Shown here: piece by piece, positions 1 to 64,000 of the stretch
Layout: every line of letters starts with the position of its first letter
Position numbering within the stretch: position 1 is the first letter of the stretch
Assembly (NCBI GenBank): GCA_965215015.1
Contig: OZ244042.1
Span: 4,928,001 to 4,992,000 of the forward strand
Source: Candidatus Poribacteria bacterium
Lineage (GTDB): Bacteria > Poribacteria > WGA-4E > PCPOR2b
DNA length: 64,000 nucleotides
Direction: 5' to 3'
Position numbers and translations under genes: made by a program
The notes under the pieces: model-generated
The model's database searches: none
What the model saw: the letters and a program-made list of their open reading frames with translations, nothing else
Told to the model about the DNA's origin: nothing

Positions 1-1
1 G

Positions 2-2260
2 GACAGTAAGGGTCGCATCATCAGTGAAGCGGTTAGGCGCCTGCTTTATAAGAGTCACCCGTATGGGCAACAGACGACCCTCGGTTCAATCGAACATCTG
101 AAAAACCCATCTCTGAAGCAGATGTACCAGTTCTACCATACCTACTATGTGCCCAATAACATGGCAATCCACATCTCCGGCGACATCAATAGCGAGGAGA
201 CTATCGGTATTATCGACGAGCATTTTTCGCGGTGGGAACCGGAAGCACTTCCTGAAGCGAAAACGTGGAGGGAAGAACCACTTCAAGGCGCCGAGCGTGT
301 AACGGTCAAATATCAGGCTGAGGAGTATGTACTGCTTGCATTTCGCACAGCGAGCCGCAATCATCGTGATGCAGAAGCCTTGAAACTGCTCGACATGACC
401 CTAGATAACGCAACCGCCGGACTAATCAACCTGAACCTCAATCAGGGGCAAAAAGTCCGCGAGGCTGGCTCCTATCCCTATCTTGACAACGATTACGGAG
501 CACAATATCTGTGGGGTATTCCTAAGGAAGGACAATCTCTTGCAGAGGTTGAGGGGCTCCTCCTAGAACAGATTGAGCTCATCAAAAAAGGTGAGTTTGA
601 AGAATGGATTATTCCAGCGGTTGTGACCGACTTTAAGAAATCTCAGAAGGCAGATTTGGAGTCGAATCGTGCGCGGGTGAGTATCATGCGCGATTCGTTC
701 TTAGCCTATCAAGATTGGGAGACCACTGCCGGGGAAATCTCACGCCTGGAAAAGTTGACCAAACAGGACATTGTTACTGTAGCTAACCGATATTTTGGCG
801 ATAACTATGTCGCAGGCTATCGGGTGGATGAACAGCACGAAGTCCCCTCCATTGAAAAGCCTACCCTTGATATAATTGCGATTGATGCCACACGGCAATC
901 CGATTTCGCTAAGGGAGTCCTGGAGATGTCTGTGGAAGAGATTGAGCCTGTCTTTGTCGATGCGGCCACAGACTATCGGATCGCCGACTATCACGAAGGA
1001 GTCAAACTCTACTACGCTCAAAATCCTATCAACGACCTTTTTGCCTTCACGATTTCCATTGATGTCGGCATCCGCCACAATAATAAATTGGCTATTGCCG
1101 CGCAACTGCTCGATAAATCCGGCACCCCGAAATACAGCAGCGAAGATTTGAAGAAGGAGTGGTATAAATTGGGCACCGATTTCAACCTCAACGTTGGAAA
1201 CAATGAAACGACTATTTCTATTTCGGGGCTTGACGAAAACTTCAGTGCGTCTTTGGCGTTGCTTATGGAGTACCTGAAGCAGCCTACCACCGAGGCTGTA
1301 ACGCTCGAAGAACTAATCAAAATTATCTTGGCGAATCGGGAGGATGCCAAGAAAAATTACCGCAGTATTCGAGGGGCCTTGGTAAATTACAATCGTCATG
1401 AGGAGGATTCGCGCTATCTGCGGTTGTTACCCAGTGAAGCTGTCAAGAAGCTAACGGTGACAGAACTCCACGAAGTCATTCAAGGGCTCTTGAGCTACAG
1501 ACACACTATCAGCTATACCGGTTCAATCCCGCTTGATGAAATACGAGCGGCCCTCAAAGCGCATCATCCTATCTCAGGGGCTTTGGTCGCACCCCCACCT
1601 TACTATTTCCTCAGAACGCGTATTCCTGAAAAGACCGAGATACTGTTCTTCCATAAAGAATTGGCGCAATCGCAGGTGGACATTGAATTTGGGGGTGAAG
1701 ATTACAACGAAGCGAACAATCCCGCCATCCAGCTCTATAACGCTTACTTTGCAGGAGGAATGTCTGGTATCGTCTTCCAAGAGCTACGCGAAGCACGGGC
1801 ACTTGCCTATTCCACATTTGCCAGATATGCAACGGGCAGCCGCAAGGGTGAGCAAAATCTGATGTGGGGATATATCGCGTGCCAAGCGGACAAAACGCCG
1901 GAGGCAGTGAAAGCCCTCATCAATCTTATTGATAACCTGCCAGAATCGCCTGAGCGATTCGATGAGGCGCGCCAATCCAGAATCAATCGGTATCGCACGG
2001 CAAAAATCGGTTTCCGAGAGGTGATTGGTGCCGTGCGTTCTTGGGAACGCTTGGAGGTCCCAGTTGATCCGCGAAAGACACGCTATGAATCGATCCGGAC
2101 GTCGAATATGGACCTAATGCTCCAATTCCATAAAGCGCACATTCAAGACAATCCAAAGCTCATTTCTATCGTTGGAGATCGGAACAAGATGGACATGGAA
2201 AGGCTGGCGACGGTTGGTCAGGTGATAGAAATCGGCTTGGAGGATATCTTCGTCGATTGA
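2..2260 (+). CDS. M16 (insulinase-family) zinc peptidase, 5'-truncated by window edge
   Basis: Frame is open from base 2 (DSKGRIISEAVRRLLYKSHPYGQQTTLGSIEHLKNPSLKQM...). HPYG..G motif and C-terminal 'FQELREARALAYS' are typical of M16B peptidases. Confidence 0.9.
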   Translation, partial: DSKGRIISEAVRRLLYKSHPYGQQTTLGSIEHLKNPSLKQMYQFYHTYYVPNNMAIHISGDINSEETIGIIDEHFSRWEPEALPEAKTWREEPLQGAERVTVKYQAEEYVLLAFRTASRNHRDAEALKLLDMTLDNATAGLINLNLNQGQKVREAGSYPYLDNDYGAQYLWGIPKEGQSLAEVEGLLLEQIELIKKGEFEEWIIPAVVTDFKKSQKADLESNRARVSIMRDSFLAYQDWETTAGEISRLEKLTKQDIVTVANRYFGDNYVAGYRVDEQHEVPSIEKPTLDIIAIDATRQSDFAKGVLEMSVEEIEPVFVDAATDYRIADYHEGVKLYYAQNPINDLFAFTISIDVGIRHNNKLAIAAQLLDKSGTPKYSSEDLKKEWYKLGTDFNLNVGNNETTISISGLDENFSASLALLMEYLKQPTTEAVTLEELIKIILANREDAKKNYRSIRGALVNYNRHEEDSRYLRLLPSEAVKKLTVTELHEVIQGLLSYRHTISYTGSIPLDEIRAALKAHHPISGALVAPPPYYFLRTRIPEKTEILFFHKELAQSQVDIEFGGEDYNEANNPAIQLYNAYFAGGMSGIVFQELREARALAYSTFARYATGSRKGEQNLMWGYIACQADKTPEAVKALINLIDNLPESPERFDEARQSRINRYRTAKIGFREVIGAVRSWERLEVPVDPRKTRYESIRTSNMDLMLQFHKAHIQDNPKLISIVGDRNKMDMERLATVGQVIEIGLEDIFVD

Positions 2261-2301
2261 AGTCTGTTGATCGGATTTCTAAGCCGAACACGACTTGATA
2301 C

Positions 2302-2596
2302 TGTGAACAACACATACCTTGTCATTATACTAACCGCACTGATTGGCGAACTTGTCCTTCGTCGTTGCGCGTTATTTGTGCGTCAATCAATCGTGATGGA
2401 ACCTGGCAGTGTCCAAGCTGCGATCCACAGTTGGATAAAGACCGCAACGCGACGGTTAATATCCATAGGGTGTGGGAGTATGTCAACACACTTATCGCAC
2501 CGATGTTTAACAAGTTTACACAGTCATCCGCCGGTGCTTCAGCGTATCGCAGTATTACGTCAATTCGGCAGCGGGTTGCGCGCATCTTCAGACTGA
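2302..2596 (+). pseudogene. Fragmented M48/Ste24-like peptidase remnant interrupted by an IS605/tnpB fragment
   Basis: Three M48-like pieces in different frames: hydrophobic N-terminus 'NNTYLVIILTALIGEL', 'TLIAPMFNKF', and 'HSHPPVLQRI'. Confidence 0.6.
2377..2486 (+). mobile_element. tnpB: IS200/IS605-family remnant: tnpB C-terminal zinc ribbon plus right end
   Basis: 'WQCPSCDPQLDKDRNATVNI' matches W.CP.C....DRD.NA..NI, followed by GTGTGGGAGTATGTCAA ending in TCAA. Confidence 0.7.
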
Positions 2597-2613
2597 TTTT
2601 TTTATTAACACCA

Positions 2614-3666
2614 TCAAACCTTCCAGCTCAACGGCACGGACAGTTCTTGTGCAAGCACATCTAAGTCCGCTGCCAACTGGGACGGAATTGGAATGCCATC
2701 CCTGAGATACTCAGCTCGGCGGCGATAACTGCCCTCGCCGGGCCACTGCGCCTCGCCCTGCTCTTTCGCCGCCGGTGCGGATTTTAGGTGGGCTTTGAGC
2801 ACCTCAGTCCTTTCCTTTAACCAGTCTCCGTGAGGCCGGATAGCGATGAAAAGCTTCGAGGAGCCTCCCGATGTATCCGTCGGGTGCCCCTCCGTCCCTA
2901 GTTCGTAGCAGAGCAAGCCACCCGCTAGGCCCGCTGTCAGGAGCTCAATCATGAACGCTAGCCCGGAGCCCTTATGTTCACCCATCGGCAGAAAGCGTTG
3001 GGATTCGACAATCGCCTCCGGATCTGTTGTCGGCTTTCCCTCGGTGTCTAAACCCCATCCAAAGGGAACACGTTGGCCCGCCTCGGCGGCTTCCCGGACC
3101 CGACCAATGGCAGTCTGCGTCATTGCGAGGTCCAACACAACCGGCTCGCCCCCATCCTCCACGGGTACACCGATAGCCATCGGGTTATTCCCTAGAGACG
3201 CCACAGAAGTTCCCCACGCAGGAAAGTTAATGATAGCGTTTGTAAACACCAACCCAATCATGCCGACACGCGCCGCCCGTGCTGCATAGCTATATCCACG
3301 CCCCCAGTGTGCCACACCGCGGATAACCGCCGCACCGATGCCGTAGGTTTCGGCACGTTCTATTGCCATATCCATCCCGACAGCAGAGACATAACGTCCA
3401 ATGCCTCGGTCCGTCTCCGCGAGTACCGAAGCCGGATACTCTGCAAGAACTTTCACTTCCGGGGCTGGGTTCGTCAATCCGGTTTGGATGTTTTCAACCA
3501 TCACCGGCAGCAATCTCACGCCGTGTGAATGCACGCCACAAAGGTCGACCTCCGTGCCAATCTCTGCCTCTACTTCCGCTACATGTAATGGCGTACCAAC
3601 AGCCATCAGCGTCTCTTTGAAAAATTGTATCAGTTCAGGCTGCTCGATTCGCTTTGAATCTACCAT
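2614..3666 (-). CDS. Ldh_2-family (malate/L-lactate/ureidoglycolate dehydrogenase-like) oxidoreductase
   Basis: 'GVHSHG', 'AHWG', 'GNNPMAIG', 'LDLA', 'GEHKGSGLA' motifs. Confidence 0.9.
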   Translation of the reverse strand: MVDSKRIEQPELIQFFKETLMAVGTPLHVAEVEAEIGTEVDLCGVHSHGVRLLPVMVENIQTGLTNPAPEVKVLAEYPASVLAETDRGIGRYVSAVGMDMAIERAETYGIGAAVIRGVAHWGRGYSYAARAARVGMIGLVFTNAIINFPAWGTSVASLGNNPMAIGVPVEDGGEPVVLDLAMTQTAIGRVREAAEAGQRVPFGWGLDTEGKPTTDPEAIVESQRFLPMGEHKGSGLAFMIELLTAGLAGGLLCYELGTEGHPTDTSGGSSKLFIAIRPHGDWLKERTEVLKAHLKSAPAAKEQGEAQWPGEGSYRRRAEYLRDGIPIPSQLAADLDVLAQELSVPLSWKV

Positions 3667-4026
3667 TATCGAATACCTCGACTTAGAAAATAATCCATGT
3701 TTGAATGAAAAAGAGTTGGTTTCCCATCAACTCAATTAATGCTATAATTGACATGAAGGCCCTGAATAATAGTAGGGAATAAGTAGTTACTGACTTCCCG
3801 TTTTCCTCTTCATCAGGGCAGGTACCGATTTCGTTTCTTCGTCTCTCCCGATGAAACCGTGAATCCATGATATGGTAGGCATCCCCTTTGGAAGGCAACC
3901 GAATCGGGACTTGCGGGGGCTTAGGGGTGCGACGTTGCGTTAAATTCAGAGAAAAGCCCCTATCTACTCATTGCGTAATAGTATTGACCTGCGTGAGACT
4001 TGAGGAATGTAAAAGGAGAACCGATT

Positions 4027-4764
4027 ATGGCATCTTTTGACGAACTCGATTTCAAACTTCGCACCTTCATGCAACTCTATCGCTATCGACGTTACGACTC
4101 AACGCCGCACACCCCATTACAACGACCATTAGCAGAGTGTCGAGTTGCCTTAGTCACGACCGCAGGTCTACATACAGCGTCTCAGGAACCGTTCGATGAT
4201 CACTTCAAAGGCGGCGATTATTCCTATCGGGACATTCCCAACACCGTTGATGTACAAGGGTTGACAATCGCGCACAGAAGCACAGCATACGATCAGACCG
4301 GCAGCTTTACAGATCGAAATCTGGTGTTTCCGCTCGATCGCTTTCGAGAGCTAGAACAGACGGGCAAAATCGGGCAGCTCAACGATCGACATTTCAGCTT
4401 TATGGGGTCACAAACTGCTCCGGGGAGGTTAATTAAACGCACTGCCCCGGAGGTTGGGCGGCACCTCAAATCGGATGGCGTGGAGGTCGCCTTTCTGACC
4501 CCCGTCTGACCGCTATGTAATCAGTCCGTTGGGCTGATCCAGCGTGCAATCGAGGCGGTTGGTATCTCAACCGTTTCGATTACTTTAGTTCGGAGTATTG
4601 CTGAGCAGGTCAAGCCGCCCCGAGCCCTTGCTGTGCCATATTGCTTCGGCTACCCACTTGGGGAGCCGAACAACCCAACCCTGCACCATAAGATCATCTC
4701 AGCTGCGCTCGCTCTTTTACAGGATAGTCAACCTCTCCCCATTCTAGAGACGTTTACCCTTTAA
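4027..4764 (+). CDS. Selenoprotein of the glycine/sarcosine/betaine/D-proline reductase selenoprotein B family (PrdB-like); Sec at TGA 4507-4509
   Basis: SD AAAGGAGA precedes ATG 4027. Motifs 'VALVTTAG' and 'DRNLVFPLDR'. Reading through TGA gives 'LTPV-U-PLCNQSVGLIQRAIEAVGISTVSI...KPPRALAVPYCFGYPLGEP' to TAA 4762-4764 (245 aa). Confidence 0.88.
4511..4544 (+). promoter_or_regulatory. Putative bacterial SECIS element
   Basis: ATCAGTCC(4520-27)/GGGCTGAT(4531-38) stem with a GTT loop starting in G, 18 nt after UGA. Lower stem CGCT/AGCG. Confidence 0.75.
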
Positions 4765-4997
4765 TCACTTTAACAGATTTACTATGAATGAACTCCATCA
4801 ACCGATGCTACGGAAAATCAACAAAGAAAAGTTCATTCGTACATTAGGGCTAACGCAGTTGAACCCTCGAAGCCTTGTAGATCTATACTCATATCCCCAC
4901 ACCGAAACGTCAATTTCAGCGAGGGCAGGCTCTGCACCCTTATGACAGATTCGGTGTGAACACCTTTCAACGCCCGCCCGATGAATCGGGCGGTGAC

Positions 4998-5511
4998 AGT
5001 GAATCCCAAAGTAGTAGGGGCATTCCGCCGTACCATCCCCCCGCTAAACACCCTGTGGGTTGTCCGTCAATTCCTGGCGCATTGAACCTACCCCCCTCAA
5101 TCCCCCCGCAAGCAGGGGGAAGAGATACCGTATGGGTATTTGGCACTTCTTTTCCCCTCACCGCTTGCGGGGAGGGGCTAGGGGTGGGGTTCTTAGGGGG
5201 GTTCTTGCGGTTACGGCATACGGAGTATGCCTACTGCTGTCGGTTTTACCCCCCCCCGTCTTTGAGTGAATCCCAAAGTAGTAGGGGCCCTCCGCCGTAC
5301 CATCCCCCCGCTAAACACCCTGTGGGTTGTCCGTCAACTCCTGGTGCCTTGAGCCTACCCCCCTCAATCCCCCCGCAAGCGGGGGGAAGAGATATCGTAT
5401 GGGTATTTGGGACTTCTTTTCCCCTCCCTGCTTGCGGGGAGGGGCTAGGGGTGGGGTTCTTGCGGTTACGGCATACGGAGTATGCCTACTGCTGTCGGTT
5501 TTACCCCCCGC
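4998..5511. repeat. Tandem duplication (period 267 bp) of a composite REP-like intergenic unit
   Basis: AGTGAATCCCAAAGTAGTAGGGG starts at 4998 and 5265. Units contain CCCCCGCAAGC/GCTTGCGGGG and GGCATACGGAGTATGCC palindromes. A related copy lies at ~60500-60750. Confidence 0.85.
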
Positions 5512-5673
5512 CTTTGATTGGAGAGTGTATCAACAGTTGCAAACTCGCATCATTTAGTTAGTATATTTTTCACCTAGAGAATGATCAATCAGTGTTTCTT
5601 ATTATAACATAGGAAGCTGACAAGGAGAACGAAAACCGTAATGCGATTGCCCTGAACCTATCCCCCAAAGTTG

Positions 5674-5703
5674 TTGACAAAAAGAGAATCAAGATGTTAT
5701 CAT
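5674..5703 (+). promoter_or_regulatory. sigma70-like promoter
   Basis: TTGACA-N18-TATCAT with TGn extension, upstream of 5771. Confidence 0.55.
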
Positions 5704-5770
5704 TGCTAATATGTAATCTATCTCAATACGATCGACGCACCCCAAAATATCGCGATTAGAGGAGATGTGA

Positions 5771-8152
5771 GTGAAACACCTGAGATTTTTCCTAGCCGTA
5801 TCATTGCCCCTCGGCATTCTCGCTGCCATATCCATATCTGTCGATGCACGCCCACTAGACCCAGGGTTACATAGTGCCATTCGGTCCGCCCGAAAATATA
5901 TCAATCCCAAGTCAAGTTACGTCCCCAGCGAAATTGAAAAGTGTTTTACAGACACCTTCAACACCCTCGCCCGAAACTGGGATCGGCTGCCAGCAATCTA
6001 TCAGCGCGAGTTTCAGGGGATTTTCCTGCGCCCGGGGCAGCCCGGTAGCCCCTACAGTTCCGTCAATTTGCCAAAGAAGTTCGATACCCTCCACTTTCGA
6101 TTCCACTACACGACTGTCGGCCCGCACGCGCCACCGCTTGAAGATGTCAATCCAATGAACGGGGTGCCGGATTACGTTGATATGTGTGCCGAGGCACATG
6201 AAAAATCCTTCCATGTCGAGGTTGACCTGATGGGCTTTAAGCGACCCTTTGACGATTTTTGGGTCGCAGAAAACGGCGGCAATCATAAATACGATGTATA
6301 CCTATTTCAGTTTCCGGCACTCGGTTTTACAACAACTGATTGGTATAATGGGCGGGTACGCCCGACCGTCGCGACTTTTGGCCCCTATTTTGCCCTAAAT
6401 ACCCGTTTGTACGACTATTTTGGCAAGTTAGAGGGTATCCGATACATGGAAACAACCGCTGCCCATGAATTACTGCACGGGATTCAGTTTGCCTACAACG
6501 CACGGATGCCGGGTTGGTTTATGGAGGCTTCAGCGACATGGATTGAGTCGAAAGTATACGATGGTGGACGGGTGGACGACCTCGACGATATCCCAGATCC
6601 TGACGAAATGGGTGAGACCGATGCCTATGACTATTACACCAGACAGCTTGGCATTTTTTTAGATCAGCCTGACATTGCTCTCGACAGTCGCGTCGGTTTG
6701 CACGAATATGCAGCGGTAATCTGGGTGTTTTACATGGCAGAGCGATTCGATGTCGATATTGTCCGGCAGTTTTATGGGGATGCAACCAGAGGCTCTTACC
6801 GCGAATTTGGTAACTTTTTCAATGTCTTTGCCGACCATGGTACAACGCTAGTTGAAGCGTTTAAGACATTTACCGAGTGGAACTACTTTACTCATAGCCG
6901 TGATGATGGGAAACACTATTTCAATGGGCATCGTTTCCCGCCGGTCGCCATTCATCCGCACGATGTACATAACGCCTATCCTGTTCGCGTTGATTTCGAT
7001 TCAGAGGCGATGCCAGAGCACTTCTCGGCACGCTATATTGTTTTTGAGCCTATCCCCGGCGTTGTGATGAATGAATTCGCAATCAAAGTTGATGGCGCCG
7101 ACATCGCCCCAATTGACATGAGTTCCCTCAGTCTTACAGACCGAAACCCAATTCAGGAAGAATTGAATCGACTCAATAATTTTGGCTTGCGCGGTTGGGG
7201 TGCAAAGTTTATCGTTGAAAAGCGGGACGGAACGCACGAAGTCCGAGAAGCGTTCACTTACCAGCGTTCTCAGGAAGGGCAAATCACATTCAACGATTTC
7301 GGGGGTGATATTAAGAAGATTACGCTCATCCTGATTAATGTGCATCCGGATGTCGAGCAGGTCATTATCCCCGGCGGAGACTATTTTGGCGGTGCTGTAA
7401 GCTATATGGCAGGGCGTCCACCCGCCGGGACCCTTTCGACCCCCACCGTCTCCCAGGAGGACGACGCTAGCGTGCGTGTACAGTGGCAGCTTGAAAATTT
7501 GAGCGATATTCGTGAGGTGGTTATCGTCCGAAAGCGATATACATCGTTGATTGAAACCGATGACCCGCAGCCATTCCAGACCGCCGCGGAAGTGCTGAAC
7601 GCAGCAGATCGGGATGACAATGGCATTCCCAACGATGACATCAACATCGTCGGACGGGTCAACGCAACGGACACACACTTTCAAGACACGACGATATTTC
7701 AAGATATTGATGTAGAGGATAACCGTTTCGATCCACAGGATACCCGCTACTTTTATGCTGTTGTGCCCGTTGATGCGATTGGCATCATGGGCACGCCGAG
7801 CATTGACCCAAACGGTATCACCCCTGTCTTTAACCCGTTAGCTATCCCCGCCGCTCCGATGCAGACTCGGCTACTCCAAAGTTACCCAAATCCGTTCAAT
7901 CCAGAGGTTTGGATCCCTTACGAGTTAGGAGCGGATGCCTCCGTATCAGTTGAAATCTACAATATATCAGGGCAGTTGGTACGGACATTGCCAATCGGTA
8001 TGAGAAAGCGTGGACAGTATATCGCTAAGGATAAAGCCGTCTACTGGGATGGGCGTACCCAGTTGGGAGAGCGAGCTGCCAGCGGTGTCTACTTCTATGT
8101 GCTGAAAGCTGGCGATTATGTCTCCATGCGGAAGATGGCGATTCTGAAGTAG
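5771..8152 (+). CDS. Secreted zinc metalloprotease-like protein (MXAN_6640-like) with C-terminal FlgD-Ig/'YPNPFNP' domain
   Basis: Signal peptide, 'TAAHELLHGIQFAY' HEXXH plus 'WFMEASATW', and C-terminal 'LLQSYPNPFNPEVWIPY...WDGR...SGVYFY'. Confidence 0.8.
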   Translation: MKHLRFFLAVSLPLGILAAISISVDARPLDPGLHSAIRSARKYINPKSSYVPSEIEKCFTDTFNTLARNWDRLPAIYQREFQGIFLRPGQPGSPYSSVNLPKKFDTLHFRFHYTTVGPHAPPLEDVNPMNGVPDYVDMCAEAHEKSFHVEVDLMGFKRPFDDFWVAENGGNHKYDVYLFQFPALGFTTTDWYNGRVRPTVATFGPYFALNTRLYDYFGKLEGIRYMETTAAHELLHGIQFAYNARMPGWFMEASATWIESKVYDGGRVDDLDDIPDPDEMGETDAYDYYTRQLGIFLDQPDIALDSRVGLHEYAAVIWVFYMAERFDVDIVRQFYGDATRGSYREFGNFFNVFADHGTTLVEAFKTFTEWNYFTHSRDDGKHYFNGHRFPPVAIHPHDVHNAYPVRVDFDSEAMPEHFSARYIVFEPIPGVVMNEFAIKVDGADIAPIDMSSLSLTDRNPIQEELNRLNNFGLRGWGAKFIVEKRDGTHEVREAFTYQRSQEGQITFNDFGGDIKKITLILINVHPDVEQVIIPGGDYFGGAVSYMAGRPPAGTLSTPTVSQEDDASVRVQWQLENLSDIREVVIVRKRYTSLIETDDPQPFQTAAEVLNAADRDDNGIPNDDINIVGRVNATDTHFQDTTIFQDIDVEDNRFDPQDTRYFYAVVPVDAIGIMGTPSIDPNGITPVFNPLAIPAAPMQTRLLQSYPNPFNPEVWIPYELGADASVSVEIYNISGQLVRTLPIGMRKRGQYIAKDKAVYWDGRTQLGERAASGVYFYVLKAGDYVSMRKMAILK

Positions 8153-8480
8153 AGGCGTAAAACGCAACGCAATGAGTAGATAGGGACTTTTTTCTGAATT
8201 TATCGCAACGTCGCAAAGGTGCCTGCCTCTAGGCCCCCGCAAGCACAAGGGGAGGGGGGGCCACGAAGCACCGCAGATAGGACCGATTCCCGCTTGTAGT
8301 AGCGCAATTCATTGCGCGTAACAGGGCCACGAGACACCACAAATAGAACCGATTCGCTGAGATTGGACAAGATTCGCGGACGTCTTAAAAAATGGCTTGG
8401 CTCGCTTGCGTTTTATTAAAAGCCAGTAACTACTTATTCCCAAACATAATTGCATTCCTTGGCACTAGAGGATCTTTCAA

Positions 8481-9413
8481 GTGATAAAAAATACGATTAT
8501 TGTATCTATTTTCTCTTTTGTTTTGCTTTCTAACCTTGGTTGTGGCGAGGAGGGTTTAATCGACCCACACGGCGAAGTAGAATTTTCGCCTCGTGCTAGT
8601 GAAGGATTTCAAGCTTCCGACTTCCCCACAAACAACGGATCCGCCTGGACCTATCTTAATGTCGGATTGGGACTGTATAACCCTGGAAATGAAAGCATAC
8701 AGGACCTACTAGAGGAAACCTTTACAATTAGGATTGAAGGCATACGGGATATTAGCGGGTTCACTCACCGTCGGGCAACCGTCAGTGAAATCAGAGCTGT
8801 CGTTCTCACAGAGCGCGGAGCGGAAGAAAGATTCTTTCAAGAAGTGGTCGATCATCTTACAGCGAATGCGCTTTATTATCGCATCAACTCCGATTTTTTC
8901 CCTTTCAGGTTGCCAATTTCTTCAACCTACTTCTTAAAAACACCGCAAGCCTATACCGAATCAGCGTTTGATGTTTATGATAACTCTTTGCCGCCTCAGA
9001 AACATTTCCCGCCGCGTCTGCTTTGGGATTTTCCCCTGCAGATCGGAAAAGAGTGGACTGTCTTTGAAACCAAAACGTCATCAACACATCGGGTAATCCG
9101 CCGTGTTGTCAATGCGAATGTCTCAGTAACGGTTCCCGCCGGGAGTTACAATGAGGCTTACCTGGTTGAGGAGGAAATTGTCGGTTTGTCGCGACTGCCA
9201 GCGTTAAAATTATCTGACGATTTCCAGACACTCACGCCGGATAACTACGAACCCGCGAAATATTGGGTGGTTCCGAATGTCGGCGTTGTTAAATATCAGT
9301 ATACCTATCTATTGCCCGATAGGGAATTAGAGAATGGAGAGGTCTTCAATCTGCTTCTGTCTGGAGATTTTGAGTTGATCCAGTTTGAACTCCCCGACGA
9401 CAATTCACGTTAG
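8481..9413 (+). CDS. Hypothetical lipoprotein
   Basis: Signal peptide with lipobox-like 'NLGC'. 'VTVPAGSY' and 'YWVVPNVGVVK' beta-rich motifs. Confidence 0.7.
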   Translation: MIKNTIIVSIFSFVLLSNLGCGEEGLIDPHGEVEFSPRASEGFQASDFPTNNGSAWTYLNVGLGLYNPGNESIQDLLEETFTIRIEGIRDISGFTHRRATVSEIRAVVLTERGAEERFFQEVVDHLTANALYYRINSDFFPFRLPISSTYFLKTPQAYTESAFDVYDNSLPPQKHFPPRLLWDFPLQIGKEWTVFETKTSSTHRVIRRVVNANVSVTVPAGSYNEAYLVEEEIVGLSRLPALKLSDDFQTLTPDNYEPAKYWVVPNVGVVKYQYTYLLPDRELENGEVFNLLLSGDFELIQFELPDDNSR

Positions 9414-9561
9414 TTTACGTTTACCCATTCGCTCATTTAAAGAATGGGTACAACAGAAGCCATAGAGGCTTGCCTCTCCACCTGCTTGCGGGGGGGGTTG
9501 GGGGGTAAGGGGCACTTCTCCTTCGTATCTTGCACTTTCTTTTAACATGAGCCTACCCATT

Positions 9562-10377
9562 ATGCAGCCATTACAATTCATTAAAAAGAAGATTAAGCAA
9601 TTATTTTACGTCCTCTATCAGAAACGCCTTCAGCGGGAGGCGAGCCAATGGCAAATCCCTTATCATATCGGAATTATCTTGGACGGGAACCGCCGGTACG
9701 CGAAAACGGAAGGCTTTTTTGATGTCGCTAAACGGCAGTACGGACACTCCGAAGGAGGGGATAAGCTAGAGGAAGTCCTCCATTGGTGCGACGAATTGGG
9801 CGTCAAGATTGTCTCAATCTGGATCTGTTCCCTTGATAACTTCGTCAATCGCGAAGAGGAGGAAGTGGCGGAAATCTTCAATGTCATTGAAACAAAGATG
9901 CGATCGCTGCTCACCATCGAAGGACTCCACACCAATCAGATTAAGGTACGTCCCATGGGAGAACTGGAGTTACTGCCGCCAAGTCTCCAAGAAGCTATTC
10001 GCGATGTGGAGGAAGCGACAAAAAACTACGATAAATTTATCCTCAACGTCGCTGTGGCTTACGGTGGACGCGAGGAAATCGTCGAAGCGTTTCGGCGTTA
10101 CCTAAAATCGGAATTGAGGGAAGGCAAAGCACCGGACCAGATAGCATCGGAACTGAGTGCGGATAAGATTACCACACATCTCTACACCTCCAATCTCCCC
10201 GACCCAGATCTGATTATCCGAACCAGCGGCGAGATTCGACTCAGCGGCTTCATGCTCTGGCAAAGTGCGTATTCAGAATACTACTTCTGTGATACCTATT
10301 GGCCCGGTTTCAGGAAAATCGACTTCCTGCGGGCTATCCGGGACTATAGCCACCGGGAACGACGGTTCGGAAGATAG
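9562..10377 (+). CDS. uppS: Cis-prenyltransferase (undecaprenyl diphosphate synthase family)
   Basis: 'HIGIILDGNRRYA', 'AYGGREEI', 'PDPDLIIRTSGEIRLSGFMLWQSAYSE', 'RERRFG'. The ATG at 9547 lies in a MITE end, so 9562 is preferred. Confidence 0.93.
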   Translation: MQPLQFIKKKIKQLFYVLYQKRLQREASQWQIPYHIGIILDGNRRYAKTEGFFDVAKRQYGHSEGGDKLEEVLHWCDELGVKIVSIWICSLDNFVNREEEEVAEIFNVIETKMRSLLTIEGLHTNQIKVRPMGELELLPPSLQEAIRDVEEATKNYDKFILNVAVAYGGREEIVEAFRRYLKSELREGKAPDQIASELSADKITTHLYTSNLPDPDLIIRTSGEIRLSGFMLWQSAYSEYYFCDTYWPGFRKIDFLRAIRDYSHRERRFGR

Positions 10378-10449
10378 GCGACACGCACATACGAAAGAAA
10401 AACATCCCCCCAAGCGGAAGGAAGGGATAGCAACCAGGGGAGAGGCAAT

Positions 10450-10608
10450 CTTAATTAGGTTCGTAGTAGCGCAATTCATTGCGCGTGAGAGATGGCAACC
10501 AGGGGAGAGCCACCCTTAATTGGGTTTGTAGTAGCGCAATTCATTGCGCGTCAGGGAGGGCAACCGGTGGGAGAGGCAAGACCCTATTGTCTCATGAAAC
10601 ATTACGCC
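10450..10608. repeat. Two 65-bp GTAG-hairpin (REP-like) units
   Basis: CTTAATT.GGTT.GTAGTAGCGCAATTCATTGCGCGT at 10450 and 10515. Confidence 0.85.
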
Positions 10609-10618
10609 CAGCACCCCC

Positions 10619-11569
10619 TCAGTGCGGTAATAAGGTGGCTTTCATCTCCCCCCAGTACTGTGGGAGCAGCCCCGGTTGAGAAGGGACAGACAGACGTGGA
10701 TTCCATTCCCGCCCCGGAACATCCGCACCCGGATTATCGGTCAACTGTATCAGCTGCTTGTCAACCAAACCGAAACGGTAGATATTCCATACCCCATCCG
10801 TTTGACCAGAAAAGAGTATCGAATCCCCATCAGCAGAGAACATTGCAACATCAAAAGCCATCCGTGGAACCGGCACTCTCACCGTCTTGAACACCTTCTG
10901 CCGTCCTGCTGGGTGCAGTGTAGCAATCACCGGGAACGAACTGTTGACACTCCAATCAACGGCTTCCGTGTATAAAATCCGATTTCCCCCCGGTGACCAG
11001 TCTCCCAAAAACATCCCTGTATTCGGTTTCCGTTCAGAAACCTTCCACTGGCCTGTGCCATCTATACGGATAACATCAATATCTACACCTGATTCAAAGA
11101 GAATCCATTCCCCATCCGGCGACCATCTCGGTTTTGAGGCAAACGGTAAGTCTGTTATCTGCTTAACATTGCTACCATCGGCATCCATTATGAACAGATT
11201 AACCATCTGGTCTTCGTTGCGGTTGTGATTACTACGAAACACAATCTGATTTCCGTCAGGAGACCAGTCAGGATAACCATCAATTGCCGGCCGCCGGGTG
11301 AGATTGCGCTGATTGCTACCATCGGCATCCATTACATATACCTCCCAATTTCCATCGCGTTTGCTATCGAACGCAATTTGTCGTCCGTTAGGGGACCAGA
11401 CAGGGACGGCATCACTCGCTTCGTTAAAGGTCAGTCGTGTCTGGTTGGTTCCGTCCGAGTTCATGGTGTAGATCTCGGCGTTGCCATCTCGCTTGGAGTA
11501 AAACACAATTTTGCCCTGAAGGGAGCTCGTGGCAAGCCACAGACAAGCCACGAGCAAAGAAACGCGCAT
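10619..11569 (-). CDS. TolB-like PD40 beta-propeller secreted protein, array copy A
   Basis: Signal peptide, repeated P.WSP(N/D)G blades, C-terminal 'LLPQYWGEMK' tail, SD AAGGAGG. Confidence 0.9.
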   Translation of the reverse strand: MRVSLLVACLWLATSSLQGKIVFYSKRDGNAEIYTMNSDGTNQTRLTFNEASDAVPVWSPNGRQIAFDSKRDGNWEVYVMDADGSNQRNLTRRPAIDGYPDWSPDGNQIVFRSNHNRNEDQMVNLFIMDADGSNVKQITDLPFASKPRWSPDGEWILFESGVDIDVIRIDGTGQWKVSERKPNTGMFLGDWSPGGNRILYTEAVDWSVNSSFPVIATLHPAGRQKVFKTVRVPVPRMAFDVAMFSADGDSILFSGQTDGVWNIYRFGLVDKQLIQLTDNPGADVPGREWNPRLSVPSQPGLLPQYWGEMKATLLPH

Positions 11570-11824
11570 AAGACCTCCTTTAATCTATTTCAAAGAAATT
11601 ATCCCTTAATTGGGTTCGTAGTAGTGCAATTCATTGCACGTCAGGGAGGGCAACAGGGGGGGGAGAGGCAAGGCCCTATGGCTTGTGTTGCACTCATTCT
11701 TTACATGAGCGAAAACGGTATCCCGTCCCGATGCCGTTGTTTCATGAAACATTACGGCACCGGGACGGGATATTGCTACGAGCATCATAACTGGGACCCT
11801 GTTGCATTACGGCACATCTACCCC

Positions 11825-12775
11825 TCAGTGCGGTAATAAGGCAGATTTAATCTCCCCCCAATGCTTTGGAGCCAACCCCTGCGGTGAAACCGGCAAGCGC
11901 GGATTCCATTCGTGGGGAGAACTATCTTTGGCAGGAGAATCGGTCAACTGAAGGAGTTGACGGTCTCGGAGACGGAAACGGTAGACATCCCAGTTCCCCC
12001 CTTCCTTTCTACCGGCAAAGAGGATCGACTTCCCATCGGCACCCCAATCGGCGGCAGTCGAATCCATCTTCGGTATTGGCACCGGCTCACGTTTTTCCGG
12101 CCACAACGTCGCAATAATTATGGTTGAGTTTTTCACCGAGTCGTTGATGGAAGCCTTATACAGAATCTGTGTGCCATCCGGAGACCACCCGCCCAAAAAC
12201 ATCCCTGCCTCGGGAATAGGTTTGCTCACCCGCCGCCGTTTGGTGCCGTCGGCGTTTATCACATAAATTTGCCTCCGTTGATCTATTATTCCTCCAAAGG
12301 CGATTCTCTCCCCGTTAGGAGACCACTTCGGGGCGACGGCAAACTCTAGCTGTGTAACCTGTCTCACGTTACCGCCATCGGCATCCATCACAAAAATATT
12401 GAGATCGTGAGCATCACCGCTGTCCCGATCGCTCGTGAAGGCAATCTGTGAACCATCGGGCGACCAGTCAGGCGAGCTATCAAATGCCGGGTGCTGAGTC
12501 AGGTTCGTCTGGTTACCCCCATCGGCATCCATGACATAAAGCTCCTGGTTGCCATCCCGTTCGCTGCAAAAGACGATTTGCCGCCCGTTGGGGGACCAGG
12601 CGGGCGCAAAATCACCACCCGTCTGGTTATGCGTTAATCGTGTTTCACCTTTCCCGTCAGAACGCATCATGTAGATTTCAGTACGTCCATCCCGATGCGA
12701 ATGAAACACGATTTTACCTTGGGCGTTGCTTACGCTTAGCCAGAGACTGAGGGATATCGTTAAGAAACGCATCAT
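11825..12775 (-). CDS. TolB-like PD40 beta-propeller protein, divergent array copy B
   Basis: Signal peptide, WSPNG/WSPDG blades, tail 'LAPKHWGEIK'. Confidence 0.9.
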   Translation of the reverse strand: MMRFLTISLSLWLSVSNAQGKIVFHSHRDGRTEIYMMRSDGKGETRLTHNQTGGDFAPAWSPNGRQIVFCSERDGNQELYVMDADGGNQTNLTQHPAFDSSPDWSPDGSQIAFTSDRDSGDAHDLNIFVMDADGGNVRQVTQLEFAVAPKWSPNGERIAFGGIIDQRRQIYVINADGTKRRRVSKPIPEAGMFLGGWSPDGTQILYKASINDSVKNSTIIIATLWPEKREPVPIPKMDSTAADWGADGKSILFAGRKEGGNWDVYRFRLRDRQLLQLTDSPAKDSSPHEWNPRLPVSPQGLAPKHWGEIKSALLPH

Positions 12776-12919
12776 TCCTCCTCTATTGTATTCTAAATGG
12801 GTGCTCTACTTCCACTTTTAGTTGATGAAGTAAGCTTTCCGCGGAAGCTTCGCGAATCCAAAAAAGTAGGCGCATATACGAAAGAAAAACATCAACCGAT
12901 TAACAGCGCAAGAAACGAT

Positions 12920-13127
12920 GGGTCATGTGAAAAGAAAGTGCAAAGCACGAAGAGAAGGCCCCCTTCGTACCCCCTAACCCTCCGCAAGCGATGGGAAATT
13001 TGCAAGCTTGGGGAGAGCCACCCTTAATTGGGTTCGTAGTAGCGCAATTCATTGCGCGTCAGGGAGGGCAACCGGTGGGAGAGGCAAGCCCCTATGGCTG
13101 CTGTTGCACTCATTCTTTCCATGAGCG
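12920..13127. mobile_element. MITE-like element with one 65-bp REP unit
   Basis: Left end GGGTCATGTGAAAAGAAAGTGCA and right end TGCACTCATTCTTTCCATGAGCG form imperfect inverted repeats. Same architecture as 23247-23631 and 28138-28680. Confidence 0.7.
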
Positions 13128-13183
13128 AAAACGGTATCCCGTCCCGATGCCGTTGTCTCATGAAACATTACGGCACAGCTCCC

Positions 13184-14134
13184 TCAGTGCGGTAATAAGG
13201 GGGCTTTAATCTCCCCCCAGTACTGTGGGAGCAGCCCCTGTTGCGAAGGGACAGACAGACGGGGATTCCATTCCCGCCCCGGAACATCCGCACCCGGATT
13301 ATCGGTCAACTGTATCAGCTGCTTGTCAACCAACCCGAAACGGTAGATATTCCATACCCCATCCGTTTGACCAGAAAAGAGTATAGATTCCCCATCAGCC
13401 GAGAACATTGCGACCTTAAAAGGCCTCCGTGGAACCGGCACTCTCACCGTCTTGAACACCTTCTGCCGGCCTGCTGGGTGCAGTGTAGCCATCACCGGGA
13501 ACGAACTGTTGACACTCCAATCAACGGCTTCCGTATATAAAATCCGATTTCCACCCGGTGACCAGTCTCCCAAAAACATCCCTGTATTCGGTTTCCGTTC
13601 AGAAACCTTCCACTGTCCTGTGCCATCTATACGGATAACATCAACATCTACCCCTGATTCAAAGAGAATCCATTCCCCATCCGGCGACCATCTCGGTTTT
13701 GAGGCAAACGGTAAGTGGGTTATCTGCTTAACATTGCTACCATTGGCATCCATTATGAAAAGATTAATCATCTGGTCTTCGTTACCGTTGTGATTGCTAT
13801 CAAACACAATCTGATTTCCGTCAGGAGACCAGTCAGGATAAACATCAATTGCCGGCCGACGGGTGAGATTGCGCTGATTGCCACCATCGGCATCCATTAC
13901 ATATACCTCAGCGTTCCCATCTCGATAACTATGGAACGCAATCTGGCGACCGTTAGGGGACCAAACGGGGGTGGAATCCCTCGCCTCGTTAAAGGTCAGT
14001 CGTGTCTGGTTGGTTCCGTCCGAGTTCATGGTGTAGATCTCGGCGTTGCCATCTCGCTTGGAGTAAAACACAATTTTGCCCCAAAGGGGGCTCGTGACCA
14101 GCCAAAGGCTCGCCACGAGCAAAGAAAGGCGCAT
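13184..14134 (-). CDS. TolB-like PD40 beta-propeller protein, array copy C
   Basis: 316 aa, near-identical to copies A, D, F and G. Confidence 0.9.
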   Translation of the reverse strand: MRLSLLVASLWLVTSPLWGKIVFYSKRDGNAEIYTMNSDGTNQTRLTFNEARDSTPVWSPNGRQIAFHSYRDGNAEVYVMDADGGNQRNLTRRPAIDVYPDWSPDGNQIVFDSNHNGNEDQMINLFIMDANGSNVKQITHLPFASKPRWSPDGEWILFESGVDVDVIRIDGTGQWKVSERKPNTGMFLGDWSPGGNRILYTEAVDWSVNSSFPVMATLHPAGRQKVFKTVRVPVPRRPFKVAMFSADGESILFSGQTDGVWNIYRFGLVDKQLIQLTDNPGADVPGREWNPRLSVPSQQGLLPQYWGEIKAPLLPH

Positions 14135-14332
14135 AAAACCTCCTTCAGTCTATTTCAAAGAAATTATCCATTAATTGGGTGCGTAGTAGCGCGATTCATT
14201 GCGCGTCAGGGAGGGCAACCGGTGGGAGAGGCAAGCCCCTATGGCTGCTGTTGCACTCATTCTTTCCATGAGCGAAAACGGTATCCCGGCCCGATGCCGT
14301 TGTCTCATGAAACATTACGGCCCAGTGCCCCC

Positions 14333-15283
14333 TCAGTGCGGTAATAAGGGGGCTTTCATCTCCCCCCAGTACTGTGGGAGCAGCCCCTGTTGAGAAGGGA
14401 CAGACAGACGTGGATTCCATTCATGGGGACCGGCATCCGCCCCCGGATTATCGGTCAACTGTATCAGCTGCTTGTCAACCAACCCGAAACGGTAGATATT
14501 CCATACCCCATCCGTTTGACCAGAAAAGAGTATCGAATCCCCATCAGCCGAGAACATTGCGACCTTAAAAGGCCTCCGTGGAACCGGCACTCTCACCGTC
14601 TTGAACACCTTCTGCCGGCCTGCTGGGTGCAGTGTAGCAATCACCGGGAACGAACTGTTGACATGCCAATCAACGGCTTCCGTGTATAAAATCCGATTTC
14701 CCCCCGGCGACCAGTCTCCCAAAAACATCCCTGTATTCGGTTTTCGTTCAGAAACCTTCCACTGGCCTGTGCCGTCTATACGGATAACATCAATATCTAC
14801 CCCTGATTCAAAGAGAATCCACTCCCCATCCGGCGACCATCTCGGTTTTGAAGCGAACGGTAAGTCTGTTATCTGCTTAACATTGCTACCATCGGCATCC
14901 ATTATGAAAAGATTAAGCATCTGGTCTTCGTTGCGGTTGTGATTGCTATCAAATACAATCTGATTTCCGTCAGGAGACCAGTCAGGATAAACATCAATTG
15001 CCGGCCGCCGGGTGAGATTGCGCTGATTGCCACCATCGGCATCCATTACATATACCTCAGCGTTCCCATCTCGATAACTATGGAACGCAATCTGTCGTCC
15101 GTTAGGGGACCAAACAGGGGTGGAATCCCTCGCCTCGTTAAAGGTCAGTCGTGTCTGGTTGGTTCCGTCCGAGTTCATGGTGTAGATCTCGGCGTTGCCA
15201 TCTCGCTTGGAGTAAAACACAATTTTGCCCCAAAGGGGGCTCGTGGCAAGCCACAGACAAGCCACGAGCAAGGAAAGGCGCAT
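14333..15283 (-). CDS. TolB-like PD40 beta-propeller protein, array copy D
   Basis: 316 aa, near-identical to copies A, C, F and G. Confidence 0.9.
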   Translation of the reverse strand: MRLSLLVACLWLATSPLWGKIVFYSKRDGNAEIYTMNSDGTNQTRLTFNEARDSTPVWSPNGRQIAFHSYRDGNAEVYVMDADGGNQRNLTRRPAIDVYPDWSPDGNQIVFDSNHNRNEDQMLNLFIMDADGSNVKQITDLPFASKPRWSPDGEWILFESGVDIDVIRIDGTGQWKVSERKPNTGMFLGDWSPGGNRILYTEAVDWHVNSSFPVIATLHPAGRQKVFKTVRVPVPRRPFKVAMFSADGDSILFSGQTDGVWNIYRFGLVDKQLIQLTDNPGADAGPHEWNPRLSVPSQQGLLPQYWGEMKAPLLPH

Positions 15284-15328
15284 AAGACCTCCTTTAGTCT
15301 ATTTCAAAGAAATTATCCATTTCAAAGG

Positions 15329-15383
15329 AATTATCCCTAGTATTCATTCTGACCTCAGGGACAGGATCCTCGGCGATACCGAT
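15329..15383 (-). pseudogene. Duplicated 3' fragment of the small secreted-protein gene at 18870-19373
   Basis: 55 nt identical to 18887-18941. Confidence 0.85.
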
Positions 15384-15387
15384 AAGG

Positions 15388-15482
15388 GGCTTCATGCTCC
15401 GGCAAAGTGCGTACTCAGAATACTATTTTTGCGATACCTATTGGCCCTGCTTCAGAAAGATTGACTTCCTCCGAGCAATCCG
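15388..15482 (+). pseudogene. uppS: Diverged 95-nt fragment of the uppS 3' region
   Basis: Aligns ungapped to 10246-10340 with 13 differences, 11 of them at third codon positions ([32 protein letters not shown]). Confidence 0.9.
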
Positions 15483-15528
15483 TCGGCGTGGAGTTATCCC
15501 ACCTTTATAGGCAGAGTGCGTAGCGTCC

Positions 15529-16509
15529 TTAGGGTCGCAATACTTCAGATCTAATCTCCCCCCAGAACAGAGAGAGTGACTGCCGGGGCCTGACAGACAA
15601 TCGAGGATTCCATTCATGGGGACCGGCATCCGGCCCCGGATTATCGGTCAACTGTATCAATTTCCGGTCGGTCAGATGAAAACGATAGATATTCGAGTCG
15701 TTATTTCTCTTCCCCGAAAAAAGGATGGACTTCCCATCCCCAGCGAAGGTAGTAGTTTGGAATGGCAGCCGTGGCACCGGCACCCGGTACCATCGTTTCA
15801 CCTTCCTTCGGCCGACTAAGTTCAACGTGGCAATGACCGCAAAGGAATTCTTAAGGTTGGAGTCAACCGTCTCCTTATACAGGATCCGTTTCCCATCGGG
15901 AGACCACCCGCCCAAATGCATCCGCGTGTAAGGTCGCGGTTTTGACACCTTGAAACGACCGGTGCCATTGGCGTTGATGACAAAAATCTCCCGGCCATTC
16001 CCTATAACCCCTTCAAAAGCCATCCGTTTCCCATCCGGCGACCATTTGGGTGTTGAAGCAAATTCTAAGTCTGTAATCTGCTTGATGTTGCTCCCATCGG
16101 CGTCCATCACGAAAATGTTGAAATTTTCGTTCCGAGTGCTAGTAAACGCAATCTGTGAACTGTTGGGATGCCAATCTGCATAATTATCCAGGCCGGGATA
16201 ATGGGTCAACCTCCGTTGGTTTCCCCCATCCGCGTCCATCACATAAATCTCCGCGTTTGACTCCCCTCCATGCTTATGCGGGTCCTTATGATCATCGCGG
16301 AAGCTATGGAACGCAATCTGTCGTCCGTTGGGGGACCAGACAGGGGCAACATCTGTGGCTTCGTTAAACGTAAGTCGCACCTGACCGTTACCACTGGAAT
16401 CCATCATGTAGATTTCGTAATTTCCAGCCTGCTTGGAATAAAACACAATTTTGCCCCAAAGGGGGCCCGTGGCAAGCCACAGACAAGCCACGAGCAAGGA
16501 AAGGCGCAT
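15529..16509 (-). CDS. TolB-like PD40 beta-propeller protein, divergent array copy E
   Basis: Nearly the same signal peptide as C, D, F and G, but a diverged body with an insertion 'DDHKDPHKHGGESN'. Tail 'SLFWGEIR'. Confidence 0.9.
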   Translation of the reverse strand: MRLSLLVACLWLATGPLWGKIVFYSKQAGNYEIYMMDSSGNGQVRLTFNEATDVAPVWSPNGRQIAFHSFRDDHKDPHKHGGESNAEIYVMDADGGNQRRLTHYPGLDNYADWHPNSSQIAFTSTRNENFNIFVMDADGSNIKQITDLEFASTPKWSPDGKRMAFEGVIGNGREIFVINANGTGRFKVSKPRPYTRMHLGGWSPDGKRILYKETVDSNLKNSFAVIATLNLVGRRKVKRWYRVPVPRLPFQTTTFAGDGKSILFSGKRNNDSNIYRFHLTDRKLIQLTDNPGPDAGPHEWNPRLSVRPRQSLSLFWGEIRSEVLRP

Positions 16510-16705
16510 AAGACCTCCTTTAGTCTATGTGAAAGAAATTATCCATTAATTGGGTGCGTAGTAGCGCAATTCATTGCGCGTCAGGGAGGGCAACCGGGGG
16601 GAGAGGCAAGCCCCTATGGCTGCTGTCGCACTCATTCTTTCCATGAGCGAAAGCGGTATCCCGGCCCGATGCTGTTGTCTCATGAAACATTACGGCACAG
16701 CTCCC

Positions 16706-17656
16706 TCAGTGCGGTAATAAGGGGGCTTTAATCTCCCCCCAGTACTGTGGGAGCAGCCCCTGTTGCGAAGGGACAGACAGACGGGGATTCCATTCCCGTC
16801 CCGGAACATCCGCCCCCGGATTATCGGTCAACTGTATCAGCTGCTTGTCAACCAACCCGAAACGGTAGATATTCCATACCCCATCCGTTTGACCAGAAAA
16901 GAGTATCGAATCCCCATCAGCAGAGAACATTGCAACATCAAAAGTCATCCGTGGAACCGGCACTCTCACCGTCTTGAATACCTTCTGCCGGCCTGCTGGG
17001 TGCAGTGTAGCAATGACCGGGAACGAACTGTTGACATGCCAATCAACGGCTTCCGTGTATAAAATCCGATTTCCACCCGGTGACCAGTCTCCGAGAAACA
17101 TCCCTGTATTCGGTTTCCGTTCAGAAACCTTCCACTGCCCTGTGCCATCTATACGGATAACATCAATATCTATCCCTGATTCAAAGAGAATCCACTCCCC
17201 ATCCGGCGACCATCTCGGTTTTGAGGCAAAGGGTAAGTGGGTTATCTGCTTAACATTGCTACCATCGGCATCCATTATGAAAAGATTAATCATCTGGTCT
17301 TCGTTACGGTTGTGATTGCTATCAAACACAATCTGATTTCCGTCAGGAGACCAGTCAGGATAACCATCAATTGCCGGCCGCCGGGTGAGATTGCGTTGAT
17401 TGCCACCATCGGCATCCATTACATATACCTCAGCGTTCCCATCTCGATAACTATGGAACGCAATCTGGCGACCGTTAGGGGACCAAACGGGGGTGGAATC
17501 CCTCGCCTCGTTAAAGGTCAGTCGTGTCTGGTTGGTTCCGTCCGAGTTCATGGTGTAGATCTCGGCGTTGCCATCTCGCTTGGAGTAAAACACAATTTTG
17601 CCCCAAAGGGGGCTCGTGGCAAGCCACAGACAAGCCACGAGCAAGGAAAGGCGCAT
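16706..17656 (-). CDS. TolB-like PD40 beta-propeller protein, array copy F
   Basis: 316 aa, near-identical to copies A, C, D and G. Confidence 0.9.
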   Translation of the reverse strand: MRLSLLVACLWLATSPLWGKIVFYSKRDGNAEIYTMNSDGTNQTRLTFNEARDSTPVWSPNGRQIAFHSYRDGNAEVYVMDADGGNQRNLTRRPAIDGYPDWSPDGNQIVFDSNHNRNEDQMINLFIMDADGSNVKQITHLPFASKPRWSPDGEWILFESGIDIDVIRIDGTGQWKVSERKPNTGMFLGDWSPGGNRILYTEAVDWHVNSSFPVIATLHPAGRQKVFKTVRVPVPRMTFDVAMFSADGDSILFSGQTDGVWNIYRFGLVDKQLIQLTDNPGADVPGREWNPRLSVPSQQGLLPQYWGEIKAPLLPH

Positions 17657-17908
17657 AAGACCTCCTTTAATCTATGTGAAAGAGATTATCCATTAATTGG
17701 GTTCGTAGTAGCGCAATTCATTGCGCGTCAGGGAGGGCAACCGGGGGGAGAGGCAGTCCCCTATGGCTTCTATTGCACTCATTCTTTACATGAGCGAAAA
17801 CGGCATCCCGTCCCGATGCCGTTGTTCCATGAAACATTACGGCACCGGGACATGATGCTGCTACGAGCCTCATAACTGGGCCCGGTTGCATTACGGCCCA
17901 GCGACCCC

Positions 17909-18859
17909 TCAGTGCGGTAATAAGGGGGCTTTCATCTCCCCCCAGTACTGTGGGAGCAGTCCCTGTTGAGGGGGGACGGACAGACGGGGATTCCATTCCC
18001 GCCCCGGAACATCCGCCCCCGGATTATCGGTCAACTGTATCAGCTGCTTGTCGACCAACCCGAAACGGTAGATATTCCATACCCCATCCGTTTGACCAGA
18101 AAAGAGTATCGAATCCCCATCAGCAGAGAACATTGCAACATCAAAAGCCATCCGTGGAACCGGCACTCTCACCGTCTTGAACACCTTCTGCCGGCCTGCT
18201 GGGTGCAGTGTAGCAATCACCGGGAACGAACTGTTGACACTCCAATCAACGGCTTCCGTATATAAAATCTGATTTCCACCCGGTGACCAGTCTCCCAGAA
18301 ACATCCCTGTATTCGGTTTCCGTTCAGAAACCTTCCACTGTCCTGTGCCATCTATGCGGATAACATCAATATCTACCCCTGATTCAAAGAGAATCCACTC
18401 CCCATCCGGCGACCATCTCGGTTTTGAGGCAAAGGGTAAGTCTGTTATCTGCTTAACATTGCTACCATCGGCATCCATTATGAACAGATTAACCATCTGG
18501 TCTTCGTTACGGTTGTGATTGCTATCAAACACAATCTGATTTCCGTCAGGAGACCAGTCAGGATAACCATCAATTGCCGGCCGACGGGTGAGATTGCGCT
18601 GATTGCTACCATCGGCATCCATTACATATACCTCCCAATTTCCATCGCGTTTGCTATCGAACGCAATTTGTCGTCCGTTAGGGGACCAAACAGGGGCGGC
18701 ATCACTCGCTTCGTTAAAGGTCAGTCGTGTCTGGTTGGTTCCGTCGGAGTTCATGGTGTAGATCTCGGCGTTGCCATCTCGCTTGGAGTAAAACACAATT
18801 TTGCCCCAAAGGGGGCTCGTGGCAAGCCACAGACAAGCCACGAGCAAAGAAAGGCGCAT
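17909..18859 (-). CDS. TolB-like PD40 beta-propeller protein, array copy G (promoter-proximal)
   Basis: 316 aa. Starts 10 nt after the stop of the upstream small gene, with SD AAGGAGG. Confidence 0.9.
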   Translation of the reverse strand: MRLSLLVACLWLATSPLWGKIVFYSKRDGNAEIYTMNSDGTNQTRLTFNEASDAAPVWSPNGRQIAFDSKRDGNWEVYVMDADGSNQRNLTRRPAIDGYPDWSPDGNQIVFDSNHNRNEDQMVNLFIMDADGSNVKQITDLPFASKPRWSPDGEWILFESGVDIDVIRIDGTGQWKVSERKPNTGMFLGDWSPGGNQILYTEAVDWSVNSSFPVIATLHPAGRQKVFKTVRVPVPRMAFDVAMFSADGDSILFSGQTDGVWNIYRFGLVDKQLIQLTDNPGADVPGREWNPRLSVPPQQGLLPQYWGEMKAPLLPH

Positions 18860-18869
18860 AGGACCTCCT

Positions 18870-19373
18870 TTAGTTTATGCGAAAGAAATTATCCCTAGTA
18901 TTCATTCTGACCTCAGGGACAGGATCCTCGGCGATACCGATGAGATTGATTCGGGTGTAAGCATCAATATAAAAACGACCCCTTGGCAGTTCTCTAATAT
19001 CAGCTTCATGTGTTTTCTCTATGAAGGCACTCGAGTCATTATTTATACCCCACTCAGGGACTGTGACTATTTCGGTAGTGCCTTCAGGCGGTTTTTTCTT
19101 CACAATCATTTCTTCACTCGGCTGAAGTCGCATCACTCGATGAGTAAACTCGTAAGTTAGGTCAACTGCCTCATCGCTATCATTTTCGACGAAAAACTGG
19201 TGATAGCTATAGGTATGGGTCGCAGATTTATAGAGGTTACTGACGGTTACATCCCAGTATACCTCTTCGTTGTACCCATCAGTTGTTTCCAAGGCATAAA
19301 CCCCTACCACGGAAATCAATAGAACCGTCATAGCGATAAAAAGCGTTGATTTGCATCTTTGTGAAGTCAACAT
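18870..19373 (-). CDS. Small secreted beta-rich hypothetical protein (167 aa)
   Basis: SD GGAGGAG before ATG 19373, signal peptide ending 'VGVYA', C-terminus 'RDNFFRIN'. Confidence 0.75.
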   Translation of the reverse strand: MLTSQRCKSTLFIAMTVLLISVVGVYALETTDGYNEEVYWDVTVSNLYKSATHTYSYHQFFVENDSDEAVDLTYEFTHRVMRLQPSEEMIVKKKPPEGTTEIVTVPEWGINNDSSAFIEKTHEADIRELPRGRFYIDAYTRINLIGIAEDPVPEVRMNTRDNFFRIN

Positions 19374-19524
19374 GAGAACTCCTCCTCTGATTGGTAAGGA
19401 ATGCTTTGGCATCCCATTGGGTGAGAACCGTCAACTCTGAGTTGATTCACATATCCGATGAATATGTGGTTCTCTTTTTCACCAAGTATTCACGGTGTTG
19501 CCAACTTGGTTTCACCCTTTACGA

Positions 19525-19540
19525 AGCAAGACCCATGCCA
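19525..19540 (-). promoter_or_regulatory. sigma54 -24/-12 promoter
   Basis: TGGCATG-GGTC-TTGCT on the minus strand matches TGGCAC(G)-N4-TTGCW. Confidence 0.8.
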
Positions 19541-19619
19541 ACATCCTAAATTATGCCCCCGCTTCAGACATGATGCGGGTTTGAGAGGAGGCCTGCCACC
19601 GGCTCTCGTGTGGCAAAAC

Positions 19620-19717
19620 GGGCGGAAAATCGCACACAAAATTGCACATCATCCTACATCACCCTAACTATAGACTAAAGATAATGGGTGTGCGGTTGAT
19701 GTGCGAAAAATCGCACA
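19620..19717. promoter_or_regulatory. Candidate upstream activator (enhancer) sites
   Basis: Palindrome TGTGCGA-AAAA-TCGCACA (19700-19717) plus related half-sites AAAATCGCACA and AAAATTGCACA (19626-19648). Confidence 0.6.
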
Positions 19718-19764
19718 CTTCGGATGCTGCTAGTCAAAGCTATAATAAAACTATCCTGTTTCTG

Positions 19765-20715
19765 TCATCGGATGCCATATTTTTTTAACCGGCGGGATAA
19801 AGCATGTCGGCTCAATCCAAGTTGCTGGGCGGTTTTAGTAATGTTACCTTGATTCGCCGCCAAGGCGCGACGAATCTGCTCCTGCTCGGCAAGCATTTCC
19901 TCGACCGGGGCTGGTAACGGCCTCGCTGTGCCAATCCCTGTTCGTGAAAAAGAAAACATCTCAACGTCAGGAAAGTGAAAATGGAGGTGTTTGGGTTGAA
20001 TCGCCCCCCCTTCACTTACAATAAACGCATGCTCAATCATGTTCCTCAATTCACGCACATTGCCCGGGAAGGCGTATTCCTTCAAAGCCTCGGCAGCTTT
20101 AGGAGTCAATGGCGGGGTTGATACTCCCATTTGAGTCGCAACCGCACTCAGTTGGTATTTAGCAAGGAGCAGAATATCCTCTTTCCTTTCGCGTAGGGGT
20201 GCAATCTCAATCAAAATTCCAGCCAAGCGAAAGTAGAGGTCTGCCCGAAATAGTCCTGCCTCGACCTTAGCCTTGAGGTCCGCATTGGTGGCCGCTATTG
20301 TCCGAATATCTACCTTTTTACTCTGCGTTGCACCGATTGGTGTGATGACACTATTGTTCAGTGCCCGTAGGAGTTTAACCTGGGTTTCGATTGGCATGTC
20401 ACCGACCTCGTCGAGAAAGAGTGTCCCCTTGTCAGCACGTTCAAAGCAGCCTATCTGATCCGCTATTGCTCCAGTGAATGCACCACGGACATGGCCGAAG
20501 AAGATGGACTCTGCCAGTTCAAAAGGAATCGCACCACAATTGACGTCCACAAATGGTGCCGATGCCCGGGGCCCTCTAGCACGAATGGATCGGGCAACCA
20601 GTTCTTTACCGACGCCGGTTTCCCCGGTAATTAAAACCGAAGTACTGTCGTTGTTGCGGAGTTGGCGAATGGTTGTCTGAATGGCTCGCATAGTATCACT
20701 GTCACCAAGTAACAT
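19765..20715 (-). CDS. sigma54-dependent enhancer-binding protein lacking an N-terminal sensor domain
   Basis: Walker A GETGVGKE, GAFTGA, Walker B LFLDEV, 'FRADLYFRL', 'FPGNVREL', Fis-type HTH. The AAA+ domain starts at the N-terminus. Confidence 0.9.
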   Translation of the reverse strand: MLLGDSDTMRAIQTTIRQLRNNDSTSVLITGETGVGKELVARSIRARGPRASAPFVDVNCGAIPFELAESIFFGHVRGAFTGAIADQIGCFERADKGTLFLDEVGDMPIETQVKLLRALNNSVITPIGATQSKKVDIRTIAATNADLKAKVEAGLFRADLYFRLAGILIEIAPLRERKEDILLLAKYQLSAVATQMGVSTPPLTPKAAEALKEYAFPGNVRELRNMIEHAFIVSEGGAIQPKHLHFHFPDVEMFSFSRTGIGTARPLPAPVEEMLAEQEQIRRALAANQGNITKTAQQLGLSRHALSRRLKKYGIR

Positions 20716-21214
20716 AAAATAATCTCACTTTCTATTTTATTGAAAACCAGTTCTATATCCTAAAAGGGTACAAGAAAAGGTAGTCACCTTGCAAGTCAAA
20801 ATTCGCCCGCAAGTGTGCTACCAATACGAAAACAACTTGAATCATGTTAAGAAATCGTGCAATGGTACGTAGGTTGGATTGAATGGAAATCCATGGAAAA
20901 TTACACGCAGAAAAGGCACTTTGGAAGATTCATATCATTGGTTCAGTATGGACGTCTCCGATGATTAAACCTAAACATTAACTTTTGGATAGTAGCTTTC
21001 TTAACTGGTAGGAGTTACGCCCTTGAGTTGGTAGTCGCGCAATTCAACCCGCGTCTTTAAGGGAGTCGGCATACGCCGTATGCCGTAAGCCCCCTTCCCC
21101 CCTCCGCTTGTAAATTCCCCCCGCTTGCGGGGGGCTAGGGGGGTTCTTTCTTAGAGGGCAGAGCGTGCCTACTACTGTAGAATGAACTCGGTGTATCGAC
21201 ACACGCCAAGAAGC

Positions 21215-21997
21215 CTACCGGCGATGTGCAATTTCGATGAGCGTATCACCGACAATTTTGTAGCGGTGAGAATCTAGACGCTCAACATCCGCCCGTTTGG
21301 ATTTCGCATCAACCGCTTTTTCTTCCCACATCTCTGTGATAAATTCGTACGGTGGATCGATAGTAAACGGTTCGATTTTCCCAATTTTTTCCATCGCCAT
21401 CCGACCACCTACCTGCAAGAGTTTTCTGGCTTTCACGGGCGCCAGCGACAACGCACTGGTCTGCGAGAGCCCCTTCTTCGTCGTGACCGACACGATGTTC
21501 GGCACGTACCGTTGAGTCTCAGCAATTGCGGTATCGTCCCCACTGATGAATACCGTTGGGATACCGAATGAGCCTGCGACTGCGGCGTTAAACCCAATTT
21601 CCCCTACCAACTCCCCATTAAGCCAGCAGTTGGCAATTGTGCGCGAGCTCCAGCTATGACAGAGGACCCCGCGTTCCGTGTTGCCCATCGAATGATGTCC
21701 GTAAAGAAAAAACGCGTCAAACGACCCATTCAACCCCCAAGGTGCTGAAATTGGACGGCCAATGATCATCTGTACCTCCGGGTGCATCAGTTCATAGTCA
21801 ATTCCCCCAGGCCCATGACCGTCTAAGAACCAGACCTCCTGCGCCCCACCCTCCAATACACCATCAACGAGCGCATTCACCTCCAATGTTGAGAGCCGTT
21901 TCGCTTGCTCATAGTACTTTGCATCGCTATAGGTCTGCTGGTGAAAGTCAACGACACCGGCAGCACCTTCCAAGTCACCGAGTATAAATATTCGCAT
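21215..21997 (-). CDS. dppA: M55-family D-aminopeptidase (DppA-like)
   Basis: 'DLEG', 'DGHG', 'GHHS...LCHSWSS', 'GEIGFNA', 'SGDD' motifs. Confidence 0.85.
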   Translation of the reverse strand: MRIFILGDLEGAAGVVDFHQQTYSDAKYYEQAKRLSTLEVNALVDGVLEGGAQEVWFLDGHGPGGIDYELMHPEVQMIIGRPISAPWGLNGSFDAFFLYGHHSMGNTERGVLCHSWSSRTIANCWLNGELVGEIGFNAAVAGSFGIPTVFISGDDTAIAETQRYVPNIVSVTTKKGLSQTSALSLAPVKARKLLQVGGRMAMEKIGKIEPFTIDPPYEFITEMWEEKAVDAKSKRADVERLDSHRYKIVGDTLIEIAHRR

Positions 21998-22220
21998 GTC
22001 CCCCTCCTTTTAATCCCAAAAATTCCTTGACAACTGACTGTATCTGTTTCATAATAGATTTGTGACGCAATCGTGCAACAGGAACCGATTTTTCAAGAAA
22101 AAACTCGGGGTCTCTTCGTATTTTGCACTCTCTTTTTACATGAGCCACTTGTAAAATGCCTACAAAGAGAGTTGGGCGATTACAGGCCCGTAAGGCGTTG
22201 TGGTAAATTTACAATTGGCT

Positions 22221-22248
22221 ATTATACCCTTGTGCGTTGATTTGTCAA
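22221..22248 (-). promoter_or_regulatory. sigma70-like promoter
   Basis: TTGACA-N16-TATAAT on the minus strand, facing the dppA-like gene. Confidence 0.55.
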
Positions 22249-22263
22249 TCTTTTTGCTGGACC

Positions 22264-22390
22264 TAGGACTTACGCAGTTGAATGCGTAAAGCCAATTCCC
22301 GATACGTTATCGGGGCGGGAAAAACCAAACCTCCTCTAACTCCCCGCCAGGGGGGGAGAACTATACGAACGCCCGACTACGTAACTCCTA
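22264..22390. mobile_element. IS701-like MITE
   Basis: Ends TAGGACTTACGCA and CGTAACTCCTA, like the termini of the IS701 remnant at 42228-42814. Confidence 0.6.
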
Positions 22391-22448
22391 TGGACCTTAA
22401 AAGAGCTATTCTGAACCGATTTGCAGATTGTATTATGGAGGCTAGATT

Positions 22449-23240
22449 ATGGGTTTCAAACTTGGTTATAGCACGTTACGTTGGCAGACACCTGACCTCG
22501 AACCGCTTCTGGTAGAACTCAAGGAGGCCGGATGGGATGGATGGGAGATGCGCCAATCCTTCGATTGGGTGGGAACCCCAAAGCGGGTCCGACAGATTTG
22601 CGATAATGTCGGTATGCCTGTCGTCGTTGTCACCGCACGAGGCCTCCCGATTGATAAGGATTGGGAGCAGATGGAGATGAACAAACGGCGGATGGACTTC
22701 GCCGCCGAAGTCGGTGCAGACTGTTTCATGTTCATGGGAGCGGGCAAACCGCAAGACCGTCCTGTCAATGACGACGACATCGCCGCACTGGCAGATGTTT
22801 CGGAGGAATGGGCGGAATACGCCGATCAGTACCATCTGGAGATATGCTACCACATTCATACTAACACAACGATTGACTCGATTGCGGACTGGGCGAAGTA
22901 TATGAGTCTGCTCAGAAAGTGCAAGCTGTGCATTGACGTTTCGCACTCAGCGTTGTGGGGGTATGACCCTGTCGAATCGATAAAACGCTACAAAGATCAG
23001 TTAATCTACGTTCATCTACAAGACTACGCGAACTACTCCGGCGGCGACGGCGAGTCCTATGACGTCAATTGGGTTGATGTCGGTAGTGGAACGGTGATGG
23101 ACTTTCCAAAAATTATGAAAACCTTGGAAGAGATTGGATATGATCGCTGGGTAACAGCCTGCCCCGGTCAAATCGAGGATAGATCGGATCAAGATCGGAT
23201 GAGAGTAAACCGGGAATATCTCCAGCAGTTGGGGTATTAA
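22449..23240 (+). CDS. Sugar phosphate isomerase/epimerase (xylose isomerase-like TIM barrel, IolE-like)
   Basis: 'YHIH', 'IDVSH', 'YVHLQD', 'G.G.MDF' motifs. Confidence 0.8.
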   Translation: MGFKLGYSTLRWQTPDLEPLLVELKEAGWDGWEMRQSFDWVGTPKRVRQICDNVGMPVVVVTARGLPIDKDWEQMEMNKRRMDFAAEVGADCFMFMGAGKPQDRPVNDDDIAALADVSEEWAEYADQYHLEICYHIHTNTTIDSIADWAKYMSLLRKCKLCIDVSHSALWGYDPVESIKRYKDQLIYVHLQDYANYSGGDGESYDVNWVDVGSGTVMDFPKIMKTLEEIGYDRWVTACPGQIEDRSDQDRMRVNREYLQQLGY

Positions 23241-23246
23241 GCATAA

Positions 23247-23631
23247 GCCTCATGTTCAAAGAAAGTGCCCCTTCGTACCCCCCAAGCCCCCCTGCAAGCG
23301 GAAGGAGGGAGCACAACCGGGGGAGAAGTCAGCTTAATTAGGTTCGTAGTAGCGCGATTCATTGCGCGTCAGGGAGCACAACCGGGGGAGCGGCAATCTT
23401 AATTGGGTTCGTAGTAGCGCAATTCATTGCGCGTCAGGGAGCACAACCGGGGGAGAGACACCCTTAATTAGGTTCGTAGTAGCGCAATTCATTGCGCGTC
23501 AGGGAGGGCAAACAAGGGAGAAGTCAGCTTAATTAGGTTCGTAGTAGCGCAATTTATTGCGCGTCAGGGAGCACAACCAAGGGAGAGGCAAGGCCCTATG
23601 GCTGCTGTCGCACTCATTCTTTCCATGAGCG
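23247..23631. mobile_element. MITE-like element with four tandem 65-bp REP units
   Basis: Units start at 23333, 23398, 23463 and 23528. Ends GCCTCATGTTCAAAGAAAGTGC and GCACTCATTCTTTCCATGAGCG. Confidence 0.8.
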
Positions 23632-23733
23632 ATCAGGGATTGATGCCAGCCAGTCTCCGGTAAAATTCAACCTGCTTCTTCGTTATGCCTAGACCTAGGC
23701 ATCTCCTCCAATACTACCCAGAGGTGAGAAACC

Positions 23734-25221
23734 GTGTCACTAGTTATGGGAATTGACCTCGGCACCTCAAGTGCTAAAACGGTTTTGATGGATGAAACAG
23801 GCAGTGTTGTGTCTATGGCGAGCGCAGACTACCCGTTGTTGACGCCACACCCCGGTTGGGCGGAGCAAAATCCCGATGATTGGTGGAACGCATTGTGCCA
23901 CACAAGCCGTCAAGTGATTGGAGGACTCAAGACACACCATCCCGCTTATTCAATCCACGACATAACAGGTGTATCGCTTTCGGGGCAGATGAACAGTGCG
24001 ATTCTCGTGGATGCCCAAGGCAATCCAATTCGTCGTGCGATTGCTTGGCTGGATGGACGTTCAAAGCGGGAGTGCGACGAAGCCAATCAACGGGCAGGCG
24101 CCCTGTTTCGCAACCGGGTGCTGCAAGTGCTTAACCCCGTCAACACCTTGGGAAAAATTCTCTGGCTACGCGAGAACGAGCCGGCCCTTTATAACGATGC
24201 CTGCTATGCCCTTATTCAGAAAGATTGGATACGATTTCGACTGACCGGCAGCTTTGCATCGGATGTTTCAGATGCCTCAGTATCGGCGGCTGGGGACATC
24301 TACACGCGGGATTGGTGCGATGAACTTTTAGATGTACTAAAAGTTCGTCGCGATCTTTTTCCACCCGTTGTTGAATCCACTAGGGTAGTTGGCAAAATCA
24401 CAGCAGCGGCATCAGAAGAAACGGGCCTGGCAGCAGGTACGCCCGTATGTGCCGGCGCGGGTGATATGGCGTGTATGGCAGTGGGCGGCGGTGTCATCAA
24501 ACCGGGAGTCGTCAACGTCGGAATCGGTACGGCAGGTCACGCCTTGGCTTTTGCCGAGACCATCAGCGATGCAGGGTATAATCAGCTCTGGCCCATCTGT
24601 CACGCAGTGCCCGGAAAATACTTTTGGCTCGGCTGCACATACACCGGCGGGCGGAGCTTGGCATGGGTGCGTGACCAATTTGGCGGACGTTTCGAGGACT
24701 TGACAACACAGGCTGAAAGCGTACCCGTAGGCAGTGACGGACTATTTTTTATGCCTTGGTTTCAGGGAGCCGCGACGCCAAATCCCGATCCCCACGCCCG
24801 GGCCGGCTGGATCGGCTTGACGTTGCATCACACAAAGGGACATATAATCCGATCGGTAATGGAAGGGGTCGCCTTTGATCTACGACACTCGCTCAAATGC
24901 TTCAAACGGTTGGGTTCCCCAATTGACGAACTCCGCATCGGCGAAGGCGGGACGAAATCCGCACTCTGGAGTGCAATTCAAGCTGATATTTTCGGTCAAG
25001 ACGTGCGGATAATGGAAACGCGTGAGATTTCCGCTATCGGTGCGGCAATAATTGCAGGGATTGGCGTTGGCATGTTTTCCGACTTTGAGACCGCCTGTGA
25101 AAAGGCGATTGTATTGGGCGAGAGGGTCAAGTGTAATCCCGATCGGGTCCAACAATATGAGATCGGCTATCGGCGATACTGTGAATTGTATCCGAGACTC
25201 AAAGATTGGTTTCGCCAGTAA
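23734..25221 (+). CDS. xylB: FGGY-family carbohydrate kinase (xylulokinase-like)
   Basis: 'GIDLGTSSAK', 'GWAEQNPDDWW', 'SGQM', 'AGAGD', 'RSVMEGVAF'. Substrate uncertain. Confidence 0.8.
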   Translation: MSLVMGIDLGTSSAKTVLMDETGSVVSMASADYPLLTPHPGWAEQNPDDWWNALCHTSRQVIGGLKTHHPAYSIHDITGVSLSGQMNSAILVDAQGNPIRRAIAWLDGRSKRECDEANQRAGALFRNRVLQVLNPVNTLGKILWLRENEPALYNDACYALIQKDWIRFRLTGSFASDVSDASVSAAGDIYTRDWCDELLDVLKVRRDLFPPVVESTRVVGKITAAASEETGLAAGTPVCAGAGDMACMAVGGGVIKPGVVNVGIGTAGHALAFAETISDAGYNQLWPICHAVPGKYFWLGCTYTGGRSLAWVRDQFGGRFEDLTTQAESVPVGSDGLFFMPWFQGAATPNPDPHARAGWIGLTLHHTKGHIIRSVMEGVAFDLRHSLKCFKRLGSPIDELRIGEGGTKSALWSAIQADIFGQDVRIMETREISAIGAAIIAGIGVGMFSDFETACEKAIVLGERVKCNPDRVQQYEIGYRRYCELYPRLKDWFRQ

Positions 25222-25368
25222 CAATCCTTCAAGGAGTGCTCAGACCCTTTAGGGTTCCGATGCAGGAATATGATGAGGGCTAGGATTTTCCAATTCTGAC
25301 CAAGCAGAAAACAATCTCTAAGTGGATTAAACAGCAAATCAATAAACCATGAGAGGAGAGATAACGCG

Positions 25369-26370
25369 ATGAAGATTACCCAGATCGAAGCGATACCGGT
25401 CAAGGTTCCATATCATGAGGGCATCAACGAAATGATGGTCGAGCGGAGCCTGTACCAAGGGAACACCGTCTATAAGGTCCACACTGACGCGGGAATCGTG
25501 GGCATCGGTGAAGCGGAAGGGCAGCCTAACGAGGAACTCCAACAGTACATCGGCAGGGACCCATTTGAATTCACAAATGGACTGATGCCAACACCGTTGC
25601 AGCAGGCGGCCTACGACATCATGGGAAAAGCACTCGGCGTACCGACCTATCAACTGATTGGCGAAAAGGTTCAGGATAAGGTGGCAATTGGATACTGGTC
25701 GATCGATATGCCGCCCGCAGAGTGGGCGGAGGAAGCCAAGCGCGCCTATTCACTCGGATACCGACTTCACAAAATTAAAGCGCGTCCATGGCATGATATC
25801 ATCGAGCAGGTCCAAGCAATCTCTGAAGTGGTTCCGTCCGATTACAAGCTCCGAGTTGACCCCAACGACTCATTTGAGACGCCTGCCAGGTCTATTGAGG
25901 TGGCGAAGCAGCTTCGAGACTACAATATTGAGGCGTTTGAAACGCCGATTCCCCAAAGCAATATCGACGGATACTTGGAAATTCGACGCGGCTGTGATAT
26001 GCCAATTACGATACACTTCGGCAACCCTGACCCCGTCGAAGCGATCAAGGCGGGCATGAACGACTCCTTCATCATTGCCTACCCGGACTCACGCGCTGCA
26101 AACGCCAAGCGTGAAGCCGCTATTTCTGAGTCTGCACATTTGCCGCTCTGGATTCAGATTGTCGGGATGGGAATAACAACCACCTATCTGATCCATCTCG
26201 CTGCTACTATGCCTAACGCCACCATGCCATCGATTACGCTGAATTGTCTGCGGGCGTTTGACCTCGTCACGCCGGCAGTCCAGATGGAAGATGGTTACGC
26301 AACCGTACCCGATACGCCGGGGTTGGGAATTGAACTCGATGAGGACCTTCTAGATAACTGTCGTGTGTAA
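25369..26370 (+). CDS. Mandelate racemase/muconate lactonizing enzyme family protein
   Basis: 'G.VG.GE', 'AYDIMGKALGVP', KIK motif, 'RVDPN', 'ETP', 'PGLGIELD'. Confidence 0.85.
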   Translation: MKITQIEAIPVKVPYHEGINEMMVERSLYQGNTVYKVHTDAGIVGIGEAEGQPNEELQQYIGRDPFEFTNGLMPTPLQQAAYDIMGKALGVPTYQLIGEKVQDKVAIGYWSIDMPPAEWAEEAKRAYSLGYRLHKIKARPWHDIIEQVQAISEVVPSDYKLRVDPNDSFETPARSIEVAKQLRDYNIEAFETPIPQSNIDGYLEIRRGCDMPITIHFGNPDPVEAIKAGMNDSFIIAYPDSRAANAKREAAISESAHLPLWIQIVGMGITTTYLIHLAATMPNATMPSITLNCLRAFDLVTPAVQMEDGYATVPDTPGLGIELDEDLLDNCRV

Positions 26371-26721
26371 ATTGTTATCGCAATGAGTAAATACGGGCTT
26401 TTCTCTAAATTTAACACAAAGCCGCGTCCCTTTACCCCCTCAATCCCGAATACCCACACGGTTCTTTTCGCCCTGCTTGCGCTCTTTCCCCTCCGCTTGC
26501 GGGGGGGGTTAGGGGGGGTAGGGGGTTAGCGTTTATAAGCCAGTAACTACTTAGCCCCATTTTTATATCGTATCTTAATAACACCTCATATTAGGAAATC
26601 GTTCAACAGAACCCGAGTTTTTGGCGAAAATTCGGGTTCTCTTTGCGTTTTACACTTTCTTTTTGATAAGCCTCATGGATTGGGGCTCCTAGCCCGACTG
26701 TGTCAATGAACAAATGAACCC

Positions 26722-27249
26722 ATGAACAAATGGTTTTCACGTTTCACATGGCCCGCATCACTTATCCTCAGTCTGCTACTCCTTAGCTGTGGCGGAGGGG
26801 TTAAACTGATTAATTTTCCCCAAAGCAGCATCGCACTTAACCTGTCGAAAGAACAACAGGAGAGCGTTGAGCCCAAGATTGCGCTCATCCGCGACATCAT
26901 TGAGGATTACGAGTTTGAACGAGATGAAGTGGAGGCTCAATATCGCAGTTACTACAGTCGGGCCAGCTTGCCTCGGATGAGCCGATATGAGACCGGGCGT
27001 ATAGACAGGGGTGCCCGGCTTGAATGGCATGAACTGAGAATGAAACTCAGAAGTTTTGTCGCGCAACGTCGGCAATATGCCAAAGAAATATCTGGCCTCA
27101 TTAATGAAATCAAAACCGATCTGACCCCTGACCAGCGTGTCGCGTTTGGAAATATAGAACTGCCGGAGCTCCGACTACCGGAGGTGCTCAGAAGGCGTTC
27201 CCATGATGACTTTGGAATGCGATTGAGAGGAATGCCATTCAACTTCTGA
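26722..27249 (+). CDS. Hypothetical helical lipoprotein (Spy/CpxP-like 'LTPDQR' motif)
   Basis: Lipobox 'LLSC', 'LSKEQ' and 'LTPDQR' motifs. Confidence 0.65.
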   Translation: MNKWFSRFTWPASLILSLLLLSCGGGVKLINFPQSSIALNLSKEQQESVEPKIALIRDIIEDYEFERDEVEAQYRSYYSRASLPRMSRYETGRIDRGARLEWHELRMKLRSFVAQRRQYAKEISGLINEIKTDLTPDQRVAFGNIELPELRLPEVLRRRSHDDFGMRLRGMPFNF

Positions 27250-27285
27250 AGCCTTGCTTAACTTAAAAAGGAGACGTTTCAAACA

Positions 27286-28131
27286 ATGAAACTTTCACTC
27301 TCGGTCCGGGTAGCAGAAGCTCCCGGCTCTAAAGAAGAGACCATCCGATCCTTTGATGAAATTGCCGCGCTCGCCGATCAACTCGGCTATCACGCTGTCT
27401 GCATGAGAGCATCGCAGGCGGGGATACAGACACCACTCCAGCAAATCACCGCTATCCGCCAGAAAACCCGCCAGCTTAACCTCGCCGTGTCGATGGTCAC
27501 GGGAGATTTCCCGATCCCAATCAACAACGACCAAGGGCCCGATGCCCTACGGAACATCACGCCTTATTTGGATCTGACCGATTTATTGGGTGCCAATCTG
27601 ATTCGGATTGCAATGAAAAAAGAGGAGGACATCATTTGGGCGAAGCGAGCGGCCGACGAAGCTCGCGAACGAGGCATCCGACTCGCACATCAGTCACATA
27701 CGCGCAGCCTGTTTGAAACGATAGATGGCTCAATCGATATCCTCAAGCGGGTGGGAAGACAAAACTTCGGCATCATCTACGAGCCAGCGAATCTAGACCT
27801 CTGTGGACAGGATTACGGACCCGACACGCTCAAGCGTTTTTCACCTTACCTGTTTAACGTTTACCTCCAAAACCATATCCGGTGTCCCGATGGAAAGACA
27901 CATCTCGAGACGTGGATTCGCGGGGATGTCCCTCACGATCCGATTCGTTTGCAGGATGAGGGTGGAATTGACTTTTCAAATGTGTTTGAAGGGTTGGGGG
28001 AAATTGGCTACAACGGTTATGTGACAGTGCATCAGGCATTCACCGAAATCATGGAGCCAGAGGATGCCGCGCAGCAGAGCTATGACTATTTGACCCAGCT
28101 AGCAGCTTTTGAGACGAGGACGGTAGGTTAA
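27286..28131 (+). CDS. Sugar phosphate isomerase/epimerase family protein
   Basis: SD AAGGAG, TIM-barrel features, C-terminal 'GGIDF..V..GL..IGYNGYVTV'. Confidence 0.75.
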   Translation: MKLSLSVRVAEAPGSKEETIRSFDEIAALADQLGYHAVCMRASQAGIQTPLQQITAIRQKTRQLNLAVSMVTGDFPIPINNDQGPDALRNITPYLDLTDLLGANLIRIAMKKEEDIIWAKRAADEARERGIRLAHQSHTRSLFETIDGSIDILKRVGRQNFGIIYEPANLDLCGQDYGPDTLKRFSPYLFNVYLQNHIRCPDGKTHLETWIRGDVPHDPIRLQDEGGIDFSNVFEGLGEIGYNGYVTVHQAFTEIMEPEDAAQQSYDYLTQLAAFETRTVG

Positions 28132-28137
28132 AACTAC

Positions 28138-28680
28138 GGCTCATATTAAAAGAAAGTGCAAAGCACGAAGAGAAGTGCCCCTTCGTACCCCCCAAGGCCC
28201 CCTAACCCCCCGCAAGCGAGGAGAGGGATGGCAACCAGGGGAGCGGCAATCTTAATTGGGTTTGTAGTAGCGCAATTCATCGCGCGTGAGAGAGGGCAAC
28301 CAGGGGAGAGCCACCCTTAATTGGGTTTGTAGTAGCGCAATTTATTGCGCGTCAGGGAGGACAACCGGGGGAGCGGCAATCTTAATTATGTTCGTAGTAG
28401 CGCAATTCATGGCGCGTCAGGAATGACAACCAGGGGAGAGACAATCTTAATTAAGTTTGTAGTAGTGCAATTCATGGCGCGTCAGGGAGGACAACCGGGG
28501 GAGCGACAAGCTTAATTGGGTTTGTAGTAGCGCAATTCATGGCGCGTCAGGGATGACAACCAGGGGAGAGACAATCTTAATTAAGTTTGTAGTAGTGCAA
28601 TTCATGGCGCGTCAGGAATGACAACCAGGGGAAGAGGCAAGGCCCTATGGCCTCTGTTACACCCATTCTTTATATGGGCG
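28138..28680. mobile_element. MITE-like element with six tandem 65-bp REP units
   Basis: Units start at 28251, 28316, 28381, 28446, 28511 and 28576. Left end GGCTCATATTAAAAGAAAGTGCA. Confidence 0.8.
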
Positions 28681-28955
28681 AAAACTATTCTCTTTTTCTT
28701 TTTTTTAGGAGTTACGTATTTCAGTTGGGAACACCGATTGGTGTTCCCAACGGGATCCTTGATGGTGCACCCGCTGTAGCTGCCCGATTCAGCCGGCATT
28801 GGAAATTGTGCTCTGCGGCGATAAATCACCGAACTACAGCGGTTTGAATGAACCCATAAACAAATGGTTTTCACGCTTCACACCTGGTCTTTGACCGGAA
28901 AATGTATCAACAGTTGTAAACTCGTACCATTGGTTTTGTAGATTGGAGTGAATAT

Positions 28956-29471
28956 ATGACCGATTTTTCCAAATTTATTCGACATATTCCCGATTTTCCA
29001 CAGCCGGGCATCGTTTTCAAAGATATTACTCCGCTGCTCCAAGATCCACACGCCTTCCGCAATGTGGTGAATACGATGGCGGTCTACTACGAACAGAAAA
29101 ATGTTGATGTGATAGTCGGAATTGATGCACGCGGCTTTATCTTCGGGAGTGCACTTGCCTATCGTTTAGGCGTTAGCTTTGTTCCTATTCGCAAGAGCGG
29201 CAAACTCCCCTACCGTACACATGAAGCCAGTTATGAACTGGAGTATGGGACAGATACCCTCGCAATCCATCAGGATGCCTGTACTCCGGGAAGCCGTGTC
29301 CTCATCTGCGATGACGTGATTGCAACAGGGGGTACAGTTGCTGCTTCGATTAACCTCGTTGAGAAACTTGGCAGTGAAGTCGCCGGAATTGCAGTCCTTA
29401 TCGAACTTACTTTCCTCAATGGACGCGAAAAATTTCCGGATCACGATATTTTTTCTCTAATTGAATTTTGA
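28956..29471 (+). CDS. apt: Adenine phosphoribosyltransferase
   Basis: 'IPDFPQPGIVFKDITPLL', 'DARGF', 'RKSGKLP', 'YELEYG', 'DDVIATGGT'. Confidence 0.97.
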   Translation: MTDFSKFIRHIPDFPQPGIVFKDITPLLQDPHAFRNVVNTMAVYYEQKNVDVIVGIDARGFIFGSALAYRLGVSFVPIRKSGKLPYRTHEASYELEYGTDTLAIHQDACTPGSRVLICDDVIATGGTVAASINLVEKLGSEVAGIAVLIELTFLNGREKFPDHDIFSLIEF

Positions 29472-29489
29472 CCCTCGATATGCTATACT
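29461..29489 (+). promoter_or_regulatory. sigma70-like promoter for tRNA-Arg/secDF
   Basis: TTGAAT-N17-TATACT with TGn extension. Confidence 0.55.
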
Positions 29490-29512
29490 ATTCAATTGTT
29501 GTTAGTCGAGCT

Positions 29513-29588
29513 GCGCCTGTAGCTCAGGGGATAGAGCAGGGGCTTCCTAAGCCTCGTGTCGGGGGTTCAAATCCTCCCAGGCGCACCA
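29513..29588 (+). tRNA. tRNA-Arg(CCT)
   Basis: Acceptor stem GCGCCTG/CAGGCGC, anticodon arm GGGGC-TTCCTAA-GCCTC, T loop GTTCAAATC, 3' ACCA; 76 nt. Confidence 0.95.
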
Positions 29589-29611
29589 TTTTTTACCTCT
29601 AGGAGAAATGA

Positions 29612-32600
29612 ATGTACAGCGTTAGTGTGTGGAAACTTATTTTAATCATTGTGGTACTCGTATTTTCAGCATTGTACCTCATCCCGACCCCGGAGAATCT
29701 CTACAATCCCCTATACGGGAATCTCGCACTTTGGATGCAAGAGCGACTCCCCAAATTTGAAGCGACCGATGAAAATTCGTTAAAGGTCAGCCTGCAAGCC
29801 GTCGAATACCCGGAAGGCATCAACTTGCAGGATGCAACAACGGAGCTCAAGGAAATTTTGGCGAGAAGGTTGGAAGCTAACGGATTTCAGGAGGCGGTGG
29901 ATTATCAATTTGATACAACAGAAAAACGAGATTTCCTCGTCAATTTCTTATCTCCAAAGAGCAAAGCCGATTTGGAAAGGGTTTTGGCGAATCTACACCT
30001 GTATGGAAGCGTTCCGACAATCGTCCGTCGCTTAATACCGGATAATCGCTTGAAGCTCGGGCTCGATCTCAGAGGCGGCGTTCACCTTGCCCTTGAAGTC
30101 GATCTTGAGGAGTCAAAAGTCGAGCTATTGACGGCACGCGCTTCATCAATTCCTGAACGGTTGCGGACTGAAAAGATTCATTGCAGGGAGGCAGAACCTG
30201 TCTTAGAGCAAAATGCGTTGAACGTTGTTGTGGGTATCCCGAAACGGCTTTCAGATCCAAACGAGCAGGCGGAATATCTAAAAAAAGCACAGGATAATCT
30301 CCAAGATTTAGAGTTCTTTGATGCGCCGCAAGAAATTAATAGAACCAGCACGGAGGTCACTTACCAGATTCGCTTGGATGAGTCCGGATTGGAGCAGTAC
30401 AGCGAGCAAGCAATTGACCAAGTTATGGTGGTACTACGAAACCGCATCGATGCGTTCGGGGTTGCTGAACCGTCGATTCGACGCGAAGCCAATCGCCCCC
30501 GAATCATCGTAGAGTTGCCCGGAGCGAAGGACTCGTCAAAACCTCTCCAAATTGTCAAAACGATGGGACGGTTGGAATTTAAGTTGGTAGAGAAAAGTCC
30601 CACCGGCGCGGTTGCATGGACCGGATCGGCGAATACTCCGCCGCCCGATGATATTCCCGAAGGCACCGAAATCCGATACCACAACGACGATGGAACGGCT
30701 CTGGCGAATAGCTGGTATGTTGTGCAGAGCCCAGTCCTACTGAGCGGCGATCGAATTAAGAATGCGCGTGAAACTCAAGGCAGTACCAGCTTTGAGATTG
30801 TCGTGTCTATGAGTTTTGACTCCCAAGGTAGGCGGAAATTCGGTGAACTGACCACCAACCACGTCAACGAACTTTTAGCCATTCTGCTTGATGGCAAAGT
30901 TCAATCTGCTCCCCGAATCAATGAACCTATTCTCGGGGGAAATGCTCAGATATCTGGAGACTTTACCTTTGAGGAAGCCCAATATCTGGCGAACATCCTC
31001 AAAGCGGGGGCGTTCCCCGTCGGTGTCAAAATCGCTGAAGAGCGAACCGTCGGGCCAACCCTCGGTCAAGAAGCAATTGACGACGGTATTCGTGCCGCAG
31101 CTATTGGCATGGGAGCTGTTCTAATCTTCATGCTAATCTACTATCGCTTTTCGGGTATCGTTGCAATTATTGCACTAGCATTTAATATGCTAATTATCCT
31201 GGGCGCACTTGCCGGATTTGGTGCCGCTTTGACGCTGCCCGGACTCGCGGGGCTGGTCTTGACTATCGGGATGGCAGTTGATGCGAATGTGCTTATTTTT
31301 GAGCGTATTCGTGAAGAGTTACGCTCCGGCAAAACTGTATGGTCTGCAATTCAAACCGGCTATCAGAAAGCTTTTTGGACAATCCTCGATGCCAACGTAA
31401 CGACGTTAGCTGTCGCAGCGGTGCTTTACCATTTCGGAACAGGTCCCATCAAAGGGTTTGCTATCACATTGGGAATCGGTATCTTTGCCAGTATGTTTAC
31501 TGCCATTGTTGTCACACGAGAGATTTACGGCTGGGTGCTTGGCGGTCGAAACATCGAGAAACTCAGTATCGGACGGGAGGTCATCAGAAACACAACCATC
31601 GGTTTTCTTGGAAAAAGCCAGATGGGATTTATTGTATCTGTAATCCTCATTATTATCGGCGTTGTTTCGCTCGTTCTGCATAATGGACCGAATTTTGGGA
31701 TTGATTTTCGCGGCGGTGTCAAAATCTACGCCAAATTTAATAGCGAGGTTACCCGATCCCAACTCTCCGCTAAACTGACGGAACTCGGCTATGAGCGTTC
31801 AAAAATCCAAGTGGATGCAGCGAAGCAGGAAGCCTCAATTGACATCGGCTACCGCAAGGAATTTGAAAGCCAGAAAGTCATTGTGCCGTTGACCGCTGAT
31901 CCTGGGGACGCGACCGCGAGGAGTGTTCAGGTCAGTGCCGCACAGAAGAGAGTGGGTGTGTTCCAACCCGGAGATTTCATTCAATTGATTGAAGGGGAAC
32001 ATCGGTCAAGAAACGAGATTCGTGAAATTACAAAGCAGGAGGACACTATTACCTTTGTGCTTGCGAACGAAATTGGATCTGATTTGACACAAGCAGCGCA
32101 AATACAGATACAAGCGAGTGTCGGACAGATCATCACCGATGCGTTGCTACAAGGAGGGGGGGATTGGCAGGCGATACCGCGTGCCGTAAGTGTGAGTGAA
32201 GTGGGCCCCAGTGTCGGCAAAGACCTCAAATGGGCGGCACTGTGGTCGGTCATCTGGTCAATCGTTATCCTCCTTCTCTATATCTCTTGGCGCTTTGAAT
32301 TTCGTTTTGCTATTGGCGCAATCGCTGCCCTGATTCACGATGTGCTGATTACATTGGGAGTCTTTTCGGTGTTCGTCAAGGAGATTAACCTCCCTACAGT
32401 TGCCGCGTTTTTGACAATTATCGGTTACTCCTTGAACGATACGATTGTTGTATTTGATCGTATTCGTGAGAACAGCACGCTGCTCAAAGGGACCGACTTC
32501 GCCGAAATTATCAACAGAAGCATCAATCAATCCTTGAGCCGTACCGTGGTGACTTCTTTGACAACGCTCTTTGTTGTTCTTGTTATTTTCCTCCAAACGG

Positions 32601-32758
32601 CTGCCGGTCAAGAGATTAACACCTTTGCATTGGCGTTAATTGTGGGCGTCATCGTCGGGACGTATTCATCTATTTTCATCGCCAGTCCAATCATATATCT
32701 CTGGCACCTAAAAAGCCGAAATATAGAAGTTCAAGAAGTTCAGGAAAGTACTGCATAG
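29612..32758 (+). CDS. secDF: Fused protein translocase subunit SecDF
   Basis: 'LGLDLRGG', 'RIDAFGVAEP', 'VGPTLG', 'GMAVDANVLIFERIREE', 'GIDFRGG', 'GYSLNDTIVVFDRIRE'. Confidence 0.95.
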   Translation: MYSVSVWKLILIIVVLVFSALYLIPTPENLYNPLYGNLALWMQERLPKFEATDENSLKVSLQAVEYPEGINLQDATTELKEILARRLEANGFQEAVDYQFDTTEKRDFLVNFLSPKSKADLERVLANLHLYGSVPTIVRRLIPDNRLKLGLDLRGGVHLALEVDLEESKVELLTARASSIPERLRTEKIHCREAEPVLEQNALNVVVGIPKRLSDPNEQAEYLKKAQDNLQDLEFFDAPQEINRTSTEVTYQIRLDESGLEQYSEQAIDQVMVVLRNRIDAFGVAEPSIRREANRPRIIVELPGAKDSSKPLQIVKTMGRLEFKLVEKSPTGAVAWTGSANTPPPDDIPEGTEIRYHNDDGTALANSWYVVQSPVLLSGDRIKNARETQGSTSFEIVVSMSFDSQGRRKFGELTTNHVNELLAILLDGKVQSAPRINEPILGGNAQISGDFTFEEAQYLANILKAGAFPVGVKIAEERTVGPTLGQEAIDDGIRAAAIGMGAVLIFMLIYYRFSGIVAIIALAFNMLIILGALAGFGAALTLPGLAGLVLTIGMAVDANVLIFERIREELRSGKTVWSAIQTGYQKAFWTILDANVTTLAVAAVLYHFGTGPIKGFAITLGIGIFASMFTAIVVTREIYGWVLGGRNIEKLSIGREVIRNTTIGFLGKSQMGFIVSVILIIIGVVSLVLHNGPNFGIDFRGGVKIYAKFNSEVTRSQLSAKLTELGYERSKIQVDAAKQEASIDIGYRKEFESQKVIVPLTADPGDATARSVQVSAAQKRVGVFQPGDFIQLIEGEHRSRNEIREITKQEDTITFVLANEIGSDLTQAAQIQIQASVGQIITDALLQGGGDWQAIPRAVSVSEVGPSVGKDLKWAALWSVIWSIVILLLYISWRFEFRFAIGAIAALIHDVLITLGVFSVFVKEINLPTVAAFLTIIGYSLNDTIVVFDRIRENSTLLKGTDFAEIINRSINQSLSRTVVTSLTTLFVVLVIFLQTAAGQEINTFALALIVGVIVGTYSSIFIASPIIYLWHLKSRNIEVQEVQESTA

Positions 32759-32924
32759 GGGCTAATGTATCCATCGGTGTTAGCTCGAAGGGATTCCCTC
32801 CGCGCTGACACCTATACTTTTATCGTTCGTTGTTTGGGCGCAGTTGCATAGACATTTCCTTGATGGTGCCATGGGGGTCTGACGACAAACGCCCTTTCTC
32901 TTAAAATCTCCCCTGTCAAATCGT

Positions 32925-33707
32925 ATGAACGTCACCTGGTGGTTGGTTTCAAGTGGAATCATTCTTATTCTTGCCGTTTGTATTCTGACTCTCGTTGCCC
33001 GGCGGCGAAGATACTTGTGGGACCAAAAACTTAGTAGAGAATACCCTAAACCGATACATCCCCTCCCCCGCGAGTTAGTCCATGAGATTCGCAATCCATT
33101 AAATAGCATTAACCTTAACCTCCAAATTTTAGAAGAAGACCTATCCGCTGAGAATCCTAGTTTCCCCAGCGATTTGCAAAAGCGGGTCCGACGTATCCGT
33201 AGGGAAGTGGAACGGCTTGATCGAATATTAACCGATTTTCGTCGTTATGCAACTCTGCCGCCGTTGACGTTTGAAACCTGCGACCTTGCCGTGCTTATCG
33301 AAGAAGTTTTGGACTTCAACGAGCCGGAGGCACAACGGCAAAACGTTCAGGTCAACCGTGAGATCCAAGAGCTGCCTCCCGTTCAACTCGATCCATCGCA
33401 GTTCAAGCAGGCATTACTGAATCTTATTATCAACGGGGTTCAGGCGATGGAAGATGGCGGCACACTCACAGTTCGCGCAGAACCGTTGAATGGCGGGATA
33501 CAGATTGATGTGGAAGATACAGGTCAAGGAATCGAACCAGGGCAACTCGACAAAATCTTTGATCTGTTCATTTCCACAAAAGAGGAGGGGACTGGAGTCG
33601 GTCTCACAATCGTAAAACAAATTATCGAAGGACATAGTGGGCGTGTAAATGTGGAGAGCAATCCCGGGCAAGGTGCAAAATTCTCCATTTTGCTGCCCGC
33701 CAAGTAA
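32925..33707 (+). CDS. Short membrane-anchored histidine kinase
   Basis: One TM helix, H-box 'HEIRNPL', N-box 'NLIIN', 'DTGQGI', 'GTGVGL'. Confidence 0.9.
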   Translation: MNVTWWLVSSGIILILAVCILTLVARRRRYLWDQKLSREYPKPIHPLPRELVHEIRNPLNSINLNLQILEEDLSAENPSFPSDLQKRVRRIRREVERLDRILTDFRRYATLPPLTFETCDLAVLIEEVLDFNEPEAQRQNVQVNREIQELPPVQLDPSQFKQALLNLIINGVQAMEDGGTLTVRAEPLNGGIQIDVEDTGQGIEPGQLDKIFDLFISTKEEGTGVGLTIVKQIIEGHSGRVNVESNPGQGAKFSILLPAK

Positions 33708-33916
33708 AAAGTAGCAGGTATGTTCCGCAGGCCATAACCTGACCCCGATCGGCCTAGATAGGCATATCCAAGCTCTCTTTGCGCGTGTGCCGGCGATATG
33801 TGTATCAAAACACACCACCCCCGTAGGGCGGGCATCTTGCTTGACCTACGCTTCAGAGGGAACACAGATCTGTGTTCCGTTTCTTCTTACGCATTACGAA
33901 TCACGTATGATACTTC

Positions 33917-34144
33917 ATAGGACTGACGTAGTTGAACGTTCAAAGGAAACACCCGACACCATTGCACGCCGGTGTCGGTTCTATACGACTCACGACGCCC
34001 GATCAATCGGGCACCTACAGTTCATCCGACTGCTTTATGAGCACTCCTTAAGTAAGTTCTGTTGACATTTGCCACCCGGGGGTCGCAGCCTCTCGGAACA
34101 GAGTTGGGTTGAACGGGAGTTGTGCCCCCTAACGTCCAGTCCTA
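33917..34144. mobile_element. IS701-like MITE
   Basis: Ends TAGGACTGACGT and ACGTCCAGTCCTA, with several internal hairpins. Confidence 0.5.
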
Positions 34145-34203
34145 CTAAAAGGGGGAAACAGTAGTAGGCCCGTTCCGCTAAATGTCAGTGGCACCTAACA
34201 AAC

Positions 34204-34327
34204 TAAGAGTTACACATTTGAGTTTGTAGTCGCGCAATTCAACCCGCGTCTGTAACGGAGTAGGCATACGGCGTATGCCCTAACCCTCCGCTTGCGGGGG
34301 TTAGGGGGGGCAAGTGCTTAACTCCTA
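34204..34327. mobile_element. IS701-like MITE carrying REP hairpins
   Basis: Ends TAAGAGTTACAC and TTAACTCCTA. Interior is similar to ~21009-21145. Confidence 0.55.
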
Positions 34328-34401
34328 CTTCATTAGCCCTAGCAGAGCGACCCTACTATCAGGCAACTAGCAGCTTAGGTTAAGTAGCAACAGGTGATAA
34401 G

Positions 34402-35877
34402 ATGATCCCCAAAATCCTTGTTGTAGACGATGATTCAGCAAGCCTCGAGGCAGCCATCGAAGTGCTTGAACGCGAAGGCTATGACCTATTCGCAGCATCA
34501 GGTGGACGCGAAGCATTAGAGACTTTAGCCGTTGAAAACATCGATGTCGTCATCACGGATGAAAAGATGCCCGATTTGAGCGGGATTGATCTGCTCAAAC
34601 ACATAAAGGACAACTATCCTTACACGCAAGTTATCATCTTAACAGGCTATGGCTCAATTGATAGTGCGGTTGAAGCCACGAAAGCGGGAGCAGACGGTTA
34701 CCTCGAAAAACCGATACAAATTTACATCTTACGCCAAACGGTGAAAGACGCACTCGAAAAACGGTTACTCTTCCTCCAAAACGTTAATCTACGAGAACAA
34801 CTTGATGACAAGTTCGGGTTTGCGAACATCATCGGCACGTCAAAACCGATGCGAGAGCTTTTCCGCATGATTCGGCTCGTTGCTCCGACCAATGTAACGG
34901 TCCTAATACGCGGGGAAAGTGGTGTTGGCAAGGAATTAATCGCGAATGCAATCCACAACCATAGCCGCCGAAAGGACAAACCGTATCGGACAATTAACTG
35001 CGGCGCGCTCTATCGTGAGCTCCTTGAAAGTGAACTGTTTGGACATGAGCGGGGGGCTTTCACCGGGGCGACTAACCGCAAACTGGGGGTGTTTGAGCAG
35101 GCAAATGGCGGGACCCTACTGTTGGACGAAGTTGGAGAAATGGGACCTGAAACACAGGTGAAATTCCTCCGTGTACTGGAAGGACAGGAATTCACGCGAC
35201 TCGGCGGGAATAAACCCATCAAAACCGATGTCCGTATCATCGCTGCGACCAATGCGGACCTCGAAGAAGCGGTGAACAGCGGAAAATTCCGTAACGACCT
35301 CTATCATCGGATCAACCGATTTCCAATTCGGGTGCCCCCGTTAAGAGAGCGGCGAGAGGATATTCCCCTATTGGTCAGCGCGTTCATCAAAGAGTTTAGC
35401 AAAGAACACGACCGGCCCGTTTCAGGGATCACCCCCCAGGCGATGAACTATCTGAAAAATAGGGATTGGTCTGGAAACATCCGGGAATTACGCAACGCCC
35501 TCGAAACCACCATTATTTTAGCAAGGACAGAGACCCTTCAACTCGATGATTTTTCCTCCGAATTTCAAGCGAATTTCACCGATTTGGAGGCCGCTGCGGA
35601 TTCTGATGTCCAAATGGGGGGGGCTCTGAATCCCGATACCCCGGATAACCAGGAAGCTTCCATTGATGCGGATGATGAAAAGGTTGGAACAGTTGGAATG
35701 ACAATGGACGAAATCGAAAAAGAGGCTATCGGCAAGACACTAGCGGAAACCGGGAACAATAAAAAGCGGGCGGCGGAAATGCTCGGAATCGGTTTGCGGA
35801 CGCTGTATCGCAAACTGGAATCTTACGGTTGGTTAAACAAAGGCGATCAAGAGGATGAGGATGACCCACGTGATTAA
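34402..35877 (+). CDS. NtrC/AtoC-family sigma54 response regulator
   Basis: Receiver domain (VVDDD, TDEKMP), GESGVGKE, GAFTGA, C-terminal HTH. Confidence 0.93.
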   Translation: MIPKILVVDDDSASLEAAIEVLEREGYDLFAASGGREALETLAVENIDVVITDEKMPDLSGIDLLKHIKDNYPYTQVIILTGYGSIDSAVEATKAGADGYLEKPIQIYILRQTVKDALEKRLLFLQNVNLREQLDDKFGFANIIGTSKPMRELFRMIRLVAPTNVTVLIRGESGVGKELIANAIHNHSRRKDKPYRTINCGALYRELLESELFGHERGAFTGATNRKLGVFEQANGGTLLLDEVGEMGPETQVKFLRVLEGQEFTRLGGNKPIKTDVRIIAATNADLEEAVNSGKFRNDLYHRINRFPIRVPPLRERREDIPLLVSAFIKEFSKEHDRPVSGITPQAMNYLKNRDWSGNIRELRNALETTIILARTETLQLDDFSSEFQANFTDLEAAADSDVQMGGALNPDTPDNQEASIDADDEKVGTVGMTMDEIEKEAIGKTLAETGNNKKRAAEMLGIGLRTLYRKLESYGWLNKGDQEDEDDPRD

Positions 35878-35911
35878 TTTACCTCCGTTTTGTTAAGGAA
35901 GGAGATACCAT

Positions 35912-36709
35912 ATGACTTTAACGACCGATCAGAAAGCGTTCTTTGAAAAATACGGCTATCTACCGTATACACAGGTGTTGTCTAACGCAGAATTGGAAGC
36001 CCTCTGTCAGCGGAGCGAAGATATCGCCGAGGGACGTGTGACGCATGTGCCGTCCCGCTACATCCAGCTTGAGGCAGCGTTCCGCGATGGCGAGGATACC
36101 GGCACACCCCGCATTGACACCGTCCGCAAGATGACACAACTCTGCTACTTTGACGACCTTTTCCAAGCGGCTGCCAAGAAATCGGAAATTGTGGACGTCA
36201 TCGAAGATCTCTTAGGTCCCAACATCAAGCTCTACACCGACCAACTGATGATGAAACCCCGCTATAACGGGACAGTGACCGACTGGCACCAAGACTCACC
36301 CGCTTGGCCCTTCTTTGTCCCGCAAGACCACGTAACCTGTTGGATCGCCTTGGATGACGCCACCGTCGAAAACGGTTGTATGACCGTCATCCCTGGCAGC
36401 CACAAGTGGGGACCCGTCACCCGCGAATACAAACAACGATTCATCGACGATCCCGAGATTGCCACGCCGACACCTGTCGAGTTGAAGGCAGGGCACTGCA
36501 TGTTCCACCACGGTCTGAACTTCCATCGCACCGGGGCGAACCCGACACCGAATCGGCGTCGGGGACTCGCGTTGCATTATCTCCACGCCGAGACGAAATA
36601 CCTCGGCGTCCACGATGAGGAGTCACGCCTCCGAACCGAGTGCGGAAAGCCGCCGGGGAAGTTTCGTTTCATGCACATCCGAGGAAAAGAATTTCCCGGA
36701 CGGGTCTGA
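35912..36709 (+). CDS. Phytanoyl-CoA dioxygenase (PhyH) family protein
   Basis: 'WHQD', 'WIALDDATVENGC..VIPGSH', distal His plus Arg. Confidence 0.9.
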   Translation: MTLTTDQKAFFEKYGYLPYTQVLSNAELEALCQRSEDIAEGRVTHVPSRYIQLEAAFRDGEDTGTPRIDTVRKMTQLCYFDDLFQAAAKKSEIVDVIEDLLGPNIKLYTDQLMMKPRYNGTVTDWHQDSPAWPFFVPQDHVTCWIALDDATVENGCMTVIPGSHKWGPVTREYKQRFIDDPEIATPTPVELKAGHCMFHHGLNFHRTGANPTPNRRRGLALHYLHAETKYLGVHDEESRLRTECGKPPGKFRFMHIRGKEFPGRV

Positions 36710-37165
36710 ACCGTTCAGCTAGTCCTGAGTTCAGCAAAGTTGGACTTGATGAGTTGATGACAGAGCATTGATCCGTCGTGCCGTAAACCCCACAACCGTT
36801 ATGGCGTATGGCTTCGCTAACACGCCATTCCCATTAAACTCCCCCTTAATTAGGTTCGTAGTAGCGCAATTCATGGCGCGTGCCAACACGCAACTGCCAT
36901 TAAACCCCACCCCGACTGGGGAAAAATAAAGTGCTCCTCATAGGTGGAGCATCCTGCCCCATCTACCGCCTGCGACCCATATCTGTATCCCTGTATCCGT
37001 GTTTTCTGTGCCATCTGTTTAAGTTGTCTAAAAAAATAATGCGGAATACGTAAGGAACAGCTGGAAGCGAGCAAACGAGAGAACAGGGCTTCTCGCTTTC
37101 TGATTGTCCCGTCGTCGTACCGAAATTCCAGCAGTGCGAAAGATGTATAGTATGTTCTTCGCAGC

Positions 37166-37903
37166 CTATCCAAATCGTTCCATCAGGAGTTGCGTGATTG
37201 GATTGGGACGACTGTAATAGTGCTGCGTGGCTTCGTTCTTGCCCTCCCACAGACGGCGTGGGAAAATGGTGTAATTGCTGAGGTATCGGTCCGTTGTGCG
37301 GCCACAGTAGATATGGATGGTGCGTCGCTCGGAGGGAGTCCGCCGGACATTGCCGGCGTGGAATGTTGCCGCATTGAAGAGAATCGCTGTACCGGCGCGC
37401 CCGACGAGGTGTTGTGTCGTACCAAGATCATAAGCCTCAAGCGGGAGTCGTTCTGTGGACTGTGCTGTGCCGGGCAAAACGCTGAAGGTATGCGTTGTGT
37501 CATCTACATCCGTCAGGTAAAAGACGACCGATAGATAGCGCGTGTAGTACGGAGGTTCGGCATCTCCACTAGCGTCGCGGTGCCAGCGGCATTCGGTGTC
37601 GCCATCGGGATTCGGGGCGCGGAGCATCACCGAATGTTCCTCCGCACAGAGGTCTTTTCCCATGATTGCACCCATCAACGGCAGCAACGTCGGTGGACGC
37701 ATGGTGACATCCATCTCCGGGCAGGCGAGCAGGGCGTGGACATTCTGCCGCCGCCCCGTCTGTCCACGGTCTTGCCACATCACCAGATTCTCGACGAGAT
37801 CTCGATCGATTGCCTCGTTGATGGAACGAACCTCTTCAGTAGATAGGGCATCGGGTACGACAAGGTAACCGTTCTCCTTGAAAAATTCCAACTGTTCTTT
37901 CAT
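37166..37903 (-). CDS. PhyH-family dioxygenase
   Basis: 'FKENGYLVV', 'WHRD', 'YLTDV', 'FHAG', 'RRT'. Confidence 0.88.
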   Translation of the reverse strand: MKEQLEFFKENGYLVVPDALSTEEVRSINEAIDRDLVENLVMWQDRGQTGRRQNVHALLACPEMDVTMRPPTLLPLMGAIMGKDLCAEEHSVMLRAPNPDGDTECRWHRDASGDAEPPYYTRYLSVVFYLTDVDDTTHTFSVLPGTAQSTERLPLEAYDLGTTQHLVGRAGTAILFNAATFHAGNVRRTPSERRTIHIYCGRTTDRYLSNYTIFPRRLWEGKNEATQHYYSRPNPITQLLMERFG

Positions 37904-37949
37904 GACATCTGTCCTCGCAGTATGTTAAGGGAGGCTAATTGTGTTAAAA

Positions 37950-37978
37950 ATTATAGTGGCGATCGAGTAGATAGTCAA
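37950..37978 (-). promoter_or_regulatory. sigma70-like promoter
   Basis: TTGACT-N17-TATAAT on the minus strand. Confidence 0.65.
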
Positions 37979-38795
37979 GCAGAAAGGTAGGGCGTGTTAA
38001 GGTTTTGCTGTCGCCAATTCTGCAAACGCTGTAAGCCCAATCTGTCAAATGTGAACAGGCCCAACCTATCGGTCGTGATTCATATCTCGACAAAACCCCC
38101 GGACTCCCGCGCAATGTGTCGGGCGGATTGAGTCAGGATTGTCGCCCTATAGTGTCTGGTATTCTATTGCGTCATGTCGTAGGTATGTTCCATTTCGGAA
38201 AATTGACAGACGACAGGGTGCCCCCCGCCCCCCAAATACCCTGTAGGTTGTCCGTCAATTCTAGGTTTATCGAACCTGTTTCCCCCTCGCTTGCGTCCTC
38301 CCCCCGCTTGCGGGGGGACTGAGGGGGGTTCTTGGGTTCTTAAGAAGGAATGATTCAATTTGTCAAGTGTCAATAGAACCCAACCATTTTGTTTGAAAAA
38401 TCGCAACTGGGAGATCACTCCCCAATAGATCGGGATGCAAACATCTACAGTGAGGTATCGGGATTCGGAGATCCCTCCTATAGGAGAACTAAACGCGCCT
38501 AGAACCTAGAAATTTAGATTCTCCTTTTTTAGATGGATATGCTATAATTGGAAAGCAGCTTTGCGCCATCTGGTCTCGACAAAATACGGTCGCGCCACAA
38601 TCTTGACTCAATCAGCCTAGAACCGCTAGGTATTGTCGATTCTGGAAAATTTGACCGACAGTCGTCCGAAATCGTTTCTGATGTATGAATAAAGGGCTGG
38701 CAGACCCAACCCCTACGAAGGATCATGGGGTTGTGCACCCCTTAATTATCTAGTTGCTATGAAATGTCAACGGAACCTAAATAGGACAGAATAGA

Positions 38796-39110
38796 ATGGC
38801 TAAATATCTCGCATCATCTATAAATAAACCGACGCTTGAACCTTACGAAATCTCGCAGACGCTACGCGGGCAGCTTCACTACTTCACCGAAGGGGCGAGT
38901 GCTCGTCAATGGGAACATAGCGATGATCCAAATGCGTTTTTCTTCCCGCTTGAACTGACCTCTGAACTGTACGACGAAGGGGTGTTCTACGTGACATCCC
39001 CGTTAGACGATCAGAATCGTGCAGAGATTGAGATTACGGAGGAGCAGGAAGACTTTTTGGAGTGGCTGATCGCTAATCAGATTGAGAAGGTAAAGGTTTC
39101 AGAGGCGTAG
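38796..39110 (+). CDS. Acidic hypothetical protein
   Basis: 104-aa ORF with ATG after AGGA and protein-like composition. Confidence 0.65.
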   Translation: MAKYLASSINKPTLEPYEISQTLRGQLHYFTEGASARQWEHSDDPNAFFFPLELTSELYDEGVFYVTSPLDDQNRAEIEITEEQEDFLEWLIANQIEKVKVSEA

Positions 39111-39208
39111 ACCAAATTTAGTTCATTAGTTCAACAGTGCAGCAATTTAACCAATGTACTAATTTTGCGTTTTGCCCTCTCTTTTGACATGAGCTAAAGG
39201 AGTTTCAG

Positions 39209-40042
39209 ATGACCGTCACCACAAACAGAATTAATCAGATGCAAGTAATCCCCACCGGCGGTGCGCTTGGGGCGGAGATTCAGGGAATAGACTTAGCGCA
39301 CCCGCTACCCGAAGACACAATCCAGCGCATCCATCAGGCATTGCTAGCGCACTGTGTCCTCCTCTTTCGCGGTCAGAAGATTAGGGACGAGGATCAGGTC
39401 CGCTTCACCAATTACTTCGGTCAGGCGGTCGAACATGTTCGCAAGCAGCTCCCACGTCCTGTCAAAGAAATCTTCTTCGTTTCCAACGTCGAGAAGGATG
39501 GTCAACCCATCGGGGCACTCGGCAACGACGAAATCCCCTTCCACTCCGATCTGTCATATCTGCGGCGTCCGGGAACGCTCTCCATCATCTACGCCGTTGA
39601 GCTGCCTGCCACCGGCGGTGCTACGCGGTGGTGCAACTGCTACGCCGCCTATGAGGGGCTTGATCCTGGCCTCAAAGTCCTGCTCAAGGGACTGCGCGCT
39701 GTCCATCGTCATCATGTCGAAAGCCAGAATCCGCCGGAGTTGATTGACCATCCCGTTGTCTGCACCCACCCTGACACCGGACGTAAAGCGTTGTACGTCA
39801 GTCCCCACCTGACTCGGCACATCGTCGGCTTTAGTGAATCGGAAAGCCGTGAACTGCTTGATACGCTCTTCAATCATCTGTCGCAGGAGTGTTTTGGCTG
39901 GACGCACGATTGGGAGGTCCGCGATTTGGTTATATGGGACAACCGATGTACCATGCACCGGCGAGAGGGATTCCCCTCGACTGAGCGACGGATCATGAAG
40001 AGGACGCAGATTTTCAACGACGCGATCCCGTATGAAATGTGA
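39209..40042 (+). CDS. TauD/TfdA-family dioxygenase
   Basis: 'LGAEI.G.DL', 'FHSD', 'HPVV..HP.TGRKALY', 'WDNRCTMHRR'. Confidence 0.92.
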   Translation: MTVTTNRINQMQVIPTGGALGAEIQGIDLAHPLPEDTIQRIHQALLAHCVLLFRGQKIRDEDQVRFTNYFGQAVEHVRKQLPRPVKEIFFVSNVEKDGQPIGALGNDEIPFHSDLSYLRRPGTLSIIYAVELPATGGATRWCNCYAAYEGLDPGLKVLLKGLRAVHRHHVESQNPPELIDHPVVCTHPDTGRKALYVSPHLTRHIVGFSESESRELLDTLFNHLSQECFGWTHDWEVRDLVIWDNRCTMHRREGFPSTERRIMKRTQIFNDAIPYEM

Positions 40043-40124
40043 AAATTATTAGTTCATTAGTTTATTAACGTGTGAAATGCAGAACGTGAAGCGTGAAATG
40101 TGAAACAGGCGACGGGAGGTTGTT

Positions 40125-40991
40125 ATGCGGATTATCCGATCTTGGATGTTCGTACCGGGGCATCAGCGGAGGATGATTGATAAAGCCTACGGACTGAAAC
40201 TCAATGTAGCGATGTTTGATTTGGAGGATGGGGTGCCGCCCGGCGAAAAGGATACCGCCCGCGCCATGATGGGGAGAACGCTCGCCCATCCATCAAGTGG
40301 GATGATCCGCTTTGTCCGTATTCATCCCGCCGGAAGCGGAGAAATGGAGGCGGACCTGTCCGCAGTGATTCGGCCCGGCCTGGATGGACTCACGCTGACC
40401 AAGGTGAGTTGTCCCGAAGATGTGCTGCGGGTCTGCGCGATTCTGGATGCGCGAGAAGAGGGGGCGGGACTCCAGCGGGGAAGTGTCCGACTGCTCGCCA
40501 CCATTGAGAGCGCACGCGGCCTGGTTCAGGCAGCTGCGATTGCGGCATCCAGTCCCAGACTTGTCGGATTGATGTTTGGTGCAGAGGACTTCGCGATGGA
40601 TCTTGGGATGTTTAACGTCCGCCAAGGCGAAGCCGGGGATTTCCTTTATGCCCGCTCTGCGCTCGCTGTCGCTGCCGCCAGTGAAGGCTTACAAGCGATA
40701 GATCGGGTCTATCTTGATATTCGGAACCCGATAGGACTGGAAAGGGACACGCGACTCGCCCGTGACCTTGGGTTTACCGGCAAAGCTTTGATTCATCCCG
40801 CCCAGATTGAAGTTGTTGAAACTGTCTTCCGGCCAACCGACGCGGAGGCCGAGTACGCCCGGCGGGTGGTGGCGGCCTTTGAGGCGGCAGGAGCCGATGG
40901 CGCGGGTGCGACTGCTGTCGATGGTCAGATGGTTGATTTGCCGGTGGTGAAGCGTGCCCGGCGGGTGCTCCAGCTTGTATCTGACAAATAG
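40125..40991 (+). CDS. CitE/HpcH-family CoA-ester lyase (citryl-/malyl-CoA lyase-like)
   Basis: 'RSWMFVPG', 'DLEDGV', 'IESARG', 'FGAEDF', 'GK..IHP.Q', 'G.MVD.P'. Confidence 0.88.
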   Translation: MRIIRSWMFVPGHQRRMIDKAYGLKLNVAMFDLEDGVPPGEKDTARAMMGRTLAHPSSGMIRFVRIHPAGSGEMEADLSAVIRPGLDGLTLTKVSCPEDVLRVCAILDAREEGAGLQRGSVRLLATIESARGLVQAAAIAASSPRLVGLMFGAEDFAMDLGMFNVRQGEAGDFLYARSALAVAAASEGLQAIDRVYLDIRNPIGLERDTRLARDLGFTGKALIHPAQIEVVETVFRPTDAEAEYARRVVAAFEAAGADGAGATAVDGQMVDLPVVKRARRVLQLVSDK

Positions 40992-41178
40992 ATCCAATCA
41001 GAGAGGTAACCGGCAGCTACTGTGTCTATCTATAGGGGGTGTTGTTAAAAGGCGGAACCGCCATTGTGTTTGATATGGATTCGCTTTCAACCGTTTAATC
41101 CAACCTACGTGACGGAAAACACTGCCAACGAATAGATCTAGACCGTCAAAATAGTATCGTGGACTTGATTTCGCGCAT

Positions 41179-42156
41179 CTACGAAATTCCCAACTTCTTT
41201 AACTTAGAACGGAAAGTGGAGTAGGGGATGCCGAGGTTTTTTGCGGCCTGGCGGCGATTCCATCGAGTTCCTTCAAGTGCCTGCAAGATCCGCTCGTACT
41301 CGCTTTCGCCTGACGATTGGTCATATTGGGACTGCCGCTTTTCCAATGCGTCTCCTTGAATATTAAGATGTTTGACTCCTATCACCGAAATCTTTGGCGG
41401 ACAAAGAACCGCGGTGCGTTCAACGATGTTCTGCAACTCACGTACATTGCCCGGGTATTGATAATCCAGAAGGAACGATTGAGCCCCTTCTGAAAAGCCG
41501 TCAAAGCTGCGCCCACTTTTGGCGGTATATGCTTCCAGAAAATAGTCAGCCAACGGTAGGATATCCTCGGGGCGTTCCCGAAGCGGTGTTAAGTGGATAG
41601 GAAAAAGGTTGAGGCGATAGAATAGATCGCTGCGGAACCGCCCAGACTCGACAAGGTACGCGGGATTTCTATTGAATGCGCTGATAATACGCACCCGGAA
41701 GGAGATCTCCAGAGCACCGCCAACACGTCGCAGGGTCTGGTTATCGAGGACCCGTAGGAGCTTCGCTTGTATGCGGAGTGAGAGGCCAGCAGCTTCATCC
41801 AGAAAAAGCGTACCGTTATTTGCCATCTCAAAGTAGCCAGCTCTATCCGCCGTTGCATCGGTGAACGCTCCTTTGACGTGGCCAAAGAGTTCGCTTTCGA
41901 CCAGCGACTCTGGCAACGCCGAGCAGTTCACACCAACAAACGGTTGCTCTTCCAAAGACGATTGAGAGTGAATCGTTCGGGCGACCACCTCTTTTCCTGT
42001 ACCAGTTTCGCCGGTGAGGAGAATCCTATCAACATTTGCTCGGACCGCCTGCCGGATGCGCTCTCGCACCAGTTGGGTGGCGGGACTGTTTCCCACAAAG
42101 TTTGGATTTTGTATCCGTGGCTGGCGGTGGCTTGTTCGTCGGTTATCCATATCCAT
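41179..42156 (-). CDS. Second sensor-less sigma54 enhancer-binding protein
   Basis: GETGTGKE, GAFTDA, LFLDE, FRSDLFYRL, PGNVREL, HTH, with only ~20 aa before the AAA+ domain. Confidence 0.88.
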   Translation of the reverse strand: MDMDNRRTSHRQPRIQNPNFVGNSPATQLVRERIRQAVRANVDRILLTGETGTGKEVVARTIHSQSSLEEQPFVGVNCSALPESLVESELFGHVKGAFTDATADRAGYFEMANNGTLFLDEAAGLSLRIQAKLLRVLDNQTLRRVGGALEISFRVRIISAFNRNPAYLVESGRFRSDLFYRLNLFPIHLTPLRERPEDILPLADYFLEAYTAKSGRSFDGFSEGAQSFLLDYQYPGNVRELQNIVERTAVLCPPKISVIGVKHLNIQGDALEKRQSQYDQSSGESEYERILQALEGTRWNRRQAAKNLGIPYSTFRSKLKKLGIS

Positions 42157-42227
42157 TTACCTCCTTTTTGGGTAAATGTGACTTGACCGCTTTATCTTTC
42201 TGTCCCTACTCCTATTCCTTAATTTCT

Positions 42228-42814
42228 TAGGTCTTACGCAGTTGAAACCTCGACGCCTTGTCGGTCGAGATTCATATCTCGACACCGACAGAAAGGGTAG
42301 GCTCTGCGCTACCATTACAGATTCTGAAGACCATTCGGCTGTATCACTCGGATTGGCTGAACCAATTGAAGTCGAACCAACAGGTCAATCTGGATAAGCA
42401 AGGCAATCAACCTGTCTGCGAACTACCTATTAGTGAAAAAGGGAGCATCGTTCATTTGAAGGGATATGGATGGATTCAAGTTTTCAAGAGAGTTTTCCCA
42501 AACGGCAACGTTGAATACTGGGCAACCAGCGCCCTCTCAATGAGCGAGATGTATCGACTCAAGTCTGCCGAGTTATCTTGGTCAATTGAAGCATATCATT
42601 AAGGTATCAAGCAATTAGTCGGTATTGGGAGGTGTCTCGCACGCAAAGCAGTTGCCCAACGGAATCATATCGGGTTAGCATTACGAGCGTTTTTCCGCAT
42701 AGAACACCACTGTTTTTCGATGGCATTAGTAGGTTTGAAACCAAAGTCTCGATTATCAGAGACGCGGTGAACACTTATCTCCCTCAACCCATTTACACCT
42801 TTGTGTAACTCCTA
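42228..42814 (+). mobile_element. Degenerate IS701-family element
   Basis: C-terminal transposase remnant 'VHLKGYG..EYWAT..WSIEAYH*GIKQLVGIGRCLARKAVAQRNHIGLALRAF' with an in-frame stop. Ends TAGGTCTTACGCA and TGTGTAACTCCTA. Confidence 0.8.
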
Positions 42815-43186
42815 CCTCTTTCAAGAATGGGATATTTGGAAACTGAACAAAAAAATTATAGCACAAGCGGATTGACTTGAACAGCTTTTTATTTTACAAA
42901 AGGGTTGGAGTTTAATGGAAGTTGCGTGTTAGCCAAGCCATCCGCTTGCGTTCTTTCCCCTCCACTTGCGGGGGGCAGGGGTGGTACTCCTCTGGGATTT
43001 ACCAAAGCCGCCCGATGAATCGCCGAGGATACCATGACCATTGCGCCCCCTTATTCTAGTGTTGGCTTCGAGGGTTCAACTATGTAACTCCTACCTCTTT
43101 TACAAAATGCTTATCAAAAATCCTTTAGGAGTGTTACCTCCAAAATTTATGTTTGGAGATAACCCCCTGCCTTCGCATTGGTTTTC

Positions 43187-43215
43187 TTGCTTTCAAAAGC
43201 GTTTGGGTGTATAAT
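43187..43215 (+). promoter_or_regulatory. sigma70-like promoter
   Basis: TTGCTT-N17-TATAAT. Confidence 0.6.
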
Positions 43216-43465
43216 TGACCGACAGCTATACCTCCTGCCGAAAATGGTCATCAGGGGTAAAAGTCGAGACAGGTTTTCTCATACTGCGACGGTCGTTTGT
43301 TGTAGGAGGTATGGCTGCCCCCAGTTGCCCTGATAAATCGGGACATACCTGTTAGGCAAAGCCTGACAGGCAGGGCATTGTCCACTGCGGTAGCAGTTGT
43401 CAGACGGGCTCCGGTTCGCTATCCGCGTTGATAAGCATAATTCGACTCTTAAAGGAACAGGTAGG

Positions 43466-43498
43466 CCTCCCAATCCTCTAGGCGTGGGAGTACGTCAA
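43466..43498 (+). mobile_element. IS200/IS605-type right end
   Basis: CTCCCA...TAGGCGTGGGAG hairpin followed by TACGTCAA, closely resembling 2466-2486. Confidence 0.6.
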
Positions 43499-43559
43499 CA
43501 GAAGGTGTTCCTAGCGATACGCGGGTTTTGGATTCCCGCTTGGAACTTGTCCAAAAAAG

Positions 43560-43609
43560 TTAGCAATAGTTACTAACATCAGCAATAGTTGCTAAGCAAC
43601 AGTTGCTAA
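43560..43609. promoter_or_regulatory. Candidate upstream activator sites
   Basis: Three copies of palindromic AGCAA-YAG-TTRCT, 90-135 bp upstream of the sigma54 promoter. Confidence 0.6.
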
Positions 43610-43696
43610 TAATTGGATTAATCGCTTCAAAAATCCTTTGAACATTTTGCGTCGAAAGCCTGATGCTGACTGGCTTTGGACGATTATCGTTTCTTT

Positions 43697-43712
43697 TGGC
43701 ATGTTAATTGCT
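43697..43712 (+). promoter_or_regulatory. sigma54 -24/-12 promoter
   Basis: TGGCATG-TTAA-TTGCT. Confidence 0.8.
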
Positions 43713-43782
43713 TCTATGAGTTTGTGGTTGAATCCTTCAACCGTAGCGAAAAACATGGATTTTCAACAGGTAGCAACTTGGA

Positions 43783-44088
43783 TTGGCATATTCTCACGTC
43801 AGTGTGCTAAGATCTTTTGTGAAATTGAGAATCCGTTTTCACCTAACGGAATGCAAAAGCACTCCTTACAACGCACTTTTATGTGGGACAGTTCCTTTTT
43901 GTTCTCAAGAGGCATCCGCTAACTGTGCAGACGCATGGCGAAGGTGTTACAATGCTCGGGATTTAGCCATAACAATTTGTGCGATTGCTATAGTGGAGCC
44001 CACCCCTGCTGGAGAGTTGGCTTGTACGGCTGCTCTTGCGAATGCGGCCAGTTTGTGCGGGTACGCTTACCTATTTTGTGGCGGATAG
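43783..44088 (+). CDS. Putative precursor of a six-Cys helical-hairpin peptide (start codon uncertain)
   Basis: A-S-A cleavage-like site, then a 55-aa C-x6-C-x10-C-x14-C-x10-C-x6-C-GG segment encoded from 43921. Confidence 0.55.
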   Translation: MAYSHVSVLRSFVKLRIRFHLTECKSTPYNALLCGTVPFCSQEASANCADAWRRCYNARDLAITICAIAIVEPTPAGELACTAALANAASLCGYAYLFCGG

Positions 44089-44176
44089 TTTGCGGCGCAT
44101 GACCGAGACATGCTGAAACTCCTAGCAAGGGTTTCGGGATGTCTCATTTGCCTTTATAGGGAAAGGAAAATTACCC

Positions 44177-45547
44177 ATGCAACGTCATCACATTGCAGCT
44201 TTGTTTTTACTTGTATTTGCAGGACTGTCCTTTTATCAGGGATTCCACGACGGGGAGGTAGGACGTCCGATTTGGATAGGTATCGCATGGACTGTATTGG
44301 GAGTTGTCGCGTTTTTTTATGATAAATTGAGGGCCTGGCTTAGGCACGTTGTTGTCGCGCTACCATTCGCTCTCATGGGGGCAATGGTAATTAAAGAGAT
44401 TATCAGCGGGTATATCGTAGGGGCAATTGTATGGGGTCTTGCTTTGATTGTCGTGGGTGTCTTTGCGTTTTTTCAAGACAGGTCCTTCATTGCGGAAAAG
44501 GTGAGACCTTGGTTGAGACCCATCCCGTTTATAGCGGTGGGTATTTTGCTCATCTGGAAACTGTTTTTCCTCTCCGTTGTTGAACGAAAAATGGAAAAAT
44601 CCCCCAAGCCGGTAGGGTTTCACCAAAATCCGGACGTTTCTCCAGAATCAGCACTCAACAGCGATTTGCAAGAAGTGACCAAACCCGTTTTCAGTGACTC
44701 TCAGCAAAAGGTAATGGATATCCTTGCCTCTGAAGAAGTGAGGCAAGAGGTTAAAGCAGCCGCTGCCGCTGGGACTCCACCGGAATTTTTGAAGTCGTTC
44801 ACAAATTTCAAAGACTATATGATTTCCAAAGGTGTGACAGAGTTTGAGATACTTGATCAGGCCCCTTCACATTTTCAAGACCTATTTCAAAAACACCATC
44901 CCGGAAAGGCTCCCTCAGACTTAGATTCGGAGATGCGCCAACGCCTCATTGACATGGTTCAGGAGTTCGGATATGAGGAAGGACGCCAAAAATTTTTGCG
45001 TACACCGGAAATTGCAATTTGGACAGCGGCCCGATTCAATATCCTGGATAATCCGGGGGCCATTTCGGCGTGGACGGAAAGTGTTTACACGGACGAATTT
45101 GGGGATACTGTAGATGCTCTCAGTAGTGTTCCTCCTCCGGTGGTGTCCCCCGGCGACACAACCTTTGATGAAACCGCTTCCGACCTCCCTTTCACGGAAG
45201 TAGAACCGGCATCTCCGGACCGAGTGTCGACAGCAGCGTGGGAAGATTCTACACCAGCGATTGAACCGGAAAAGGTTGGCACCAAAGTGGCACCGGAGCC
45301 GCCTACACCTACTACCGAGGAGGGGATTGAAACCGCCCTGAAAGCGCAGTTTTCACCGGAGCGGTTCGAGCTGGCAATGTCCACTTTGGAACGGTATGGA
45401 CCGGAAGAGGGGCTCCGCTGTCTGAGAGAAAACGACCCGGAGGTTGCTAAGCAGATCGAAGGCTTGCGGAACGGAGTTGAAAACTCACGGCGTGCCGGAG
45501 TAGAACAGCACCACAACAGAGAACGCAAAGAGGAGGATTTCCAATGA
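44177..45547 (+). CDS. Membrane protein with ~5 N-terminal TM helices, an acidic Pro-rich linker and a C-terminal 'YGPEEGLR.L...DPE' motif
   Basis: 456-aa ORF with SD AAGGA. The C-terminal motif has internal relatives ('FGYEEGRQKF') and recurs in the next gene. Confidence 0.8.
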   Translation: MQRHHIAALFLLVFAGLSFYQGFHDGEVGRPIWIGIAWTVLGVVAFFYDKLRAWLRHVVVALPFALMGAMVIKEIISGYIVGAIVWGLALIVVGVFAFFQDRSFIAEKVRPWLRPIPFIAVGILLIWKLFFLSVVERKMEKSPKPVGFHQNPDVSPESALNSDLQEVTKPVFSDSQQKVMDILASEEVRQEVKAAAAAGTPPEFLKSFTNFKDYMISKGVTEFEILDQAPSHFQDLFQKHHPGKAPSDLDSEMRQRLIDMVQEFGYEEGRQKFLRTPEIAIWTAARFNILDNPGAISAWTESVYTDEFGDTVDALSSVPPPVVSPGDTTFDETASDLPFTEVEPASPDRVSTAAWEDSTPAIEPEKVGTKVAPEPPTPTTEEGIETALKAQFSPERFELAMSTLERYGPEEGLRCLRENDPEVAKQIEGLRNGVENSRRAGVEQHHNRERKEEDFQ

Positions 45548-45984
45548 AAGCGTTTCTGGTCGCGGTATCGTCGCTTTGTTTCTGTACTATTCTACTCTGT
45601 TTTTTTTGGCGTATTCAACGGATCGATTGCCCGGTGCCCCCGTAGTTGCTACGCCACAAATGCCAGTGGCGTCCGATCCCCAGTGTTCTCCCTGTGAAGA
45701 GCGGATGGCTTCCCTCCTAGAGATGATGGAACAGCAGTGGGAAAGAGAGCTGACTTCGTTTTTGGAACAGCCTGCATCACCGTTAGACCAAAGAGCGAGT
45801 GGTTGGCCTAGGTTGTCGCAGGAACAAGGAGAGCAGGCGAAACGGTTCTTTGACCAATACGACACAGAGGAAGGGCCCCGCCGTTTCAGGAAGGTAGATC
45901 CTGCGGGTGCCTCGGCAATTTGATCAGGAGCGACGGGAGTTGCCTGTCCGTTCCGAGTCAGGTGAAGAGCCCTCTACGCGGTAG
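45544..45984 (+). pseudogene. Doubly frameshifted partner gene with a 'QYDTEEGPRRF...DP' motif
   Basis: ATGA overlap with the upstream stop. One extra T in the T8 run (45600-45607) joins MKAFLVAVSSLCFCTILLCFF to LAYSTDRL.... A second shift near 45915 returns to the start frame (RQFDQERRE...STR*). Confidence 0.6.
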
Positions 45985-46175
45985 AGGTGCATCTTCAATT
46001 AATACAATCAGCGGTGTCATACCTTTTGTTACCGGTATGATACCGCTTTTTTGTGCTCACAAAACATTATCCTTCGATTGTCTATGGCGTGAGTCGGTTA
46101 AAACAGCTCAAAACCTCCCATCTTTTTGGTAGGATATGGTATAATTATATATTATAGAGTGTTGAGGGAAAAGCG

Positions 46176-47375
46176 ATGAGACTCCTCGAACATCAAAGCA
46201 AAAAGCTGCTCTCCAATTTCGGCTTGGTGTTTACGGAATCAACGCCTGTTAAGTCGATGGCTGAGGTGCGAGGAACCGTTGAACACATCGGGCTGCCCGC
46301 TGTCCTGAAAGTACAGATCCCCTTCGGCGGACGGCGGAATGTCGGAGCGGTGAAGTTCGCGGAGAGTGTTGATCAAGCAGTCGTTGCGGCGGAGGCGTTG
46401 CTCGGAATGGTTGTGCGTGGTACAACCGTTGACGTGATTTCGATTGAACCCAAACTAAATTACGATTGCGAGTTTTACGTTGGTATTACATGGGATACGG
46501 TTGCAAAGCTGCCGGTTGCCTTATTGAGTCTTGCCGGTGGCGTAAATGTTGAAGCTGCCCCGAGCGATCAGGTCGTCCGCCAGTCGTTCGATCCCTGGAT
46601 GGGACTCGCGCCTTACAAAGCGAGGGAGATGACTGCCGAAGTCGGCTTGACGGGTAAAACGCTCGTGGGAGTCGGGGAGGTCCTTGCCAAGTTGTCCCAA
46701 GCATTTCTTGCCTGCGATGCGGTCACAATGGAGATTAACCCGTTGGTCGTTGCTCAAGATGGATCGCTCATCGGACTTGATGCGCGGGTGGAGATTGAGG
46801 ACGAGGCGGTGTATCGACAGCAGGAGCGATTGGTGCCGTTAGGCGAATTGACGATGACCGCGGCGGGTCGTCCGCCCACCCCTCTGGAGCTTGAGGCACA
46901 ACGTATTGATGCGACAGACCATCGCGGTGTTGCCGGGCGGGTTGTAGAATTTGACGGTGATCTCGCGCTGCTGATCGGTGGCGGAGGCGCCAGTCTGACT
47001 GTTTTCGACGCGATTAAGGAGCACGGTGGGAGGCCTGCAAACTACTGTGAGGTGGGAGGAAACCCAACGGAGGAAAAGGTTGCCGCCATAACATCGCTCC
47101 TGCTATCGAAGCCGGGCGTAAGGGGGATGGCGGTTATCATGAATGTAGTGAACAATACCCGCGCGGATGTCATCGCTCGCGGCGTCCTGACGGGTGTTGA
47201 GGGGATGGGAAGGAAACCCGCGGAGACAATCAGTCTCTTTCGCGTCCCCGGCAACTGGGAGGGAGAAGCGAAAGAGATAATGGAGGCGGCCGGCGTCGAA
47301 GTGTATGGCCGTGAGGTGTCGTTGGATGCGGCTGCCCGGTTGGCTGTGGAAAGGAATCGGATTGATGCTGCTTGA
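46176..47375 (+). CDS. Succinyl-CoA synthetase beta-like ATP-grasp acyl-CoA ligase subunit (divergent)
   Basis: 'MRLLEHQSK', 'GGRR..G.VKF', 'EINPL', 'GGGGASL', 'PANYCEVGGNP'. Confidence 0.85.
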   Translation: MRLLEHQSKKLLSNFGLVFTESTPVKSMAEVRGTVEHIGLPAVLKVQIPFGGRRNVGAVKFAESVDQAVVAAEALLGMVVRGTTVDVISIEPKLNYDCEFYVGITWDTVAKLPVALLSLAGGVNVEAAPSDQVVRQSFDPWMGLAPYKAREMTAEVGLTGKTLVGVGEVLAKLSQAFLACDAVTMEINPLVVAQDGSLIGLDARVEIEDEAVYRQQERLVPLGELTMTAAGRPPTPLELEAQRIDATDHRGVAGRVVEFDGDLALLIGGGGASLTVFDAIKEHGGRPANYCEVGGNPTEEKVAAITSLLLSKPGVRGMAVIMNVVNNTRADVIARGVLTGVEGMGRKPAETISLFRVPGNWEGEAKEIMEAAGVEVYGREVSLDAAARLAVERNRIDAA

Positions 47376-48246
47376 CCCGAAAGCAGGCATTCTCGTTCAG
47401 GGGATCACCGGCAGAGAGGCGAGCCGTATGGTTGAGGACTCGCTCGCTTACGGGAGTAACATCGTCGCCGGTGTGACGCCCGGAAAGGGGGGGCAGCGCG
47501 TTCATGGGATACCCGTCTACGACACGGTTGCGGCGGCAGTTGAGAGGCATGGGGCGACTGCCAGCGTTATCTCTGTCCCTCCACCCGCTGTGTTTGATGC
47601 CGCACTGGAGGCCTTTTCTGAGGGTATGCAGCTCTGTCTGATTATGACTGAACGGGTTCCGCAATTGGACACCAGTAAATTACTGGTCGCTGCCCGTCGT
47701 ACCGGTTGTACCCTCATCGGTCCCAATTCGCTTGGGTTGATCCGTCCGGGGATTGCCAAGCTCGGCACTATCGGTGGGCGTGTGGACAATGTGCGTCGAT
47801 CGTTTATGCCGGGCAGTGTCGCCGTGCTTTCCCGCAGCGGGGGCATGACCACTGAGATCGCCAGCTATTTAACGAGCCGTGGGGTTGGACAGAGTATCGC
47901 CATCGGCGTGGGCGGGGATGCAATCGTCGGTTCTAATTTCACCGACCTGATCGAGCTTCTCGAAGCGGATCCCGCCACCGATGCGGTGGTCATTTACGGC
48001 GAGCCGGGTGGGGCTGCGGAGGAGCAGCTCGCAGCGCGACTCAAGCGGAAGCCTTCTCGGCTCCGAATAACTGCCTTTTTGTCCGGCAAGTTCGTCGATG
48101 ACCTTGAGGGGGTGCGGTTCGGTCATGCCGGGGTGATTGTTGAGGGGGGACGCGGTTCGGTGCGCGGAAAGGTGAAAGCGTTGCGTGAAGCGGGGGTATT
48201 TGTCGCTGAGACGTTTGAAGATCTGTTGCAGGGGCTTGAACGGTAG
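47365..48246 (+). CDS. Succinyl-CoA synthetase alpha-like CoA-binding subunit
   Basis: 'VQGITG', 'GVTPGKGG', 'IGPNSLG', 'SRSGGMT', 'GVGGD', 'RFGHAG'. Confidence 0.88.
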   Translation: MLLDPKAGILVQGITGREASRMVEDSLAYGSNIVAGVTPGKGGQRVHGIPVYDTVAAAVERHGATASVISVPPPAVFDAALEAFSEGMQLCLIMTERVPQLDTSKLLVAARRTGCTLIGPNSLGLIRPGIAKLGTIGGRVDNVRRSFMPGSVAVLSRSGGMTTEIASYLTSRGVGQSIAIGVGGDAIVGSNFTDLIELLEADPATDAVVIYGEPGGAAEEQLAARLKRKPSRLRITAFLSGKFVDDLEGVRFGHAGVIVEGGRGSVRGKVKALREAGVFVAETFEDLLQGLER

Positions 48247-48429
48247 GGTCAATCCGTTTTTTAGTATTCTGTCGAGATATGAATCTCGGCCTACGGACCT
48301 ATTTTTCGTTTTTCCGATTTCTCGCTTTTTCTTTGCATGTGAGTCTGCACAAATACTATTTTTCCAGTTTAGGTTGCAACTCGGGACTTACACCAACCGC
48401 TGGCTCTGAAACATGAGGAGATTAAATCG

Positions 48430-50703
48430 GTGTACGGTATCAAAGGGTTGTTTCGGTGTCTATCCGTCATCTTCCTATTTGCATTATTCATATATTTACC
48501 TGCTGCACACCCCCAGCAATCCACCGTGAAGCCTGGGGAGATTCGTGGTAGGCTTTCTCATCAAGAAACGGGCAATCAACTGGCAAACGCCACGGTTCGA
48601 TTGGTCGAAATAGATCGACGCACCCAGACCGATGAGAATGGTGAATTTCGATTCGATAATCTGTCTCCCGGTGATTATACGTTGACTGTGCTTGCTGTCG
48701 GCTACCGTCTGCTAGAGGAGGGCAAGGTTGCCACAGTGCAAGCGGGCGCAATCACTGAAGTCAAAATTTATCTCGGCCCTGTTAATGTGATGCTGGAGGA
48801 GGTTGAGGTCCAATCGACATCGATACCGGCGACCGTCGGTCGGCAGACCGTAGGTGTTATGGAGATTAAGCGGATACCCGGCAGCGTGGGAGACGCACTC
48901 CGAGCACTCCAAGCCTTGCCGGGGATTGGTGTCGCAAGCGATTTCGACGGACAACTCTATATCCGTGGGGGCTCGCCCGATGACAACCGTTTTTACCTTG
49001 ACCGTGCCCCACTTTTTTATCCCTACCATTTTGGCGGACTGGTTTCAACTGTCAATTCAGAGGTGCTCAACAGGATTGATGTCTATGCAGGTGGCTTCGG
49101 GGCGGAGTTTGGGGCAGACGCACAAGCCGTAATCGACATCTATTCGCGGCGGGGTAGGGAAGATCGGGTAGGTGGCAAATTTAACCTGAACCTCCTCTAT
49201 TCGGAGGGGTTGCTTGAGGGCCCGATTGGGAGCCGGGGGTCGTGGTATCTCGCTGGTCGACGGAGCTACGTCGACCTCTTTCCGATAGAAGCTACGCGGA
49301 TTACGGCGTTCCCGCGATTCTGGGATTATCAGGCGAAGGTCAGCTATAATCTGTCTGAAAAGCATCAACTCGACGTTAAAACGTTCGCTGCAGGCGATGT
49401 CATAGGGTTTAGGTTGGGGTTGGCCGATGTGGATTATGACCCGACACTCGCAGGGCGATTCGACCTTGAAGGGCACTTTGATGTACAAGCGGCAGATCTC
49501 AGATCAACGCTGACAGACCGCCTCACTTCACATTTCTCACTCTCGCGCGCGAGTTTTTTACAAGCCTTTAGCTTTGGTCAAGGACTTTTCCTGAGACTGG
49601 AGCCGGTCCAATACGAACTTCGTGAAGATCTCGGCTACCGTTTGAATCCGAAACATCAGCTCGAATCCGGGTTACTTGTTTCGACGACCCAGTGGAACGG
49701 ATCTGCCTACTTTCCTCGCCGCCCCGATGAAGGGGATCCGAAGGCAAGCGAATCTCAATTTTTCACCTTTGAGGAGAAAATCGCTGCAGACTTTGAAGAA
49801 CGGTTCAACTTTATTGAGGGATATCTCCAAAATCGGTATGACCCGTTGGCGTTCTTATCGGTTACGTTGGGGCTGCGGCTTGACTATTTCAACCTCACCG
49901 ATCGCGTCTCCGTCGGGCCGAGAGGCAGCCTTCGATTCAAGATGCCGGGCGGTTCAGAGCTCCGGTTTGCCTACGGTAGATACGAGATTAGCCCCTATCC
50001 GTGGCAAATCGTTCCGGGATACGGGAATCCTGATTTGAAAGAGAATACCGCGGTTCATTACATTTTAGAGATGGAACGGGAGATCAGCCCCCAAACACGC
50101 TTCAAGGTTGCAGGCTATCAGAAAGATTTTAGCGACCTGATTACGCGAGACCAAAGTGTGGGATACCTTAACCAAGGAGAGGGATTTGCCCGGGGCATTG
50201 AGCTTTCGATCAAACATCGCGCCGGTGATCGGTTTTTCAGTTGGGTGAACTATGCCTATTCAGTTGCCAAACGTAAAGACAGGCCCGGTGAGATAGAGCG
50301 GCTTTACTCGTTTGATCAGCCCCATGTCGCAACACTTACCGCGAGCTATATGATTACACCGACATGGGAGATTGGGGCGAAGTGGCAGTACCGCACCGGA
50401 AATCCGTACACGCCGGTGATTGGTAGGGAGATCATGCCCCACCCCCTTACGGGGATGCCTCGCTACACTCCCCTCTTTGGCGAGACTAATTCGGTTCGGA
50501 TTCCGCCGTTCCACCGCTTGGACCTCCGTATTAGTAAGTCTTTCATCTATCAGCGGTGGCGGTGGGGGATCTTCCTTGAGTTACTCAACGCATATAATCG
50601 CAAAAATGTGTTGGATGTTGATTACAATCGAGACTACACGCAGGAACGGAACCTGTACCAATTGCCGTTGATCCCGTATCTGGGGTTAATGGTTGAGTTT
50701 TAG
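48430..50703 (+). CDS. TonB-dependent receptor with carboxypeptidase-regulatory-like N-domain
   Basis: Signal peptide, 'TDENGEFRF.NL.PG.Y', plug 'LQALPG..LYIRGG', 'RLDLR', terminal Phe. Confidence 0.9.
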   Translation: MYGIKGLFRCLSVIFLFALFIYLPAAHPQQSTVKPGEIRGRLSHQETGNQLANATVRLVEIDRRTQTDENGEFRFDNLSPGDYTLTVLAVGYRLLEEGKVATVQAGAITEVKIYLGPVNVMLEEVEVQSTSIPATVGRQTVGVMEIKRIPGSVGDALRALQALPGIGVASDFDGQLYIRGGSPDDNRFYLDRAPLFYPYHFGGLVSTVNSEVLNRIDVYAGGFGAEFGADAQAVIDIYSRRGREDRVGGKFNLNLLYSEGLLEGPIGSRGSWYLAGRRSYVDLFPIEATRITAFPRFWDYQAKVSYNLSEKHQLDVKTFAAGDVIGFRLGLADVDYDPTLAGRFDLEGHFDVQAADLRSTLTDRLTSHFSLSRASFLQAFSFGQGLFLRLEPVQYELREDLGYRLNPKHQLESGLLVSTTQWNGSAYFPRRPDEGDPKASESQFFTFEEKIAADFEERFNFIEGYLQNRYDPLAFLSVTLGLRLDYFNLTDRVSVGPRGSLRFKMPGGSELRFAYGRYEISPYPWQIVPGYGNPDLKENTAVHYILEMEREISPQTRFKVAGYQKDFSDLITRDQSVGYLNQGEGFARGIELSIKHRAGDRFFSWVNYAYSVAKRKDRPGEIERLYSFDQPHVATLTASYMITPTWEIGAKWQYRTGNPYTPVIGREIMPHPLTGMPRYTPLFGETNSVRIPPFHRLDLRISKSFIYQRWRWGIFLELLNAYNRKNVLDVDYNRDYTQERNLYQLPLIPYLGLMVEF

Positions 50704-50894
50704 GGGTAATACGGAGTGAAATGTGAAAACCATTTGTTCATTTTAAGCGTTCATTTAGCCGCAATGGAGCGACAGGTGGCAGCTTGCGTTATTTAGGAGG
50801 TTGGCAAACAGGTCATATTCCTAGTACCGTTAGATTGATAATTCAATGGAAGTATAGAGAATTTCTAAGGCGTGGAAAGGGAGGAAGTAACATA

Positions 50895-51641
50895 ATGATC
50901 ACGCAACAGCAAATCAATCACTTTCAAACCTTCGGATTTCTGATTTTCCGGCAGTTGTTTAGTCAGGACGAACTGAAGACCATCAATATGGAGTTTGGAG
51001 CAGCAATGGCGGAGGCGTTTCGAGATGACCCATTCGATGGCACACGCCGACATTGGTTGATAACGATGGGGCCGGATACACCCTTCCTCACCTCATTACT
51101 GGAAGATTCACGATTTTGTAATGTGGCAGAGCAACTTTACGGCGAAGATGTTTTTGGCATTGCGTCTGACATCAACCGTTACGTCGGGGATACGCGTTGG
51201 CATCCCGATACCGGAAGCCTCCATCAGTACGGTGTCAAGTTCGCCTACTACTTGCAACCGGTGACTGCGGATAGTGGTGCGTTGCGGTTGATACCGGGCT
51301 CGCACGAGCCATCTTTTCACAGGGAACTCAGGCAAAAGATGAATAAGTTGGAACTCGAAATCCCTGATGTCCCAGCCTACATCTTTGAATCGGAGCCGGG
51401 GGATGTGGTCGCTTTCGATGTGCGATGCTGGCATGCGAGTTGGGGGGGCGCGGTCGATCGCCGGATGTGTGTCTTGGTATACTACAACAATCCAAAAACA
51501 CCCGAGGAAGCAGAAGCCACCCAAAAGCAGATTATTGGCAATGGAGTTGATTACCGTCCCTGGGTTGCCGATGCCGAGGGAAATCCAAAGCGCAAACGGT
51601 GGATAAACCGAATGCGGGAGTTGGCTCCCGAAGCACTCTGA
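50895..51641 (+). CDS. PhyH-family dioxygenase
   Basis: 'FQTFGFL', 'WHPD', 'GALRLIPGSH', 'WHAS', 'RR'. Confidence 0.88.
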   Translation: MITQQQINHFQTFGFLIFRQLFSQDELKTINMEFGAAMAEAFRDDPFDGTRRHWLITMGPDTPFLTSLLEDSRFCNVAEQLYGEDVFGIASDINRYVGDTRWHPDTGSLHQYGVKFAYYLQPVTADSGALRLIPGSHEPSFHRELRQKMNKLELEIPDVPAYIFESEPGDVVAFDVRCWHASWGGAVDRRMCVLVYYNNPKTPEEAEATQKQIIGNGVDYRPWVADAEGNPKRKRWINRMRELAPEAL

Positions 51642-51936
51642 ACTCTAGTTCGGATTTAGCGGCTAGATCCTGTTGACATTTGACAGATTGAACCAATCTC
51701 TGTTCCGAGAGTCGCGCCCCAATAAGATCGGGATTCAAAGCAACTTGAGGTAATTCTGGACAACTCCGTTTTGGATTGATCTCCCAAAGTCGTAGGCCCG
51801 TTCCGGCGTTCCGTCTCCTCTAATCCCCCCGCAAGGGGAGGTACGGCACACGGAGTATTCCTACTACCAGCTGATAGTTGATTCAGATTTTTTAGCAATC
51901 GTGGTATAATCCCTCACAAAGATAGGAGATAGACAG

Positions 51937-52905
51937 ATGCACGCTATTTGCATTCATGAACACGGCGGACCTGAGGCACTCCGTTATGAAGAGGTTTCTA
52001 CCAGTGAGCCCGGTGCGGGTGAAGCACGGGTGCACATTGAAGCAGCGGGATTGAACTATATCGACGTTTACCACCGCACGGGACTCTATCCGAGTACTAA
52101 TATCCCTTTCACGCCGGGGATGGAAGGTGCAGGCGTGGTCGAGGCTGTTGGACCCGATGTCACTGAGGTCAATGTGGGAGATCGCGTCGCGTATGCGATG
52201 CACCAGGGATCCTATACCGAGGAGGCAATCGTGCCGTCTGAGGTGCTCGTTCCTTTACCCGATTCGATTGATACACAGGCGGCAGCAGCGGCGATGCTGC
52301 AAGGTATGACAGCCCACTATTTGACCCACAGCACCTATCCACTCGGTACGGATGATACCGCATTGGTGCATGCAGCCGCCGGTGGAGTCGGCTTGTTACT
52401 TATTCAGATGGCGAAGACACTGGGAGCGCGTGTATTGGGAACAGTTTCCACGCCGGAGAAAGCGCAGCTTGCGAAGGACGCCGGGGCTGACAATGTAATT
52501 CTCTATACACAAACCGATTTTGAAGCCGAAGTTAAACGCCTAACCGATGGGCAAGGAGTTGATGTCGTCTACGATTCGGTCGCCAAGACCACTTTTGATA
52601 AGAGTCTCAACTCTCTTCGCCCCCGCGGTTATTTGGTGCTGTTTGGGCAGTCGAGCGGACCCGTGCCCCCATTGGATTTGAGCCGTCTGTCGAGTGGATC
52701 GTTGTTTATAACGCGTCCGGGGTTGGGACATCATGCAGCCAATCGGGAAGAACTGATGGAACGGGCGGGCGATCTCTTTGAATGGATCTCTGCTGGCACA
52801 TTGAAGCTACGCATTGACCGAACGTTTCCGCTCCAAAATGCCGCTGATGCACACCGTGCGTTAGAAGGTAGACAGACAACCGGTAAGGTGCTGCTGATTC
52901 CTTAG
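51937..52905 (+). CDS. qor: NADPH:quinone oxidoreductase (zeta-crystallin family)
   Basis: 'GLNYID', 'GMEGAG', 'LQGMTAHYL', 'HAAAGGVG', 'FGQSSG', 'TTGK'. Confidence 0.92.
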   Translation: MHAICIHEHGGPEALRYEEVSTSEPGAGEARVHIEAAGLNYIDVYHRTGLYPSTNIPFTPGMEGAGVVEAVGPDVTEVNVGDRVAYAMHQGSYTEEAIVPSEVLVPLPDSIDTQAAAAAMLQGMTAHYLTHSTYPLGTDDTALVHAAAGGVGLLLIQMAKTLGARVLGTVSTPEKAQLAKDAGADNVILYTQTDFEAEVKRLTDGQGVDVVYDSVAKTTFDKSLNSLRPRGYLVLFGQSSGPVPPLDLSRLSSGSLFITRPGLGHHAANREELMERAGDLFEWISAGTLKLRIDRTFPLQNAADAHRALEGRQTTGKVLLIP

Positions 52906-53268
52906 GAGCGACTCCAATACCCCACTGTTACTACCTGTCCTCCAACTGGGGTTATGGGTCGGGCAAGATGTCCGACCTACGGGGGTGGTGCATTGTGATA
53001 CACATAACGCATCAATGGGACAAAGGGAATAATACGTAATACCTCTCCGTTCCGTGAGTGTTCCTCGGGCGTAAGAAAAGCCATCTCGATGCTTGTTGAA
53101 TTCGTAGGGAGTGCCCCACCCGTTGGGGCTGGAAACCAAGCCCCTACGATTACGGACACGCCTCATATAAACATCAACAGGTTCTAGCAACTTGGGTTAT
53201 TTTAATTGCACCACACCATCCGTGTGGGTACAAAAACCAACCGAATCTTAAAGGATAGGAGTTGTAAT

Positions 53269-54678
53269 ATGGCAGCCGCTTCCATTGATAAATTAAGCGC
53301 ACTTGAGAGCTTACAAGATGGTACCTTGCCCCCTCACCGAATTGCAAAATTACACAACGATTTTGAGGGTAACCCGGTTTATCGGATGGCACAGAATGCT
53401 GTCTGCAAGATCGCCGTAGATGATATCGCCCTCGACCGTCAGATTGTTACCAACAGCGACTTTACTTTCAGCCATGTGCTGGACGACTGGAGCGTTACGA
53501 ACCAGAAAAGGAGCGGCAGATGCTGGATGTTCGCAGGGCTGAACCTATTCCGCGTCGGCGCGATGAAGAAAATGAACTTGAAAGAATTTGAATTCAGCCA
53601 AAACTATACTTTCTTCTGGGATAAGCTCGAACGCGCCAACTATTTCCTGCAACGGATGATCGAGATGGTAGATCGTCCAGTGGATGATCGGTGCGTTGCA
53701 TGGCTACTTGAAAGCCCACTGGAAGATGGCGGACAGTGGAATATGTTCGTTAATTTAATCAAGAAACACGGGCTTGTTCCCCAAGCATTTATGCCTGAGA
53801 CAGAGAGTTCCTCAAGTTCAAGTCGGATGAATCGGATTCTGCTCAATAAGCTGCGCGAGGGCGCAAAGACGCTTCGCGATATGGCATCAAAAGAGGCGAG
53901 CTTTGATGAGCTGCTGGATGTCAAAGACGAGATTATCACGGTCATCCACCGCATCCTGTCCATCCACCTCGGGACGCCGCCAACCCATTTCGATTGGCAG
54001 TGGAACGATGCAGATAAAGAATTCCACCGCGACGGGGAGATGACGCCGCAGCAGTTCGCAGAGAAATATATCACTGTTCCGGTTGATGATTACGTCTGCC
54101 TCGTCCACGACCCACGCCCAACAAGTCCTATCGGCAAAACCTTCACGGTGGAATGCCTCGGTAACGTCGAGGGCGGCGCGATTGTTAAATACCTGAATAT
54201 CGATATCGACCTCATGAAGCAAATAGCGATGAAGACCATCATTGATGGGGAGCCGGTCTGGATGGGGTGCGATGTTGGAAAAATGATGCAAACCGGCCTC
54301 GGCCTCTGGGATGCGAAGCTGTATGACTACGAAGGTGTCTACGACACCCCCTTTGCTCTTGATAAGGCAGGACGGCTCCAGTACCACCAGACCCTGATGA
54401 CCCACGCGATGCTATTTACGGGTGTGGATGTCATACAGGAGAACGGCAGAGAGGTGCCGCGACGCTGGCGAGTCGAGAATAGTTGGGGCGCCGATAGCGG
54501 GCGCAAGGGGTTCTACCTGATGAACGACAACTGGTTTGACCAATATATGTTTGAGATTGCTGCACGAAAGGAATATCTACCGAACGAGTTGCAGGCTGCC
54601 CTTGAAACGGAACCGATTGTTCTACCCGCATGGGATCCAATGGGTGCCCTGGCGAGAAAGGCTCCCGTCATCAATTAG
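53269..54678 (+). CDS. pepC: Aminopeptidase C / bleomycin hydrolase (C1B)
   Basis: 'NQKRSGRCWMFA', 'DGGQW', 'THAM', 'VENSWG', 'WDPMGALA'. Confidence 0.95.
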   Translation: MAAASIDKLSALESLQDGTLPPHRIAKLHNDFEGNPVYRMAQNAVCKIAVDDIALDRQIVTNSDFTFSHVLDDWSVTNQKRSGRCWMFAGLNLFRVGAMKKMNLKEFEFSQNYTFFWDKLERANYFLQRMIEMVDRPVDDRCVAWLLESPLEDGGQWNMFVNLIKKHGLVPQAFMPETESSSSSSRMNRILLNKLREGAKTLRDMASKEASFDELLDVKDEIITVIHRILSIHLGTPPTHFDWQWNDADKEFHRDGEMTPQQFAEKYITVPVDDYVCLVHDPRPTSPIGKTFTVECLGNVEGGAIVKYLNIDIDLMKQIAMKTIIDGEPVWMGCDVGKMMQTGLGLWDAKLYDYEGVYDTPFALDKAGRLQYHQTLMTHAMLFTGVDVIQENGREVPRRWRVENSWGADSGRKGFYLMNDNWFDQYMFEIAARKEYLPNELQAALETEPIVLPAWDPMGALARKAPVIN

Positions 54679-54810
54679 TAGGTCGAGATTCACATCTCGA
54701 TAAAACATCCGGACCATAGCGCAATCCCTCGGGCTGATTGAGCCAGGATTGTCGCCCCATAGTGTCTATTCTATCGCGTTATGTTCTCGGTATTTTCGAT
54801 TTTGGAAAAT
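54678..54810. repeat. Dispersed repeat with GTCGAGAT-TCAY-ATCTCGAY hairpin
   Basis: Related hairpins at ~38073, 42264, 48271 and 63282. Copies at 38.07, 54.68 and 63.28 kb share ~120 bp downstream. Confidence 0.7.
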
Positions 54811-55067
54811 TGCCCAAATGTAGGCACCCTCCCCCCCTGCGGGGGGATTAGAGGGGGGCCTGCCCAAAACATGGCCAGCACCCAGATCAGGGGGCACCTC
54901 CCCCCGCCAAATACCCTGTGAGTTATCCGTCAATTGCCTGTTTCCCCCCGCTTGCGGGGGGGTAGGGGGGTGATTCGGGATTAGAGGAGGTGCTGCCCAT
55001 GAAAGATTCCCGGAACAGAGATTGGCTCAGCTAGTCAAATATTAACAGAACCATTAGGAGGGATAAG

Positions 55068-55961
55068 ATGACATTCAGTGAAAGTTGGTTGGTGTTAGAA
55101 CCCGACCTAGAGACCGTCTTTGCCCATGAGACAGACCCGCTCAAGGCACTTGTGGACGCCCACATCGCCGGTATTGCTCTGCGTGGTGCCTATAATCCAG
55201 ATCACTGTAGTGGATTAATGCAGCGATTCATTGAGCGGGGTATGATGCGTGACCCGGACCGATCAAACCGGGAAGAGGATACATACCAATTCGCGGGGAG
55301 TGCACAGACCCGAATCGATATTGGTTCGAGCTTGGTCAACCGTGCACGCGGCGGTCTGGCAGTATCAGATGACCCTACCGAGAACAAGGACACTTTCCTT
55401 GAACACTCCGCGAGTACGCATGAACTCTTCAGCCACCTATTCGATGGGTTTGACAATCCAGTGGATACCCTCTACAATTGTCTCTCCGCACTAGCGGTGA
55501 ACAAGCAGGTCAAGGTCGCCCGTGAACCCGATGGACGCCTCTACGGGCCCGCAATCTTTCGGATTCACTATGAAGGCCACGAATACGTTCCCCACATCAA
55601 TCATGTCGCGATAGACGACAAGCTGTTCAACTATGAGGTCTCCCGTTTTACACACCAGCTTGCTGGCCTCATCTGTATACAGAATTCCGCCCATGACGGG
55701 GGCAGTCCCCACGCTGTTATCCATCGCTGCGTTTGGAGTCCGGAGGTGCAAGACCATCTCTCGGAGGGCACCTACCACGAATACGCCGCACAAAACAGGA
55801 TTGAACAGCAGCAAATCGAGGTACAGCCGGGTGATTTCTATCTGTTCAACAGCGGTTGCATCCACCAAGTGGCCGCTGTAGAGGGTGATATTCCTCGAAC
55901 GGTTTTGGCGACCTTTATCGGCTATTCGGAAGAGGATGACGAAATCTTTGTCTGGGCGTGA
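55068..55961 (+). CDS. 2OG-Fe(II) oxygenase-like protein
   Basis: 'PHINH', 'PGDFYLFNS..IHQV', downstream Arg, SD AGGAGG. Confidence 0.7.
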   Translation: MTFSESWLVLEPDLETVFAHETDPLKALVDAHIAGIALRGAYNPDHCSGLMQRFIERGMMRDPDRSNREEDTYQFAGSAQTRIDIGSSLVNRARGGLAVSDDPTENKDTFLEHSASTHELFSHLFDGFDNPVDTLYNCLSALAVNKQVKVAREPDGRLYGPAIFRIHYEGHEYVPHINHVAIDDKLFNYEVSRFTHQLAGLICIQNSAHDGGSPHAVIHRCVWSPEVQDHLSEGTYHEYAAQNRIEQQQIEVQPGDFYLFNSGCIHQVAAVEGDIPRTVLATFIGYSEEDDEIFVWA

Positions 55962-56044
55962 TACTTCACATACTCATATCAGGAGGAAAATTTGATGAAA
56001 TAAAGTCGCAACAGCCCTGCGTTCCATCTTCGGGAGAAGTAACT

Positions 56045-57250
56045 ATGAGAAATCCAAACATAAGAGCCCTCTACTATATTACACATATAGACAGCTTACC
56101 CTCGATCGTTAAGCACGGAATTCTCTCCCACGAAAGCGTTGAAATAGAAAACGTGCAGGGAACTTCAATGTTTAAAAGGGAAAAAGATAGAAAGCAGAAC
56201 TGTCAACAAAAAAGTAGAACTGTGCCCAAAATTTACGAAAAAAAACTCGTGCATCACGCTAATCTGTTCTTCCAACCACGTAACCCTATGATGTATCGAG
56301 CTATCTTTGAAAACGGCAAAGAAAAACTTGCCGTTCTAGAGATTGATAGCACAATTTTGAAAGAACCAGGGGCCGTTATCACAGACGGGGATGCCGCCAA
56401 TGAAACGACGCAATTCTATCTCCCAACCCAGGAAACGAAAATCCCTCAGCAACTATGGACAATTATTAAGAGCGAATGGTGGAAGGAGTGTGACGGATCG
56501 AAACGCAAAATCATGGCAGAATGTTTAGTCCCCGATCGTGTCAAGCCCGAATACATCCGTTCGGTTCTCGTTGCTGATGATAAAACAGGAAATCGGGTGA
56601 GGAGATTAGTTGACAATTTTCAACTTCCTATAATTCCTCAACCTCATCTATTCTTTCAACCTGAGCGTCGAATTAAGATCGGGGACAACATTGAACTTGT
56701 TGATGGCGGAGATATATTTTTCTCTGAATTACAAACATTAGCAGTTACCGTTAATCTTCAGGGGGTTATGGGAAAAGGATTGGCACTGCGCGCCAGAGAG
56801 CAATTCTCTGATGTTTATGTAGAATACGAGAAAGCATGCCGTGCAAAGAAAATTACATCAGCACGTCCCTATATCTATAAGCGCGAGACCTCAGTTGTCG
56901 GTGAGTTGACAGATCTCAAGCCTAACAAATCGATCAAAAATTCGGTGAAGTGGTTTTTGCTTTTCGCGACGAAGCGGCACTGGCGAACGCCCTCACGTTT
57001 GGAAGATATCGAAAACGGTTTGAAATGGATACAGACAAACTGTCAAAAGGTAGAAATTCAATCGCTCGCAATGCCGGCACTAGGTTGTGCATTAGGAGGG
57101 TTAAGCTGGACAGAGGTAGCGCCGCTCATGTGCAAATACCTCCACGGAATCGGAATTCCTATCGAAATCTATTTGCCGAGAGAATACCCAATAGAGGAGC
57201 GATACTTGACCGAATCGTATCTCTTGGAGGGGCAGCTCGCATTGTTGTAA
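56045..57250 (+). CDS. Fused DarT (DUF4433 DNA ADP-ribosyltransferase) and DarG-like macrodomain protein
   Basis: 'LYYITHIDSLPSI..GILS', 'FQPRNPMMY', 'TDGDAA', 'MAECLV', then 'GDIF...TVN..GVMGKGLA', 'FATK.HWR', 'PALGC..GGL.W'. Confidence 0.85.
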   Translation: MRNPNIRALYYITHIDSLPSIVKHGILSHESVEIENVQGTSMFKREKDRKQNCQQKSRTVPKIYEKKLVHHANLFFQPRNPMMYRAIFENGKEKLAVLEIDSTILKEPGAVITDGDAANETTQFYLPTQETKIPQQLWTIIKSEWWKECDGSKRKIMAECLVPDRVKPEYIRSVLVADDKTGNRVRRLVDNFQLPIIPQPHLFFQPERRIKIGDNIELVDGGDIFFSELQTLAVTVNLQGVMGKGLALRAREQFSDVYVEYEKACRAKKITSARPYIYKRETSVVGELTDLKPNKSIKNSVKWFLLFATKRHWRTPSRLEDIENGLKWIQTNCQKVEIQSLAMPALGCALGGLSWTEVAPLMCKYLHGIGIPIEIYLPREYPIEERYLTESYLLEGQLALL

Positions 57251-57271
57251 CATTTTGAGGAGGAAAGAAAG

Positions 57272-58276
57272 ATGACTGAAATTGTAAGCCGGGAAATCCG
57301 TCTTAAGAACCGGCCCGTCGGTATCCCCAAGGAAAGCGATTTTGAAATCGCCGAAGTAAGGGTCAATGAACCCAAAGTAGACGAGGTGCTTGTAAGAAAC
57401 ATCTATATGTCGGTCGATCCCTACATGCGCGGGGTCGTTAGAAATGTCGCGCTCGGTGTACCGCTGGAAGGTGGGTGTGTCGGTCAGGTCGTTCAATCGG
57501 AGAGCGAATCGTTTCAGGTTGGAGATTACGTCTTAGGCGGACTCGGTTGGCGGGAGTATTACCTTGATTCGGCAGAAAATGTGAGCCAGATTGATCCGAC
57601 CCTCGCCCCGATTCAATCTTTTGTGGGTGCCGTCGGTATGCCCGGACGTACCGCCTATTTTGGGCTACTCGACATCGGCGAACCCAAAGCGGGAGAAACG
57701 GTATTTGTCTCCGCTGCTTCCGGGGCGGTTGGCGCGATTGTCTGCCAGATAGCCAAGATTAAAGGGTGCCGAGTGGTCGCCAGTGCAGGCTCGGATCAGA
57801 AAGTGGAGTGGCTCTTGGAAAAGGCTGGTGTCGATGCAGCCTTTAACTATAAACGGGTCCAGAACTTAGTTGACGAGTTGAAACAGCACTGTCCAGATGG
57901 AATTGATATTTACTTTGAAAATGTCGGCGGCGCGCACCTCGAAGCTGCTCTTTCATTGATGAACATATATGGACGCATTCCTTTGTGCGGCATGATTTCC
58001 CATTATAACGATGTTGAACCGACCCCCGGTCCCAAAAACCTCAGCACCGCCATCGGCAAACGCTTGAAATTACAGGGCTTCATTGTTACCGACTATGCGG
58101 ATCGTACCCCCGACTTTTACGCCGATATGCGCCGGTGGATAAGCGACGGCAACATGCATTGGGAAGAAACGATTGTAGAAGGCTTGGAAAAGGCGCCGCA
58201 GGCATTTATCGGTCTTTTCAAAGGCGAGAATATGGGTAAGATGATTATCAAGATTGGACCGGAAAAGTCCGTATGA
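57272..58276 (+). CDS. NADP-dependent oxidoreductase (prostaglandin reductase/CurA-like)
   Basis: 'SVDPYMRG', 'GMPG.TAYFGL', 'AASGAVG', 'YFENVGG', 'G.N.GK'. Confidence 0.92.
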   Translation: MTEIVSREIRLKNRPVGIPKESDFEIAEVRVNEPKVDEVLVRNIYMSVDPYMRGVVRNVALGVPLEGGCVGQVVQSESESFQVGDYVLGGLGWREYYLDSAENVSQIDPTLAPIQSFVGAVGMPGRTAYFGLLDIGEPKAGETVFVSAASGAVGAIVCQIAKIKGCRVVASAGSDQKVEWLLEKAGVDAAFNYKRVQNLVDELKQHCPDGIDIYFENVGGAHLEAALSLMNIYGRIPLCGMISHYNDVEPTPGPKNLSTAIGKRLKLQGFIVTDYADRTPDFYADMRRWISDGNMHWEETIVEGLEKAPQAFIGLFKGENMGKMIIKIGPEKSV

Positions 58277-58319
58277 TATAAGCTGTAATCGTTACCATAC
58301 TGGGGAGAGGAGCAAACCT

Positions 58320-59108
58320 ATGGACTTAGGGTTGAAGGGAAAACGCGCAATTGTAACTGGTGGGAATCGCGGTATCGGTCGGTGCTGTGCGTTGGCACTC
58401 GCCCGTGAGGGAACGCGTGTTTGTATCGCAGCTCGCAATCACGGGCACTTGGAGGAGGTTGTTGACGAAATTAACGGGGCCGGTGGTGAGGGACACGCCG
58501 TTGCGGTTGACTTGACGACTCTGGAAAACTGCCAGAAAGTTGTGAGCGAGACTGTGGAACACTTCGGCGGTGTTGATATCTTGGTCAACTGTGCAGGCGC
58601 GGCAAGGGGAGGCGATATTTTAGACCTGCCCACCCAGTTGATTGATGACGCACTAAGTTTGAAGAGTTATAGCTATCTACGCCTGTCCCAACTTGTAATT
58701 CCGCACATGAGACAGAACGGATGGGGTAGAATCATCAATATCGCCGGAGGAGCAGGAACAAGCCCTTCCAGCGGAAATATCCCAGTAAGCCTTGCCAACA
58801 TCGCCATTCTAAATATGACGCGCGCGCTTTCGGATGCAGTCTCCAAAGATGGAATCTTGGTGAACACGATTTGCCCGGGACTCACTAACACCCAGCGGGC
58901 GCGCGATGTGCAGCAAGCCAGTGCGGATGAAGCGGGTAAGGATGTGGAAGAGCTCCTCCAAGAACTCGGTAACGAGCTCCCCGCAGGACGTATCGCCGAG
59001 CCGGAGGAAATTGCCAATGCGGTGGCATTTCTGGCATCGGAACCGTGCTCGTATATATTCGGCAGTTCTATATATATGGATGGCGGCGGGCGGCGGGGGA
59101 CACCGTAG
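58320..59108 (+). CDS. Short-chain dehydrogenase/reductase (atypical active site)
   Basis: 'TGGNRGIG', 'DILVNCAG', 'VNTICPG'. The YxxxK position reads 'VSLAN'. Confidence 0.88.
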   Translation: MDLGLKGKRAIVTGGNRGIGRCCALALAREGTRVCIAARNHGHLEEVVDEINGAGGEGHAVAVDLTTLENCQKVVSETVEHFGGVDILVNCAGAARGGDILDLPTQLIDDALSLKSYSYLRLSQLVIPHMRQNGWGRIINIAGGAGTSPSSGNIPVSLANIAILNMTRALSDAVSKDGILVNTICPGLTNTQRARDVQQASADEAGKDVEELLQELGNELPAGRIAEPEEIANAVAFLASEPCSYIFGSSIYMDGGGRRGTP

Positions 59109-59183
59109 GTCCATCAGTTATAATCTAACCTTGCTTAGACAGTGCCCACCCCATCAAATATACTTGCACTTAAGAACAACTAT

Positions 59184-59948
59184 TTACCACAGAACTGGTT
59201 GCCCACCGGATCTGACCAGCTTGCGATCGGGTCTCATCAGAATTTCTGGGATTGGACGTTCATTGATTTTATCCGGTGCTAGCTGATGACCAATTTGGCT
59301 AAGCATATGTTTTCTAATATCAGCTTTTAATTGGTCCGGCTCAATACGACTGGTGTGTCTCGCTGGGTCTTGGGTGTTGAACTCACGGATATATCTTGTA
59401 TAGCCTGTAAACCCACCATTGTCCCAGATAACACTTCCGGATTTTGTATCAATGGCTTTCACCTGCATGTTAAGCCTTGCCCATTGATAGACCAACACGA
59501 ATTTCGTGGTCCCTGATATCCCCGCTTGAGCACTCATGTCGTAGAGCGGGTTGCTATCATATTTTTCATCAAGCTTCGGATTTTTGATATGGCCGACGAT
59601 AATTATATCGGCATTTGCCGCCTTCCCTACCTTTGCCGCGAGGGCGGGATCGAGAAAGATATCCTTCGGCGTCAAGTTCCGAGTTGCTAGCTCACTACCA
59701 ATTGGGTTGAGCGTATCGGATTGATCATAGATCCACTCTTTGTCCTTCTTGACGAGGCTAAGTTGCGTAGACAGATCCAAGGGAAACCTGCGCTCCATTT
59801 CAGCGGACTCTTCTTCCGTGGAAAAAGGGGCGATGGCAATCCGTTGAAAATCACTGATATCGAGTGGCTCAACTTCTCCACAACCGCTCATAAGCGCGAC
59901 AAATGCTAAAAGCGTACCACAGACAGATAGTTTCATCCAGCTTTTCAT
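59184..59948 (-). CDS. Hypothetical lipoprotein (CsgG/TolB-N-like fold possible)
   Basis: Lipobox 'MSGC', 'RIAIAPF', 'VGKAANADIIIVG', 'IDTKSGSVIW'. Confidence 0.75.
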   Translation of the reverse strand: MKSWMKLSVCGTLLAFVALMSGCGEVEPLDISDFQRIAIAPFSTEEESAEMERRFPLDLSTQLSLVKKDKEWIYDQSDTLNPIGSELATRNLTPKDIFLDPALAAKVGKAANADIIIVGHIKNPKLDEKYDSNPLYDMSAQAGISGTTKFVLVYQWARLNMQVKAIDTKSGSVIWDNGGFTGYTRYIREFNTQDPARHTSRIEPDQLKADIRKHMLSQIGHQLAPDKINERPIPEILMRPDRKLVRSGGQPVLW

Positions 59949-60134
59949 TTTATATTTAACGCTCCTTCCTGAAAACAGGTAAAATGTTCATACGACTCAT
60001 TTAGGGCTTACCCGAAAAAAGGGCTTCTTGTTTAGTTAATTAATGAAACCTCCCAACCCCGATTTCATTGAGATTTTCGGATAGGATTCTTGTAGCGTCC
60101 TGAACTGATGGAGGTTTCAGTTTCAAGTATAAAG

Positions 60135-60163
60135 ATTATAGCACGGTCTCTTTTTTCTGTCAA
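60135..60163 (-). promoter_or_regulatory. Consensus sigma70 promoter
   Basis: TTGACA-N17-TATAAT with TGn extension on the minus strand. Confidence 0.75.
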
Positions 60164-60884
60164 CGCCTGTCTTAAATGAAATTTGACAAATTACTAAAAC
60201 ATAACGAATTTTAGCTGCTGTTCGCAGCCGATCCTGAGGCGCGCTCGCCCTGCCGCACCCCAATTAACCCTCTATGACGCCCATATCCGTCTGAGGTGAA
60301 TTCGCGTGCCTCACTCCATCTCCCAACGCCTGTCGGATGTCCCTTTTGGCGAAAAAATCACTGTTGCCCCGAAAGTAAGAACGTGATACAATGAATTAAG
60401 AGTTACACAGTTGAACGCTCAACGCCAATACCAGAAAAGGGCGCGCCATGTTCATTGCCGGTGAACATGCCTCTTGACGCCCGATGAAGCGGGGGGCGAC
60501 AGTGGCCCCCAAAGTCGTAGGCACGCTCCGCGTGCCCTCCCCCTGCTAAATACCCGGTGGGTTGTCCGTCAGTTCCTGGCTCATTGAGCCTACCCCCCTC
60601 AATCCCCCCGCAAGCAGGGGGAAGAGATACCGTGTGGGTATTCGGGACCGAGGGGGTAATCCCAAAAACTTACACGGCTCTCTCCCCCCCGCTTGCGGGG
60701 GGGTAGAGATTCTTAGCGGGGAGAAGGGGACGCCATACGCCGTATGCCTTAATTAAGTTTGTAGTAGCGCAATTCATCTAAGGATTTTAGTAGCCGGACG
60801 GTGCAACTAGAAATTATTGGACAGTTCGGTAGCAGATTTGTTCATCTGCGACATTTTTAGCGTACCCTGAAGATAGACAGAACC

Positions 60885-61997
60885 ATGAAAAACATCCTCC
60901 TCATCCGTCTCAGCTCACTTGGCGATATTGTCCTGACTTCGCCAGCTATCCGTGCGGTGCGGCAGCACTTCCCACAGGCGCGTATCTCAATGCTTGTGGC
61001 GAAACAGGCCGCCGATCTGCTCACGGAAAATCCCCATCTGGACGAGGTTATTATGTTTGACCGAAAAGCAGGGAATAAGGACACCGGTGAAATGCAACGG
61101 GTTATCCGACTCCTGCGAGAACGACATTTTGATCTGGCAATTGATTTTCAACGCAAATTTCGCACGAGCTTAATCTCGTATTTGAGCGGCGCGAAGTGCC
61201 GTGTTGGATATCATCAACCCAATGGAGTGTTGTGTAGCGTCCGTGTGCCGGACCGTAACAACAAAGCTATCCGTGCGGGGCGGCTTTCATCCGCGCACGC
61301 CATCGATCGCTACTTTGACCTGTTAGGCGCAATTGGGGTGGAGGCAACAGATCGGACGTTGGAGCTATTTATCACGGAGACAGACCGCGATTTTTCGCAC
61401 AAACTTATGGCTACCAAGGGCATCGAGGCGAATCGACTGAAGATTGGACTGTTTCCGGGGGCGGGGTGGAAATTACGCGAGTGGATGCCTAACCGTTTTG
61501 CGGCTATCGGTGATCGGGTGGCGAAGCACTTTGACGCGCAGGTGCTACTTTTTGGAGGACCTCACGAGCAAGAGCTAGTCCAACAGGTGGGGGATCTCAT
61601 GACGACCGAGGCGATTTCGCTCGCGGGTAACCTTCGCATCCGTCAATTGGCGGCGTTAATTGAGCAGTGCAATCTATTTGTTACAAACGATACGGGCCCA
61701 ATGCACGTCGCCGCAGCGATGCACACACCGACGGTGGCACTGTTCGGGCCGGGCGACCATATCCGCTTTCAGCTGCTCGATCCAATCCATACGACTATCC
61801 GCCATCATGTGCCATGCAATCCGTGCAAACAGTTCACCAACAAATGCAAGAACAATATCTGCATGAAGCTAATCACCGTTGATGAGGTATGGGAGACGGT
61901 GCATCAGAATTTATCAAACATAGGTAAGCCTACAACAGAACTGCCAGTAAGGCAGATAAGGGAGGAAAAAAATGGCGACTCAGTACAAAGAATTTAG
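60885..61997 (+). CDS. Glycosyltransferase family 9 (LPS heptosyltransferase-like)
   Basis: 'ILLIRLSSLGD', 'PGAG...W', 'NDTGPMHVAAA..TPTVALFGP', C-terminal Cys cluster. Confidence 0.9.
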   Translation: MKNILLIRLSSLGDIVLTSPAIRAVRQHFPQARISMLVAKQAADLLTENPHLDEVIMFDRKAGNKDTGEMQRVIRLLRERHFDLAIDFQRKFRTSLISYLSGAKCRVGYHQPNGVLCSVRVPDRNNKAIRAGRLSSAHAIDRYFDLLGAIGVEATDRTLELFITETDRDFSHKLMATKGIEANRLKIGLFPGAGWKLREWMPNRFAAIGDRVAKHFDAQVLLFGGPHEQELVQQVGDLMTTEAISLAGNLRIRQLAALIEQCNLFVTNDTGPMHVAAAMHTPTVALFGPGDHIRFQLLDPIHTTIRHHVPCNPCKQFTNKCKNNICMKLITVDEVWETVHQNLSNIGKPTTELPVRQIREEKNGDSVQRI

Positions 61998-63033
61998 GGT
62001 GTCCAACGATGCAATGAACGACCCCGAAGAACTCCAACGCCGGATTGAGGAGGAGGGCTACCTCTTTTTCAGGAAACTGCAAGATCCGGATAAACTATTA
62101 GACTTGCGGCGACAGATGTTGACGGTCATTCAGGAGGGCGGCTGGCTTGTCCCCGGAACCGACCCGATGGAGGGTATTGCTGACATTTCGCATCAATGCA
62201 CCGAGGGGAATGCCGAGTATACCGAGGTCTATCACGAAGTTTATAAGCTGGAAGCCTTTCACCGGGCGGGCCATTGGCCCGAGGTGCTGGATATGATGGA
62301 ACAGGTGATTGGCCAACCGGTGCTGCCCCACCCACAGAAAATTGCCCGCCTGTGGTTCCCGAAGTATACGGAACATACCACGCCGATACACCAAGATTTT
62401 GTCCACTTCCAAGGAAATTTTCAGACCTATACCTGCTGGGCACCTGTTGGGGACTGTCCAATTGAACTGGGCGGACTGGCGTTGTTGCCGGGCTCGCACA
62501 AAGTCAACAAGGTTCTCGAACATCACTTTTCGCTCGGTGCTGGTGCCCAACGTATCGATCCCGACGAAATAGAGGGAGAATGGCACACCACGGACTATGA
62601 AATTGGCGACTCCTTAATCTTTTTGGCGTTGACCATACATCAGGCCCTGCCTAATCTCACTGAGGATAAACTCCGTGTCTCGCTGGATAACCGGTATCAC
62701 GCGCTTGGCGATCCAATTGCGGAGCACATGCTAGCACCGCATCTCAACAGCTCCAGTGAACTTAGCTGGGAGGAGGTCTACAAGGATTGGGAATCGGACG
62801 ACTTAAAGTATTATTGGCAGGATTTAGACCACCCTATCGTTCCAAGAGATCTTAGCTTTGGCGAAAAAGTGTTTGCAGAGGCGTTGGACCTTGCGAGGCA
62901 GGGGGATGCACACGCGATTCTACACCTCAACCGGATTATCAATCGAGATCCGGAAACCGACGCCGCAAAGCAGGCCATGGAGACGTTGCAAGGGGTTGAG
63001 TCGAAGGTAGAGAACGAAGCTGCTGCAGGCTAA
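61972..63033 (+). CDS. PhyH-family dioxygenase
   Basis: 'EEGYLFFR', 'HQD', 'GGLALLPGSH', 'HQALPN', 'RVSLDNRY'. Confidence 0.9.
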   Translation: MATQYKEFRVSNDAMNDPEELQRRIEEEGYLFFRKLQDPDKLLDLRRQMLTVIQEGGWLVPGTDPMEGIADISHQCTEGNAEYTEVYHEVYKLEAFHRAGHWPEVLDMMEQVIGQPVLPHPQKIARLWFPKYTEHTTPIHQDFVHFQGNFQTYTCWAPVGDCPIELGGLALLPGSHKVNKVLEHHFSLGAGAQRIDPDEIEGEWHTTDYEIGDSLIFLALTIHQALPNLTEDKLRVSLDNRYHALGDPIAEHMLAPHLNSSSELSWEEVYKDWESDDLKYYWQDLDHPIVPRDLSFGEKVFAEALDLARQGDAHAILHLNRIINRDPETDAAKQAMETLQGVESKVENEAAAG

Positions 63034-63408
63034 TTATTTTCAGAAAATGGGTTCATTAGTTCATTGAGCTGCTGAACCCTATATATATTGCTTCGCTGGG
63101 ATTATGTTTATGTTAGCTTATTAGATTGGGGGTTGGGTTTCACTGTTCCCCTTCAACCTAACCTGCGTGCTGCACCCCACAGAAACGGCTGGGATATGTC
63201 TATCCAAGTCTTGGACTCTCGGCGAAGTCGGAGCCGATCGGATTTTACAACTAGCAATTTGCGCTAGGATAACGCAAGCAGGTCGAGATTCATATCTGGA
63301 CAAAACACCCGGACTATAGCGTAATATTTCGGGTAGATTGAACCAATCGTGTGGCACAACAGGGGTTGGTATTTCGATTGTGAAAAATTGGCCTACTGAA
63401 GTCACCCG

Positions 63409-63999
63409 CTAGTTGAGTGGAGGGTATTTCTCTGCCCAAGGCGCGAGTGCCTCAAAGGCAGCAGACGCACGTAGTACAGTTACATCGTCACGCCACCGTC
63501 CCACGATTTGGAGTCCGACCGGCAGTCCACCGTGGTCAAAACCACATGGGACGCTTGCTGCCGGTTGACCGGTGATGTTAAACGGATAGGTAAACGCTGT
63601 CCAATTCAGATAGGTTGTCGGTTGACCGTTGATCTGCCCCGGATGATCATCACCAGCAGTAAACGCTGTTACCGGCAGCGTGGGGGTCAGGAGGAGGTCA
63701 TATCGATCCATGAATTGACGCCAAGTGTGGTAGTAGTCATTCCGCCGTGCATAGGCTAGGGCGACTTCTGCCCCCGAAAGCTGAAGCCCTTGCTCTATGA
63801 CCCTCACCAAGCCCGGATCAATCTGATCCCGAACCGCATCCAAGTCGTGGAGATATAAGCCGGCAAATGCGGACGCCCAGATAACATGAACAATGCTCTC
63901 CCACGGATCTTCAAGATCGGGATGGGCTGCCTCAACATGGCAACCGAGTTCACTAAAGCGCAATGACGCTTTTTCAACAATCTCACGGACTTCCGGCTC
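63409..63999 (-). CDS. Amidase (amidase signature family), 5' part outside window
   Basis: 'YDLLLTPT', 'FTYPFNITGQPAASVPCGF..GLPVGLQIVG'. Frame is open to the window end. Confidence 0.9.
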   Translation of the reverse strand, partial: EPEVREIVEKASLRFSELGCHVEAAHPDLEDPWESIVHVIWASAFAGLYLHDLDAVRDQIDPGLVRVIEQGLQLSGAEVALAYARRNDYYHTWRQFMDRYDLLLTPTLPVTAFTAGDDHPGQINGQPTTYLNWTAFTYPFNITGQPAASVPCGFDHGGLPVGLQIVGRWRDDVTVLRASAAFEALAPWAEKYPPLN

Positions 64000-64000
64000 G

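Follow-up and report, generated by a model that had tools for sequence, protein, structure and literature searches.

A mosaic tandem array of TolB-like propeller genes in a Candidatus Poribacteria genome, with variable patches on a putative binding face

How did neighbouring genes come to carry the same few alternative patches in different combinations, and what might this mean for the proteins that they encode? The question is raised by a window of 64,000 nucleotides (the whole stretch of DNA analysed; contig OZ244042.1, positions 4,928,001 to 4,992,000) from a Candidatus Poribacteria genome, which is assembled as a single contig. Seven tandem ORFs lie at positions 10619-18859 of the window, all on the minus strand, and each encodes a predicted exported, TolB-like PD40 propeller. 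In gene order, they are G (17909-18859), the first gene of the array, followed by F (16706-17656), E (15529-16509), D (14333-15283), C (13184-14134), B (11825-12775) and A (10619-11569), the last; the repeat length is about 1.2 kb. All seven are full-length, with their own GGAGG-type ribosome-binding site and ATG start, and all encode 316 aa except for E, which encodes 326 aa. A, C, D, F and G are mutually 91-97% identical, with 32-64 differing sites per gene in pairwise comparisons (3.4-6.7%). B and E represent divergent subfamilies (55% and 61% aa identity to A, respectively), and E groups with the 0.9-Mb group in a tree of the paralogues. The genome contains 31 intact paralogues of this propeller family, whereas eight genomes of the same genus contain 1-16 family matches each at E<=1e-60. 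The closest relatives are Poribacteria MAGs.

All seven proteins match PF07676 (PD40) at 97.7-113.3 bits, compared to a gathering cut-off of 20.9 (E=1.2e-28 for G). The AF2 model of G (pLDDT 87.2, pTM 0.83) contains 24 strands in 6 groups of 4, forming a closed six-bladed propeller; its best structural matches are TolB propellers, and the top Foldseek match is 2w8b_A (E=3.4e-17, TM 0.73). The first strand starts at residue 20, directly after a leader that resembles a signal peptide, and the array proteins are predicted to be exported. At the other end is a tail of about 25 residues, disordered in the model, with an invariant WG motif. A T9SS type A sorting domain (TIGR04183/PF18962) was considered and rejected for this tail: the propeller proteins have no match to it, and the domain is a C-terminal beta-sandwich of some 70-80 aa.

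The proteins are also not TolB proper. G, B and E score 226.9, 181.8 and 152.7 bits against the TIGR02800 equivalog, under its cut-off of 343.15, and the best-scoring stretch in each falls within profile positions 203-406 of 418. TolB's N-terminal alpha/beta domain is missing, and TolB chains comprise 391-439 residues. No Tol or Pal family that would indicate a Tol-Pal neighbourhood was found among the 46 window ORFs scanned. The fold and the PF07676 repeat family are common to the array proteins and the TolB propeller (PDB 2w8b, 1c5k, 2hqs, 3iax), but TolB is a single gene encoding about 430 aa, while the array proteins belong to a family of paralogues, lack the N-terminal domain and carry an extra conserved C-terminal tail. 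PD40 also links them to the eukaryote-like repeat proteins of sponge symbionts (ankyrin, TPR, LRR, WD40, NHL and PD40). PD40 and TolB-like domains are reported to be enriched in sponge microbiomes (PMC9531527, PMC5735121); the available portions of these papers count domains, and do not describe tandem arrays, mosaics, a variable face or a C-terminal tail.

The first-pass annotation had proposed that patches of residues are shuffled among the five near-identical copies, and an amino acid alignment of A, C, D, F and G contains every patch that it named. ASDAV in A and ASDAA in G correspond to ARDST in C, D and F, and FDSK..W in A and G corresponds to FHSY..A in the same three copies. IDG is present in A, F and G, and IDV in C and D. 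QITD (A, D and G) alternates with QITH (C and F), DWS (A, C and G) with DWH (D and F), and RMAFDV (A and G) or RMTFDV (F) with RRPFKV (C and D). DAGPHE is found only in D among the five, and DVPGRE in the others. All four combinations occur both for QIT(D/H) with DW(S/H) and for QIT(D/H) with RMxFDV/RRPFKV, as had been reported.

At the DNA level, the first two of these patches are encoded by a divergent haplotype block at gene nt 150-253 (minus strand; 18607-18710 in G, 11317-11420 in A, 13882-13985 in C, 15031-15134 in D and 17404-17507 in F). This block holds 16 of the 19 informative sites that split A and G from C, D and F, and over the 116 nt of nt 145-260 the A/G type departs from the C/F type at 19 positions. 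In D, an A/G-type tract at gene nt 168-189 (A/G alleles at nt 168, 186 and 189) is embedded in the C/F-type block. A second block, of C/D type, encodes RRPFKV at gene nt 710-735 (minus strand; 13400-13425 in C and 14549-14574 in D). Copy F as a whole is mosaic, with a D-like 5' part and a G-like sequence over most of its 3' part. The annotation had also noted that D shares DAGPHE and its DNA with the divergent copy E, and this holds as an exact 28-nt run on the minus strand, at 14412-14439 in D (substituted 12-nt core 14423-14434) and 15605-15632 in E (core 15616-15627); within it, A, C, F and G each show 11 or 12 differences from D. The first 60 or so nt of E are likewise 96-98% identical to D, F and G, although E is so divergent overall.

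The mosaic tests cover the 951-nt alignment of A, C, D, F and G. One hundred positions are variable and 45 parsimony-informative; among the latter, 8 of the 10 possible 2:3 splits occur. Incompatibility affects 385 of 990 site pairs, with Rmin = 11. The PHI test suggested by the first-pass annotation gives p=0.005, and NSS gives p=0.0005. In a 3SEQ-like test, the best triplet has F as the child of D and G (p=5e-5; 0.003 corrected for 60 ordered triplets). Twenty of the 45 informative sites are off the best tree, compared to means of 2.2-5.9 and a maximum of 14 in tree-only simulations (1000 at each of three rate-heterogeneity settings, 3000 in total). The mosaic persists when only synonymous sites are considered (incompatibility in 133 of 253 pairs; Rmin 9; NSS p=0.03 and PHI p=0.046), and sites in amino-acid-changing codons alone give no significant result (PHI p=0.86, NSS p=0.68). 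There is, then, incompatibility beyond homoplasy, together with DNA-identical tracts that include synonymous sites, and the gene conversion or recombination that the annotation had inferred is supported by PHI, NSS, Rmin, the 3SEQ-like test, the off-tree excess and the synonymous mosaic. A second array, of four copies at 2.91 Mb, is likewise mosaic (844 of 1326 pairs incompatible). A sixth variant in the protein database, P0001, has an allele known from the five copies at all 35 variable positions, but combines these alleles in a new way and adds 4 new residues.

The spacers preserve part of the history of the array. Between E and D, on the minus strand, lies a 98-nt copy (86%; 15385-15482) of the 3' end of a gene identified by PF01255 as undecaprenyl-diphosphate synthase (source 10243-10340). 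Directly upstream of D, on the same strand, is a 63-nt copy (97%; 15324-15386) of the 3' end of the ORF at 18870-19412 (source 18882-18944). Together, these copies form the scar left at the junction of a tandem segmental duplication. What is copied upstream of D comes from the two outer flanks of the array, and the segmental duplication took both flanks along.

Taken as a whole, the locus is likely to be a tandem array made mosaic by interlocus gene conversion within an expanded TolB-type binder family, with its pocket patches re-assorted. Tandem duplication would have built the array, with at least one segmental duplication carrying both flanks, and would have been followed by short-tract exchange, of roughly 20-120 nt, among the five similar copies and in places also E. 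Homologous recombination between direct repeats, as interlocus gene conversion or unequal crossing-over, would be the likeliest process, and RecA-type recombination its probable agent; two RecA-family genes and MutS are present in the genome. As such, the array is real but ordinary multigene-family evolution. The Helicobacter pylori bab/sab adhesin and Neisseria opa genes form tandem or dispersed paralogue families whose evolution proceeds by interlocus gene conversion. There, as in the array, complete translatable paralogues swap short tracts, producing mosaic variable surface segments in a conserved frame. However, the scaffold in those families is an outer-membrane barrel rather than a soluble beta-propeller; the array comes from a Poribacteria lineage that is uncultured, and it showed no phase-variable repeats.

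The position of the variation in the fold is consistent with a binding face. The annotation had placed the changes mostly in loops before P.WSP and after IAF, and 21 of the 26 aa-variable propeller positions do lie in or adjoin those loops in the amino acid alignment and model strand list. By loop parity, one face carries 17 of the 26, compared to 97 of the remaining 244 positions (Fisher p=0.011), with faces assigned from strand topology, parity and sequence register rather than from model coordinates. Synonymous-only codons have no face bias (14 of 39, p=0.48). Variable positions 52, 54, 70 and 123 align to TolB P201, M203, F219 and L268, residues that contact colicin according to PMC2821528, and in the sequence alignment the variable repeat positions match those lining the canyon in which TolB binds the TolB boxes of colicin. 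Across 118 homologues, the variable positions are also more variable than others (entropy 2.16 vs 1.10 bits, p=4.5e-8), and when the variable positions of eight other paralogue groups are pooled, 134 of the 259 are on the matching face, compared to 42% as background (p=0.001). Of the 82 variable codons, 47 are synonymous-only. The shuffled units are whole DNA segments, including synonymous sites, and not face residues as such.

It is likely, then, that variation is confined to a few two-allele patches coding for loops around one mouth of the propeller tunnel, the ligand site in TolB. Because the patches code for tunnel-mouth loops, exchanges would re-assort pocket combinations, and each copy would have its own putative pocket on a constant scaffold. 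This pocket may bind ligands.

The re-assortment need not have been selected, however. Conversion could be real and the variation neutral, with the face loops being just where the fold is constrained least, and no binding repertoire under selection; this is a credible account, if somewhat short of a probable one. NG86 dN/dS per pair is 0.14-0.33 among the five copies. By class, it is highest, at 0.76, in patch codons, which were chosen post hoc and in which pS is also raised, to 0.30; the variable face has 0.37 and the remainder 0.12. Positive selection for diversity lacks support, as dN/dS is below 1 in every class, so that weaker constraint alone could account for the one-face bias. The face enrichment is also modest (65% vs 42% here, 52% vs 42% in the other groups). 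Against neutrality, the variable positions fall where TolB contacts its ligands and where the homologues vary most, and the family has grown to far more intact copies than there are matches in the same-genus genomes. Given that dN/dS stays below 1, a repertoire of combinations useful to the cell can be suggested only tentatively. It is a good deal less likely that the arrays maintain exported binding pockets as a standing combinatorial library, in which conversion re-assorts a small pool of alleles. Such a library would combine a constant scaffold, leader and phylum-specific C-terminal tag with per-strain specificities toward host or phage ligands, and would be a bacterial analogue of conversion-assembled receptor repertoires, with selection acting on the repertoire.

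A different source of the exchanged DNA is also conceivable. The segments may have been re-assorted between strains, either imported by homologous recombination or moved by unequal sister-chromosome exchange. For the nt 150-253 block, this genome holds no donor of either type, with no other site matching either one above 93% over 59 nt; P0001 adds a further combination; and strains do differ, with the copy B region in run X1, from another study, having 10 differing letters and a 42-nt skip. Nevertheless, the run shared by D and E and the leader common to E and its neighbours tie together adjacent genes of one chromosome, and re-assortment between strains is an unlikely main source. Between-strain and within-chromosome exchange leave one signature and can act together.

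An artefact of assembly or polishing, in which mixed reads of near-identical copies give a chimeric consensus, is very unlikely. The repeats are long and 93-97% identical. In the sequencing runs, the near-identical copies appear only as contig pieces of 123-323 nt, and 13 Hi-C reads each fit only partly. However, a single 5,943,281-nt contig that passes through many arrays of this kind suggests that the reads exceeded the repeats in length, and the number of differences per gene suffices to separate long reads. With contigs from X3, all 30 of 30 bins are covered at >=98% and a single letter differs; with those from X6, 29 of 30 are covered; and one Logan contig spans 11711-13052, in the copy B region, with 0 differences in X3 and X6. 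The duplication scar and unique spacers anchor each copy, and the second array contains a like mosaic.

Programmed diversification, whether by a diversity-generating retroelement, by a site-specific shufflon or by silent cassettes that feed an expression site, is more improbable still, although such systems do feature discrete variable patches on a putative binding face. No RVT_1 match was found in the 98%-complete genome, and a scan of 46 window ORFs gave no match to a recombinase, integrase or transposase family. A retroelement is further rejected because every kind of substitution occurs (46 transitions and 50 transversions, with many synonymous sites) and the changes are not adenine-specific. 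In the antigenic-variation cassette systems of Neisseria pilE/pilS and Borrelia vlsE, short-tract non-reciprocal exchange produces new combinations of variable segments, as in the array. Unlike those systems, the array has no single expression site with silent, promoterless partial cassettes; its seven genes are intact and have their own start signals. Parallel point mutation under selection, without DNA exchange, is scarcely credible and already contradicted: although the shared states are at positions variable across the whole family, multi-nucleotide patches are DNA-identical between copies, synonymous sites alone are incompatible, and even strongly rate-heterogeneous tree-only simulations always remained below the observed off-tree count.

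Several smaller elements accompany the array. A 65-nt palindrome-bearing unit, without strand, is present in 2.4 tandem copies downstream of A (10426-10579); single units occur in 5 of the 6 intergenic spacers, and the spacer upstream of D has none. A terminator-like hairpin, a match to consensus only, lies on the minus strand between C and B (12942-12973). A neighbouring 793-aa protease matches the T9SS sorting domain (PF18962 E=3e-5, TIGR04183 28.9 bits).

Seven complete open reading frames occupy the span 10619-18859, each encoded by the minus strand: A (10619-11569), B (11825-12775), C (13184-14134), D (14333-15283), E (15529-16509), F (16706-17656) and G (17909-18859). E encodes 326 amino acids and each of the others 316. 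All seven genes have a GGAGG-type site immediately 5' of the ATG, and all seven proteins have a short hydrophobic N-terminal leader and match the PD40 repeat family far over threshold. Protein identity is 91-97% among A, C, D, F and G, and 55% and 61% to A for B and E, which belong to divergent subfamilies. An AlphaFold2 model of G (118 aligned sequences, pLDDT 87.2) has six blades and 24 strands, followed by a disordered tail at 295-316, and its top structural matches are TolB propellers. The identification of these proteins as TolB proper is rejected: their scores are under the equivalog cut-off, they lack the TolB N-terminal domain, and there are no Tol-Pal neighbours among the window ORFs scanned.

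Among the five similar copies, 100 of the 951 nt are variable; these fall in 82 codons, 35 with protein-changing and 47 with only synonymous differences. The first-pass annotation described patches, such as ARDST, RRPFKV and DAGPHE, that are shuffled between copies, and each patch and each combination is present as stated in the protein alignment of the copies. There are 45 parsimony-informative sites, and they represent eight of the ten possible two-against-three splits (AG 19, CF 7, CD 6, AD 4, DF 3, CG 2, FG 2 and AC 2). The four-gamete test is failed by 385 of 990 site pairs, with a minimum of 11 recombination events. Formal recombination testing of the five copies, proposed in the same annotation, gives p=0.005 for PHI and p=0.0005 for the neighbour similarity score (NSS). 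On the best single tree, 20 informative sites do not fit; in simulations on that tree without recombination (1000 for each of three rate-heterogeneity settings), the number of such sites averages 2.2, 4.3 and 5.9, with a maximum of 14. In a 3SEQ-like maximum-descent test of 60 ordered triplets, F is a mosaic of D-like and G-like sequence (p=5e-5), and 11 more triplets have p<0.006. The mosaic is genuine in the DNA and goes beyond chance.

Convergent selection on the protein could in principle place the same residues in different copies. Amino-acid-changing codons alone give no significant signal (NSS p=0.68, PHI p=0.86), which counts against the recombination reading. At codons where the amino acid is invariant, 133 of 253 pairs are incompatible, with an Rmin of 9, NSS p=0.03 and PHI p=0.046. 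Since the mosaic persists at sites with synonymous differences only, convergent selection does not explain the pattern. Transitions and transversions number 46 and 50 at the 96 biallelic variable sites; so many transversions would be unusual if the changes were point mutations, and the import of multi-nucleotide patches may account for them.

Several exchanged tracts can be delimited. The DNA sharing previously noticed between D and the divergent E proves to be an exact run of 28 nt (D 14412-14439, E 15605-15632), within which each of A, C, F and G has 11 or 12 mismatches to D. Over its first 60 nt, E has 96-98% identity to D, F and G, as against approximately 61% protein identity between the subfamilies. 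Between nucleotides 150 and 253 of the gene lies a deep haplotype pair, with 19 differences in 116 nt between the A/G and C/F types, compared to 3-7% for whole genes. In this block D carries the C/F alleles, but has A/G alleles at the synonymous sites 168, 186 and 189, which define an A/G-type tract of 22 to 28 nt. A genome search found no closer donor for either type elsewhere in the genome.

The simplest account is that the copies act as direct repeats and would undergo homologous recombination with one another. The genome encodes MutS and two RecA-family proteins. The two RecA-family genes, at 4242169-4242954 and 2269144-2269926 of the host contig (G000:C1), have near-equal scores of 435.6 and 435.4 bits. 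It may instead be that exchange took place between strains and not within one chromosome; the same data fit both routes.

Chimeric assembly of near-identical repeats is a further alternative. In all of the sequencing runs compared with the window, the near-identical copies are represented only by pieces of 123-323 nt, and a 299-nt contig from run X1 that aligns to G has C/F alleles at gene nucleotides 367 and 375, an apparent new combination that contig simplification in repeats could also yield and that is not counted. The Hi-C run X7 contributes 13 raw reads, each a partial fit. Contigs from X3 and X6, two runs of one study, cover 30/30 and 29/30 bins at at least 98%, with one and three differing letters, and B and E are spanned whole, with zero differences, by contigs of one study's two runs. 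X1, from another study, covers 26/30 bins (the empty 4/30 are not read as absence) and has 10 differing letters and a 42-nt skip in the B region. Chimeric assembly is unlikely, because the genome is a single contig (5,943,281 nt), each pair of the five similar genes differs at 32-64 positions, and the spacers are unique.

More specialized mechanisms fare less well. A diversity-generating retroelement is excluded, as the genome has no RVT_1 and the substitutions are of all kinds. Silent cassettes are rejected as well: none of the seven genes is one, each being a full ORF with its own GGAGG-type site and ATG. No recombinase or transposase family is matched among the window ORFs scanned.

The amino-acid changes are concentrated on one side of the propeller. 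Faces were assigned by strand parity, in which successive meander loops alternate faces, and by the TolB sequence register. By parity, 17 of the 26 amino-acid-variable propeller positions are on one face, compared with 97 of the remaining 244 (Fisher p=0.011), and synonymous-only codons are unbiased between faces (14/39, p=0.48). This face comprises the loops following the 'IAF' strands and those preceding the 'P.WSP' strands. The annotation had placed most changes in these two loop types, and a by-eye count that includes adjoining strand ends agrees (21 of 26). The same positions are also the most variable ones of the family: their mean entropy is 2.16 bits, versus 1.10 for the rest, across 31 paralogues (p=4.5e-8), and 2.05 versus 1.10 across 118 homologues.

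In a study of TolB (PMC2821528), the TolB boxes of colicins A and E9 contact a list of residues in a 'central canyon', where E9 competes with Pal. A profile alignment to a TolB chain has a numbering offset of 19, and residue identity confirms this at 14 of the 15 listed contacts, the exception being F423, where the aligned chain has S. V170, Q172, P201, L202 and M203 align to propeller positions 24, 26, 52, 53 and 54, and F219, H245, L268 and T291 to 70, 96, 123 and 145. Of these, positions 52, 54, 70 and 123 are variable in the five copies, and positions 55, 68, 75, 98 and 140 share loops with them. The other contacts (T305-D307, P312, K422 and F423) fall at equivalent repeat positions in other blades. 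On the basis of this register, the variable face appears to be the counterpart of the TolB ligand canyon, in keeping with the earlier suggestion that the changes occupy the usual ligand face of a propeller; the name 'top' for that face is a convention. Candidate ligand-specificity residues are 52-55, 68-75, 98, 123, 140, 207, 237-240 and 284-287.

Nei-Gojobori dN/dS is 0.14-0.33 and dS 0.09-0.18 for the ten pairs of similar copies. By structural class, the variable face has a dN/dS of 0.37, the remainder of the propeller 0.12, and the patch codons, which were picked post hoc, 0.76. As pS in the patch codons is also raised, at 0.30, the patches resemble older or imported variation undergoing re-assortment, not sites under fresh positive selection, and these values do not demonstrate an adaptive repertoire.

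The spacers preserve part of the history of the array. Copies of two 3' gene ends lie within 245 nt upstream of D: 98 nt (86%) from the undecaprenyl-diphosphate synthase gene, the neighbour of the array on the side of A, and 63 nt (97%) from the ORF that borders the array on the side of G. Together these fragments occupy 15324-15482, between E and D. Because both outer flanks are copied there, the E-D junction is the scar expected from tandem duplication of a segment reaching both flanks. A simple block duplication of G-F-E into D-C-B is rejected, since E and B belong to different subfamilies and the spacer forms also break that period. The remaining spacers contain a conserved element of approximately 190 nt, part of which is a 65-nt palindromic unit. 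Single units occur between most propeller genes, and tandem runs are found at 10426-10579, 23306-23592 and 28224-28640 (2.4, 4.4 and 6.4 copies). The core of the unit has up to 84 BLAST matches in the genome, and it looks like a REP/BIME-type extragenic repeat. Rfam returns only a tRNA for 8-30 kb of the window, leaving the spacer element without a curated family match. Promoter and terminator scans give consensus matches only, which do not fix the operon structure.

The family extends beyond this locus. Full-length paralogues number 31 in this genome; most are arranged in tandem, and they form about ten subfamilies, inside which amino-acid identity is 77-97%. Mosaicism recurs in a four-copy array at 2.91 Mb (844 of 1326 pairs incompatible), and in eight other paralogue groups, pooled, 134 of 259 variable positions are on the same face (p=0.001). 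The closest protein relatives are from Candidatus Poribacteria MAGs (52-63% identity), with other phyla at 51% or less. At E<=1e-60, each of eight other genomes of the genus yields 1-16 matches, with identities no higher than 66%, and four genomes from other families of the order yield none. Nothing above 66% identity was found in a scan of the genome collection and a search of 12 relatives' genomes, or above 51% in a scan of metagenome contigs. A database variant (P0001) has an allele of the five copies at 35/35 variable positions, in its own combination, and four new residues; its source contig is short (2,774 nt), and it lends weak support to re-assortment.

By mechanism alone, this is textbook concerted or mosaic evolution. 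The locus provides a clean, quantified case in which a binder family that has expanded in an uncultured symbiont lineage acquires new pocket combinations without new mutations. Two published reports describe sponge microbiomes as enriched in PD40 and TolB-like domains (PMC9531527, PMC5735121). Literature searches on Poribacteria TolB or propellers, sponge-symbiont PD40 proteins and the tail motif found neither the arrays nor their mosaic structure nor the tail described.

In all seven genes (e.g. window 17909-17990) and genome-wide, the disordered tail ends in WG[E/D/Q][I/V/L/M][K/R] and 2-6 further residues. This motif has 77 matches anywhere in six frames of the genome and occurs in the last 25 residues of 37 of 11,369 open frames of at least 100 codons; by our assignment, these 37 comprise 23 PD40 proteins and 14 others. 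Ten tail-bearing proteins were scanned, comprising three Kelch propellers, four Laminin_G_3 lectin-like proteins, one distant PD40 protein and two without a family, and all have signal-peptide-like starts. The tail itself has no match in Pfam or NCBIfam and is possibly an undescribed sorting or docking tag. That propellers share it with unrelated, apparently exported proteins of lectin-like and Kelch type suggests a set of binders that are displayed or secreted, with possible targets including host matrix, food particles or phages.

Approximately 2.5 kb from the array, with two genes between, an ORF at 5771-8152 encodes a 793-aa MXAN_6640-type HExxH metalloprotease with a T9SS type A C-terminal sorting domain; the genome thus uses that sorting signal besides the short WG tail. 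Two sigma-54 activator ORFs (19765-20715 and 41179-42156) have AAA+ and HTH domains and, as called, no receiver or sensor domain. At 55958-57250, a DarT domain (ssDNA thymidine ADP-ribosyltransferase) is fused to a Macro domain in a single ORF, a predicted DarT-DarG-like pair in one protein.

Follow-up and report, generated by a model that had tools for sequence, protein, structure and literature searches.

A minus-strand locus of a Candidatus Poribacteria bacterium is probably a lineage-specific, sigma-54-dependent envelope operon and not a cassette store. It lies in a window of contig OZ244042.1 (64,000 nt, the whole stretch of DNA that was analyzed); the source genome is a single 5.94-Mb contig. 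The operon comprises, in order, a gene for a sensor-less sigma-54 activator (bEBP), a palindrome, a -24/-12 promoter, a leader of ~127 nt, a small gene and seven propeller genes, P1–P7 (Table 1). The first-pass annotation had described the same succession of sensor-less activator, upstream site, promoter, small exported protein and propellers, and we recovered every one of these features, at or near the same positions and on the minus strand.

Table 1 Features of the locus (positions within the window). Ends of the short small-gene remnants were counted back ~37 nt from each start codon.
Feature	Position	Strand	Basis
Sigma-54 activator (bEBP), 316 aa	19765..20715	-	Pfam; GAFTGA in translation
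Perfect palindrome TGTGCGA-N4-TCGCACA	19700..19717	.	Motif scan; sole exact match genome-wide
Degenerate second palindrome, 3 mismatches	19619..19636	.	Motif scan; alone not above chance
-24/-12 sigma-54 promoter TGGCAT-N5-TTGCT	19525..19540	-	Motif match and context
Putative structured 5' leader (model R1), ~127 nt	19391..19517	-	Folding, conservation, covariation
Small protein, 167 aa	18870..19373	-	Gene call, AF2, fold search
Propeller P1 (P1-type), 316 aa	17909..18859	-	PD40, E = 1.2e-28
Small-gene remnant MDNLFHID-stop (8 codons) + SD, before P2	17657..17693	-	End approximate
Propeller P2 (P1-type, 95% aa identity to P1)	16706..17656	-	Sequence comparison
Small-gene remnant MDNFFHID-stop, before P3	~16510-16546	-	End approximate
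Propeller P3, 326 aa (59% identity to P1, different lineage)	15529..16509	-	Comparison, tree
Longest small-gene remnant (~24 codons, internal 18-nt duplication) + SD, before P4	15284..15386	-	tblastn
Propeller P4 (P1-type, 94%)	14333..15283	-	Sequence comparison
Small-gene remnant MDNFFEID-stop, before P5	~14135-14171	-	End approximate
Propeller P5 (P1-type, 93%)	13184..14134	-	Sequence comparison
Terminator-like hairpin in 408-nt P5-P6 spacer	12942..12973	-	Consensus scan match only
Propeller P6 (54% identity to P1, third lineage)	11825..12775	-	Comparison, tree
Small-gene remnant RDNFFEID-stop, before P7	~11570-11606	-	End approximate
Propeller P7 (P1-type, 97%)	10619..11569	-	Sequence comparison
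REP-like element, single spacer copies	11592-11677, 13010-13095, 14157-14242, 16532-16617, 17679-17764	-	Repeat family D15
REP-like element, two tandem 65-nt copies, downstream of P7	10437..10587	-	Repeat family D15
Second terminator-like hairpin, after P7	10405-10425	-	Consensus scan match only

The activator consists of an AAA+ and a Fis-type HTH domain only (Pfam Sigma54_activat, residues 3–169, E = 6.5e-61, then AAA_lid_14 and HTH_8). With the first domain beginning at residue 3, it carries no N-terminal sensor or receiver domain, as annotated. Orthologues with 70–78% identity occupy the same site in five related genomes; the top NCBIfam rows all score under their cut-offs. PspF and HrpR/HrpS are sensor-less sigma-54 activators. 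The protein resembles them in its AAA+ and HTH composition, in its GAFTGA motif and in a gene that adjoins the target promoter and upstream palindrome, but it scores under the PspF equivalog cut-off (240.5 versus 443.55), its target genes are unrelated to theirs, and no negative regulator resembling PspA or HrpV can be seen in this locus.

The upstream palindromic sites of the first-pass annotation correspond to one perfect copy and one with three mismatches. The perfect copy, unique in the genome, lies ~160 nt upstream of the -24 element and is likely the activator binding site; its half-sites also occur upstream of the orthologous promoters in genomes G002 and G003. At ≤3 mismatches, the window contains three palindromes versus 2.5 by chance. 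Support for the promoter is contextual, because the sigma-54 consensus at ≤2 mismatches occurs 15 times in the window, with 15.3 matches expected by chance. The context includes two rpoN copies in the genome and the same promoter ahead of paralogous and orthologous modules, with an identical 16-mer at the G004 and G003 loci. A strict sigma-54 motif has 52 matches genome-wide, and seven of these fall no more than 1.5 kb from one of the 12 family loci.

Absent from the first-pass annotation was the leader that follows the promoter, a putative structured RNA whose model, upstream of the SD, combines a single stem with a Y-shaped three-way junction and a terminal hairpin (MFE -41.9 kcal/mol, z -2.67; no Rfam match over the leader at E ≤ 0.1). 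The sequence comparison shows conservation across paralogous loci together with covariation. The leader is 79–87% identical at 13 other loci in seven genomes, and promoter plus leader are 87% identical between G000 loci with small proteins that are only ~40% identical across the N-terminal 92–96 residues. Such identity amid unrelated flanks could also arise if the block were recently spread DNA (a mobile promoter cassette or a gene-conversion tract) with an incidental structure and no RNA function. In keeping with that, the 14 full-length copies show compensatory change in only three pairs, a number reached by 62 of 500 shuffles. We nevertheless consider this explanation rather unlikely, since most one-sided changes still allow wobble pairing and, across the 14 sequences, 95.5% of cells pair versus 33–42% with slid partners. 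Once diverged copies are included, 14 of 35 pairs are compensatory, versus 4.0 ± 1.6 in shuffled alignments (0 of 500 reached 14) and 4–8 with slid partners, in an alignment of 30 sequences that was fitted to the model itself and contains many partial matches. Moreover, the reading frame opened by an in-frame upstream ATG is not preserved (stop after five codons in G004), and the conservation is therefore not at the protein level.

The ORF of the small gene extends from 18870 to 19412, and translation likely starts at its second ATG (19373), 6 nt past GAGGAGG; the database gene call likewise gives 167 aa. The secreted protein of the first-pass annotation is borne out as a signal-anchored one, with an N-terminal hydrophobic helix (signal peptide or membrane anchor) and a beta-sandwich (AF2 pLDDT 86; helix 5–22, then 10 strands). 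It matches no family in Pfam, NCBIfam or PADLOC, and fold searches return generic Ig-like matches only (best Z 8.9). The family comprises 131 clusters at E ≤ 1e-3 among 1.84 billion representatives. In the libraries searched, the protein family is undescribed.

All seven downstream genes encode exported PD40 propellers, in agreement with the secreted TolB-like genes annotated before. P1 contains a signal peptide, a six-bladed propeller and a C-terminal tail (EWNPRL...WGEIKS) that is conserved yet predicted disordered (AF2 pLDDT 86 overall, below 50 for residues 296–316). In fold searches the TolB propeller comes out on top (E = 7.6e-17, TMq 0.73, rmsd 3.0 over 282 columns) at 17% sequence identity; TolB chains lead the structural matches, some of them from structures with bound colicin TolB-box peptides. 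The array proteins share with TolB Sec export and a PD40 beta-propeller of six blades. Unlike TolB, however, the proteins have no N-terminal alpha/beta (TolA-binding) domain, with the mature protein starting at blade 1, and they possess the additional tail. Their NCBIfam TolB score (226.9) is under the cut-off of 343.15, no tol/pal neighbors are present, and 31 paralogues stand against a single tolB gene.

These 31 full-length paralogues are distributed over 12 loci of the genome, nine of which have a small-family gene directly upstream (one interrupted by a stop); other arrays of the propeller family occur in this genome and in related ones. Among the genomes searched, the family was found only in this Poribacteria genus. 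Family loci adjoin sigma-54 activators or sigma-70-type factors: a histidine kinase and a receiver-bEBP at 905–920 kb, a bEBP fragment at 1.10 Mb, and sigma-70 region-4 proteins at three scanned loci and, by similarity only, a fourth. A comparison across genomes, as the first-pass annotation had suggested, shows that the locus varies. Among 11 related genomes, five have an empty island between uppS and the M55 peptidase gene and the remaining six carry different content there, which points to an accessory island with quick turnover between species.

The likeness to TolB raises the idea of a decoy or immunity repertoire, in which TolB-propeller-only proteins would be made on demand in the periplasm and soak up TolB hijackers (bacteriocins, phage proteins) or envelope-targeting ligands, several lineages being kept to cover several agents. 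The fold, including the matches with colicin peptides, the missing TolA-binding domain, the many rapidly turning over, indel-polymorphic paralogues and the apparently tight control of expression by sigma-54 or alternative sigma factors all fit this idea. We regard it as quite doubtful, given the low identity to TolB, the low dN/dS, the lack of a tie between the family and any antagonist, and the absence of toxin genes, phage genes and PADLOC families at the locus.

How the array arose can be read from its copies. P1, P2, P4, P5 and P7 form one clade (100/100); P3 groups with the single syntenic G004 copy and two copies of the 905–917 kb locus (100/99), and P6 is 81% identical to one syntenic G014 copy. 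Residues 284–287 of P4 match P3, a gene-conversion patch, and the last codons of P6 and its downstream spacer resemble the P1-type (repeat families D16 and D20). Over the 10 pairs of P1-type copies, dN/dS is 0.14–0.33 and dS 0.09–0.18, with scattered, mosaic substitutions and no variable patch, indicating that these five near-identical copies are maintained as genes under purifying, not diversifying, selection.

Small-gene tails, which had been noted before, do precede five of the six downstream copies (P2, P3, P4, P5 and P7). They measure eight codons before four copies, ~24 before P4 and zero before P6, and cover only the variable extreme C-terminus of the beta-sandwich. The P4 remnant (~100 nt, 55 nt identical to the small gene) was found independently by tblastn (24 aa, 83% identity, E = 1.4e-6). 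Because of the unequal lengths, the lack of a visible SD-like sequence ahead of the tails in the array spacers and the larger remnants between the copies of two other arrays in this genome, we interpret the tails as duplication-junction scars. Those ending in FHID or FEID resemble the C-termini of the orthologous small proteins P0002 and P0003 and are better explained by an older allele of the small gene than by a stored set of partners. The short remnants may have been retained for a role in translation of the next gene.

The copies have the appearance of ordinary tandem duplicates altered by gene conversion rather than of a new system for shuffling cassettes. The array would have grown by unequal crossing-over. 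The tails would be accounted for if the first duplication broke within the 3' end of the small gene and later duplications carried this junction along; the three propeller lineages and the chimeric ends would reflect gene conversion and exchange with paralogous loci. Since P3 and P6 did not arise by local duplication, one has to assume either exchange between loci or old duplications followed by losses.

The first-pass annotation had instead proposed one expression site followed by stored cassettes of partner tail and propeller; in such a model, the small gene would be expressed and cassettes would recombine into the expression site, changing specificity. Real remnants, a locus content that varies between species and visible gene conversion agree with this proposal, which we judge improbable. 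No cassette is silent, since each propeller gene comes with an ATG, an AGGAGG and a signal peptide of its own; the remnants are short scars of unequal length, and the similar copies are conserved by selection. The spacer repeat is not a cassette-specific site, as it occurs genome-wide (24-nt core: 64 exact copies, 223 at ≤3 mismatches; 115 blastn matches). As annotated before, integrase and RT domains are missing, as are transposase domains, from the 46 window ORFs of at least 130 aa that were scanned (9 + 37). Like REP/BIME elements, the repeat has a ~65-nt unit with a GC-rich hairpin core and occurs in hundreds of copies that frequently cluster in tandem between genes, but its sequence is lineage-specific within the search made; the whole spacer folds no better than shuffled sequence (z 0.04). 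In this array it may act as an mRNA stabilizer, an attenuator or a substrate for recombination.

Integron arrays share with the locus a single promoter at one end, followed by same-strand single-gene units separated by repeats able to form hairpins. Here, however, no intI was found in the window, the repeat is dispersed with no attC at each boundary, and the units are paralogues of one gene, whereas integron cassettes are unrelated. In orphan toxin C-terminus/immunity modules found downstream of cdiA or rhs genes, a 3'-end fragment of the upstream gene precedes each downstream gene, as small-gene fragments do here. The present fragments encode no domain, the upstream protein belongs to no toxin family, and the downstream products are exported propellers instead of small cytoplasmic immunity proteins.

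Short-read unitigs from runs of other studies reproduced stretches specific to single copies (P6 and both its spacers, P3 and its spacer, and the small gene together with the bEBP gene). They showed 0 differences in X1 and X5, and 10–15 differences in X6, where the strain is a diverged one; X1 is possibly the source sample itself, and unitigs cannot confirm copy order. Despite the 93–97% identity of five copies and the metagenomic origin of the genome, it is most improbable that strain alleles of a single gene were arranged in tandem or a shorter array was over-expanded during assembly, considering the single contig, the distinct spacers and divergent lineages (P3, P6) that separate the copies, the recurring unitigs, the 2–4 times greater depth of unitigs common to P1-type copies in X1 (643–1345 versus 342–454 for unique ones; depth is not copy number) and the further family arrays.

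For the sigma-54-dependent operon, we envisage that the activator drives one long transcript, possibly attenuated at the REP hairpins and at the terminator-like hairpin before P6. The latter may split the array into two units, and no promoter was found for a P6–P7 unit; the scan gave 7 terminator-like sites in the region versus 11.6 expected. Our working model, held with low confidence, is an inducible periplasmic binding module. A tentative and rather doubtful assignment of roles, drawn from gene adjacency and the conserved disordered tail, would make the small protein an inner-membrane-anchored periplasmic adaptor and the propellers ligand- or partner-binding modules that dock to it, perhaps via their tails. 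Amplification of the propellers would then raise the dose of such modules and widen their variety.

On the minus strand, the locus (10619-20715) comprises a 316-aa sigma-54 activator (bEBP), a second ORF (18870-19412) and seven more that are 316-326 aa long (P1 to P7). The probable start of the second of these is its second ATG at 19373, just past a GAGGAGG sequence, which yields a 167-aa signal-anchored product (the small protein) of the same length as the database gene call. The gene content proposed in the first-pass annotation, a 167-aa secreted protein and seven TolB-like genes, was borne out by ORFs, signal peptides and PD40 repeats (found with Pfam in P1, P3 and P6, the copies scanned), and the sigma-54 parts that it listed are all present on or by the locus.

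Regulatory elements of the array locus and contents of the filled uppS-M55 peptidase intervals in related genomes
Feature	Position	Strand	Description
sigma-54 activator (bEBP)	19765-20715	minus	Pfam Sigma54_activat at residues 3-169, then AAA_lid_14, HTH_8
-24/-12 promoter TGGCAT-N5-TTGCT	19525-19540	minus	5' of small gene; correct spacing of -24 GG and -12 GC
perfect palindrome TGTGCGA-N4-TCGCACA	19700-19717		5' of small gene; pattern search
degenerate palindrome copy	19619-19636		5' of small gene; pattern search
G004 island			bEBP + small gene + one propeller
G009 island			bEBP + two modules
G014 island			bEBP + two propellers
G002 island			bEBP + one propeller + fragments
G015 island			bEBP + one fragment
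G007 island			three propellers + small gene, no bEBP match

The activator lacks a sensor or receiver domain, since Sigma54_activat already begins at residue 3 and is followed only by the lid and HTH domains, and its translation contains GAFTGA in the AAA+ sigma-54 interaction domain. This architecture is that of PspF and HrpR/S. The protein shares their build but falls outside the PspF equivalog: all NCBIfam equivalogs scored below cut-off, including those for PspF (240.5 bits versus 443.55 for TIGR02974 and 200.6 versus 529 for NF008622). The -24/-12 promoter recurs at paralogous and orthologous loci, and the exact palindrome occurs once in the whole 5.94-Mb genome (G000). At relaxed stringency, neither the palindrome nor the promoter motif is commoner in the window than expected by chance. 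Because the palindrome arms measure only 7 nt, a repeat search found no inverted repeats of at least 12 nt near the upstream site. The genome encodes rpoN twice (two Sigma54_DBD matches above cut-off) and holds 52 strict sigma-54 motifs, seven of which lie within 1.5 kb of the 12 propeller-family loci.

Between promoter and small gene lies a block of about 127 nt (19391-19517, minus; the leader), which 13 other loci in seven genomes carry with 79-87% identity. Two of these loci are in G000, and their small proteins share only ~40% identity over the first 92-96 residues. The predicted fold of the leader (MFE -41.9 kcal/mol, z -2.67) comprises a stem, a three-way junction and a hairpin. This model is the single-sequence centroid, used in place of an RNAalifold consensus on alignment A2, which paired promoter DNA with the leader and gave no compensatory pairs. 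Among 14 full-length copies, 95.5% of cells pair versus 33-42% with slid partners; only three pairs covary, and 62 of 500 shuffles reach as many. The leader covariance model matched in 14 of the 19 other genomes of the genus and in none of nine genomes of other genera. In the 30 model-aligned matches, an alignment biased towards the model and with many partial rows, 14 of 35 pairs covary versus 4.0 ± 1.6 in shuffles (0/500 reaching this number) and 4-8 with slid partners. Rfam 15 gave no match to the leader in 19374-19524 at E <= 0.1 and none on the REP units of the array; the only Rfam match in the region, a MIR2600 row in a spacer, was rejected as chance (30.5 bits versus a gathering score of 98). 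We consider a functional leader RNA about as likely as not. RNA-level control after sigma-54 promoters has, to our knowledge, rarely been described, and the leader, if a switch, would place a second regulatory layer on a sensor-less activator.

Further regulators occur in the window. Another sigma-54 activator without a sensor domain (325 aa, its AAA+ domain starting at residue 21; 41179-42156, minus) faces a one-mismatch -24/-12 motif at 43697-43712 (plus), and the two look like a further dedicated activator-promoter pair. The segment 43802-43872 (plus) matches the leader model weakly and only in part (E 1.7e-4) and is followed by a 456-aa ORF without a Pfam family (44177-45547, plus). At 32925-35877 (plus), a histidine kinase (260 aa) is encoded close to an NtrC-type receiver-bEBP (491 aa); bEBP paralogues in the genome number about 20 by tblastn. 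Among the other window genes, a 430-aa ORF at 55958-57250 (plus) carries both a Macro domain and a DarT domain (ssDNA thymidine ADP-ribosyltransferase, E 2e-37) and resembles a fused DarT-DarG-type toxin-antitoxin. A 169-aa ORF at 4000-4509 (plus) shows a C-terminal match only (profile positions 201-345 of 347) to glycine/sarcosine/betaine reductase selenoprotein B, whose N-terminal portion may be encoded further 5', beyond an in-frame TGA.

By mechanism, the array appears to be an ordinary tandemly amplified paralogue family with gene conversion inside a sigma-54 operon. Five copies (P1, P2, P4, P5 and P7; P1-type) are 93.3-96.6% identical at the nucleotide level, with 100 variable sites and 35 of 316 residues variable, scattered along the gene. 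As judged by their substitutions, they are maintained genes of some age, neither fresh nor diversifying, because dN/dS lies at 0.14-0.33 and dS at 0.09-0.18 across all ten pairs, with scattered and mostly synonymous differences. P3 and P6 belong to other lineages (59% and 54% identity to P1, respectively). Our tree comprised 31 rows (25 of alignment A4 plus six relatives), thus omitting six G000 paralogues unplaced in A4 and relatives' copies missed by the pattern-based extraction. In it, the P1-type copies form one clade (100/100), P3 clusters with the lone syntenic copy of the related genome G004 and two copies of another G000 locus (100/99), and P6 falls into a third clade. Signs of exchange between copies are a P3-like patch at residues 284-287 of P4 and the P1-like last codons and downstream spacer of P6. 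Antisense ORFs of 203-212 aa repeat with the propeller genes that they overlap (11225-11836, 13715-14344 and 17237-17875, plus); we regard them as a side effect of the repeated coding sequence, not as genes.

Short pieces of the small-gene 3' end, as reported by the first-pass annotation, do precede downstream propellers, namely P2, P3, P4, P5 and P7, with none before P6. Four of these remnants span eight codons, and the one before P4 about 24, with 55 nt matching the small gene exactly. Those ending in FHID or FEID resemble the C-termini of orthologous small proteins, and two other arrays in the genome carry larger small-gene remnants between copies. A typical spacer consists, in order, of ~60 nt found only in the array, a REP-like unit of ~65 nt and the tail remnant with an SD; no SD-like sequence is visible in the spacers 5' of the remnants. 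The 24-nt REP core occurs in the genome 64 times exactly and 223 times with up to three mismatches; the sequences flanking this spacer repeat are alone array-specific. The 19 copies in the window are all minus-strand and include tandem clusters far from the array, in which the 65-nt element recurs at 65-nt spacing (four copies at 23369-23564 and six at 28287-28612, minus). As the P2-P3 spacer folds no more stably than its shuffles (z 0.04), we claim no structured spacer RNA beyond the REP hairpin. Terminator-like hairpins occur in the 408-nt P5-P6 spacer and after P7.

An array of near-identical copies could also arise from the assembly if strain alleles of a single propeller gene had been placed in tandem. 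The genome was assembled as a single contig, and we placed unitigs of four runs from four studies on the locus. Three parts (P6 plus its spacers, P3 plus its spacer, and the small gene plus bEBP) were matched with 0 differences in two runs: X1, possibly the source sample, and X5. A third run, X6, representing a diverged strain, contained the same parts with 10-15 differences. Depth in X1, which is not copy number, was 342-454 for unique pieces versus 643-1345 for pieces common to the P1-type copies. By these data, a collapsed-allele artefact is unlikely; the unitigs do not prove copy order.

The first-pass annotation had read the array as stored cassettes, each a partner tail plus a propeller, similar to orphan toxin-immunity modules or integron cassettes. 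The tails are real, but the cassette reading is otherwise largely unsupported and fails in comparison with four known systems. Orphan toxin-immunity arrays differ in that the remnants here, of 8 to ~24 codons, encode no alternative toxin domains, and neither the small protein nor the propellers belong to a toxin or defence family. In silent-cassette antigenic variation, stored copies are without start codon, RBS or promoter and become expressed through recombination; here, start ATG, AGGAGG and signal peptide are kept in 7/7 propeller genes. Integrons carry attC at each cassette boundary, which is absent here, the array spacer repeat being a dispersed genome-wide element; no intI was found either, as the 37 other window ORFs of at least 130 aa and the locus genes, which were scanned too, contain no recombinase domain at E <= 1e-5. 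A diversity-generating retroelement is dismissed by the scattered substitutions between copies and by the lack of an RT domain among the window ORFs scanned; the annotation had itself noted neither integrase nor RT in the window. Reading the array as tandem amplification with gene conversion does away with the appealing but unsupported idea of a 'new cassette system'.

The surrounding interval, between uppS and an M55 peptidase gene, was compared in 11 related genomes. The two flanking genes are 24-33 nt apart in five (G001, G003, G005, G008 and G011), and the interval is filled differently in the other six (see table); in G003, a bEBP, a small-like gene and two propellers lie elsewhere in the genome. 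Flanking proteins are 88-99% identical across these genomes, bEBPs 70-78%, propellers 41-81% and small proteins 27-45%. Since the site is empty in some relatives and differently filled in others, the locus is, by this comparison, accessory and fast-evolving. Such variation had been anticipated in the first-pass annotation and does not require a cassette mechanism. The island borders show no target-site duplication and no mobility gene, and we therefore do not call it a mobile element.

The array is part of a larger family. By tblastn, G000 contains 31 full-length propeller paralogues at 12 loci, many in tandem. A small-family gene lies directly 5' of the propellers at nine loci (one with an interrupting stop) and is absent at three; these small proteins are 19-30% identical to the window protein, though they have three motifs and a hydrophobic N-terminal segment in common. 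Dedicated regulators lie beside the modules: a histidine kinase and a receiver-bEBP at 905-920 kb, and sigma-70 region-4 proteins beside the modules of three scanned loci and a fourth judged by similarity. At 1.10 Mb (1102623-1103096), a 157-aa activator remnant similar to the window bEBP (Sigma54_activat profile positions 46-126 only) directly precedes a lone propeller paralogue, an arrangement that resembles a similar locus in decay. Three tandem ORFs of ~170 aa (910678-912238) and one of 246 aa (1396679-1397419), located within propeller loci or next to them, have a common C-terminal motif (..GIDxxEFLS) and may be a further accessory component; no Pfam family was found in the 246-aa ORF or in the two tandem ORFs scanned. 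At 5341516-5346784, another four or five PD40 propeller ORFs (~322-332 aa) stand in tandem and are only ~30% identical to P1, so the PD40 expansion in G000 exceeds the family studied here.

Outside G000, the small family was sought in 19 genomes of the genus and in 21 of other genera; it occurs in 12 of the former and none of the latter. Propellers at E <= 1e-70 are found in 19/19 genomes of the genus (1-16 matches each versus 31 in G000) and in 0/9 genomes of other genera of the family. Among 1.84 billion representatives, 131 clusters of the small-protein family were retrieved by a profile search at E <= 1e-3. A related-locus search with a closer alignment gave five loci, two in Poribacteria and three in Acidimicrobiia, the latter weak and short and taken as chance. 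The listings of a full-text literature search contained nothing on this system; 'undescribed' accordingly means absent from that search and from the family libraries used.

The small protein was modelled as an N-terminal helix followed by a beta-sandwich (pLDDT 86). Its matches in fold searches were all of a generic beta-sandwich kind, with Z at most 8.9 (to the MspA rim domain) and Foldseek TMq at most 0.43, so we draw no function from them. No family was found in Pfam, NCBIfam or PADLOC and no usable match in the ESM Atlas; a PDB profile search with the small-protein alignment gave one chance row (E 0.97). P1 was modelled as a six-bladed propeller (pLDDT 86) whose last 21 residues are disordered, and a motif around EWNPRL...WGEIKS in this tail is kept across 25 aligned paralogues. 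Among solved structures, TolB propellers come closest (E 7.6e-17, TMq 0.73, 17% identity). The window propellers share the six-bladed PD40 fold of TolB but lack its N-terminal TolA-binding domain, with matches spanning only profile positions ~200-418 of TIGR02800. P1, P3 and P6 score 152.7-226.9 bits against a cut-off of 343.15, which no match anywhere in the genome reaches. The propellers are thus TolB-like, not TolB. Complex prediction for P1 (20-316) and the small protein (27-167) with alignment input returned 'no answer' (score 0.00) in two runs without controls and carries no weight for or against a complex.

The simplest reading of the remnants would be an original duplication with one breakpoint inside the small-gene 3' end, the junction then being propagated by unequal exchange. 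In expression, the activator would bind the palindrome and open the sigma-54 promoter, giving a long mRNA with the structured leader first, then the anchor protein and the exported propellers; the REP hairpins and the hairpin before P6 may modulate read-through or stability. In TolB, the disordered N-terminus docks on TolA. By analogy, the propellers might dock onto the membrane-anchored beta-sandwich via their conserved disordered tail, a possible but doubtful arrangement.

A broader reading, which we rate as somewhat less probable still, combines beta-sandwich anchors and proteins consisting only of a TolB propeller under dedicated sigma-54 activators or alternative sigma factors. Many modules would carry a new structured leader RNA acting as a ligand- or protein-responsive switch. 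In the same reading, the module family would be undescribed and, as far as the searched genomes go, confined to this Poribacteria genus. Its propeller arrays would serve as a fast-evolving periplasmic recognition or decoy repertoire against host- or competitor-derived molecules, with copy number and make-up tuned by unequal recombination. What we regard as real is a lineage-specific, regulated family of envelope modules with a possibly new leader RNA, moderately interesting rather than extraordinary. It joins a beta-sandwich anchor to TolB-like propellers, 31 of them in a single Poribacteria genome, and the site that is empty or otherwise filled in sister species offers a natural experiment on the gain and loss of accessory envelope genes.
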